Both the position numbers and the translations under genes were made by a program. From assembly GCA_964234715.1 (NCBI GenBank), contig OZ174281.1: a DNA stretch of 64,000 nucleotides; one strand, 5' to 3'. Under the pieces are notes generated by a model that searched no databases, was not told the DNA's origin, and worked only from the letters and a program-made list of their open reading frames with translations. Shown here piece after piece: positions 1-64,000 of this stretch; position 1 is the stretch's first letter; each line of letters opens with the position of its first letter. The DNA is from Podarcis melisellensis. Its lineage: Eukaryota.

Positions 1-1709
1 AAACACTTTAAACTTTTTTTAGTGTTTCTTTAAATATAATCAAATACTTTGTCTGAAATATGTAGACATTTTGAAATGGGAGAGTATGTTAATATGCAGC
101 ATTTATACTTCTGTCATTCTAACAAATCTTACCTCAGAAGTAAAAATAAAGTAGGGGTTCCATTTTTTGATCATTGAATTCTAAATTCTATTCATATATC
201 AAGACACCCCCACAGTAAGAGTACAGGCATGTCTGCTAGTATGAGATTTTTTTATCTGAATATCCTATGGCACAATCCACGTGTCTTTGCTAGTACTCAG
301 AGGAAACAAACCCATGATCCCTTTCTTAAACCCCAATCGTTAATCCAGTAAGAAAACTTTGCTACAGATTATAGTTTGGAAGTGAAACAAACCATGGTCC
401 CTGGTTCACATATGACACCAAGCCAAGGATTGTGGTTTGTTTTCCCTATATGTTAGCAGAGAGAAGATATGGTTTACTGTGGTTGTGAATTGAGGTTACT
501 GTAAGTATATGCTTATTCAGTATTAGGAACATAAAGGTGAGTTTTAGACTGCAGGTGTTTTCTAAAGTAGTCTGTTTGATTTTAGGTTTATATCACTTCC
601 TTTAAGGAGCTTAGGGTTAAACTATATGTAACAATGGCTGACTTGACACAAGTAAAGTAAAATACTTATAAAGTGCTATTTTGTTGCATGGGGAATGGAG
701 GAGATAGCCCTTTACTGCTGTCTTTTCTGAAAACAATTCTCCCCAGCTGTTTCTTTCCTGATCAAGTTACTCCTAGTTTTGGAGGCTTACCTGAAGAAAA
801 AGCTAGGGGGGAACGATTTTAAGAAAGAAACACATACTTGAAAGCAGTTCTGCAACTTCCATGCACCATGTGCACTTTAGATTGCTTTATCCCAACTATG
901 GTTGCCTTAAGATAAGATTGCCTTACCTGTGGACAAACACCGCCTGAAAGCAAGATGGGCGCGGCATCCCCATAGTCTCATTTAAACTGGACTTTACCAT
1001 TCAAGGGATCTTCTCCCTTTTATTTTACCTATCCCAACTTGTACGAGTTGAGTGTTGACTTAAGTCTGACATAGAGGTCATGCCAAAATCATATCTAGTT
1101 TGTTTGTTAGAGTGGCCTCACAACAGTTCTGTGAAGTATTGGCTCAGTTCTCATGTAACACTAAGCCAAACACAGTGTGTAGATACTCATAGTAAAAGTC
1201 ATGGCTCCCTCCTCTCCCAGTCCTACTGCTGACATGCTATCTGAAGCTAAACAAAGGCTTGGCTTAGTATCATGTCCAAACTTAGTGTTGTGGTTTATCC
1301 TACTCTAGACAAATCACAAATTGTAGCCAAGATTTGTCAATGTGTGCTGTTAGCTGTGATATTTTTTTCCCTACAGTGAGTACCTATACACCTACATGAT
1401 CACATTTAGCCAGTTTGGCTTAGCATTAACATGCATATTGGGTCATTGGCTTGTCCAGTGCCACACAGAGAACTTAATTGCTCAACCCAATTCCTCCACA
1501 AAGCCAACCTTAGCCACTACCTCACACTGACTCAACTTAGGTAACCTAAATATTTTCAAGAGAAGATTTGCTAATATATTCTTTCCATTTGCAGAGGAAA
1601 GCAATTTAGTAACTTCAGAGGGAGTGTGTAAAATGATATACTTCTCCAGTCTGTATATCTGTGCTTTCTCTTGAATGTGCTATAATTGGCAGTATTTTGT
1701 TCTTACTGA

Positions 1710-1907
<198 letters not shown>

Positions 1908-2555
1908 TAGATACAGATGCGGGGGGCCTGTATCAGGACCATGGGGAAAGGGGGTCTAACATTTTCCTCCGCTGCCACAGGCTCTGTGAAAACTCCACCC
2001 CCAAGTTGCCATTGGCCCCAGGGGGGAAACCAATAAGAGCTTTTCTCCCAGGACTTAATAGCTTGGTGTGGGAGGAGGAGTTTATTGGCTCAGTGGCAGA
2101 GGGGAAAGTAGACATACATTACATAATTCCCTGGATACAGTATACATGTATAGCCCGATTGACATGGCTTCAGATCCTGTTACGGCTGCAAGATAATAAG
2201 GAGATGGTGGGAACGACCCTTTTGTGATGCAAGTGTTGTATCAAAGACCAAAACCTCCAGGTTTCATGAAGCTATTGCAACATATCATGGCCTAGGGAAC
2301 CACCTAGTCCAGAGTTTTTGTTAACTGGGAAATTAATCAGTTTGCTAGCTGTCTTTTGGAGCTGATGCTGGGATCCAGTTAGTCCTTTCTTCAATGGATT
2401 TTCCCTCACCATTTGAACAGATTATTAACAGATGACATGACACACCCAGCCTGCCACCCACAAGAAAAAAAATGAGATTGTAAGAGGACTTCAGTCAAGC
2501 AAATTTTATTCACTATGGCAGAAATTTTTAAAGTATTTTTTGTCTTGAATTTTAA

Positions 2556-2777
<222 letters not shown>

Positions 2778-3767
2778 TAATCAGTTTATATAAGACTCTC
2801 TGGTCTCTCTTACATTAGGATATATGAAATAATGACTCTTGAATAACTTGCTGTTTGTTATTGGTCTATAGAACAAACAGCCTGTACTGAGGAGTTGAAG
2901 GTTTTGGCATTACTGTTTTATGTTCAGTGACAGGCACATGCTTCTTTACATGGTAATCGGTGTGGCATGCAAATTTTAATATTCCCTTTGAAGAGCAGCA
3001 TGTATAATTTCAAAGTGTGAAATGTTTACACTAGTGTGAGATTTGAGGATTTTTTTCTATAGCTTCTGGACACCTTCTTTACAAATTTGCTTGTGAGTTT
3101 TCCTGATTCATGATGGTAAACTATATTATTTTTTTAGTGTGCCGGTACTTCAGAAGATAGGTTTGTCAATGTCGGTTTGCCACAATAGCTAAAAATGGCA
3201 CTTCTACTTTCAAAGGAAGTGGCTAAGTTAACATGTAATAAGACAGACTTTCTGGCTTATTATGGTTTACTGTAAATGAGCAGTGTGTTAGCAGACAATT
3301 CCTGATCGCTCAGCTTTGCTTTTACCCTGGTGCAAGCAGGATAACTGAACCTGGAATCCTTGGCTTCCCCTTATGTCCAAACAAGGAATTGTGGTTTGTT
3401 GCACCTTCACAAAAAAGATCAGCAAACAAATAACAAGGCACAACTGAAGATTGGCTTCTTAGAAGGTGACAAAGCCAAATCCCTGATTGGGATTTCAAGG
3501 GAAACCAAGACTTTCCTAGTTTATTCTGCTCACTTGAGAAGAAAAAAGCCAGTGACTGGGCAGTGACTGGAGCTAGTACATGTCAACTCCAATATTTCAC
3601 AAAACTGAAAACATTGCTGTTTGAATTTTAATTAACCTAACAAACCACATAGCAAAACACTACATTTTAAATGGTTGTACCTGCAGGAATAAAAGAATCA
3701 TTTCCTATTAAAATTTTAAAAGTGTGTATCAGTCTTTGCAAAACAAATCAAACTGCATTATCTTTGA

Positions 3768-4013
<246 letters not shown>

Positions 4014-4459
4014 TAACTAAACAAAATCTACAGAGGATTTCTAGACACTAACTTGGGGGACTTCCAGCACACCAGTGGAACTGCCACTGCATCCTATACT
4101 GGTTCAGCCTAGGAGCAAAAGGAAGAAGGGAGACCTCAAAACATTCAAAAACAGCAGGGAAAACATGTAGTGCCCCAGTGACCCTAGAAAGACCCTCAAA
4201 CAAGTTATGCTGGCAACACCACCAGTATGCCAGAAATGTGCTGAGGGAGCCAGTGAACTCACAATAATGTGGGCACACCCTGAGTACATATCTTTGCATC
4301 ACAGCACAATGTGTACAGCACCAGACAGAAATCAGACACATCATGGTGCATTTGTCTCTTCGCTGCCCCCAAATTTAGCACCAGTTTATAGATTCCAGTA
4401 GCACCAGTGCTACAGGGGGAGTCCTAACTGGCTGAAATGGGTTATGTTCAAGGGAAGGA

Positions 4460-4590
4460 GAGTAGAGCATCTGTTTTGCATGCAGAATGTCCCAGGTTCA
4501 GTGTCCAGCGTCTTCAGATGGAACTGGGAATGCTCCCTGTCTGAAGCCTTTGATAGTCACTGCCAGGCTAGTGTAGATAATACTCATCCT
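4460..4590 (+). mobile_element. Old tRNA-derived SINE (Squam2-like; related fragments ~27160-27250 and ~52340-52465)
   Basis: AGTAGAGCATCTG...TTGCATGCAGAA.GTCCCAGGTTCA head and ...GCCAG...GTGTAGATAATACT body. Confidence 0.55.
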
Positions 4591-5404
4591 GACCATAAGA
4601 AAGGTAGGGAACACCCAATCCAATTGGGAAGAGTGCTGCATGGACCCAGAGCCTGGCTCCTGCATGGGTGAGCCAACCAGCTCACCACACCCCCTGCAAC
4701 TCATATGATCAATCTACCCTCTTCCTCATTTAGCATCCCAGCAGCCCTCATTACCCCGCTCTCCATTTCTCCAACTGAGTGCTTCATTCATCCTGGTGTC
4801 AGCAGTTATCCCTGTGCCTGACAAACAAGGGAACCTGAGTGAGCAGAGAGAAAGGGGGCCTCTGCTTGACAGCAACTGCTTGACAACATGGTAGCAGTTG
4901 AAGTGTTTCCTGTGGCATTAATTTTTTGTTAGGGGCACCTGTAGCATCACTGTCTATCATGAAGCTTGCCCAGATGCAGAAGCCTGCCTGGAACTGGTAG
5001 ATTATCAACCCCTGTAGAGGAATAGCAGGGAGCATTCTTAGGTGGTGGGCCTCCTTCATGGTTTCCATAGAACAGAGTGTGGGGTGGATCCTGTACCTGT
5101 AGAGGAGCAAGCAGCAGAAAATTGGGGAGTGGGGACATAGAGGCAGTGGGTAGCTGCTGGAAAGCATAGACCCTGAACCTGGTTGCATAATAGGTGTTTG
5201 TAAGTGACAGAGAAGTGTAAATGATGCCACTTGAGTGTTCTGCCAGCGTAAATGCCTCAGCAGGAGTGGGGGAGACTGCATATACTTGCCCTTTGGGGGT
5301 TTCACTAGAACTCTGTATGCAAGGGTTGTTATGCTTATGAATGTTTGGCCAGTAATGGCAATGTTTGGGGCAGAGTGCCTGGCCTTCAACAGAGAGCTCA
5401 TCTG

Positions 5405-5643
5405 TAGCGTGGTGGTTAAGAGCAGTGGACTCATAATCTGGTGAACCAGGTTCGATTCCCTGCTCCTCCACATGCAGCTGCTGGGTGACCTTGGGCTAGT
5501 CACACTTCTTTGAAGTCTCTCCGCCTCACTCACCTCACAGAGTGTTTGTTGTGGGGGAGGAAGGGAAAGGAGATTGTTAGCTGCTTTGAGACTCCTTAGG
5601 GTAGTGATGAAGCAGGATATCAAATCCAAACTCTTCTTCATCA
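5405..5643 (+). mobile_element. tRNA-derived SINE, Squam3/MIR-like
   Basis: A/B-box-like head (GGTGGTTAAGAGC...GGTTCGATTCCC), CORE-like GGGTGACCTTGGGCTAGTCAC, short trinucleotide tail; near-identical to the copies at 40027 and 57693. Confidence 0.85.
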
Positions 5644-6169
5644 TCATCTGCATGTGGGAGGGACGAGTGCTTTCTCTGTGTGTGGAAGACACTGCTTCCT
5701 GCTGTTGAGGAGGGAGGTGTAAGAGGTACTAAAGCAAAACAATTCAGACAAGAAATGCTATTCACATATAACAAAGTGGGAGGAGGACTTGGGTGACAGT
5801 TATAAGTTACACTTCATAGCATGGCTGTCACCTTCTCTTGCATTTCTGGATGGGCTGCTTTGTCCTGGCAGACCCAGTTGTTGGAGTAGAGTATTGGGTG
5901 TTTTGTATCTGGAATCTGAAGCACTTGTAATGTGCAGTGTGCATAGTTTGCATAGTGGTAACACATCTCTAAAGTTCATTTTTGGTGTTCTGGAGACAAG
6001 CAGTTTGGTATGATGTTCTCTCTTTCTTCCAGTAGTGGTGATCTATGGCATAGTGGGTTATGCTGCCCTCTTGTGCCCCAAACCAAGAAACACAGGCTGT
6101 TGACAGTTACTCTCCTCCTCCTCTTGACCAGCCAATCTCCTGTCTATGCTATGATGCTCTGCTTTCATA

Positions 6170-6345
6170 TCTAGAGGCAGTAATACTTCTGAATACCAGT
6201 TGCTGGGAACCACAGAAGGGGAGAGTTCTTTTGTGCTCAGATCCTGCATGAGGGTTTCCCACAGGCATCTGGCCAGCCACTGTGAGAACAGGATGCTAGA
6301 CTAGATGGGCCATTGGCCTAATCCAGCAGGATCTACTTACATTTT
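6170..6345 (+). mobile_element. CR1-like LINE 3' end (related copies at ~43540-43710 + and ~20927-21025 -)
   Basis: ...GGCATCTGG...CCACTGTGAGAACAGGATGCT...GATGGGCC...ATCCAGCAGG; the 43.7-kb copy ends TTCTTATGTTCTTA. Confidence 0.6.
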
Positions 6346-7493
6346 ATATAGAGTTACTTAAAGAAGACTTATGTGTGAGCTCTGAGATACTGCCCCATAT
6401 CATGCACTCTGTTTCAGTTGTAGCCACTCTCTGTGGGTGTTATATATTGGCAGTGGTGTACAGTTATTGGGTTCTGAAGTACAATGTTCTGCCATGGTGA
6501 AATTGGCAGGGGCAGTCATTGATAAAAGGGTGGCTTAAACAACACACACAACTCCTCAGTGAGACAGCAATTTTTTGCACCAGGTCTAGGGCTGGTATAA
6601 AGTTCCAGTATCAACATGAACATGGCAGCAGTCTGGAGGACTACAGAACAATGTGTAAATATGCCCAAGTTATTTAGCCTGCCATTCTTTACCAGCCTGT
6701 GACGACAGTTGTAGTCTGCATTTCCATGGTGATCACAAGAGATGGGGAAATTCCCATCTCTATGGCCATCATGAAAATTCAGGATACCAGCTTCTCAGCA
6801 GGCCAGTTTTTATTTTTTAAGTATCTAACAAAGAAGAGATATTGCTGAGGGATGGGTTTCCCTGCACTGAAAGGCAGAAACAAAGCAGACTGGCAGAGGA
6901 AGAATGTTGAAGTCCATCCCTTCTTCACCAGCCCATTAACTTTTCTCCATAGAATTCCTGGTGACCTATGGCTACCAAGCAGATAGTTAGGTACAGGGAT
7001 GGTAAGGAACATGGTGTAAATGTCCTCTACCCTTGATCCACCTCTGTCCTGTTCACGACCCCATCCTGTTCTGGCCATTCCATCAGCATATCTTTGTTGG
7101 CAGAGCTGTTCATTCAGCATATTTGGGTATTCTTCCAGCAGCACTGGCATGCCAGTGTCATATCTTGATTTCTGCCAAATACTATAGCCTCACAGTCAAC
7201 AGAACTTAAGGAAAAGATTGCTTTGTAAAATATGTTACAAGAGTTTAATCTCCTGTGTTGCTTAATTTTTTTTATCTTTGGCACCAATCCACAGATTTAG
7301 AGCAATCAAAATAAATCAGTGTACTGTTCTGGAGTGTGTTATGTGTGGATTTCAGCACTGCTGTCCTACCCTGATTTACTTACTGGTATATAATGTCATC
7401 CATGTATATAGCATTTTACAGAGTGAGATGCTTTAAAAAAACAGGTGTCTGTTTACAATCTAATCACCTCCCAAGGCCTGTTTTTAATGTTAA

Positions 7494-7730
<237 letters not shown>

Positions 7731-8600
7731 TAGATAATACACAGACTTTCATATTGGTGTGCATATACAGAAAACAGGACCCTTGCAGATAAGTACAGTT
7801 ATACCTCTCAGTGACCTCCCACTGAGGTTTACGGGAAAAGTAATTTGCAGAGACATGGTTCTGTGAAATTATCTCCTACAACTTTGTCCTCAGCTTAGTT
7901 TTGATGAATCATTTTGCAGATTGATCCTCACATTGGACTAAATGGGGCTTACATCTGATTAGATACGCACAGGATTACACTGTTCATCTCTTATGGTCCC
8001 CCCATAACAATAGCTGGGCGTGTTTTTGAATAAAGCATATTTATTCCTTCCCTGCACACTTCCAATTAACATTTGGATGTCCTTCACATGGGCCAGGTAG
8101 ACACAAACTAAAAACTTGCCAAGCCCTTTGGGATTTAACCAGCAAGTTTTTTGTAGTTTTCCAGGTTTTAAAAATAGAGTTTCATAGAAGACATATATAT
8201 ATAAAACAAGCCTAATTATATATATATTTTTAATAAGCATGTTTCAATCGCTGCTCTTTGGAAGAGTTATTTTACATATCAAATAAAATGAGCTATTGTA
8301 GAGGTGATCTGTCCACTCTGTAAAAGTGTGTGATTTCCTGTATATATTTCAACTGCTATCTACACAGCTTGACAAGAAACCCCAAGAGACAACAGCAACA
8401 CCTAAACACCCACCCCAAAGCCTTTACTTGTAATGAACTTTTTTGCACTTCTTCACACAGTATGTAGTTAAACTGTGGGATCCAATGCCAGAAAACATTT
8501 AAAAGATGGTTAAAAAGAGATAAAACACATGTAACATACATGTCATTTTAAAAGTAATATTCACTGTCATGAATAGTAAATAAATGAATATATTTGTTGA

Positions 8601-13244
<4,644 letters not shown>

Positions 13245-14221
13245 TAATAGAGTGAATTATATGCTCTCAGCAATCTCTTAAACTGTTCAGTTCATTCCAG
13301 TGTAAGCTAATAGAACCAGATTCCTATTCTGCATAGTAGGAGCATGCTGCAACCATGTTACTTTTTGCTTGATAGTTCTGCATGCTCCTTGCCACCCCCT
13401 GTCCCCATCCCATAACAATAGTATATTTTACTTTCTGTATAAACTAAATGAGAAAGGGGATGTTTTTGCGTAAGGAGAATAGCTATGCTGCTGTTTTCTA
13501 CTTTCTTATTAAATGTAAAACAAATATGTATTTTTGATGCAACCAGCTGATGCCAAAAGGGCCAAGAAAATACTCATGAGTAGCATAGTTTGCTTTCCAC
13601 ATTTTTTACAAGATAACTTTACATTGCCCTTTTGGCTCCAGTGATTATGCAACTAGAAAGTTGCTAGGAGGACTTGTTAGCCAGGTTTTTGGAGAAGACA
13701 GATAATGCTGTCAAAAGGTGAAGGGGTTTGGAAGCTTCCACTTCTGTTTAAACATTACATCTGAACCTTAAACTGCAGATTAACTGTTATTATGAACTAC
13801 GGTTTACTCAAGTAAGCCAGCTTCTTAAACTACAATTTGAAATTGGCTTTGTTAAAACTAACTGCAGTTTGTCTGGTTCAGAAGTCAGTCTGAAACAGAA
13901 ACAAGCTTTCAAATTCCTTGCAAGCTGTGCCAGGGAAAAATAGACAAGGCTCACACAGACTTGTCCTATGCCATGGTTTAGCGTTACATATGAATGCAGT
14001 CCATTGCTTTGCATCTGCTTGATGTGCTGCTTTCATATATATAAAGATGCTTCAAACAATGTTTCATGTTAACACAGTAAACTTCATATATTTAATTCCG
14101 TATTTGTGATACAAATATGTGCATTCGGTGACATTTTAAGCACCATAATTTTTTCCTCCAGTTGACTATGTTATGGCTCTTGCTTATGTATACAGTATTG
14201 TATATAAATGATATTGCATGA

Positions 14222-14392
<171 letters not shown>

Positions 14393-14506
14393 TAGGCTGA
14401 TGACTGTATAAAGATGGGCAAGTCTTTTAAAAGTTTTATTGTTTTAAAGAGAAAGGATTAGAATGAAGAAAAACTGTTACATGTTAAGATTTAAGCACAA
14501 TATGTA

Positions 14507-15068
14507 CCGTACTTTTCGCTCCATTGGACGCAGTTTTTCCCCTCCAAAAACTGAGTGGAAATGTGTGTGCGTCCTATGGAGCGAATGCAGGCTTGTGCCA
14601 TAGCCGCGCGCAACCCCTCCAGCAGGGAGAGGCTGCACGGGGCTATGGCTTCTTTAGCCCTACGCTGCTTCTCCCGGCAGGGAGAGATTGCGCGGGGCTA
14701 AAGAGGAAGCCAAAGCAGCCAGTGGGATCCATCCCGCTCGCTGCCTTGGCTTGCTCCATATCTGCATGCAACCCCTCTGGCAGGGAGAGGCTGCACGGGG
14801 CTATGGCTTCTTTAGCTCCACGCAGCCTCTCCTGGCAGGGAGGGATTGCGCGGGGTTAAAGAAGCCAAAACAGCCAGCGCGATCCATCCCGCTCGCTGCC
14901 TTGGCTTGTGCCATAGCCGCGCACAACCCCTCCGACAGGGAGAGGTTGTGCACAGCCTGTACGCTGCTCTTTGGGGCTGGGGGGGGGGAGATTTTTTTTA
15001 TTGATTTCCCCATCTAAAAACTAGGTGCGCCCTATGGTCCGGTGCCCCCTATGGTGCGAAAAATACGG
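14507..15068. mobile_element. Tc2/pogo-like (TcMar) non-autonomous element with ~157-bp internal tandem hairpin repeats
   Basis: TA|CCGTACTTTTCGCTCCAT ... ATGGTGCGAAAAATACGG|TA; TIRs and TA target duplication. Confidence 0.85.
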
Positions 15069-15429
15069 TAGATTGTTAAGAAGTTGTTAAAAACTTGCAT
15101 CTCCAATCAGGACCTATATATACCTGGGAATTCCTTTAAAGAAAAGGAGAGTTTACACTGTGCTAAGAAATTCATACAAGAAGCCATTCTTACCAGGAAG
15201 TTTTGAAAGTTCTACTTAGATTTCTAAGCCAAGTCTCATAGTATTTTCTGTATGAAATCTCTGTAAATGTGCATGTTTATTGGTATGAATTAATAGAGAG
15301 AATTAATAGAATTATTACATTTCAAAAATCTTGAAAGTGTACTTCAGAAAAGGAAAAACAATGATCAAATAGTATTTTAATGAAATTTTGTGTTTTAAAA
15401 CTCTGATTATTATTTTTTTGTTTAACTAG

Positions 15430-15597
<168 letters not shown>

Positions 15598-15681
15598 TAA
15601 GGTTTGGTTTGGAAATAAACCCATAGCTGAAGTTACTTTTTCAAACTAAGTCTAATAAAGTTAACATGAAAACAAGTTTTA

Positions 15682-16281
15682 CCATATTGGCCCGAATATA
15701 AGCTGCACTTTCCCCCATTTTCAGACCCTGAAAGGTTAAAGTGCGGCTTATATTCGTGACTTTTTACCATATGCTGTTGAAAGTGGCTGGGAAGCACACG
15801 CACTCCCTAGCTGCTTGATGGCGGGAGTGGGGGGAGCAGCATCCGCCTCCCAGCTGGTTAGCAGTGTTCACTCCCTAGCTGCTTGGCGGTGGGGGGAAGC
15901 AGCACGACCGCCTCCCAGCTGCTTTCAGGGGGGAGTGGCACGCCTGCCTCCCAGCTGGTTGGCGGGGGGGGAAGCATGCGCAGGTCATCCAGCTACGGAG
16001 CACATGCACCGCCAAAAAGCTGGGAGGTAAGCGCGCACCCCTCAGCTAGGGAGTGCATGCACCACCAACCAGCTGGTAGGTGGGCACCCAGCTCCCCAAG
16101 CCGGTGCCGGCGCTCAGCTCTTGAGTGCGCTGTGTACATTACCACCCTGAACCGCCAGCACCGGCTTGGGGAGCGGGGCGCCGAGTGTCAGCACCGGCTT
16201 GGTGGCCACACCTGCAAATAAGTCGTGAATTTTAAGGGTGTGGCTTATATGTGGGTACAGCATATATTCAGGCCAATATGG
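15682..16281. mobile_element. Tc2/pogo-like MITE with GC-rich minisatellite interior
   Basis: TA|CCATATTGGCCCGAATATAAGCTGCAC ... GTACAGCATATATTCAGGCCAATATGG|TA. Confidence 0.82.
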
Positions 16282-16504
16282 TATTTAAATTTAATTCTAA
16301 TTTTAAAAGTTGCTGATTCAGACAGCATACTGCTAGAGTTCTTTAAGAATTCACATATGAAATTGTTCGTTGAATTGTCTAAACTTCTAGCAACTTGTTC
16401 CTAAAATTATCTTCCTTGCTGGACATTTGGAAGGTACCCATTGTAAAACCAATTTGTTAAAAAGGAATCTGTTGAGGAGAAATTACTCTATTTGGCTAAT
16501 CTCA

Positions 16505-16824
16505 TGATCACATGACAAAGCCATTTTTCACCTTCTCACCCCTTGCTTTTTCCTGTAAGACCTATTGCAGCCGTTAAGAGTCGTCAACAGGCTCATCACA
16601 GCTATCTGCCAATCACCCATTCCTACCACCCTTCTGAGTAATACCCCTCCCCACCTTCTCACTATATAGAAGGGTTTGGTAACTTCTGTTTCAGTGTATC
16701 TGAAGAAGTGTGCATGCACACGAAAGCTCATACCAAGAACTAACTTAGTTGGTCTTTAAGGTGCTACTGGAAGGAATTTTTTTGTTTTGACTATGGCAGA
16801 CCAACACGGCTACCTATCTGTAAC
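16505..16824 (+). mobile_element. Penelope-like retroelement 3' fragment (pseudo-LTR) with 12-bp flanking direct repeat
   Basis: TGGCTAATCTCA at 16493-16504 and 16825-16836; CCAAT and TATA-like motifs, hammerhead motif, and ...TTAGTTGGTCTTTAAGGTGCTAC...GACCAACACGGCTAC end as recalled for reptile PLEs. Confidence 0.82.
16696..16733 (+). ncRNA. Minimal type I hammerhead ribozyme motif (PLE-associated)
   Basis: GTAT-CTGAAGA-A-GTGTGCATGCACAC-GAA-AGCT-C-ATAC: helix I GUAU/AUAC, core CUGANGA and GAAA, helix II hairpin, palindromic helix III, predicted cleavage after C16729. Confidence 0.78.
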
Positions 16825-17073
16825 TGGCTAATCTCAGTCCTAGTTAAATTAGTGGGAAACATTAGGCTAGAATTCTTATATAGAAGAACTGGATGCTGAA
16901 GACAAATTTGCATGGTCTGCAGAGAAGAAAGTTTTTCACTTTTAACTTTTTAAAAATAATGAAAGAGTTTGTGTAAAGTCTTGTGTAAACAGATTTAATC
17001 TGGCTCATGGGAGAATCACTTTTTTCACTCTCCACACTAGGTCAGAAACAGCCTGACTGGAAGAGGCCTAGTG

Positions 17074-17201
17074 CAGAAACGGCAAACCTGTGGACCTCCA
17101 GGTGTAGCTAACTCCCATCAACCTCAGCCAGTATGTCCAATGGTCAGAGATGGTGGGAGTTGTAGTTCCAACATCTGGTGGGCCACAGGTTCCCCATTCT
17201 G
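17074..17201. mobile_element. hAT/Charlie (URR1-like) palindromic MITE
   Basis: Arms AACCTGTGGACCTCCAG...CTCCCATCA / TGGTGGGAG...CTGGTGGGCCACAGGTT. Confidence 0.7.
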
Positions 17202-17313
17202 CACCTAATGGAGACAAGGTCACATTTGGATCCAAACTACTATTTTTCATCACTCTTAACATTTTAAAAATATGGGTCTACCATTTTTAGCATTGGAATA
17301 AATTACTATATAA

Positions 17314-17490
<177 letters not shown>

Positions 17491-18575
17491 TAGAAAGCTG
17501 CAATAAACAATCTAGCACATGGTCTCCTTCACATTCTTTGTGTCATAGCAAATTCAGGAGAAAATAGATAATACATGTTTTAATTCATTAAGTTGCTCAC
17601 ATGTATGGAATAGAACAACACCTGAGTTCCTGCCTCCATGGGTTTCTCAGTTCAGGGAATTTGCAGGGATCACAAACGTGTCAATTTTATTTGTGGAACT
17701 GCCTTAATATTGCACTGAATGAGGAAGCCAGTACTCAGTGAGTAGACTTCATGTATATCAAGGTGTCAGGAGGATATTCTTAGTGTATCCCGTGTATCCA
17801 TCCAAAAGGGTGGGGAAGAAAATATGGAGAAGCCCTGAAGTGCACATGGAAGCATTTCCATTCACCTTAAGAATTCTTTTGAAATCATGCCATTGGCATC
17901 TATGGAATATATGGTGTATGTCTAGAGGGCTTGGACCCAGAATTAAGTGCATGTAACAAGGTTGGCAGTAGCTGACTTCCCCACCCAACCTCCTCTCCAC
18001 AGCAGTTCTCCCAAAATACCTAGAAATCTTTCAGGGGACTCTGCTAAATGGGATGGGCTGTGACACAGAGAGATGAGGGTAAAGGGAGGATACCTGAAAA
18101 TTAGGTGGGGATACTTTTCATGAGCAGATGTCCAGTTCATGGAAGTTGCCTTTTTAATTACACATGCTTAGTACTGGATCTAATTCAGAGTGAACTGCAT
18201 ATGTACAGAGTTGAGAAAAGAAAATGGTGCAGAATGAATATCTTTTTCTAAAGACCCCCTTAAAGCAGGAATAGCCAGCATTTTAAAGCTTTAGGTAAAA
18301 GGAGCTGACGCTTTAGCATCTAATTGCTCTAGGATTGATTTATTAAAAGTGCTAGCATTGTTTTATGGAATATTTAATTGCCTCTAGAATTACAAAAAAT
18401 AAAAACCCTATTCAAAACATGAATAGGCTCACAAGTATAAGATCAAATCGTCTCAGGGGTTTGATTGGCCTGTCGACTGTCAAATTGGCCGTCCCTGTCT
18501 TTGAGAATTCAGTATTCGGTTCACATTAAGGTGTACTTGGAATAATTGACTATTCATCTGTTTATTTTGAAATAG

Positions 18576-18761
<186 letters not shown>

Positions 18762-20010
18762 CTGCTAGCATCTCTTTGCTGTCTGTTACAGCTTAACGTT
18801 GTGAAATATATATGTAATTCGTTTAAAAATATAGCACTAATGTGGAATACAGCCTTTTTCAATCTTCCATATATAACATCAAAATGCTTCACAAAATCTC
18901 ATTCAATGTTGTAAATGTGCATACCATTTATTACAAATGGTATTTATTTTAGATCCTAGGTCCAAAAAGCATCTTCCCAACAGAGCTATTTATGTACAAA
19001 AAAAAAATCTTTCACTGAAGTTTTAACAGCGCTGGCAGCTGTTACAAAAAAATCTGCTGAAAAGCACTTGCTATTTTATGTTCACTTTAATGATTTTTAT
19101 TAAACTTAAACTCCTACAAAAAACAAAACATCAAGCTGTGGGAAATATTACACACTTGTGGGAATGTGGGGAGTGAGGGTCTATTCATCTTATATAATTT
19201 ATAGGTTAACTGTACAGTTTTCTTTTTGGAAAAGATGTAATATTGTTTTCATTTTTTAAAAATAACTTATTTTATACATATTGCGCAATTGTAAATAATC
19301 TTGTATTTAACGTTCAACCCTGTATAAAAATAGATATTTTAATTGTAAAACTGTTTTGTCTAATGTTTTATTGGACCAAAGTTGTTGTTTCTTATGTGTA
19401 GTGTATAGGCAATTTTCTTTTAAAAGGCATGTATTTGATTTAGCTACTTGTTCCATCACCATAACTGTTAAGATTTGAGACTGAGTGGTATTGCATGCTA
19501 GCTCAGTTCAGGTTTTTTCCTACTGTGTGGTACCTAAATGATTGCAACATACGGTGCCAATCCACCAAGCACTGCTTCTGTACAGCATCCATTCATTCAG
19601 AGGAATTTGCATGAGTGTCCCTTTCAGTGTGGTTGCAGCAGTGCTTAATGGATTACACTTTGACTTCCTAGAGCCATTTGTCTTTTGATATGCTGCTGTA
19701 ATCCCATGCCTATGACTTACTATGAAGAGTATTATGTTTAAAATCTTAAAAGATTATAAATCTGCTCTTACATTGTGGTCTCAAAACAAGCCTTTTAGTG
19801 TCCTGCTTCTCCCTTACAAATGCCTCTCAATGAAAAATTGTACATTGTCTATTTTAATATTTACCTATTAAAGCATATGTAAATAGTTGTAAATACAATG
19901 TTTAATAAATTCTATTGGTCATGCTAACAGATGGTTGAATCCTTGTGATGGTGAAATTTTCATTCTTGAAGTTTTATACACTTTGACAAAAATAAATCTT
20001 TGAAAGTTCC
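18762..20010 (+). other. ANKRD12: ANKRD12 3' UTR (approximate)
   Basis: AT-rich sequence after the stop; ATTAAA 19867, AATAAA 19904 and 19991; TGTAAATA at 19290, 19878, 19888. Confidence 0.65.
19904..19909 (+). terminator. Poly(A) signal of ANKRD12 (second AATAAA at 19991-19996)
   Basis: AATAAA preceded by TGTA elements and followed by GT/T-rich sequence. Confidence 0.6.
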
Positions 20011-20257
20011 ATGATAAGATTGTAGTTTTATATTCTGACCAATTCTCCATTTTTTTGTGAAGAACTGACTAATAATATAATGTTCTTATTGTACTATTAG
20101 AATGACTGCCATTATGATTGGATATACGTTATGTGGAGGGAGGGATTCTGGATGTGCCTAGGGAGAGGTGGATCCAAATCCTCAGTCACTATGTCTCAGC
20201 TTAAGCCTATCTGAGCTCCTGGGGGGAACTCTGTTAAGTTGTCCCAGAAGAGTATTA

Positions 20258-20501
20258 TTATTATTTTTTGTTAAATCATTTTAATTAATTTTCCAATAAA
20301 AAAAATCCAATTATCATATCAAATTATAATCCAATTAAAATAAAAAAATAAATTAAAAAGACTAAATTATCATCCAAATTATAATTATTAATTTTTCGGG
20401 ACTTCCCATAGCCTGGACCTTGAAGCATATCTCCAAATCTCAATCCTGCTTCTCCTCGTTGTTTCCATATTTTCCACATCTCGATTTTAATGCTTCAACC
20501 A
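20258..20501 (-). mobile_element. 5'-truncated non-LTR retroelement (L1-like 3' end) with 12-bp TSD
   Basis: AGAAGAGTATTA at 20246-20257 and 20502-20513; A/TAA-rich tail on the minus strand. Confidence 0.7.
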
Positions 20502-23500
20502 AGAAGAGTATTAAAATACATTGCCCTCTGTGTCCTATCCCTGTTGGTGATGGTCAGACCACTCCACTATAAGGGAGTTTGCTCATGCTAAATTTGTCAA
20601 AAAGTTTAGTGTTTTATTTTCCCTAGTGTGAATGAATAACAAACACAAAATTAACCTTCCTTTGTAAGGTTAACAAGAACATTGAGAAACCCTAGTGCCT
20701 TTGGGTGGGAGGAGGTGAAGAGGGGCAATTTTTGCTGCCTCTGATCTGTCTCCCAAATTGGAGGCTCTTTGCCATCTACTCAAGGGAAGCTCATGAAAAC
20801 TGAGTCCATCCCTGTCTGCATAGACTCTTTCATCTACAGAAATGTGTCCCTTAGTCATGCCAAAAGTGTGACTAATGTTTCAAGAGTGTGACACAGAGAA
20901 TGTTGGAAATCGTTAGATAGATGGATTAAGAACATAAAAAGAGCCTTGTTGAAGTAGATTGAGATCCATCTCACACAGCGTCCTGTTTTCAAGTATGGCC
21001 AACCAGATCCCTCTGTGAAGCCTTCCTTATTCTTTGTCTCTGGCACTGTCTATTCCAAAGATAGAATAACTCCAAACAAGGACTTCAATTTGGCTGCTAT
21101 GCTGATTGCTGTTGATAGCTATGTGATGAACTACTATTTCTTGCTATTTTTGTTTTAAACTATTTAATCAAAGTACTTTCTAAGCAGTGTAGAAATTGTA
21201 GATGGAGCATAACTAAACTAATGTGGTCATTGTGCATTTTTGCTGCATGTAGAGGGGATCTGGTTGTAGCATCCAAGTGTATAAACATGTCAAAATTCAT
21301 GTATGTGGAATATTCACACAGGAAGTGTGTGATGCTTTTATTAATTTAGACACAGGATGCTTGTATTAATTCAGAAGCTAACCCAGCAGAATAGGCACAC
21401 AGATTCTTCATTTTCCTATTGCTGATTAAAATGGGATAAGCACAGAAGCAGCAAAGTGGCACAAAGTTTCCCAGCGGGTTTTTGTGTTTTGGCACATTGT
21501 TTGCTCCCAGAGAAATGATGTTTGGAGTATACACGCCACAGGCAAAACACTAAGCTGGAATTTCGCTAGGAACTTCTGTTTCCCATGGACAGTATTCAAC
21601 TATCATGTCCTATCAGCACAAGAATTCCTGCTTCCACAACAGGACTTTCCACCTTCTCCCCACACTTTCCCTGAACCTTCCCTATATCTGCTCCATAGAG
21701 TTGGGGGGACTCCTAGAACAAATTGGGGATGAAATGAAGGTAGGAGAGGGAGAAAACATTCTGTGGCACAAGCAGAAATCCTTGCACTTAAAGGATGTTC
21801 ACATAGTATTACATTGGACACAACTCTACATGTTTATTCACCATGCGGATGTTCTTGACGTTCAGGTTTGAAAAGGATGTTGTTGCTGTTTAGACAGTAT
21901 GATGGGCCAATAATTGCACACTGCTAGCTCTCTGGTTAAGCACCATATAATATTCTATATAGTTCCTTGGGACATCACTCTAAAGTAAGGAATGTAAACA
22001 GTTCCCTGGGGCATCCAACATCAAATTTCAAGAGGCACCATCATGCACATTCTTGTATGTGTGTGTGTGTATAGTTGTGCCACCATGCTTAAAATGCACA
22101 TGCGGAGCTTGGAATCCACAAGAAAATAATAGACACTGCCCCGCCTCTCCTCTTCAGTCACACAAGCAAGTAAAGCAGCATTTGATAAGAAGAGGTTGGG
22201 TGGATAAGGCTTTAGTAGCAGCTGGTGAAAGCTATAGTAGAAGCTGCCCAGTCTCAATAATGGAGAAAACCTAGCCAGCAGACGATAAGGATACTGCTAC
22301 AAAGGACTGTGTGGCAAACTTGTTCAAAGCTAGCAAACCAGGTATTCTTTTTCTTTTTATCTCTCCCCATAGACACCTGTGTGTTTAATACCTTTACGGC
22401 AGGCAGAATTCAGCAGCTTCACTTGCTGAATTTTTGCCTCCCATGTTAAAAGAAAGGCCTAGCGCCCACTTATTTATCATTGTACAAATTACTCACTGGT
22501 GTTAGATGCACTGAGCTCTAATAGAGACAATTATTTTACATCTAGGGAGCAAATATTGTCGGCCTGTTCCCATTTATTTTTATTTTGTCTTTAGGATATG
22601 GTTTTATTTACACATATATGCAACCTGAGCATTGGATGGGAGGGGGTTGGTCTGTTCCCATTTACGTATATGAAACTTCTCTGTACATACGCTGCATTGT
22701 GTATGTGTAAATATTAATAGGAATGTGAATTGGATTATAACCATTTCTTGTCATGATTCAACAAATGAAGCTTTCACTTATTTTCATGTTGGAAGAAACA
22801 TCTACAGAATTTTACAGCTGCTATATACATAGGAAATATATTGTGGTGGGGAAAAATGGTGGTAACCTCATCTTCATTTCAAGTTGTGTTCTAGTGTTCC
22901 TTTTCCGTCATTCTTCTGACACTTTCTTACCTGTCCCAGATGGGATTAAATAATCTACCCACCTCCCAGGGCACATTTATTTTCATGCACCCTCAGTATG
23001 ACTCATGGGATGCCCTTCCTCTCATTTGCAGAGGGAAGAATTTCCCCCCTCTTATTTTCCTTTTTCTTAAATAGAAAGTCAAAATGTTTTTCCCCAGTGA
23101 ATCTGTTTGACCCACTAGGACTTCAATCCTGTGAACATTTGGGAGTAAGCCCCACTGAAAATGAGGAAATACTACAAAGGTTGATTGCCTCTTAACATGC
23201 TTTAACCAGCCACAAATGAAGTAAGATAATGTGTGAGAAAGCATTGGTTTTGCTCCCTCTTTAAAAGTATGGTTATGGATAAAATGGGACTTCTTGGAGT
23301 TTAATGGTGTTGCAGGGGCTAATCACCTGGGTCTTAGTCTTGTAGTTGGCACTTCATGCTGTGCCGTATTATCTCTAAAAATCCACACACTTGATGTCGC
23401 TTAATGTTACAGGCTACTTATTGACCATGTTTTAACCACTCTCTTGTAGAAAACCCATGAGAAGGCGGCAAATTTCTGTTCCACTCATCCATTATATGCT

Positions 23501-24549
23501 TATGAGTGAAGTGGGAATTTTAGTCCATGCTAATCCCCATTAATAGCTTTTATGTTAGATAAAAGTTATGGTGGTAAACAATTTCTACCTGTAATTTGTA
23601 AATTTAATTTGTAATTAATTAATTAATTAATTGTAAATATTGAGGCAGAAATTAAATGACTTTCATATAATCGGATTAACAAAGGTGAGTACAGAATAAG
23701 GATTGCATCTCAATGGTAATTTTGAAACCACTGTCCTATACAGAAAGGATTGAAATACTTATGACTATGAATGAATCATGACCAAATCCATTAAATGGCA
23801 GGTCTCTTCAACTTTCATACCCTTTCTTTCAACCTTTATTCTCTTCATTAATTTATAAAACTGGCTGGGAGCTGTACTGTACAACAGGAGACTGGTTGAA
23901 TGTTGTATGAGCTTACTAATTATAAGAAACGGAGGGAGGCTGTTCCTGAAATAACTAGATCCAGATTACAGTGTAGCTGAAAGGGACAGAGATCTCACCA
24001 TACTGAATTACATAAGAAACCTATGTAGCTTAACATGTTCTTGCCCGTTTGCTAAGATCGGAAATGAGAGGTGTGTTATTGTGTACCTGTTGGCCAAAGA
24101 GACTACTGTCTTTTCTGTGCACAATTACTTAGGAATAAGGCACATTGACAGAACTGGAAATTACTTTTGAGCAAGCATGAATAGGACTGCACTGCACATA
24201 AACTTCTTATTGTGGACCAGCCTATTATTTACATTCATGCCCAGATGGATCCTGAGAAGTTGTTTCTCCTTGAAATGCTAGTAAATGCCCAAATGGGTTG
24301 TGAGCTATAGTCTTTCTTAGACATATTACATTTTTTCACTTACTTTGTTCATCTCTACCCTGTTTGTCCTTGTTCTTGTTTAAGGTGAATTCTGGAATGA
24401 CCTCGCATTTGAAATCTCTAGTTACTGGTGCCCATTGAAATTTGAAGGGTGGAAGGGAGACCAACAATAGGTAGAGCCAAAGCCAGTGACAGGCAGAGCA
24501 AATTCTAATTTTGTTAAAGCGAATTATACCACAGAGGAAGGGACACCGC

Positions 24550-25300
24550 TTGGGCGTAAATTTAACGCTAATTCGGAGGCCTATGCAATGCGCATGCGTG
24601 CTCCTGGCTCAAACCATCCCTTCGCTTCCACACACCCCCTATAAGACTACATCTCCCAAAATGCATCAAACAAAAAAAAAGGGCAGGCGGGACTTTCTAC
24701 CCGTTATATAAAACTAGGGAGAACAAGTGCGCAGGCGCAGGCTCCCTTCTTCGCTCCTCTTGGGTAGCTCGCTCCCTCAGCTACTACGACAGCCCCTCCC
24801 TGTGCGTCATGCGCGTGCGCTGCCTAATTCCGGCCTCTGCCCTCGATAGCCAAAGGGCTGCAAGAAACAGGCCGGAGAAGCAGGGGGGAGGAAAAGAGAA
24901 GGGCGTTCGCGCATGCGCCTCCAAACTGCCTCCTTCTGTTCCCTATACCCGACCTTGTAAGCGGGCGGCGAGGGGATGGGGCGCGGAGCGGGGCCCGGAT
25001 GAGGCCGAAGAGGAGCCAGGCTCAGCACAGCCCTCCTGCCAGCGACGGGCTCCCCACCCACCCGCTCAGGTCAGTGCTGGGGCCATGCTCATGCGCGTGA
25101 GGACTCCCCGCCCGACCCGGGTTCTCCCTCACATCAGCTCCGTTGCCTCCGAGAAGGGGGTGAGGGAGGGAAATGTGGCCGAGCCTGTGGGAGAAGGGCA
25201 TTAACTGAAGCGCTCTCTGCGGCGCGCATGCGCTAGTATCCCTGTGCAGCGCCCCCTAGCGCCTGGGGGCGCCTGGTGACTGAGGCCCCGTTGGGTCTCA
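24550..25300 (+). promoter_or_regulatory. RALBP1: CpG-island promoter and probable non-coding exon 1 of RALBP1
   Basis: CpG-dense; NRF1-type motifs at 24589, 24728, 24909, 25224; ZNF143/THAP11-type ACTACATCTCCCAAAATGCA 24646-24665; CTCF-like CAGCGCCCCCTAGCGCC 25247-25263; candidate donor CAG|GTCAGT at 25069/25070. Confidence 0.8.
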
Positions 25301-25963
25301 GGCTGCCACTCCCTTTTTCTCCTCAGGATTGCTGAATGGGGTGTTGGCATATTGGCACACCCTGCGGGTGGGATGAAAACGATACAAGCAACGTCGACGT
25401 TATCAACCGCTTTGAGGTGTTTTTTTGGGGGGGGTTGCACTCAAGCGGTGTATAAATTTTATGAAATAAATAAATACTCTGCAACAAGTGGTTCAGGTTG
25501 CAATCCTATGCACGCTTAACATGTTAAAAAGGCCCTTTGCATGTAGTGGGGTTAACCTCTGAGTAAATGTGTGTTGTCCAAGTATCTTCCACTCACCATC
25601 ATTCCCCCCATCCACTTTTGCCTGCTTAATGCTCCCGGTGACTACTTATGTGGACTCTCTTAATGCATAAACATGCCCCTTTGAGACTATGGCAGGATGG
25701 TTAAAAGATAACTAATGAATGATGTTAAACTGCAACCAGCCAGCCCCCATTCACAAGCATCCTGTTTGTAGGATCAAATAAACTTCTGAAATGGGAACAC
25801 AGTGGTAACTATTGCGATTCAGGATGCATTTATGTAATGGTTTTTCTTTTGGGGGGAGTAACTGCTGCAGTCTTCCATGTTCCCTTTCTTAGTTCCTTAG
25901 ATGTGCAAAAATAAACAGGGATTTATTTATTTTTTTAAAAAAAGGATTACAGAAGCTCATATA

Positions 25964-26470
25964 CCATATTTTTCGCCCCATAGGACGCACTTTTTCTCCT
26001 CCAAAAATGAAGGGGAAATCTGGGTGCATCCTATGGAGCGAATGCAGGCTTTCGCTGAAGCTTGGAGAGCGAGAGGGTCGGTGCACACCAACCCCTCTCG
26101 CTCTCCAGCCTTCAGGAAGACATCCGCAGCCTAGGCAGCCCTGCTGGCGCGCTGGGCACGCTGAAAGCAGAGCACTCGGCACTTCGGGAACACATCCGCA
26201 GCCTAGTTCCCGCAGGGCTACCCACGCTGCGGATAGCAGCCTGCCGCCCGGCGCGCGGCACACCCTGAAGCAGAGCGCCCCTCATGCCGGGCAGACATCG
26301 GCCAGCCCCACAAGCTCGGGGGACAGCAGGGAGGCACAGCGCCGCCATCCCGCTGTTCCCTGACTTGGTTTTGGGGGAGAAATAAAGGAAAACATTTTTT
26401 CCTTTATTTCCCCCCAAAAAACCTAGGTGCGTCCTATGGGACGGAGCGTCCTATGGGACGAAAAATACGG
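25964..26470. mobile_element. Tc2/pogo-like MITE, same termini family as 14507-15068
   Basis: TA|CCATATTTTTCGCCCCATAGGACGC ... GCGTCCTATGGGACGAAAAATACGG|TA. Confidence 0.85.
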
Positions 26471-26474
26471 TATG

Positions 26475-26935
26475 TGTTAGCAGCCAAACAGAAATCAAAC
26501 AGAATTGGGGATAAAAAGCACCCCGTGGCACCCCACGGTGCAACTGCCAAAGGCGAAAACCTAATCCCCTAATGCTATTTACTAAATCCAGCCCCTTAGG
26601 TATGAGCGGAATCGCTTCAACACAGTGCCACCAACTCACAACACAGAAGTGGCCATAGTCAAAGGTATCAAAAGCTGCTGAGGGACCAAGCAAGAGCAAC
26701 AAGGTCTGTCCTGCTTCTGAAGGACATCATGTATCAGGACACCCAAAGATGATTTTGTTCCCAAACAAGGCTCAAACCCAGACTGAAATGGGTCAATATC
26801 ATCAGCTTCCTCTAAGAGTGTCTGCCAGCCCCCTCTCAAGCACCTTACCCTCAAAAGGGGATATTTGTGATAGGGTGGTAGTTGTCAAACACCTCAAGAT
26901 CCAAGGAAGGCTTCTTTAGGAGCACTACTGCCTCC
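26475..26935 (-). mobile_element. Degraded L2/CR1-group LINE, reverse-transcriptase fragment
   Basis: Frameshifted minus-strand translation ...EEADDIDPFQSGF...LLLGPSAAFDTFDYG...GVPRG..., matching LINE RT motifs QSGFR, DLSAAFDT, GVPQG. Confidence 0.8.
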
Positions 26936-29900
26936 CATGTGTACGTTTATAACATACTTTAGTTTCTGTATTTAATGAAAGCCATAACATACCAGGATTA
27001 GTTGAAGAAACAAATACTGTGATATATTTTAAAAGATTTCTAGATTTGTGTCTATGCTCGTAATTGTATTGGTCACACAGAATTCTTGTTATTAGCAACA
27101 GAGCAAATACTGAAGATACCAGTGCACCTTGTAAAAGAAAAAAAGTTTAAAAATACCTCTCTCTGAAATCCTGGAGAGCTACTGTCAGACAGGACTGTCC
27201 TCATTCAGGCGCAATTGGTCTGGCTTGGGAAAAGGCTGCTGCTTATATCCTTCAGCACCACAAAGAACTCTCTCTAAGAAAGGTTTCTTTTTGTATGTGT
27301 CCTTTTGGGTGCATTTGTTAACACAAGGAATTGTTTTAGCCACACAGAATGATCTCTATATAGGTGGCTACAGTTTCCCTAAAGGTTTTGGAAGTGCTTC
27401 AAACTGTAGCTGGTTATATATTTACCCGAGCTACATGGTTGCAGCTGCTCCATGGCTGGATCTTCCACAGCTCTGGTAATATTTGAGTAACAGAGGAAGA
27501 TCAGTGCAGCAGCAGGAGTGTTTAAATCAAGCTGTGTGTATGTAAATACAGCTTGCATAGTGCAAGTAACCCCATCCTGAAGATTTTTAAAGCACACTAA
27601 AGCAATTTCAAGTTTGCCGTCCTGGTTCACAGTGAAAGCTTTTCTTCCTCCAATCGGTGACTGATTTGGAAGTCCCATGTTCTGTTTTGTATCCCATATC
27701 TACATTGCTTGCGCTGTGCTAGTATACCGACCACTGAGATCAAAACAGATTTCATGCCCTGACTTTCAAGGAAAAGAGATGGGGAAGTATCATTTTTAAA
27801 TTTTTCTTGTGATCAGAGAACCTTTGCTAAGCATCAGGCAAAAACTACCATTCTTCCCACCTCCTCTCTTTCCTTTAGGAAAGGTTGGCAGGAAGCTTCT
27901 CGGGCTGCTTCTCCATAATAGGGCTCATCTGATGAGCTTTTCTGACCATAATTTTTGGCTTTGCAGGCAAGGCCAGCCAAAAAATATGGACCTCTGCACA
28001 GATGTCACAAAGTAAAATGCTTCCTCAAAGCTGTGGAAAGCAGTGTTCTCCCCATTCATATTTTTTGGTGTAACCCAGCCCATTTTAGCCACAATTCAGT
28101 TTTAGATCCCACTGACTTCAGTGGGAGATACGTATGTGCTTAGTTCTCTCTCTGAATTTAATTGAATTGTTCATCCAGATAAGATTTTTTTCTTTTTTAT
28201 TGAGGCAAACATTCGGCCAGATTTGAGCATGTGTGGACACATGATATTAGCTGTGGCTCAGCAAATGAGGAATCTGGAATAAGAAAATGTTTCCCAGAAC
28301 ATTTCAGCACCAGAGAGAGCGGAACTGTTCAGTGTTTGTTATTTGTTGTACCATGACTTTGAAATGAACTTATGATAAAGGTTATACTGTGTCTGAATGT
28401 TTGCTAATAAACTGCTTAAAAAGCAAATTGTGTATGGACTTGAAGAGTTGCAGCTGTGCTGTTAACAAAATAGGAACCTGACATGGGTCAAATCAGGTTT
28501 GTTTATGATACATAGATTCTTTGTATTCCTTCCCTTTGACCCACTTACAGTTAAAGGCACCTTATGGACACTTTTCTAACTTTTAGTCATTCAAGGTCAG
28601 TGGGGCTACTCAGGGCAAAGTGGTTTAAGTTTTGACTCATGAAACTCAATTCAGTGCATATTTAGTGAGGGCTAAGTCTGTTCAGTTATGCTAGGATTGC
28701 AGGCTCAGCTGAGAAAACTTCAATTCTGAAATGCAAGGCTATGTTTTCAGAATGAGTTATCTTCTGATTTGGTAGCAGTAGCTGTTTGATTCAGGGCCAA
28801 AACTGCATGAGAGACATGGCATCTATGGTAGGAGCTCCCATTTTTATTTTTTATTTTGAAGTAATTTTAAGGGGATTCAATTTTTGTTGGAACAGTTGTG
28901 TGGAAGGAGAGAGAGATAAACTCCATGGCTTCATACTCCTTATCTAAATCTCCAAGGTGTTGCTTCACTGGTAGTTTGGCACTTGCTCTTGGCTGTGCAA
29001 CTTAATTGAAGGACCTTCGTAAGACTTTCATAAGCAATAGTAGGCAAGAGAGTGATTCACATGGGAGTTACGAGTTGTCCTGATAATTTTTATTCTATGA
29101 TTCTGGTTTTGAAATAACAACATGTTCTACCAGTGTATAGTCTACACATGATAAACTTTAGCGCTGAGAGAGAACAGAGTGTTCTTTACATAAATGCAAG
29201 TCAGTCTGACAGCAAGGATAGCTAAGGCAAGAGATTCAAACAAGGCTTATAGTTTTGCCCTAAGACAGTCCCCAGGTTCTGTGATGGAAATAAACAATGT
29301 GCACGCAGGAAATTGGCACAGACATACTTTAAACTAGTGTACTCTTATACTTCTTGTTTTAGGTTTACCTCCTGTTCCAAGATATAGAATTCTTCTCTCA
29401 GAATTGACATAAAAGGGGAGAGATTATGAGCTAATAGGAGTGTAGGGCAAGAACTAGGGGCCAGGGAGAAAAGGAAGTATGAAGAGTAGGTGGGGTGGGG
29501 GATCTTCAAATTGCTAAGATTTATTGAGATTAGCAGACCTCTTTGAAAGGTACCTCTGAATATTGAAGGGTTCCCTCTTCTGCATTGAATTTTGAACTTC
29601 AGGTCCCTTTGTTTAAAGTCCTGACTTTAGAAATCCTATAATACTTAACCGCTTGCAAAAAAAAGTGCACTTGCAAGGCTGAGATGACTGATGAATTTTC
29701 TGTCTGATGTACATCATTCCAACATCACATTAACCATGCTGTCCTGGGATAAGCATTGTTTGTATTGCTTTCTTTAAAGTACTTGTACTCTGCCCTTCCA
29801 GGCTTGCAGAAGGCAGCACACAATTTAGAAAAAAACCATAACAGGGCTAACAGGATAGAGTAGTCAAACTTAAAAATAGCACACTTTGCTTCAGGTCGAA

Positions 29901-30758
29901 AGTGGATGTCAGATTTCTCCATCTGATCCATAGTCCCTTTGCTGTAATAGACTTCTACAGGAAAGTCCATTACTGATTGAAGTTTCTACTTGGATGACAT
30001 AGAAGATATAATTTGGAATGGAAAAACCCTAGGTTGCAGACGTTTTCCAAAATAGCCATTGTCATTCTCCTCCTGTCTCATGAACCATGGCATCTACATC
30101 CATAAAATTATGCCAAACTGTAAGCTTTAAAATGTTTTCACAATAGCTTCTGCTCTGTCATGTAACATATACAATGCCAGTAATAACCAAAATATGTAGA
30201 AGAGAATCAGAAACTTTGGGGGTGTACACTTCAAAATAAGCTTTGGGCCACCACAGATTATATGCCTACTCTTCTAGTAGAAACTTCCCAGTGAGGTAGC
30301 ATTGCATTGCATCTCTCTCTGTATCTGTTTGGGGACAAGTTATAACCAAGATAGTGCCACATACCAATCATATCCAAAATAAACAAACTACTGGACTGAA
30401 CTTGATACAGTCTCATAGAAGACACTGTCCTGGATGTATGAGTATATGATTTATGATGAGCCAGAATGTGGGGTGTAAAGGAAATTGTACTTCATGGTTG
30501 CAGTTGAATTTCAGATTTTTAAACTTGAATCTGAATGTATGTGATATCATGAGTAGTCCTCTTTATATCATGTGATGAATTTTTGAGTGAAATTGAGTGT
30601 AATACATATTGAGTGTAATACATATAGAGCTGTATTGAAAGCAGTTTCTCTCACTATAATAGTATTTTGCAGCGACAAAAATACTTTGTGTTCTTTTTAT
30701 TGCAGGCATAATGGATAGGTAACAGGATATTGTTCTACTGTGGTGCCAGAGAGTAAGA

Positions 30759-31002
30759 ATGACGGAGTGCTTCCTGCCTCCCACCAGCAGCCCCAGTGAG
30801 CACCGCAGAGTAGAGCATGGCGGGAGTCTTGCTCGGACCCCGAGCTCTGAAGAAATCAGCCCAACAAAATTCCCTGGCTTATATCGAACTGGCGAGCCAT
30901 CACCACCTCATGACAGCCTGCATGAGCCTCCAGATATTGTGTCTGATGATGAGAAAGAACATGGGAAGAAGAAAGGAAAATTTAAAAAGAAGGAGAAAAG
31001 AA
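30759..31002 (+). CDS. RALBP1: RALBP1 (RLIP76) first coding exon; exon starts at 30706
   Basis: MTECFLPPTSSPSEHRRVEHGGSLARTPSSEEISPTKFPGLYRTGEPSPP...KKKEKR; acceptor tgcag| at 30705, donor A|gtagg. Confidence 0.96.
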
Positions 31003-33890
31003 GTAGGTAGTCCTTCTCCTCTTCCAATCTGTGTGCTACTAGTGTGCTTTTTAGTATTTACGGTTTGCTTTTCATGACTCAATACTTGTGTGCATGTGTT
31101 TTCATGTACAGCACGATCCCATCTTGTGCACAGTTAACGAGTGTGATTTCAGTCTTGCGCAGTTGAAAGCAGGCCAGTTGAAATTGCGTGAATTAATTGC
31201 ACACTTAAAGGCTCCTTTTGCACTGGATTTTCCCAGTGTGGAAAGAGCCTTTAAGCTCTCCATCTTGCTTACCAGGCAAGTCCTGCTCAGTGTGCGAGTT
31301 CTGGGATGCTCTTGCAAGATCTTGTGGGAATGTGGATGCCCCCATGAGATCTCACGAGAGCATCCCAGAGACCACAAGCTGAGCATGACTTGCCCGCTAA
31401 GCAAGGCAAAGAGCTCAAAAGCTCTTCCTTCCTTGGGTATAAGGTCCACTTGGCACATTGCCTTGGGAAGGTAAAGTATGGTCGCACCGTGACAGTTTCA
31501 AGGGGGTGGGCTGAGTATATGGGCCATCTCCAGAGTCTAACCCTGTGCAAGATGTGATTATATTGTAGCCCTTTATATAATTTATTCATTTAGTTTCAGT
31601 GTGTGTGGCACCACAAGTGTAAATGTATTTCATAAGTGCTACAGGTTTTGTTTTTTTGTATGTAAATATTTTCTAAGGCATAAGGTGCTATAAAATCTGT
31701 GCTAATTCTAATCAAATGTTTTGGTATGTGATGCCTTCGTATCCATCAGAGTCTTAAGATTATTTGTAAATCTGCTAAGGCTTTCATGACATCTAAATGA
31801 GGACTATAAAAATATTTCCAAATTGCAGCAGTGACATCATGGCTGTGTATCGACTATCATACCTCATAATTAACTGAGGTATGAACAAGCCTCATGGAGC
31901 CACCTCAGTCCTTCCCTATGATCCAGGAAGTAAGCCTGGAATTCTCAGTTAACCTATAGTTTCCTTATAGGTTTGTACTGGCAAACTATGGTTAACAAAT
32001 TCCAAACAAACCAGGATATTAAACCAACTTTAAACAGTGCCTTAGTATTCCATGCATGTTTGTAAGCATTAAGTGTAGTTTCCTGGTTTGGAAACAATGG
32101 GAAACCCTTGTTAACAGAAACTTGTTGACTTACTTGCCTGCTCATGCAAAGGGAGGAGCAAAACAGCTCTCTGCAAGTGTACGATACTCATTCATATCTT
32201 GGCTTCTTAAGCTAAAGAAAATTACAGTCTGAAGCTAATGCCATCACTGTAAAACAGGTGGGGAACCATTTTCAGCCCAAGGGCTGAATCAGAAATTGGG
32301 CCACCCCTCCATGGGCCTCTTTTTAAGGTGGTTGGGGCAGATCAGCTTATTGGTTCTAAAAGCCCCCTTGAAGTTGTTCATTTACAGGTGCAGTTTGGTA
32401 TGAAACCTCGCTTGCAAATGGACATTTTTCTTTGGCATTTGCAGGTGCAAATGATTAAACAATTAAATATTGCAAGGGGGAGATAGCAGCAATGTCTTTT
32501 CCCAGCCCTGTGCATACTGTGGCCACTACTGCCATCCAACCTGTGTTTAATGTGTAGATAACTAAAGACTGATGAATCGATCTTCTGTTCATTTAAAATT
32601 GTTGACATTAATTTCTCTCTTTGGTTTCCGTTGTGACAGATTCATGTATTGTCTAGCTATCTGAAAATAAATTTATTGCAAAAAATGGCATTAGCAGTAA
32701 AATCTCCAGAGACAACTGTTTTCTAAGCCTTGTCAAAAAGTTCTGAAATTGCTTCTCTAATTGTATTGGGAGTTATGGCTTTTGGCATTTTTATCCACAT
32801 CCACTGTTTCAGCGCTAATTCTACTACATCTGTTCTCCTTCTACAAGTACCATAGCTGTCAGAATGGCAGCTATGGTACTTGTAGAATAATACATTTTTT
32901 AGGGATTGCTAGTTCTCCATTTTTTGTATTTTGCAAGACACATTGGTTAATCAAAGTTTGAATTCTTTTAAAAGTTACATTTTATCTTGGTGCCTTGATC
33001 TGTGGTGAACATTCTGTACTGTGATGCTGTTATATTTTTGTGTATACAGAAGTATCAGTAGGCATTCAGAAAAACTCAAGATGCTTAGCTTCAAATTATG
33101 GATCTAATATTTCAGTAGCTGTTTATTTATTAAATATTTTAAACAAATATGAGAGCCCAGAATTTCAGACTTCAACTGTGTGTTTTTCCTTCTTTTAAAA
33201 GTGGCAGCATTGTTTGCCTGCTGGTTTTTGAAGTAATGTGAAGAATTAGAGTTTCTTAGAGCAGAAGGCTATGAATGTTTGCTTGGAAATAAATCCCACC
33301 ATGTTCAGTGGCGCTTACTCCAAAGTAAGTGTGCATCCCTAGGTCATTTTGGATTTGATTTTTAGTGCAGGGCTGCAGCTGTTGGCTCAAGGCTTGGTTA
33401 GTCTCAGTCCTAGGGCGTAGCAGAAGGCAAGAGATAAAGAAAACTGATTTGTAGAAAGGATTTGGGACATATAGTTGAGCTAAAGGAATGGGTTAAATAA
33501 AGATGTGATATAGTGGAATACTTGCTGGAAACCAGGGCCATTGGTCCAATCGGGGATCTTTTAATCTGGGGATGTTGGGTCAGGTCTTTACTGTGCTGAG
33601 GCAGTTCCCAAATCTCATGTATAGTGAGACAATGGTAGGGTCTTCTCATAACAGAGAAGTTAAAAGTCAGAATTTGGGGTTTGTTAAATCGTTTTTTTAA
33701 AAAAACCAAAGGCTGGAAAAACATGATTTTCTTCTTCATTGAGCATGTTTTTAAAAGGCTGTACCATGGCAATCTATTTATGGACCATATATTCTAGTTC
33801 CAAGTTGGTCCACATCTGTGGATACAGAGTTCTTACCCCCACTTTGGTGGCCTGACATTCATGCTGGAATATCACTTCAGCACTCTAGCA

Positions 33891-34030
33891 CAGTGGGTCT
33901 GCGTAACTCACCCAGGGCACCATTCACATAAAAACTACCATAAATATATCAAAATTTTCAAAAGTAGGGTCCACGGCTTGGTTTTTGAAAAACAGGGGGT
34001 CCACAGTAATTAGCTAATTGGGAACCAATG
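33891..34030. mobile_element. hAT MITE with perfect 8-bp TSD
   Basis: CTCTAGCA|CAGTGGGTC ... GGGAACCAATG|CTCTAGCA. Confidence 0.75.
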
Positions 34031-35884
34031 CTCTAGCAGGTTCTCCATCAAATTTAGTTCAGGGTTTTTTTTTAGCCATTTCCTCCTCTGTCTTAGCATA
34101 TGTGTTGCAATAAGTGATGGGTGTGTTTTAGATATTTATTTTCTTGTTCTTCCCTACAGGGTAGGCAGGGCTAGTTGCAGAAGGGTGTAGCTTATTGGAC
34201 TCCTGTGCATTTATTTCAGAGGCAGCAAAGTAAAGCACCTGATAATTTGCAGCAAAAGCTTTGTTTGTCTTATGGCTGTGGAATTGAACTCTCTTGTGCA
34301 GTTTACATAATCCAAATGGGCACATGTAGTTAGAGATTTGTCAGGATGATTGGGACAACTTTGCCCATGGAACTGAAAAGTAAGTTATTTCTTTTTAGAG
34401 GTTGTACATTAATTTTTTACATTGTAGAATATCTGGTTTGCCTAGAATATCTGGTCTAGCCTTTTTATTCCAAGCAGTTAACTTAGTGGTTTGTGCAATG
34501 CAATCCACTTCTCATTGAAGTCAGTAGCAAAGCTCTCACTCATTTTAATGCAGCAGGATTGTATTATTTGTATTTTTTGCAGGTTGATTTTCAGATGTGC
34601 TTGTAAAGATGTTGAACTGATGCCATGACAGTGTGTTATATTCACTGCAAAAATACATATATTTTTGACATACTAATTTTAACAATAATGATTCTTATAA
34701 TTAATATTTATGATGAAAATAACAAATGTACAAGTTCAAGAAGTTCTGACTAATTTTCTATATTTTTTGCAAGTATGAACAACTGTGTTATAATGCTTCT
34801 TTAATAACAAATGAAAGTTCAAACCATTTATTAGTGGCAAATGTGTGTTGTTTGAATATTGTTTCTGATTGCAATGGTTATTAAATAATTTTATTCACTT
34901 TCATACAACTCTTCTTCCAAGGAACCCAAGACAGGACAGTGTACATGCCCCACCTACACACAGACACACACTAATCCTTATAATAACTTTGTTGAGGTAG
35001 GTTAGGCTAAGATAGGCTTACCAGCCAAATGGCATCCATTAAATTTCCAAAGCTTAGCATGGATTTGAATCTGAGTCTTCCTGCTCATATTCTGCTTCTT
35101 ATCCGTGAGACCCTCCTGGTGGTAATAGAGACTAGCAATAGCTCTTCTACTCATCTTGTTTAACAAAGTCTTTTGCCACCATAATGAGCTTTATATATGC
35201 ACTCATTCATAAATTATCACATATCCCTGTTTGCCTGTTGGCCATCTTAGAAAATAGTAACCAAACTGGAAAATTCATACAACAGGATGCAAGTGTCTAC
35301 CCAAGTAAAATCACATAGGCCTGAATCATATACAAACTTTAAGATTCCCTGCACATTCTGTTTTTTTTACAAGAGTCTACAGCAGATCCTGGAATATTGC
35401 TAAAGGTTTAAGATAAGCAGATATGTGCCATTCATATCACTTTACAGCATCAGTTCTGTATTGATTTTGATGTTACATTTTACTTTAGGAGGAAACGATG
35501 AAAAACATTAAGGTGCCAGTACTAAGTTTACTTCACAGGGAATAACTCCACTGAACACAATAGGATATTCAAGCCTTGGCTTAGGCTTGCATTGCAAGTT
35601 GGAGTTAAACTTCAAACTGTACATTTTTGCATATTGTTGTCAGCAGGTAATCAAGTGATTCTGCTTGTGTATGAAGCTTTCATACCAGAGTAATATTTTT
35701 AAAAATTCATGTACATTATTCAGGGGAAGAAAATACACCAGAATTGTCTCCAAGTCCTGCATAATTCTGCAAATCTGTGTATGTAGCACATTATTGCTGA
35801 GCATTTTTCTGCCTTTTGGCTTTTCTAGGTAGATGATGTGTTTGATATTTTCCCTCCTTCATGTCTTCCTTTTTCTTTTAACAG

Positions 35885-36343
35885 CGGAAGGCTATGCAGC
35901 CTTCCAGGAAGACAGCTCTGGGGATGAAGCTGAAAGCCCCTCCAAGTTAAAGCGCTCCAAAGGGATCCACGTTTTCAAGAAGCCAAGTTTCTCCAAGAAG
36001 AAGGAAAAAGATTTTAAGATAAAAGAAAAACCCAAAGATGAAAAACATAAAGAGGACAAGCACAAGGAGGAAAAACATAAAGAGAAAAAATCTAAAGACT
36101 TGACAGCAGCGGATGTTGTGAAACAATGGAAAGAGAAGAAGAAGAAGAAGAAACCAGCTCAGGAGGCAGAGATACCGCAGGTGGATATTCCCAGGCCTCG
36201 CCCTGTGTTTGGTATCCCTTTGGCAGATGCAGCAGAAAGGACCATGTTGTATGATGGCATCCGCCTGCCAGCAGTTTTCCGGGAATGTATAGATTACGTA
36301 GAGAAATATGGCATGAAATGCGAAGGCATCTACAGAGTTTCAG
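35885..36343 (+). CDS. RALBP1: RALBP1 coding exon 2, start of RhoGAP domain
   Basis: aacag|CG...TCAG|gtata; EGYAAFQEDSSGDEAESP...PVFGIPLADA...LPAVFRECIDYVEKYGMKCEGIYRVS. Confidence 0.97.
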
Positions 36344-38835
36344 GTATAGTGGCCCAACTGAAGGTAGCTTTCCTCTGCTTTGCCTCCTGTCTTTTGACCC
36401 AAAGGGCATGGTGGGGCTCTCCACCTTCACATTGCCCAAAACTTCATGTGACTTTGTAAATGCCTGCAGCTTCCTAAAACCAAGCTGCTGTTGAATTTAG
36501 GCTAGCTCTAAATTTAAGGCTGGAAGGATTGCTGATAAGCAGGTATGATTGAAAAATGATTTAGCCTGCTTATATATATTAAAGTTCAAGAGGTTAAAGA
36601 CACAATTCTACATACATCCGCCGTTTGTGTTCGGTGTTGCTTGCTGCTGGGTAAATGTTCATTTTTTAAATCTAGTTCATAAAATTTACAAATTGCTTGA
36701 TTGTGGTTGTTGTTTTTTTAACAAGTTACATATAATAGCACTGCAATTAAGACTGCAAATTTTATGCCCAGTTTCCTATAAGTAAGCCTTTGAATTTGAC
36801 TGGATTTCCTTTTCAATGAACACATAAGATTATGCCGTAAGTTAGCAAATCTAGTCTTTTGCATTTGAGGGCACAGTGTCTTATCAGATCCATTAAAGTC
36901 ATGCTTCCCTAGAGTGGCACTGATTTTCAAGCGGTTTCCTCAGCCATCTGCCACAACCTGCTTGCTGAGTAGAGCAATTGAAAAAAACAACAACATGGTT
37001 CAGTCTTTCTGATAGAAAGAGAAAACTGGCATGTGGCACTTCCCAACTGCATTCCTCACAACGCTTGCTCTGGAGTAGTGACTTCAGTATGTATAATGGT
37101 ATAGAGTGGTGTAAGTAGCTTGAGGACTGTGAGAATATAACCTAATCAGAGATGTTAAGAACCTTGCAGTTGTTTGCTATATATTTTTAATTATGTTGTA
37201 TAAAAGATTCAGGGCTAGCAAGTAAAATAGTGATTTGTCAAGTGGCATATGGTGGGGAGAGAACATATTCTTCAGCTGTTTTTCCCTCCTACACTTTCAT
37301 TTTGACTTTCTTCCAAATGGAATTTATACACAAAGTCCTCATTAGCTGGTATCTTGGGAAAAAACAGGGGAAATGTTGCAATAGCAGTTGAGGATTTAGC
37401 TTGGATTTGAAGAAAACACCCCGGTGGTAATGCCAAGATAATTAGCAGCCACAGTAGTTGTGTAACCCTTGATCCACATAAAAGTAACAATGATTCGAGT
37501 CATTTATTTAATTATACAGCTGTATTTTGAATTGTGAATGCCACCTGTGAGAGGCATCATGCTCGTGATCGAAATGCAGTGCACGAGCTGTTTTGACAGG
37601 AACTGAAATGCAAATTCCAAGGCGGAATTTAAAGACAAAACTGCACAGGAAGTAAATATTTTGAAGAGATGTTTAGTGCAAACATTGCACATTAGTGAAA
37701 CATAAATATGAAAGCATAGCCACACTTTTATTGACACTATGTCACTATTTCTTGCAGAAATATAATTTTCTGATCCTTGAGGTTCATAGGTTTATATCCT
37801 TTACTATGCCAGGCTGTGCTACAGTATGACCATGACAGTGTAAAGTGTCCTTCTCTGGGTAGTAGATATGGATACTGCTTGGAATTTAAGCTTGAAAGGG
37901 AATTTGTGCAAGCATTGGAAAGTGTTCGGGCAAGTCTGAACAATGCAGAAAAGTGAAGTACTCTGATTATAACTGACTTGTAAATAAGTCCATAAAAGTT
38001 AGTATCCTGCAACCTTGCTTTATTTTATTTTTTACTAACCTGCTAGTTTCTAAGCTGGCCAGGGAGGAGGGAAAGCCCCTCCTCTTAGCAGACTAGTGGT
38101 GTGGATAGGTGTTTAAGCCTTCTGCATTTCTGTGCCTGTCCTTCCTCAGTGGCTAGCATGGAAACCGAACACACTGGCAGAGGACAGCAGAGCAGTTTGT
38201 CTCTCCTCTACCAGTGTGCTCATTCATCAGCATAGAATTCCATGCACTTGCCTGCATGGAATTTTAGTGGCCTTTGATGACCAGGTGTGTTCTTAGAAAT
38301 AAGGATTGAAAGTGGATAGTGTACAACACATCAGAACATGGGTGTGGTTTATTATTATTAAACAGATCAAAGAGATGGTCGAAATTCCAAATCAAAAAGT
38401 CACCATCCAACCACTATCTCTGCTGTTTCTCCTCTACCTGCTTTTGCTGTAAATTGGAGACCCTGGATGCACCCACAAAATACACAAAACTATGGTTTAA
38501 CACCCAAGGGTGAGCCTGAGTGACTTGTCAGGCTTGCATGCATCGTTCTCTTCCGTCATGGTCTTGAGGTGCATTTTGGCAGAGTTTAGTTTCACAGAAT
38601 CCTGGATCATTACTACATTTGAAACATGGATTCTAATTTAAAACAAACTGGCAAGTTTCATAACAAGCTGGTGTCAGACTGTGGGTTTGTTCTGCTTGGA
38701 CTTGTTCTGGCTCATCCATGCCGTGCTAAACCATGCAGACACAGCCTAGTGCACCTTCCTTCCTTCTTCCATTGTACACCACACCCTTATCTGCAGTCAG
38801 CATGCTGTAGTGTTATTTCTTGAGTTAAGAGCCCA

Positions 38836-38940
38836 GGGTGGTATTCCAACAAAGTTTTCCTGAGAGCAGACCTATTGAAATTAATGAATCAACTAAGGTA
38901 GGTCCATTCATTTCAATGGGTCTGCTCTGAATAAAACTTA
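38836..38940. repeat. Short palindromic MITE-like element (related copy ~62868-62955)
   Basis: AAGTTTT..GAGAGCAGACCTATTGAAAT / ATTTCAATGGGTCTGCTCTGA..AAAACTT inverted arms. Confidence 0.65.
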
Positions 38941-39069
38941 CTTTAGTACTTTCCCCGGTGTTTTGTGACTTTGCAAAATGAAGAGAGTGCTTTACATGTG
39001 TGATTGCTCTATTTTTGTATGTTTTTGGAATTATTTTGTGAAATCATTCTATTTTTTTTTTTTTTTTAG

Positions 39070-39419
39070 GAATTAAATCAAAGGTGGATGAGCTAAAAGC
39101 AGCATACGACCGAGAAGAATCCCCCAACCTGGAGGAGTATGAGCCTAACACTGTAGCCAGCTTGTTGAAGCAGTATCTGCGTGAACTTCCTGAGAACTTG
39201 CTTACCAAAGAGCTCATGCCTCGCTTTGAAGATGCTTGTGGGAAGAGCCTGGAGGTTGAGAAATTGCAGGAGTGCCAGCGTCTCCTGAAAGAACTACCAG
39301 AGTGTAACTATCTCCTAATTTCTTGGCTGATTGTGCACATGGACCATGTAATTGCAAAGGAACTAGAAACAAAAATGAATATACAGAACATTTCCATAGT
39401 ACTCAGCCCAACTGTTCAG
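39070..39419 (+). CDS. RALBP1: RALBP1 coding exon 3, RhoGAP domain
   Basis: tttag|GA...CAG|gtatg; GIKSKVDELKAAYDREE...NTVASLLKQYLRELPENLLT...NISIVLSPTVQ. Confidence 0.97.
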
Positions 39420-39479
39420 GTATGCATAATAGGCTCTCTCTTTCCCTACTTCTCTCTCTCTCTCTATATATATATATAT

Positions 39480-39773
39480 CAGTGGTTTTCAGACTTATTT
39501 CTCTGGGCCAGTTTCAGAATAATAATTTGCTCTTGCCACACTGAATTTTTAATTGATAAGAAATACATTGGGACACAAAAAGAAGCAACAACTAGCAGTG
39601 CTTCATTTTGAAAATATCTATCCATATTCTGCAAATAAATATATATATTCTGATGCTATGCTATACTACACTGGAATGTTTAGGTGTTTATTTGATTTTC
39701 CTTGAATCTTCCCGCCACACTTGCTATCCTTTCCTGCCACATCATGGCATGTCACACTCTTTGAGAACCACTG
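39480..39773. mobile_element. hAT/Charlie-like MITE
   Basis: TIRs CAGTGGTTTTCA / TGAGAACCACTG; inserted in (CT)n(AT)n sequence. Confidence 0.7.
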
Positions 39774-40026
39774 CGCTCTCTCTATATCCCTGCCTACATC
39801 CATATGTTGCTGAAGGTAAGCAGAGTTGGGATCTGCGTAGGATGCATATAGAAGCTGTTTTGACTCTTCAGAGGAAGAAGTGATGTAATTGTAATTAATT
39901 GTGAACCAAGCTATCATTTATAGTTGGTTGGGACCAACAAATCAAACTTAATGACCTTCTGGTAGTACCCAGTCACCCTCTTACATAATCCAGACCAGTG
40001 TGCAACTATCAGAGAGCAGGTGTACA

Positions 40027-40275
40027 GGAGGAGGAGGAGGAGTTTGGATTTGATATCCCGCTTTATCACTACCCTAAGGAGTCTCAAAGTGGCTAACATT
40101 CTCCTTTCCCTTCCTCCCCAACAACAAACACTCTGTGAGGTGAGTGGGGCTGAGAGACTTCAAAGAAGTGTGACTAGCCCAAGGTCACTCAGCAGCTGCA
40201 TGTGTAGGAGCGGAGATGCGAACCGGGTTCACCAGACTATGAGTCTGCTGCTCTTAACCACTACACCACACTGGC
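40027..40275 (-). mobile_element. tRNA-derived SINE, Squam3/MIR-like
   Basis: Reverse copy of the same family with (CCT)n tail. Confidence 0.87.
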
Positions 40276-43024
40276 CCCCCACACACAGTAAAATGGTACC
40301 TGCAAAGCACACAGTTCCAGATGGTGTTCAGGCAAGGGAGCCACGTTAGACACTCCTAAACTGGGACTGTGTCCTCCTCTCCAGCCTCCCAAGGTCTAGA
40401 ACAGAATGGATCTTTGTTTTGGTTGAGGGTTTATTTGACATACCCTAAAGTTATACATAGTTTACCATTCTTCCTGCAATGTTTTAATGGCTCTCATTCA
40501 TTACTTCTGTTCTCTCAATTAGCATTGCAGGGAAAGAAAATTATGCAAACGAAACCCAGCTTTACCAAGCAGCAGCAACTTTTGAGATTTTGAAGCTTAA
40601 AACAGCCATCCTTTCTTTGATATATTTAGTAATGTCTTTACAATCTTGGATAATTTTGAAATCAGAGGCCACTGTCTTTGGCATCCCAAATGGTTGGCAT
40701 TTTTAAGCCTTTGGCCATGGAGGCATGAGAAAGGGTTGCAGAAAATATACTTTCTAGGTGTTAAGTCCCATTGAACACAGTGAACTAACTTTTAAGTACA
40801 CAAGGCCTACACTGTTAGTCATAGTTACATATATCAGTATAAAAGCACTAGAACCTGGACTTTTGCTAGGTACTGAGAGCTTAACCACCTGCTACCTTCC
40901 AAATTTAGATCACATATGTTGATCTCCTTCCAGAATGAGTAATCACAGTAATCTCATTTTAATTTTATTATTGAATAATGATGCTGTCAAACCAGTTGTT
41001 CAAGTGCTAAACAAGATATTCTGGTTGAAACGCCTTTTGTGCAATGTATCAACTGAAGTCAAGACAAAAATCAAATCATTTGATAGTGTTATACTTTTTG
41101 TTGTTTAAATTTATTCCATTATATCTTTGAATTTCAATTATTCCCAGTTGAGAATTGACGTCTAGGTAATATTTGTTTTTTAATCTCAATGCCATTTTTA
41201 TGTAATCCAATGAGAGAGTGAAACTTTTTTGGCATGTGGATTAGGCAATGTTCTTTGATGTCTTTGCTTTGCTCCATTTCCCTTCTTAGCAGCCAACATA
41301 AAATGAATGCAACATGGTATTACCCTGTCACATCTTGTTATATATGTAGGATTAAGTTCAATTAAAGTCATATATTTCTAGACTCCAGATTTTTTCTGGA
41401 AACTAATGTGACAGCTAGATTCCAAAACAAATCAGTTTTCAAGACCATGAACAGTAGTATCTCTTCTCAGTGTATACTTCCTTGTGTTTTTTAAAATGAC
41501 TGACAAGTGATAAAAATATTTTATGCGTTGAATATTCTTCTTATAGGTGGAGAGTTAAAAAGGCATTTTTAAAAAATGTTGCAGGTATTCAATGTACTAC
41601 GTAAAGACTTCATAGAAAGGATCTCATTATATCAATGCTTTAACCCAGCTGGAGATTCTGGAATTGACAGTACAGCACAGGGTCTTTATTTAAAAAAACC
41701 TGCTCTTGCCTAGTCAATTTTAGGAAGTTTGTGGGAACAGACTGGATGGATGTCTCTGGTTTACTGTTATGTAAGAGCATCAAACTGGGGCATCAGGATT
41801 AGACTGTCAGAAGTGCACGTTTGACACATCACCTTCATAATCCATTTATATTAAAATGTTGAATAATAGTATTGCTGTTATTTTACACTTCTAAAGCTCC
41901 TAAGATTTTCTAAGCCTATATGTGTATTAAAGATAAGGCAGTCTCTGCCTGCAGACACAATATCTCATATACATCTCATAAAAGGAATGGGAAAGGGAGA
42001 AGTAAGCAAGCATTGGAGCAGCTGTTCCTTCTCTGATCAATGAATTAATCTTCTGTTTTCCATGGTGTTCTTCCTGGGAGGCAGAGGGTGCAGCCTCTCA
42101 TTGGTAGAGGCCAGAGTCTTCTTCCCTTTTGTTTTGTAGCACTAGAGCAACTGGTGTTATAAGGCAGTTAGTATTGCCTAAATAAGAGAAGTCCAATGGT
42201 GCCGTTTTATCGTGAAGCCAAATCATGGTGAAAAGAACAAAGGAAAGATTGTCAGAAAGGTTTTTGCAACTTCCCTTTGTGGATTCGTCTACTGTTCTAG
42301 AACTACCTGTCATTTAGTCCATCCTTGGCCTCTTCTCAGAACCCCTCCCATATCAGGCTAGTGGAGATAAACTCAAATATTGATTTCAGATCATGTTCCA
42401 CTGGAAGAAAATGTACTGCTATTGCAGAGCAGAACACTCCACATTGCTCTTAAAGGCAGGTCATGCCAAAAGTTTAAAGGAAAAAGTAAAACAAAATAAA
42501 ACTGTAAGATCATTTACTCAGCCTTTCCTGGATAAAAATTTATCCTTGCCTGAAGGTGGCAAATGGTCAGACCCCTACGTTTAAACAAAAAACACATTTA
42601 CCAGATTCCTTTGGAGCCTTTACAGTTTTGGAGTTAACAAACAGTAGAAGCAGCCTGGAGTTGTTATTAAAGCCAATTTGGAACTTAATTATTATTTGCT
42701 GATGGTTACAATTGACATAAGTGAGTAACTTGTTTAGGATCAAAGAGTCGGCCATTACATTACCGCCCAGATAATTGTGTGATTATTTTTTTTAGGGGAA
42801 ACTACGCAATTTTAACATGATTACATTAGATTTTAACATGATTACATTTCAACAGCTAATTATTTTTAAACATAATCTCTGCGTCTTTAGCCTGTTCAGG
42901 AAGTTACAGGAAGGAATATCTTAGGTCTGTTAGAATTATTTAGCATCTATGCTGTGGATGTTTGCAGACCAAGTGATTAGAGAGGAAGATCAAAAGTAGT
43001 AATTTGACTGTTACGTCTTTTCAG

Positions 43025-43186
43025 ATCAGCAATCGTGTCTTGTATGTGTTTTTCACACATGTTCAAGAGTTCTTTGGAAATGTGATTCTGAAACGGGTGA
43101 CAAAGCCTCTACGCTGGTCTAACATGGCAACAATGCCAGCATTGCCTGAAACACAGGAAAGCATCAAAGAAGAAATTAGAAGACAG
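43025..43186 (+). CDS. RALBP1: RALBP1 coding exon 4
   Basis: ttcag|ATC...CAG|gttgg; ISNRVLYVFFTHVQEFFGNVILKRVTKPLRWSNMATMPALPETQESIKEEIRRQ. Confidence 0.96.
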
Positions 43187-43771
43187 GTTGGTGCACTTGT
43201 ACTTTTCTTGGCTCTTTCAGTTGAATTTTTATATTGAAACAGGGCAAATTTCATACTGCCCAGACAAATAATCATACAGGAGAAATTATCTTCATTTTAT
43301 AAGAAATAAGTTTGGGTTTTAACATAGGATGTGATACATCTCAACTACAGAGTTGCTTCTCCTACTTCTTTAATAAAAGAGGTGGTGAAGAAGGCTCCAG
43401 AATTTTTTGACTGGAAAGAACTAAAAATGAAGGAGCCTCAAGCTTCCCCTCCCATTGTAGACAATTGTGTGTTGGGGGACAGGGGAATAACACGACAGGT
43501 TTACACCAGCTATCAACAGCTACTACTCACAATGGCTATGTTCTGCCTCCACTATGCTTCTGAATGCTATTCTGGGACTCACAAGTGGGTAGACTACTAT
43601 TGCGTTCAGATCCCGGTTTTGGGCTTCCCATAGACATCTGGTTTGCCATTGTGATATCAGGATGCTGGATGGGCTGCTGGCTTGATCCAGCAGGCCCTTC
43701 TTATGTTCTTAAAAGTTTTTTTAAGCTTAGAAAGTGAATAATATTGCTGAATATGGTGTGTGTTTTACTAG

Positions 43772-44008
<237 letters not shown>

Positions 44009-44925
44009 TAACATTGTCTTAATCAAAATACCATGCTATCCCTGACAGGGGAGACAGAGCTGTTCTTCCTTTCTGCTATGGAGGCTTTTAACTAGTCTAG
44101 TGAGGGATTGTTTATAGTTCTGATGGATCAAAATGTCTCACAGCGTATTACTTCTTTCCCCCATCCTTAAATAAGAGGCTCCCTTTGACCATTGCCGTCC
44201 AGCATAGTTGTCCTTACTTAACACAGCATCAGAAGCAGGGATTCAAGTTCCTTAAACACTGGACACTGCTGCACATCAACAGTGGTTGAATTCCAGGATC
44301 TCATTATTGGGATCCTTGGTACCCTATCCTGTAATAATGAATGGCCTGGTGTACCAGCATGGTATCTGATAATGATAAAATTGTGTGTATTCCTGATATT
44401 TCACTTCTAAAGCGTGCTGAGTTTCTGTTGCAAAGGCATGGAATAGAAATGTTGCACTAGATGACTGCTCTTCTCTTGGGACGCTTACAGTTTCTGGCTT
44501 TCAGTTTCACAGTTTGGTGTTTGAGCTTCTGACAAGGTTACCTTTCAGACTTTTGTTGTAATTGCCTTGGGCTTTATTGGCCAATGCCTTTTGTGTGGTT
44601 AATCACAATATCTTCAGGTATGTGAAAATGTCTGCTTGCCACAGTGCATAAATCAACTGATCTGTCTGCTGGGGGAACCCACAGTCTGCTTGTTCACAGA
44701 GAATCAAAAGCAGCTGCACAGATTTAACCGCCATCTGTCCTAGAAGGGAAAGCAAGTGATTAACCTGACCCACTAATGCTACTTTAGGAAGTTTGAAAAA
44801 TTTCAGATATTTTCTCAGTATAACAACAGCACAAAAACCTCTGTGAGCTCCTGTTTAGATACAATTTCATTTAACCATATGGCTATGTTTGGCAGTGGCC
44901 ATTAATCAAGATTTTTTCAATGCAG

Positions 44926-45033
44926 GAGTGTGAAACAAAGATTGCACGAGAGATTGCCAGCCTTTCAAAGGAGGATGTTTCCAAAGAGGAAATGAATGAG
45001 AATGAAGAAGTTATTAATATTCTGCTCGCTCAG
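44926..45033 (+). CDS. RALBP1: RALBP1 coding exon 6
   Basis: tgcag|GAG...CAG|gtagt; ECETKIAREIASLSKEDVSKEEMNENEEVINILLAQ. Confidence 0.95.
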
Positions 45034-45222
45034 GTAGTTTCTGGTGTTGAATGCACTATTTTTTATTTTTCTTCCTCTTCTTCTTCTTCCCCTTTTCACT
45101 ATTCATTAAGGTAACATTTAACTGTTGCCAAACTGCCTTGGAGAGAAACGGACATTCATATTTGAAAGAATTCTTTGATACTTTAAGAATTCTTTGTTAC
45201 TTTAATGAAACTTTAATTTATA

Positions 45223-45473
45223 CAGTGGGAGGGGGGAGTATTTGATCCCCTGCTAAATTTGCCCATTTGCAAAAGGATCAAATGTTTATTTCACTCATTA
45301 TAATGCACATCAATCTCTGACTTTTGTCTTCTGGGTTTCTGGGGGTTTTCCTGTTGTTCTTCTGTCTCTCACAGCTACAAGAAACCTACCATTAAAATTA
45401 TGGACTGGTCATTTCTTTGTCAGAGGACAAACGGGCATATTTAGCAGGGGATCAAATACTTTCTCTCTCGCTG
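45223..45473. mobile_element. Tc1 (IR/DR-type) deletion derivative
   Basis: TA|CAGTGG...AGTATTTGATCCCCTGCTAAAT ... ATTTAGCAGGGGATCAAATACT...CTG|TA; inner repeat GGATCAAATGTTTATTTCACTCA at ~45275-45297. Confidence 0.82.
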
Positions 45474-46514
45474 TAGGTGCATTCTAATTAAACTTACTGA
45501 GCATGTGAAAGGTGGGGCAGGGATGGCTAGAAAGATGTCATGCTTAGTTCCAGATGGTCATTTTGTTTCTGGTGACCTTGATGAGCACCTGATGAGGTTG
45601 GTAGAACTACTTGTTCATCCCAAAATGGACCCTTCTGAGCTCAGACCCCTGGCATCCTCACTATTTGGGAGTGGAGGGGGAAGACGGTGATTTCAACCAC
45701 TGGCTTCTGAGTTAACAAAGTTGTTACAGAAATGTTGTTAATTCAAGATAACAGGATGCCCTTTCAATAGTTGCTGTATGGGTTAATTTAATGAATTGCT
45801 GCCTTCCAGCAGTCCCTGCAATTTCTGGCACTACACTGGTCATCTCTACTAATGCTGCTTGTTCCTCAGCTACCTGTAGGAATCCCATGCCCGTTCTTTG
45901 CCATCCTTGGTTCTTTTTTTATTTCGGGTCATGCACCCCAAAACAGTCCCTTAGGTGCCCAAGTAACACCCACCTCCCCATTTATTCTTCCTATGTCCCA
46001 ATCTTCTCTTCATAAAAAGAGAAAAATGTGGTCCAGGGCAAGGTTATCAAAATACTGTAACTATGGTAAGTCAAGCTTAAATCATGCAGTACAGCCCAAA
46101 CTCCACCAGGCCGCCCCACATTTGCTTATTCAGGATTTCTGTGGAATGTAGTGCTTCAGTTTTCCACTGGAGCTGAGAGCATTCAAGTGGTTAGGAATCA
46201 GGAGAGGAAGCAGAGCTGCCTAAATGGTGGTTTTGTACACTAAAGAACAAACAGTATATTGAACTTCCTCCCATAAAGTTGTGAAGTTGGTGAGATAAAT
46301 GTCTGGAAAATTATATGGGGAGATGTCTTGGCACGGCGAGCTATAAGCTTTCTTTCCCTGTCGGCATCCTACCCATCTCTTCCCTTCTCCACCCCCTGCC
46401 CAGCAGCCTTAGAAGCTATAGTTCATGTGTTTAGTCAAGAAAGGAAGGGTAGGAATTGCAGTGTAATATCCCTGATCCATAAACCAAAGGCTTAAGTAAT
46501 GTAATCTTTTGCAG

Positions 46515-46636
46515 GAGAATGAGATTTTAACAGAACAAGAGGAGCTGCTGGCAATGGAGCAGTTTTTGCGCAGACAAATTGCCACCGAAAAAGAGGAAAT
46601 AGATCGCCTCCAAGCAGAAATAGCGGAAATTCAAAG
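46515..46636 (+). CDS. RALBP1: RALBP1 coding exon 7 (coiled coil)
   Basis: tgcag|GAG...AG|gtaac; ENEILTEQEELLAMEQFLRRQIATEKEEIDRLQAEIAEIQ; not in the ORF track. Confidence 0.95.
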
Positions 46637-47055
46637 GTAACCACCTCTCTGGAATCAAGCTTTCTGAATTCTAAAATAACATTTTTAAAGCAATATGCTC
46701 GTACTGAAGTGTGATGGAAGGATAATTACATTGCACCCTTTGGCTATTTTTGACATCATCATCCTAACACTACACTTTGGCTTGAATCTTAGTAAAATCC
46801 AGTAAACTTAACAGGCTGTTGAATTTTACCCTATTAACAGAAGTGGTTCTATGTTTTAGTGGTTCTGTAAGCAGCTTCTTGAAAAGTGTTCTAAGTGTAA
46901 TATTTGAAAGTATATTTTTAGTCACACTTCTCCATATACAATATAGCATACAGTAAACATGTATTTGTGCTCCAGATCATGTCCATTATGTGGCAATTGA
47001 TTAATGCTGTATAGCAATCTAGGCAAACAGTGAAGTAAGCTTTCATTTGTTTTAG

Positions 47056-47176
47056 TCGGCAGCATGGTCGAAGCGAAACCGAAGAATATTCTTCTGAAAG
47101 TGAGAGTGAGAGCGAAGATGAGGAAGAGCTACAAATAATCTTGGAAGACTTGCAGAGGCAGAATGAAGAACTGGAG
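47056..47176 (+). CDS. RALBP1: RALBP1 coding exon 8
   Basis: tttag|T...GAG|gtgag; (S)RQHGRSETEEYSSESESESEDEEELQIILEDLQRQNEELE. Confidence 0.95.
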
Positions 47177-48736
47177 GTGAGACTGCACTACTGCAAAATA
47201 TTTATTCATTGAACTTTCTGTAGAGCTGAGAGGTTTAATCAGGAGAAGGATCAGAATATTTATGGCAGGTCTGTGTATGTCATCTGGAAACACAGCCTCT
47301 GATACGCCTCATTCTGTCACCTAATGAATCACAACCTGGTTTTGGCAGCCATGAGGTTGTTTTCATTGAAAATGTCCTGAATATATGTAGTTCTGCTACA
47401 GTGCTGGCAATTTTCAGGGGGGTGGGCAGATAATAGTGGTTAACTCCTTTTTACTAGTTTCCATTGCTTTAGCTTGGGAAATAGAAAAACAATATTGGAG
47501 CTACATATACAGTATGTTCTTAGGACTAGTGATACATTTCAGCTGAATTGCTGCCTTACTGGTTTGACAAGTATAGAATAGACATTTTCAAATACTGGGT
47601 GTGTCTTCAGATCTAAAAACATTCTTAATTGCTTTATTATATTTTACAATAACTTGACTATCTTATGTAACTTAATAAATATTAAAATTATAATTAAAAA
47701 TGTGGAAGGGTGAACACTTAAAAGATTAAATTATATTGTACTATTGCCACATTTATATTGCAAATTATGACTCTTGCCCTTCCTAGTGTTGCTTTTGTAA
47801 TCTTTAATACACCTTCCCTGCTGGTCTTCCCAGCACTGGCAAGGAAGTTAATCTCCATTACTAATGGAAATGATTGTATTATATGCATTTATTTTAGTTA
47901 CTTTATATAGTAACAATAATACATAGATATGTAAAATCACAAAAACTACATAAAAACCCGTGAGAGAGACTGTTGCCAAAGAACCACTGAATGAACTGGA
48001 AATACAAAATTCTTCTCTGAAGCTAAATCTTAGATGGGAATTTTTTCGAGTTGTTGATGAGGTCTCTGGATTATATCTTGCTTTGTTGCTACCTCAAAAC
48101 CAATGCAGAAATTAGGAATTTTTCAAGCTTGGGAGCTGCAAATAATCCTCTGGCTTCCTATGCATCTCTTCCAAAGCATGCTTCCTTGTGGAAAATTTGA
48201 ATGCTAACAAATTAATTAATTAAACAATTAACTTAGTTGAACAATACAAAATTACAAATATGAATCAAATACCTGATGTAAAGCATCCAACTTAACCTGC
48301 AGAATTTCCTAAATAGCGTTTTTGCTCCCTACAAGTTACAGTATAAAAGGTCCTAAATGTTATTAACTACCGATATATCAACAAACCTTTTCAAGTTACT
48401 TCAACACAAAAAACAAATCCCAGTATTAGATAGTGGCAAAGGACTGTCTCTTAGGTTAGGTTTTGTAAATGTACTATACTATGTGAGCGGCAGGCAATTT
48501 CTTGACTCATTGTGATATAATCTATGTGGCTCCCCCTCTGCTCCCCCCATCTAGTTGAACACAAGTTTTGTATCTGATTGTTAGTTATCAATACGGTAAT
48601 TAACACAAATATCCTAACCTACTTGAAGAGCTGACCAAAACTTTTTAAGTATTTCACCCTTTGAAAATGACATTTAGAGGATTTAAAGTATTTAGAGGAT
48701 TTAAAGGATTTAGAGTACTCTGAGTGCTTCATAATA

Positions 48737-48923
48737 CAGTCTTACCTTGGTTTTCAAATGGCTTGGCTCCCAAACAAATCGGCTCCCAAATTGTGAGTGC
48801 TCCGGTTTGTGAACGTTTTTCAGAAGCCAAACGTCTGACACAGCTTCCGCTTGGTTTTCGAACAGTTTCAGAGTCGAATGGACTCCTGGAACAAATTTAA
48901 GTTTGATAACCAAGGTTCCACCG
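48737..48923. mobile_element. Tigger/TcMar-like MITE
   Basis: TA|CAGTCTTACCTTGGTTTTCAAA ... TTTGATAACCAAGGTTCCACCG|TA. Confidence 0.72.
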
Positions 48924-49517
48924 TATTATCTCTGTCATCCATTCAGCAACCTCGAAGGTAGGTCACTATTGCCTCCATATTGCAGGTGGAAGAGTGAGGC
49001 TAAGAGACAGTGACTCAACTAAATCAACCCTGTACTAACTTTCCTGAGAGTAAGCCCCACTGAACCTGGGATTTCACTTCTAGTACAATCTGAACTAGGG
49101 ATTTGCTTCTCACATTCAAAGCCACCATGTTACCTTCATTTTTGTAATACTGCAGGCGCATAGAAGTTCAGAATAAAGTGAAAATGCAAACTCTATAAAC
49201 AAATGTAATTTCCCAGCTAGGGAGGAAAGACCCACAATTTTAAACTTGTGATTACTGCAAGGACCTTCTCTAGTGGAGAGGGAGTTAGCAGCATCTTGTG
49301 TCGCTGTTAAATCTCCTGTGGTTATAAATACCCAGTTCCTCCTGGGCTGGATTTTCTACGTGCCTCATTTCTAACCCTTCTCCCATGGACATACTTGTGC
49401 CCCTTCCAAGGAAAAGTTACATTGTGTGATGCTCTATTAACGATTCATTAGCCGCATAAGTAGCTGTTTGTAGCTGAAGTGACCCTCCCCCCTCCCTCCC
49501 TTTTGTGCTGGATAAAG

Positions 49518-49811
49518 ATTAAGAACAACCATCTGAACCAAGCGATTCATGAAGAGCGAGAGGCCATCATTGAATTGCGAGTGCAGCTCCGGCTCTTGCA
49601 GATGCAGCGAGCAAAATCGGAGCAGCAGGTGCAGGAAGAAGAGGAGCTTGAGAAACGGGCAGGCACATCCCAGCAGCAGCAGCAGCAGCCCCAGCCCCAG
49701 CCGCCAAGAGAGACTGTCCCGGAGACAAAAGCAGCGAAAGAGCAGCCAAAGGCAATCAAGGAGCCAGTGAAGCCATCGCCAAGCAAGGAGCGAAAGGAAA
49801 CACCAATTTAA
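49518..49811 (+). CDS. RALBP1: RALBP1 last coding exon (stop TAA 49809-49811)
   Basis: taaag|ATT; IKNNHLNQAIHEEREAIIELRVQLRLLQMQR...KPSPSKERKETPI*; total CDS 1992 nt = 663 aa. Confidence 0.94.
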   Translation: MKNNHLNQAIHEEREAIIELRVQLRLLQMQRAKSEQQVQEEEELEKRAGTSQQQQQQPQPQPPRETVPETKAAKEQPKAIKEPVKPSPSKERKETPI

Positions 49812-50498
49812 TTGGATTCCTAAGGTATTCAGGAGACCACCTGGGGCAAAGCCAGGACTGTGCAACTTACTGTAAATCTGAGGCATGTATATTCTGTAAA
49901 TAGGTTGTCTTTTACACCCTGGAGATATTTTGTCTCCTCCCTACCTGTGGCTTCTGCCTATCAGGCTCAGGTTATTTGGAAGGACAAAGCAATTTGAGAT
50001 GGGGAAGAGGGTGCAGCACAGCTGTTACTTTGCGTCGTCAGATACTGGCACTGGGTGACAATAAATGACTCACTGGGAAGTTTTATTTTCAAACAGTTGG
50101 GTCTGGAGCAGTCTTGAAAATTCTCTCATGTATTTTCTTCCTAAGGGCTACTTCATGCGTTTCATTTCACTCCACTTAGTGTAGGGGGAATGTAATCGGC
50201 CACTCTTCCTGGTAGCCATAGGCAGTAGAATTTCCCGCCAGTTGTATAGGCTGGTGGGAGAGGGATGGATTGCTCTGTTCCTTTTTCACCATACCACTTG
50301 ACAGAAGGCCTTTTTTTTAGTACTGACTCTAGAGAAGGGATCTTCCTTTCCTCTGCAGCCAACTTGGAAATGTAAGCAACTAGCCTTGTAGCCTGGATTT
50401 TTAAAAAAAACTAGTTAGTAAGTTGTATGGGCTTATTTAAAAGGCTGCACATGTCTATGTATGTGTCATGTGCAGATCATGCTCGTTTCTATTTTGCT

Positions 50499-50500
<2 letters not shown>

Positions 50501-50536
<36 letters not shown>
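50501..50536. repeat. (AC)18 microsatellite in RALBP1 3' UTR
   Basis: Direct reading. Confidence 0.95.
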
Positions 50537-50539
<3 letters not shown>

Positions 50540-52277
50540 GGGAAGCCACAGTTGACAGCAACAAAATAGATAAATGCAACTATCATCCATAATAGTGTTC
50601 ACATTTTTTCCACTGTGCTGGTGAAAGATAATGTGTGAAGTGGCTCTTGGGTCAGAATCAGTTCCAACCCATAACCATACATTTACTTGCTTTGTGAATT
50701 TCTTTGCTCTCCATTGTAATTTCTATCTTTTTACTCACTCTTGCTTGTGCTTTTGGTACAGATTATGAGCAGTGCAGCTTTACAAAGTAGATTTGTCCTG
50801 AGTGGATGGAAGGTCTCCAAGGGCAAAACATTAGTGTTATTCAGCATGTTCTCATTCTCATTTGACATTTTTAAAGCTGTATGGAACTATACGTAAAGCT
50901 GAGATGCAAAGATTGATGAGCACAGCCCCATAAATGAAAGTTACCCACAAAGATCTGTTAAACCTTGGCAATGCACTTAAGTATAGGACTAATTAACTAG
51001 GAAATGTATGTTCCTTACAGGTGAGAATACAAGCACCGTATAAGTAAATAGCCAGCACCTCATAATGCAGACTCTGTTCATTTCTTTTTAAAGTTTATTC
51101 CTATGTTTGTGGAGAATGCTTTGATAATTTAACAGGGACCCACACATTTTTACTTAATAGCCAACCCCCAATTTGTGGTTGCTAAGCTTGGAAAGGGGCT
51201 GGAGTTTATTTTTGTTGTACTGCTCTTCTGAGATGCAGAGTACTTTCAAGTACAGTGCAACACAAATAACTCTGACCTCCTCCTGGAGCTAGGAAGGTGG
51301 TGGGAAATCACCTGTGCCATTGTACTGTGCCCTGAGAAGCATGCAAATGTCTCCAGGATTGTCACAGAAGTTGCACTGTGCTTCTGGTGCATGTGGAATG
51401 CCTAGGAGACAGCATGACACAAAGAAGCAACTGCCCCCTTCTAAGGATTGAGGCTAGGAAGGGAATGGTTGATCATCCTTGAGAGTCATGCAGTGATTTT
51501 GGGGCACCCTAAGCTACTCTGAAGTATAGTGTGACTACTGAGACAAATCCTTAACTCCAAGCTCAGGAGGCGGATTGTGGCTCATCATTCTTTCCAAAGG
51601 ACAATGGGACACTAGCCATGGTAAGCATATTTGTGAACTTCTGAGTAATTAAAGCTGTTGGACAATGTGGCTTACTTAATCAGGTAATATACACCTCTCT
51701 GTGTAGAGAAGTTCAAGCTATTCAGATGTCCTCCAACAATTCCTGATGGAGAGCTGCTTCCTTTTGATCATTTTCTGTTGCCAGCAACAAATTGTTTTGG
51801 TAACGTTTGTATTTCAGCAGCACCCATTTTTAAAAGCCCAGTTTAATTGAATTGGTCATCTCAGTAATGTAGAACAGATTCCACAGGGTGCTTTATAGCT
51901 TATTTACCATAGTTTCTAGTCTGCATTATTTATTTTGTTTGGTGTGGTTTTCTTTGCCTATTGCACTGCTTATGAATCATTGGCCGTGATTTTATTTTGT
52001 ACAAATAACGCTTTGATATATGTTACAGAGAACAGCTTATTTTTTTAAACCTTGAAGAATTTATGGGGACTGGTCAGATGACGGTTGTGTGTGCATAAAG
52101 CATTTTCCTTTGCCTGTTACATACATTTTATATTTTCTGGCAGTATTTAAACTTTTTTTTGTTTAAATTCTCACTAATTTCTATTAAATTGTCAAACCTT
52201 TATATAATCAATGTTCATCAAGCAAATATCTTGCTGCTGGTTAACTTCCATTTTGTCAATACCATGTTAATCAAGTA

Positions 52278-52283
52278 AATAAA
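52278..52283 (+). terminator. Probable RALBP1 poly(A) signal
   Basis: AATAAA at the end of a ~2.5-kb UTR-like U-rich stretch, with GT-rich sequence downstream. Confidence 0.55.
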
Positions 52284-54113
52284 TTCTACAGCCATCTGCA
52301 TGTGGTTTTATTTAGCTACAGGAAACAACAAATAACTTGGACAGGTTCAACTCCATAAAGAGCTGGGAATATTCCATCTGAAAGCTTGGAGTGATGTTAC
52401 CAAGTAGCGTAGACAGTACTGAGCTCAACAGTTCAGTGATCTGATTTCATGCAAGGCAGCTTCTAGGTCGATATCCACTGCAAGCTGTAACTATCTCAAG
52501 CACTTGTTGCTGTCCAAATGTGACTTGTACAGGCACATGTAAGGCTTTTGGGGAAATGGGGGAAGTGTTGTGTAATAGAGACTCTGCAACTGGGAACACC
52601 CACAGACAGCATTTGCAGTCTCTTGAGATGGGAGCAAATTCAGTAAGGCTTGCTTTTGAATAGATGTGCATACATTTGCACCGTTAATTTGCAGTCAGCA
52701 TTGTTGCTGCTTCATGATAGGTAAAGTAAATATTAAGCAGCTGTCTGTGTGGTAACACAGTACCAAAAAAATCTGGCAAGTTTGACATGTTATGATCAAA
52801 ACGAGTATGTTTTTCCACTAGACGGCAGGTGATGGGAAAGAACAAGCTGAAAGAAAAAGATTAGTCCACCACATGAATATGAAGAACTGGTTGAATTAAT
52901 CACTGTACATTTATTCTAACACTTTTATGAAAGCAAGTGCAGGTTTAAACATTTTTTTAAAAGGCTGCATGAACTCAGAAATGGGTATGCTTTTTTCCAG
53001 ATTATGGTGCTTTCTGATAGATAATATGGGGTGCACCAAGTGGTCAGATGCTGCAACATTGCTAAGTTAAGCAGCTATAGACCCTTGGATGAGAAACCAC
53101 TGAAACTGTAAAAAGCAGGGCATGAATACAACCATTAAAAAAAAGCCCAAAATGTAGCTCAAGGAATAAAGGAGCCTATAGTTCTAAAAAAGATAAAAAG
53201 AGCACTTCAATACAGAAACATACCAGCATTAGACACACTGAAAAAAACAATACAAAAACAAGTCAAAGGAAGGTGGTAGGGGCAGCATCATGGCTCACTG
53301 TGAACATTCTCCAGGAGACTGCATGAGATTTAGGACGCTGTCTGAACTTGAGCACCCCATGCCACATGGTTAAAACCCAGCTTTCCTATTCCATCAGAGC
53401 ATTAGTGTGCCATACTACTTTCAGGCAGCCTAGTTTTCTAATACTGATTATCAGGCCAGGATCTGGCCATGAAAACTTGGTCTCTACGGATTTACAAAGT
53501 ATGTTTTAGTTCAAACAAGTTCAACACAGTTCTTTGAAAGCGCAGCTTCTCAGAGCTTCCAAATAACTAACACCGTGGTTTTATCTGAACATCACAAGTT
53601 GAGGTAGTAGCGTATGCGTATAAATTCATGTATACATAGACAGACACATATATATGTGAAAGAACCGATATCACTAAACATAGTATATCGTAGTAGGGAG
53701 CTGCTACTACTACTATATGAAAAAAAATAAGGCAGAACCAGCATTCGTTATGCATTCCCATGATTTTCACAGCCACTTTGCCCATCGATAACTAGCCACC
53801 ATGAACATGTGCAGCATTTGTCAGTCCCCTGTCCCCTCCATTATGACTCTTGAACCAAGCTTTCAGCCTGGGGACATACATACACAATACCAGTTACACA
53901 CATTTCTTCAGAGTAGGACATCCACCTGTCCTTGGGTAACAACACACACTCTCACACACACTCACCACGAGAAGTTAAACACACAATTTTAGACCCACAT
54001 ATCACCATCAGAACAGGAAAAGGAGAGACTTGATAAAAGCATTCCCTATTTGTAAGCTTTTATACGGTATTAAGAGAAGGAGATTTCATTCACTCTTATT
54101 AATAAATTTTCTT

Positions 54114-54119
54114 TTTATT
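54114..54119 (-). terminator. Probable proximal PPP4R1 poly(A) signal (distal candidates 52910-52915 and 52307-52312)
   Basis: TTTATT on + (AATAAA on -) ~0.9 kb after the PPP4R1 stop. Confidence 0.5.
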
Positions 54120-55025
54120 TGGACAAGGAGAGAACATTTTAACACAACAGTTTGAAATAGCATGATTAAAGACTGCAGTCCTCCCAAGAGTGGTCACAGA
54201 TATGTACAGTATATGAAGAGCCGATCATGATCTAGTTAAAAATACCTGATGTGAAGTACATGTGCTAACAGGTTTCCTTCAGGTCATGACCAGCATGAAA
54301 AACACATTAGGACACAGGTACTCAGTGGAGTTTTCTGCTAATGAGTACAGCAATATGCTGTGTTTAAAGGTTTACAATCAAATTCTTGTTAGTGTTAGCA
54401 CTGAGCCCTTAAGGGGAGAAAACAAACACCAAATCTCTACTTTTCCCTCTTTTACACACATCAAAACTATTCACACTTAAGGAGGTGCCCAGCTGCATAC
54501 AAATTAAGTCTTTTCAAGGATAAAAACTTTTAATAGCTAATACTGGAGGTGTCTCTTGCTTCTTGGTACAAATCTGCCTTTATAGGGTATGAGAATTTCA
54601 GCTATCAGTTCCTAAGAGGGGGAAAGCTTGTTACATTAACTCCTCAGGAGAAAACAAATGCCGGTCTCTGGAAATCACATCCCTTCTACACTGAAAATGC
54701 TCAGCCAATTCAAGTTTCACATATTCAGGAAGACAGAAGATTTAAGGCTCTGGTGGCAAATACAATCCTCTGAGCAAAGTTGTTCTAAAGTCAAGATTCA
54801 ACAGGTAATGTTTATTTTTATTTTTCCTTGACTCTTAAAATCCTTGGTCTCAGGTTTAGATAACATCCAACTGAAGTTAAAAGTCTGGCAAGAAATTCCT
54901 TCCTCCATGGGAAAAAAAGAGGTTTCAGTCATCCATTTTAGGAGCACTTGAGGATTGCCCTGCGATTTTGTAATGTTTTTGGTTTGTTTTTTAATTAAAA
55001 TTATAGCAACATTCAGGGGCTACTT

Positions 55026-55189
55026 TTAGTAAGTTGAAGAGGCTGTGCTCATGGCATCATCTGCAATTTTGGTACTGGCAGGGTGGATACTTGCAAAGTA
55101 TTTTACGTCATTATCATTATCCATTTGGAGGGCCACAATTGTCTGCTCCACTGCTTCTTGGTGAGCACTGACACATGTTAAAAAATATT
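55026..55189 (-). CDS. PPP4R1: PPP4R1 last coding exon
   Basis: tacag|AA; (E)YFLTCVSAHQEAVEQTIVALQMDNDNDVKYFASIHPASTKIADDAMSTASSTY*. Confidence 0.97.
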
Positions 55190-55509
55190 CTGTATGGAGA
55201 AAAAGCAAGAGAATCTTTTTTTATAAAGGAGAAGGTAGCATCACAAAATATATGCTTCTTATAAAACCCCAAATTAGGATGCAAAGTCAATGCTATTTTT
55301 TTTTGCTGCCAGTACAGAACATTTATACAAAATGCATACAAAGACTAATATTTTAAATCATTTATATATATTATAATTTGGCATAAACAAACAAACAAAG
55401 GACCATGTTTATGACTGGGTTGCAGAAAGTATACAGCACAGGCTCCCACATTCTGGCTCAATTTTAAGGTGTTAGTTATAATCAACATTCACTGAGAAAT
55501 CTGTGCTGC

Positions 55510-55930
55510 ATAAGGTTGAGCAGGGAAAAGTCACTGATCCTTAAAGCACTGTACTGGATGCCTGTGACCTACTGTGTACAGCTTAGGACCCAAGTACTTA
55601 AAGGAATGCCTGTCCCTTACCTACTGACCTTTGTTTTGAGATCAGGAGGGGAGACCCTGCTCTTGATCCCACCAATGGGCATGGTCCTTGATAATGTGGC
55701 ACAACACAGGGCAATGCCCCAATGGTGGAATTCTTTCCCTGGGGAATGGCAGTTGTCCCCTGTGCTGCTAACGGCATACTTCTTCACCCAAGCTTCACTG
55801 GACCTAGCAGTGTTACCAATGTGTTTGTTGTCTCGTGCTGTTGTTTTGGTTTTGTAGTTTTTATACGTTTTAACTATGGTGCATAAATGGCTGCAAAGGT
55901 GTAGAATGCAAGCAGAATAAATAATACTAC
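55510..55930 (+). mobile_element. Degraded L2-like LINE 3' fragment
   Basis: Decayed ORF2 C-terminal-like motifs (LKALYWMPV, LRSGGETLL, PQWWNSFP) followed by a T-rich tail ending AATAAA. Confidence 0.5.
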
Positions 55931-56570
55931 CAGCACCTCTTTACGTTTTTCAGCCATGTCTCAAGTGAAAACTCCTGCCAATTGGATATGATTCCTCTAT
56001 GGGTAGCTGACCTGGCCTGCCCCAGCAACTTTTCTGGTCCTCTAGGATTGCATCAGTTTTGGTGTCAGTGGCAAAAAGGAAGGGGAGAATAGAGACTGTG
56101 CTGAAGTGAACAAAGCCCAGCACCCTGATAGGAATGCAAATCATGCAGAGAGGCGGCCATAACCCCCGTTCTCAGCTAATGTAGACCCTGAAGTACTGGC
56201 CAAGGCTGAATGCAACTCTTAGGCCAAAAAACCTAGCCACTCCTGCTCGAGAAGATGCACAGAATCTTAAAGAGTTTTTCCATGTGAGGAAGAACCTTTC
56301 TTGGAGGCTTCCTGTGTTAGAATTTCCATTTCTGCTTCCAGTCTGGTACCTAGGAAATTCCCACAACCTCCTAGATGTTAACTTTTTTTCATCCCTTGTT
56401 ACAAGTATTTCAAACATCAGGAACCAGTCCAGAACAAAAGATGTGCTTGAGGAAAAAACAATGGCATGAGAGTACATTTACTAGCTAATACTACACTGTA
56501 AGGATGCACACAGGAAATGTGTGATTTCTATAGAGCAGGAAATGCAGCAAGAGTACTTGAGTCCACAAAC

Positions 56571-56712
56571 CTTTCTCTAGAAGCGTTTGCCTTAATGTTT
56601 TTGCAAGTAGGACTCGAACGTTTGGAACTCTATCTGAGGCCAAGAGCAGTAAATGGGGCAATAGATGCTCAGCAAACTGATCCATTGGTAGGCAGTCATC
56701 TTCTATGATAGT
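56571..56712 (-). CDS. PPP4R1: PPP4R1 coding exon (HEAT repeat)
   Basis: ttcag|ACT...AAAG|gtttg; TIIEDDCLPMDQFAEHLLPHLLLLASDRVPNVRVLLAKTLRQTLLEK. Confidence 0.96.
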
Positions 56713-57183
56713 CTGAAAAGAAGATAAAGTAGCTGTTTTACTTCCCCGAAAAGCAGGAGCAAAGCCTCTAAAATAGCAATAAAAAGCAATAAAATATATT
56801 CTATAGGGTCATTTTGAAGCTCTCTTCTTTTTGCTTTCTTGGATTTGGGGCTGCTCCCCACCCATTCCCCTTCTCCACTGATACACACAGCTAGCCATCC
56901 ACATGGAAAGCTTCAAGGAGACATATTTTTGGATAACACACATTAAATTAGGACAAGAGAATGATAACCATCATTAGGCTCAACCTCCAAAAGCTCTTTA
57001 TCTTTTTGTAAGGTGCGGAGTTCACAAATACTATCCAGTTAGCTACTCTTACTAATTTCCTATTGTACCCATGATCAAACTCTGGAATCCAGAAATAATT
57101 CAGTGTTGAAAATGGAAAAACTTGTAACTTTGTAGCAGTGGCTGACATGTCAAGAAAATAGGAAAAATTCATGAATCTCTTAC

Positions 57184-57318
57184 CTGGCAAATAAAGGCGA
57201 ACGTTTGCCTGCCAGACCACTTTTGGCACTTGCAGAACGTTTCAACCAGTTCATTCATGAGATCGACCACAAATGTTGGCGGTGGAGCACTATACAGCTT
57301 CTTTACCATTTCACTAAC
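57184..57318 (-). CDS. PPP4R1: PPP4R1 coding exon
   Basis: tctag|GTT...CAG|gtaag; VSEMVKKLYSAPPPTFVVDLMNELVETFCKCQKWSGRQTFAFICQ. Confidence 0.95.
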
Positions 57319-57412
57319 CTAGAAAATATGCAAAGAACCCAATACATGGATTACCTGCTAAAATGGTTACTAAGTCAAATTCCATTTTTAACGTTTACAT
57401 TATAGTTCATAC

Positions 57413-57533
57413 CAGTTTGAAGGAAATCCAACGAACAGAGGAAACCTTGTCTGCACAAAGACTGAGAGCTATAGGTCGTAGGTAATCGTATATGTCTCTG
57501 GCACTATACAGATCTAGAAGCAAGATCAGCTGC
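57413..57533 (-). CDS. PPP4R1: PPP4R1 coding exon
   Basis: tgtag|G...CTG|gtatg; QLILLLDLYSARDIYDYLRPIALSLCADKVSSVRWISFKL; followed by a 94-nt intron. Confidence 0.95.
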
Positions 57534-57620
57534 CTACAAAAATAAAATAAACAAAGGACTTAAAATTGCTAACCAATCATGAAAATGAAGCTATGTGCTG
57601 CAAGCAAAGGGGAATATTCC

Positions 57621-57692
57621 AAGAAGAAGAAGAAGAAGAAGAAGAAGAAGAAGAAGAAGAAGAAGAAGAAGAAGAAGAAGAAGAAGAAGAAG
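57621..57692. repeat. (AAG)24 microsatellite
   Basis: Pure trinucleotide run forming the SINE tail. Confidence 0.95.
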
Positions 57693-57915
57693 ACCCCACT
57701 TTATCACTACCCTAAGGAGTCTGAAAGCGGCTAATCTCCCTTCCCCTCCTCCCCTACAACACCACACTCTGTGAGGGGAGTGAGGCTGAGACACTTCAGA
57801 GAGAAGTGTGACTAGCCTAAGGTCACACAGCAGCTGCACGTGGAGGAGCGGGGAATTGAACCCAGTTCACCAGATTACGAGTCCACTGCTCTTAACCACT
57901 ACACCACACTGGCTC
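57693..57915 (-). mobile_element. tRNA-derived SINE, Squam3/MIR-like, with expanded tail
   Basis: Same family; small duplication of the 5' end (accacactggc twice). Confidence 0.85.
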
Positions 57916-58466
57916 TACACACCACACTGGCATAGAAGAGCAGAGATGTGGGTTCCAGCCTGATTGAGTAGTCTCTCTGAAGAAAAGCTACAGTGCAGAA
58001 GGAACTCCCGGTATCTTACCACCTGCTCTAATGGCCACCAATTGCTACTGGAGTGTTCATTCATTATAAGGCACCTCAGCAGCCTCTTTCTGGAGCTGAA
58101 ATGGAGCATGCCCTTGTGCTGCTGATGGGGTGGAGAGGTTTGGTTCTGCTCTTTCTTAGATCTAAAAGATCCACACACTACAATTCCAAGCATGCTTACT
58201 CAGCAATAAATTCCAATGAGTTGAATTTTCTTGGGACTAAGTCCCACTGAACACACAAAAAATTACTTTTTACTTAACTATACATAGACCCTAAGTTTCA
58301 GCCTCTCATCTGGCAAGTGGAATAAAAAACAAGCAGCTAGTGGGTCTTTCCACTAGTGGGTCTTCTCAGAACCTAAACTGTGCCCAAATAGAAGTGGTAT
58401 TGTAATTCTATATTAATAATAATCAGGTCTAGCATTTAGACAGCATAGTTTACTACTAAAACTTAC

Positions 58467-58567
58467 TCAGCAAGTTCTGCTCGGAAACGCCAGTTCCTGC
58501 TGTTATCGGTGACTAAGAATTCCTGAAGCTGGTACAGATATTCCCGCCTTTTATCAGGGTGAAGAAG
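58467..58567 (-). CDS. PPP4R1: PPP4R1 coding exon
   Basis: tccag|CTT...GA|gtaag; LLHPDKRREYLYQLQEFLVTDNSRNWRFRAELAE. Confidence 0.96.
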
Positions 58568-58888
58568 CTGGAAAAATAAAGATGAATGTTTTCAGAACCA
58601 TACAAATTATAGTTGATTGTAGTTTATCAAATTATAGTTGAATATAGTCTATCAAAAAATGAGGCTATTCCAAAATTTCTATGAAATATCCTGGAACAAG
58701 ACAGTAATGCAATATACAATGTGAATGATGGCAGAAATTAAACACATCTTCGGTTTCATCACATGATATCCATCAAGTTTTACTAAATAATAAAAGTTTA
58801 TAAATTTAATTATCTGTCACCACAGAAGTATGCATACAGGGAGGAGGAAAAGGGATGATTATTTTGTATGCATAAAAGGAATATGTAC

Positions 58889-59050
58889 CTTCAGAAAATC
58901 ATGCAGATGCTTAAGCACACCAATTCTGACTTCATCAAGGTCCTTTAAGAAGCCATTGAAGACTGGAACCAGATCACCAGCTGTAAGCTGGTCTCCAAGA
59001 ATGACTGCAAGTTCATGTATAGAAAATGCCAACGTTCTTCGAACTTTCCA
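58889..59050 (-). CDS. PPP4R1: PPP4R1 coding exon (HEAT repeat)
   Basis: cttag|TGG...AAG|gtaca; WKVRRTLAFSIHELAVILGDQLTAGDLVPVFNGFLKDLDEVRIGVLKHLHDFLK. Confidence 0.96.
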
Positions 59051-60128
59051 CTAAGAGGAAACAATGCACAAGGCCAACTTGTTAGCAAATCATACAACTT
59101 ATTCAATGTTAGGGTTAGATTTGTTGCACAGCCAAGAGTACAGCTTGATTTGAAGGCTGGAACAAGACAAAAAGGAGACGTGGTTGCTTCCATGCATCTC
59201 TTCTTTCCTCTGGTGAAGTCTAGTAACATAAAACCCATGTTGGACATCATGGTGCACTGGCAAGTCTACCCTGGCCTAACAAAATTTTCAATGCAATTAA
59301 ATCACATTATGCATTTTTATTTATTGGATATTACTGGAAACAGAGGAGATGTGGGGCTGTTTTCAGCAAAAAGCCAAGCATCTCTCATATCTGGTTCTGC
59401 TACCATGTTACAATTAATCAGTTAACTTACAATCAGTTAACATATTAATGCAGTTACTATTTACTGCTGAGAAAGGGGCTGGAGACGAACTTTTTATTTG
59501 AGTGCTAATATATAAAGATTTATATACCACCCATTCTAGCCCAGATGGAGCCCAGTTGGCTGAGCCAAGCCTAGTAGATCTTAAACCAGCATAAGCCCTG
59601 GAAAAGGGGTGTGACAGGGGCTGGATCCTAAATCTGATCATCTTGGTCATGTAATCTGGCAACCCAGTGTAAATTAAGCCAGTAAACAGGATGGTGTAAC
59701 TCAAATACTATTTTAAAGGCTTACTTTCCCTTTGTCAGCCTTAAGCTGACTTAGCCAGCAACAGCCTTGCTGCTGAATGGAGTTTGGATCTGGAGTAATT
59801 TTATGCCATCTTAATTTACACTGGTTTGCTTTACACTAGCCAACTATGTATAGGATTCCTCCCCTGGAAAGAAAAATATGATAAAGACATGTGCAAATTC
59901 TCCTTCCAGGACACAAGTAGTTACCACCCCTTCCCCTCAGATATCCCTATTCTCAGAAAAAACATCAAGAATGCCATAGTAATGAGAAGCGGCTCAACAT
60001 TTCTGCTTTCCCATTACATTAAGAAGCTCGGACTCGTTTCTGGAAGACTAGAGAAGCCAAAGCATACAATTTCAAATTGCACATTGTATCTAAGTATTTT
60101 CAGGTCTTATAAAGAGCTATAACATTAC

Positions 60129-60314
60129 CTGCATGTCAGAGGCTAACGTCTCATAAGTATCTTTCAGACAGTGCCAGTTCTGTCTACCTAAGGTAAGTGC
60201 CACACCTGGAAGGCTGTAGGCACAGTGCTTTGCAATCTCTGTATCAACAGTCTGAGCTCGAGAGGGATCAGTCATGGATAAATACTGGTCCAGCAAGGCC
60301 TGAGGTACAATGTC
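60129..60314 (-). CDS. PPP4R1: PPP4R1 coding exon
   Basis: tttag|GAC...CAG|gtaat; DIVPQALLDQYLSMTDPSRAQTVDTEIAKHCAYSLPGVALTLGRQNWHCLKDTYETLASDMQ. Confidence 0.97.
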
Positions 60315-61108
60315 CTAAAACACAAAGCAAATGAATTTAAGCGTATGTTCTGAAAAAACTACATCGCCATAAAAAATAATTAATTAAAAATGTTAAGACT
60401 GCAGGGAAAGAGAATGGAAAAGAAAATTCAAGAACTATTTCTTAGGTTATGTTATTCTTCTAATAACCAACTTGTTACAAGTATAAATGGGAACTTTTTA
60501 AGGAGAGCAGGAGCGAAGTTGCTCACCTTTCAGCAGAGCTGATGGAGGGGCCCTGCAGTCCCATCTCCCTCCCTCTCCTGCAGTCCAATAGGACGCCTGC
60601 TGATGACAGTTGAGGGAGAAGCCACAAAATGAGGATGGGAGTCATGTGCTGCCACATGTGCCCTAGGTCCTGAGAGTACAGAGTACAAGGGAAACGGTGA
60701 CTCAGGGCAACGGGATTAGCTACCACCTTGCTGACTATATGGGCTATGATGTTTCTGTTTTGCTTACAGGTGCCTGAAGCCATTAAGGCAAAAGGGAAAC
60801 AGAAAAGCTTGTACCTAGTACAAGCCATCTCTCTCACACACTCACTAGACCGGTGTGCAGTTACTGTAACAGAAATTCTTGCTGACTGCATGTACAGGTC
60901 AGATTTGTCTCAAGGGGACAACAGTAGTCTGAGCGAGGAGGATCAGGTTTCAATTTTAAATTTCGAAGTTCAGAATTCTTTTAAAAAGAGGGAGTAACTT
61001 ACAGTGCACAATTTAAGCAAAGTAAAAATTATACTTACAGGTGTCGGATCATATATTACATGTAAAATTACTTTTAAGTTGTACAAGGAGAAAACTCTTT
61101 AAAAATAC

Positions 61109-61207
61109 CTGAATTTTAGATTTTTTTTCTTCTTCAGGGCTGAAACTACTATTAGTGCTAAAGTCGGAATCATTATGAATATAACGCAGAGCAGATTCTA
61201 CAATGTC
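61109..61207 (-). CDS. PPP4R1: PPP4R1 coding exon
   Basis: cacag|GAC...CAG|gtatt; DIVESALRYIHNDSDFSTNSSFSPEEEKKSKIQ. Confidence 0.92.
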
Positions 61208-61379
61208 CTGTGGTGGAAAGTTAAAAACAACAACTTACAATGCAGGCATACTCTGCAGCACTATCCAATGCATATTTACTCAAAAGTAAATCCAAAGCAT
61301 ATGAAAATGAAGTTACTTGTTTTCTGACATTAACTGACAGGTACTCAAGTGATAAAATTCATAGCAGCCAAATATTTAC

Positions 61380-61555
61380 CTCAGCAGTATCATTGATTAA
61401 AGGCACTGGGTCATCCTGAATGGATGTAAAGCTCAGGTGATCTTTGATGCTCAGCTCATTCTGAGAATCCACTGACTTGCCAATGCCTGCTGTCGTTTCC
61501 TCCTGGGGGTCCAGGCTTGAGGCTCGAAGGGCAGCAGAGAGCACCTCCACTTGTG
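61380..61555 (-). CDS. PPP4R1: PPP4R1 coding exon (most 5' one recognised; the gene continues beyond the window)
   Basis: cacag|CA...GAG|gtaaa; (A)QVEVLSAALRASSLDPQEETTAGIGKSVDSQNELSIKDHLSFTSIQDDPVPLINDTAE. Confidence 0.93.
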
Positions 61556-61960
61556 CTGTGCATGTAAGGAAGGGGGCAAGCAGGTCAAAAACTTGTTCTA
61601 CACCCATTACACAAACATTTCAGTGGTGTAGTAGTACTTCCCCCACACCCTGCTTCATATTCCATTAACACAGCAGTTGAGAACCTCCACTGATGGAAGC
61701 AGAGCCTTTACAGAAATGCCCTGTGGCCATGGAATGATCTTGCTGCTAAGGTGTAAAGTCTTTAAATGGTTTCAGAAAGAATTACAACACACTTCTGGTT
61801 AAGGATGGAATAAATCTGTTAGGTAAACTTTGGGAATACGCAGACTCTGGTTTTATGCTGCATTTTTATTGCTTTTAGTATTTTACCCTGATGATGGCAT
61901 GTAATCTGCTTTGTAAGCTGTTCCGAGCTTATGAAAAAACATCCTAACAATGCTCTAAAT

Positions 61961-62215
61961 CAGGGGTCAGCAAGGTTTATCTTGCCTGCACCGGATTGGT
62001 CCCGTGGAGATCCCTCCGTGGGCCAGAGCGCATGCCCCCGTAATTTCTGGCGTCTGCGCATGCGCGATTTCTGGAGCCGTGGAAGTGAGTCCCCGCGCTG
62101 TGCCGGTTTAGCGCAAAACGCGAGTGGGCAGCTCGGTTTGGGGGCAGCCCGTGGGCCGGTCAAACGACCTTCACGGGCCGCTTCTGGCCCATGGGCCTTA
62201 GGCTGCTGACCCCTG
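61961..62215. mobile_element. hAT MITE, CpG-rich
   Basis: TIRs CAGGGGTCAGCA / TGCTGACCCCTG; TSD ctctaaat / ttctaaat (7 of 8 match). Confidence 0.85.
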
Positions 62216-64000
62216 TTCTAAATGAAAGCTGTACGACAGTGCGAGATGCAGTTCCATTAGGGTTTCCAAGCATGCATACTCAAAGATAAGAGTAAATAGG
62301 TGAACAGGCAGTACACATTTGGAGGCTACCAAGGAAGCCCTTTACTTCTTTCTGCAACCATGTGGACTCTTGCAGCATTATTTGGCCCCTAAAAAAACCA
62401 GGGAGTACTATCTGGCTTCTTACATTGCTAGATATTTCTCTTCCTTCCTAACACTCCCCACATCTTGGTAACCTTCTCATTTTTCCTGCACTTTGGAAAC
62501 AATTCAAGGCATTATTCCTTGTTTTAAGTTCATAATTTCAGAAATCCATCATCTTATGGAGCCACCTAATGCCTTTAAATATGAAATGTTATTTCTTCAA
62601 AATGTGCTGAGAACTGATGTTTCTCAGTTCTATTTAATTTAATTTTGTTTATTGCATTCACATTGTTTATTATATTTTAGTTATAACATAAATGTAAGTA
62701 AAACTGAGAAGCTACAATTCTCTTACATGGCAGTCCTAATTCTTTGGTGTGGATCTGAAAACAAACTTTCAGCCGTCATAAATAGTTTTGAAAATGTGAA
62801 ACAAAAATAACTAAAAAAAGAAACCAAGAATTTATTTGACTTTTAATTTTCATGATTATGTCTTTGGCTGGTATTCAACTAAATTTTACTCAGAGCAGAG
62901 CCAATGAAATTAATGAACCTGACTAAGTTAGGTCCTTTAAATAGGCTCACTCTGACCCCTTGCATCAGCATTTTTCATTTGCTTTCTAAAATCTTGCATA
63001 TTTTGATAGCAACAATGTAGGGGTATATATAGTATTGTCTACTCATAGCTGATTCAAAGACCTGCATGTTCATGATATGCAAATTCTGCTAATTTATACA
63101 TCCAGAGTATTTAAAGTAGTTATGGAGCTTTATCTCATTAGATATTTTCTTCTGTTCTTGTAACTGCACAAATTGACCACCATAGACTATAGGCATCAGT
63201 AGTGGCCAACAGACAAAGTTGACTGTATGGTTCTCCTCCTGCTACACAGTCAGCTGTATTAGTGGTTGTTATATTCCGCAAAGAGCTGAAAGAAGCAATT
63301 CATCCTGGGGAAGCCATTGTTTCTGGCCATTTGCCATTTGAGACAGGGGTCACTGTGTTAGTTATGTTCTGCCTAGGTTTTTAGGCTTTTCAAAAGACTC
63401 GGGGGGGGGGGGAGCAGAATCTTCTTTTGAAGAAACCAAACAAAGCTTCAGTGTTAAATATGCAACTATAAGAACCGAGACACTGGGAACTAACTGGTGA
63501 CTGAATTAGGATTTGCTAGGCACAACTAAGCAAGTTTTGGTGACATGAAATGCATGTAGCCATATAATGAATAATAAAAGCATCCATATAATAACAGTAA
63601 TGATAACATACTCTGAATGCTTAACTATTTCTCTATTCACTACTTTATTCATTCTTGTGACATCCTTAAAGAGATGCCAATTTTATTATCTCCAATTTGA
63701 GGGGAATGGGGAAGGAAAGGAGAGACAGAGAAACTTGCCAAAGGCTGTCTAGTGTCACAGTGGGCAGAAGTTAGATCTAGATCTACTTGTACATGCTTAG
63801 CAGTAGATTGGCATGGGCTTCTGATTCCCAATTGCGTGTGAATAAAAGCAACAAACTGATACCTCTCCCTGCCACCCTAAATTATACTGCTGAAATGTAG
63901 AAAGCTTGGGGTAACCCAAATTAGAGTTTTGTGTGAAAGATTGTGAGCTCCATTCAGGATGCCTAGGCCCCAAATTATTTTATGTGCCTGCCTCGTGCAC

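Follow-up and report, generated by a model that had tools for sequence, protein, structure and literature searches.

TWSG1 is absent from the ANKRD12-RALBP1 interval of the lizard Podarcis melisellensis

In human, the genes ANKRD12, TWSG1, RALBP1 and PPP4R1 lie in this order at 18p11.22. TWSG1 is a BMP/Chordin modulator that is conserved from insects such as flies to mammals, and it tunes BMP signalling together with Chordin and Tolloid during gastrulation and in craniofacial, bone and blood development. Its Tsg N-terminal BMP-binding domain holds about 15 cysteines in about 50 residues, while the C-terminal Cys-rich domain carries the motif RWFHxxCCEC. Lineage-specific losses of conserved genes have been inferred from synteny before, as in the case of the "missing genes" of birds. 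Here, we analysed a 64-kb stretch of Podarcis melisellensis DNA (contig OZ174281.1, referred to as the window), in which ANKRD12 and RALBP1 are both encoded on the plus strand with their RNA-defined ends 4.8 kb apart. TWSG1 is missing from the slot between them, and this absence is real rather than the product of an assembly gap.

We delimited the two neighbouring genes using stranded reads and RNA contigs of a sister species, together with tblastn searches in which coding exons were queried one at a time rather than as a joined spliced protein model. The upstream neighbour comprises the following features:

1719..18761, plus strand: 3' part of the ANKRD12 gene (tblastn exon map with Podarcis muralis ANKRD12)
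1719-1871, 2562-2765, 3813-3968, 7527-7712 and 8622-13226, plus strand: ANKRD12 coding exons 1-5 in the window (tblastn)
14237-14335, 15430-15579, 17269-17463 and 18576-18758, plus strand: ANKRD12 coding exons 6-9 in the window (tblastn)
18759-18761, plus strand: ANKRD12 stop codon TGA, directly after the last coding exon
18762..19933, plus strand: ANKRD12 3' UTR (RNA; ends after the AATAAA at 19904-19909)

The large central and the C-terminal exons identify this gene as ANKRD12, with 99% identity to the P. muralis protein over 1,517 amino acids and 60-86% identity to those of other sauropsids. Its 3' UTR is conserved in Elgaria, Anolis, Gekko and Tiliqua at 81-87% identity. The poly(A) site lies at about 19,933, where an RNA contig stops and continues into adapter 24 nt past the AATAAA at 19904. 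Stranded RNA on the plus strand reaches about 19,933-19,990 and then drops to zero; a second AATAAA, at 19991, lies past the poly(A) site.

The downstream neighbour is RALBP1:

24400..25400 (approximate), plus strand: RALBP1 CpG-island promoter (GC 0.53-0.69, CpG o/e 0.5-0.9)
24767..25069, plus strand: RALBP1 non-coding exon 1 (RNA contig)
30706..31004, plus strand: RALBP1 exon 2 (RNA joint, AG acceptor, tblastn with P0293), with the ATG at 30759
30759..49811, plus strand: RALBP1 coding region (nine tblastn blocks), with the stop codon TAA at 49809-49811

The encoded protein has a RhoGAP domain (PF00620, E-value of 1.8e-30) followed by a Ral-binding RLIP76 domain (PF20924, E-value of 7.6e-20). 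Identity to P. muralis is 95-100% in most of the nine blocks and lower where alignments overrun exon ends. An RNA contig (1,434 nt, depth 253) spans 24767-25070 and then continues in exon 2, and the stranded reads show that it represents plus-strand RNA. Intron 1 has a GT donor at 25070 and an AG acceptor and is joined to 30706/7; the loose end of the exon-1 reads maps to 30707. The 5' end of exon 1 at 24767 is the start of the RNA contig and hence a minimum.

The original prediction left open whether the single CpG island descends from the TWSG1 or the RALBP1 promoter. It is RALBP1's own promoter, because its exon splices to the exon with the RALBP1 ATG and because 24771-25261 aligns (E-value of 5e-44) with 2231-2663 of L003, the island at RALBP1 exon 1 in the skink Tiliqua; a TWSG1 origin is not supported. 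The Lacerta counterpart of the island is found at 47991-48990 of L012.

From the RNA ends of ANKRD12 (about 19,933) and RALBP1 exon 1 (24,767) it follows that the spacer runs from 19,934 to 24,766, with the following content:

19934..24766, unstranded: intergenic spacer and expected place of TWSG1, without a gene (RNA-defined neighbour ends)
20091..20681, unstranded: high-copy interspersed repeat, A/T-rich in part (depth 76-1,464x versus a baseline of 9-13x)
22455..22651, unstranded: short high-copy repeat (depth about 2,000x versus 9-13x elsewhere)
21023-21102, 21834-22050, 22415-22736 and 23008-23130, unstranded: conserved non-coding blocks (Elgaria blastn)
23841-23919 and 24001-24073, unstranded: conserved blocks (Anolis blastn)

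At 4,833 bp (GC 0.39), the spacer is slightly larger than the gap of about 4.5 kb that was first estimated, and as claimed it contains no N, nor does the rest of the 64-kb window. The description of this gap as holding transposable element fragments applies only in part, namely to the two short high-copy stretches; the remainder is single copy and has no second copy elsewhere in the window. A (TAAT)n run lies at about 23,602-23,640. The four Elgaria blocks (67-78% identity, E-values of 1e-8 to 1e-14) occur in the same order downstream of Elgaria ANKRD12 (L001, 50200-56829), and the two Anolis blocks match L002 51596-51671 and 54181-54253, likewise collinear and downstream of ANKRD12. We found no genuine transcript signal in the spacer. 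RNA reads on the repeat at 22455-22651 derive from other copies and are loose-ended at both sides; every run shows loose ends at 22586-22639. As the RNA shows no read-through past ANKRD12's own poly(A) site, a CpG-island promoter can evidently function next to a poly(A) site that is only 4.8 kb away.

A spacer this short could reflect a collapsed or misjoined assembly, in which the assembler had left out a TWSG1-containing piece somewhere from 19 to 26 kb. Short-read unitigs do break in the spacer, so that no single record bridges it, but they break only at repeats, at 20.3-20.5 kb (within the repeat at 20091-20681), 22.6 kb and 23.6 kb. Against a collapse, DNA reads from an independent run of this species cover the spacer, with single-copy depth in 30 of 30 bins, and the same stretch is present in sister species. 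An independent assembly of Lacerta agilis is collinear from the ANKRD12 3' UTR to RALBP1 intron 1 (91-95% identity), and its spacer measures 4.6 kb, is free of N and is 91-92% identical; 20,257-20,499, inside the first repeat, has no counterpart in Lacerta and leaves a gap in the alignment. ANKRD12 and RALBP1 are adjacent in Anolis as well. An assembly artefact is thereby largely refuted, and we regard it as extremely improbable.

The window itself contains no TWSG1-like exon, in agreement with the original prediction. None of its six-frame stop-to-stop pieces has a TWSG1-like cysteine density, the most cysteine-dense pieces being microsatellite or low-complexity sequence. Loosened versions of the two motifs used for the original prediction matched none of the six-frame pieces, and the RWFHxxCCEC expression matched neither the window nor any flank fetched from other species. 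A Pfam search, run without a positive control, found no Tsg family at E-values up to 1 among 101 pieces of at least 28 amino acids from 19.9-24.7 kb. Two metagenome contigs retrieved with the back-translated motif (L010 and L011) were set aside, as they carry a mammalian-type last-exon peptide and may themselves be human.

Could strongly diverged or decayed TWSG1 exons still lie undetected within the spacer? The missing positive control and the length limit of the Pfam scan leave some room for this. However, 4.8 kb offers very little room for a gene with four coding exons, the spacer holds neither a Cys-rich piece nor RNA, and between Podarcis and Lacerta it diverges about as fast as RALBP1 intron 1 (91-92%). 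We therefore give hidden exons hardly any credence.

The original prediction placed the event "in this lineage". The slot is indeed empty here, but the compact adjacency is more widespread: it also occurs in Lacerta agilis and Anolis, and probably in Elgaria, judging from the collinear blocks, which stop short of the RALBP1 promoter, and in the cobra Ophiophagus, judging from the order of protein identifiers. The distance between the ANKRD12 and RALBP1 coding sequences is 12.0 kb in the window and 28.4 kb in Anolis carolinensis, where no gene was called in the 18.7 kb of flanks examined (all but 8.4 kb of the interval was covered). Accessions of the two genes are consecutive in RefSeq for two Anolis species and in GenBank for the cobra. 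In Lacerta they are near-consecutive in RefSeq, with one number unaccounted for, and in P. muralis 14 unexplained numbers lie between them. Accession order is a weak proxy for gene order, since newer releases, such as those of Tiliqua and Rhineura, are numbered sparsely or without regard to position. In Gekko, a single accession lies between both genes (XP_015262092), which may represent either TWSG1 or a third isoform of ANKRD12. As the adjacency is common to Lacerta, Anolis and probably Elgaria and the cobra, the event is at least as old as the ancestor shared by lacertids and toxicoferans.

That TWSG1 once occupied this slot in sauropsids is suggested by the human order and by larger intervals in other squamates. 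The coding sequences lie 43.3 kb apart in the skink Tiliqua scincoides and 75.4 kb apart in the gecko Gekko japonicus, whereas gene sizes differ only about 1.2-1.5 fold between the window and these two species. Alternatively, the reptile ancestor may never have had TWSG1 in this slot, in which case nothing was lost. TWSG1 was seen in the slot in none of the sauropsids compared, and the turtle flanks (L004 and L005) end short. Still, the interval sizes and the human order argue against a different ancestral order, as does an additional CpG island in Tiliqua that is non-repetitive, carries a splice donor and lies 7.7-8.4 kb past the ANKRD12 3' UTR, and we consider this alternative very unlikely. 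We did not accept the extra island as the promoter of TWSG1: neither the gecko flank nor the window shows detectable homology to it, the window's own CpG island matching it only in a short repeat hit, and it could equally belong to an alternative RALBP1 exon 1.

We propose that an ancestor shared by lacertids and toxicoferans (the iguanians and, probably, also the anguimorphs and snakes) underwent an interstitial deletion that took out the TWSG1-bearing segment separating ANKRD12 from RALBP1, after which the flanks rejoined. ANKRD12 and RALBP1 would have become direct neighbours in their original head-to-tail orientation, ANKRD12 keeping its own poly(A) site and RALBP1 its own CpG-island promoter and exon 1, and the lacertid spacer would later have shrunk to 4.6-4.8 kb. 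We put the probability of this scenario at roughly one half. It would imply a single old event, with no functional TWSG1 copy surviving elsewhere.

The slot would look identical if TWSG1 had instead been copied or transposed elsewhere before the original was lost, so that these lizards keep a working TWSG1 away from the slot. The strong conservation of TWSG1 across bilaterians makes retention likely and, since it extends from insects to mammals, gives outright loss in a large clade a low prior. On the other hand, relocation requires a duplication or transposition followed by a clean loss, with the neighbours left unmoved and their orientation unchanged. On the outer sides of the two genes, up to 10 kb before ANKRD12 and after RALBP1, no trace of TWSG1 was found in Elgaria, Anolis, Tiliqua and Gekko, and no TWSG1 exon was reached by flanks of up to 10 kb around the loci in these four genera, Lacerta and two turtles. 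As in human, the next gene after RALBP1 in the other squamate loci that were fetched is a PPP4R1-like HEAT-repeat gene; there it is arranged tail to tail with RALBP1. Our literature search found nothing tying TWSG1 to lizard, snake, Anolis, gecko or squamate biology, and no paper reporting a squamate TWSG1. Relocation is a serious possibility that we hold at somewhat less than even. We lean slightly towards deletion. Rejoining the neighbours in unchanged order and orientation would take one deletion, while moving a single gene would take more steps. That TWSG1 was lost outright in the lacertoid-toxicoferan ancestor, and thus from most lizards and all snakes, seems to us only just short of an even bet; geckos, and perhaps skinks, may keep a copy in the old slot.

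If TWSG1 was lost, a core gene of dorsoventral patterning would be missing from a whole clade, a loss not reported so far, and most lizards and all snakes would pattern their embryos while lacking a component that is considered general among bilaterians. The question would then be whether BMPER, chordin-like genes or a changed use of Tolloid compensate, and geckos would be a natural comparison group. If the gene only moved, the locus would record a tidy single-gene relocation with a 5-kb scar, of importance mainly for annotation and synteny-based orthology.

Close counterparts of the window within squamates are the Gekko japonicus and Tiliqua scincoides loci, which have the same two genes in the same order and on the same strand, with an ANKRD12 3' UTR that is 82-83% identical. 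They differ in their larger interval, and to place TWSG1 inside it would be a guess. Human 18p11.22 likewise has ANKRD12 and RALBP1 in the same order on the same strand; the window, by contrast, lacks TWSG1 along with almost the entire sequence of both intergenic regions, which leaves 4.8 kb. As with the "missing genes" of birds, a conserved gene is gone from a conserved slot whose neighbours were kept. Many of the bird cases turned out to be assembly gaps in GC-rich DNA, whereas the lizard spacer is AT-rich, free of N, at single-copy depth and seen in a second assembly.

TWSG1 is absent from the slot between ANKRD12 and RALBP1. The two flanking genes were placed by protein comparison and by tblastn with the P. 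muralis proteins, and the ends of the spacer by RNA; exon searches were run singly:

1719 to 18758, then TGA, + strand: ANKRD12 coding exons (tblastn, P. muralis protein)
8670-13247, + strand: ANKRD12 large exon, a long open reading frame (protein comparison)
19,934-24,766: ANKRD12-RALBP1 spacer, 4,833 bp (RNA-defined ends)
30759 (ATG) to 49809-49811 (TAA), + strand: RALBP1 coding region (tblastn, P. muralis protein)

The large exon of ANKRD12 shares 99% identity with that of P. muralis, 86% with Rhineura, 72-83% with other squamates and 60-68% with turtles, crocodilians and birds, so the genome belongs to a lacertid near Podarcis. RALBP1 carries the RhoGAP and RLIP76 Ral-binding domains (Pfam). 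An ANKRD12 intron (14501-16200) contains GC-rich stretches in which both strands carry long, repeated open frames (e.g. 14524-15017 and 15815-16221), likely a repeat family; one 500-bp bin there meets the CpG-island filter. Roughly 12 kb past the RALBP1 stop, 62001-62500 is also CpG-island-like (GC 0.53, o/e 0.66); at the matching place in other squamates lies a minus-strand PPP4R1-like gene.

As the original prediction held, no TWSG1-like exon was found in the window: searches by cysteine density, motif and Pfam were all negative. None of the six-frame stop-to-stop pieces of the window has a TWSG1-like cysteine density, the most cysteine-rich coming from (TG)n microsatellites and from a RALBP1 exon read on its reverse strand. 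Loosened forms of the two TWSG1 motifs proposed earlier match nowhere in the window. Using Pfam at E-values up to 1, in a search run without a TWSG1-exon positive control, the Tsg family was not found among all 101 pieces of 28 aa or longer between 19.9 and 24.7 kb, whose best matches (E 0.01 or worse) are due to chance. The gap had been described as free of Ns, and this applies to the whole window. Separately, a back-translated motif scan of JGI metagenomes identified a mammalian-type TWSG1 last exon in two contigs, L010 1159-1377 (Ga0065710_10053132) and L011 4960-5178 (Ga0065711_1042621). These probably derive from host or human DNA contaminating the samples and were excluded from the comparisons.

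Two DNA and two RNA runs were mapped on 19,500-25,400. Stranded RNA reads from a sister species cover the ANKRD12 3' UTR on the + strand, nearly vanish within the 19,894-20,090 bin and stay near zero beyond. An RNA contig ends at 19,933, followed by adapter, and an AATAAA at 19,904 sits 24 nt before this end. RNA resumes at 24,767 with a 1,434-nt contig (depth 253) that spans 24,767-25,070, its remaining letters mapping to 30,707 across a GT-AG intron. This joint makes the CpG-island exon a non-coding first exon of RALBP1, with the ATG in exon 2. The resulting spacer of 4,833 bp compares with the roughly 4.5 kb first proposed. Within it, RNA reaches depth only over one 200-bp high-copy repeat, where the reads bear loose ends from other copies; elsewhere there are traces (depth ~2). 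The description of the spacer as TE fragments fits only ~0.8 kb, since the remainder is without another copy in the window.

Over 24,771-25,261, the window's CpG island can be aligned with the exon-1 island of RALBP1 in the skink Tiliqua scincoides (L003 2231-2663, E 5e-44). Together with the splice evidence, this homology identifies the surviving promoter as RALBP1's own. The suggestion that the island might descend from the TWSG1 promoter is thus discarded, as it splices to the RALBP1 ATG exon and matches the Tiliqua RALBP1 island.

Tiliqua has an extra, non-repetitive CpG island between ANKRD12 and RALBP1 (L009 61880-62520; CM068527.1 ~59,942,740-59,943,380; GC 0.63-0.74), with a GTAAGG splice donor on the + strand. 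The extra island lies 7.7-8.4 kb past the ANKRD12 3' UTR, with the RALBP1 island 26.5 kb downstream of it, and is a candidate for either a TWSG1 promoter or an alternative first exon of RALBP1. It shows no homology to the window's RALBP1 island beyond a short interspersed repeat. An element of ~80 bp, probably a squamate SINE fragment, lies beside CpG islands in several lizards (L009 61804-61880; window 25495-25571; L012 49052-49129 of Lacerta agilis; L003 2883-2967). In RALBP1 intron 1, a 508-bp GC/CpG-rich block (25963-26471; GC up to 0.68, CpG o/e 0.7-0.8) forms a second island-like peak ~1 kb past exon 1. It is missing in the Lacerta alignment and reflects either an insertion on the Podarcis side or its deletion in Lacerta.

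The same species was also sequenced in a separate study; that independent DNA run reaches depth 9-13 in 30/30 bins, and its unitigs tile the spacer, breaking at repeats only:

19,500-20,297; 20,462-22,625; 22,603-23,601; 23,641-25,400: unitigs
~20.1-20.7 kb: high-copy element, break
22.46-22.65 kb: 200-bp element, depth ~2,000, break
23.6 kb: (TAAT)n run, break

Lacerta agilis, assembled independently from long reads, is collinear with 18,000-29,205 at 91-95% identity, without Ns, and has a spacer of ~4.6 kb and a CpG island at the matching place. Single-copy depth and this collinear assembly led us to reject an assembly artefact; the contiguity questioned earlier is upheld. In Logan contigs of a sister species (run X11), coverage of the spacer stops at 22,625 and resumes at 24,408. 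Lacerta and the window's species both have the stretch 22652-24400 within this gap, and the gap may be a deletion in that sister species or only a filtered hole.

Distances between the ANKRD12 stop and the RALBP1 ATG:

Window: 12.0 kb, including the 4.8-kb spacer
Anolis carolinensis: 28.4 kb (CM069370.1 61,788,063 to 61,816,466)
Tiliqua scincoides: 43.3 kb (middle 23.3 kb outside view)
Gekko japonicus: 75.4 kb (middle 55.4 kb outside view)

Neither 10-kb flank in A. carolinensis has a gene call (the interval's middle 8.4 kb is outside view), and spacer blocks 23,841-23,919 and 24,001-24,073 occur downstream of the ANKRD12 3' UTR. Elgaria retains four spacer blocks (21,023 to 23,130) in order within 9 kb after ANKRD12, in a flank that stops short of any CpG island. 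RefSeq or GenBank protein numbers of ANKRD12 and RALBP1 are consecutive in A. carolinensis, A. sagrei and Ophiophagus hannah and near-consecutive in L. agilis (one number unaccounted for), which is weak support because numbering is non-positional in newer releases. We conclude that the compact adjacency is older than the Lacertoidea/Toxicofera split. The two genes are only 1.2-1.5 times longer in skink and gecko, yet the intervals there are large and could hold TWSG1. None of the 10-kb flanks reached a TWSG1 exon. The earlier observation is confirmed and its interpretation partly supported: the absence stands as real, old and shared across species, and the promoter question is settled.

We marginally favour outright loss (probability about 0.45-0.5); a single deletion would rejoin ANKRD12 and RALBP1 with order and orientation unchanged. 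TWSG1 is deeply conserved, which counts against outright loss and lends weight to relocation with a copy elsewhere in the genome, a reading we place somewhat short of even odds; it requires both that copy and a clean loss from the slot. The literature searched, supplements included, contained no relevant link between TWSG1 and squamates, lizards, snakes, Anolis or geckos. The interest of the absence depends on this choice: loss would be a notable clade-wide gene loss, a move mere relocation. The absence of TWSG1 adds a further case to an already known type of event.
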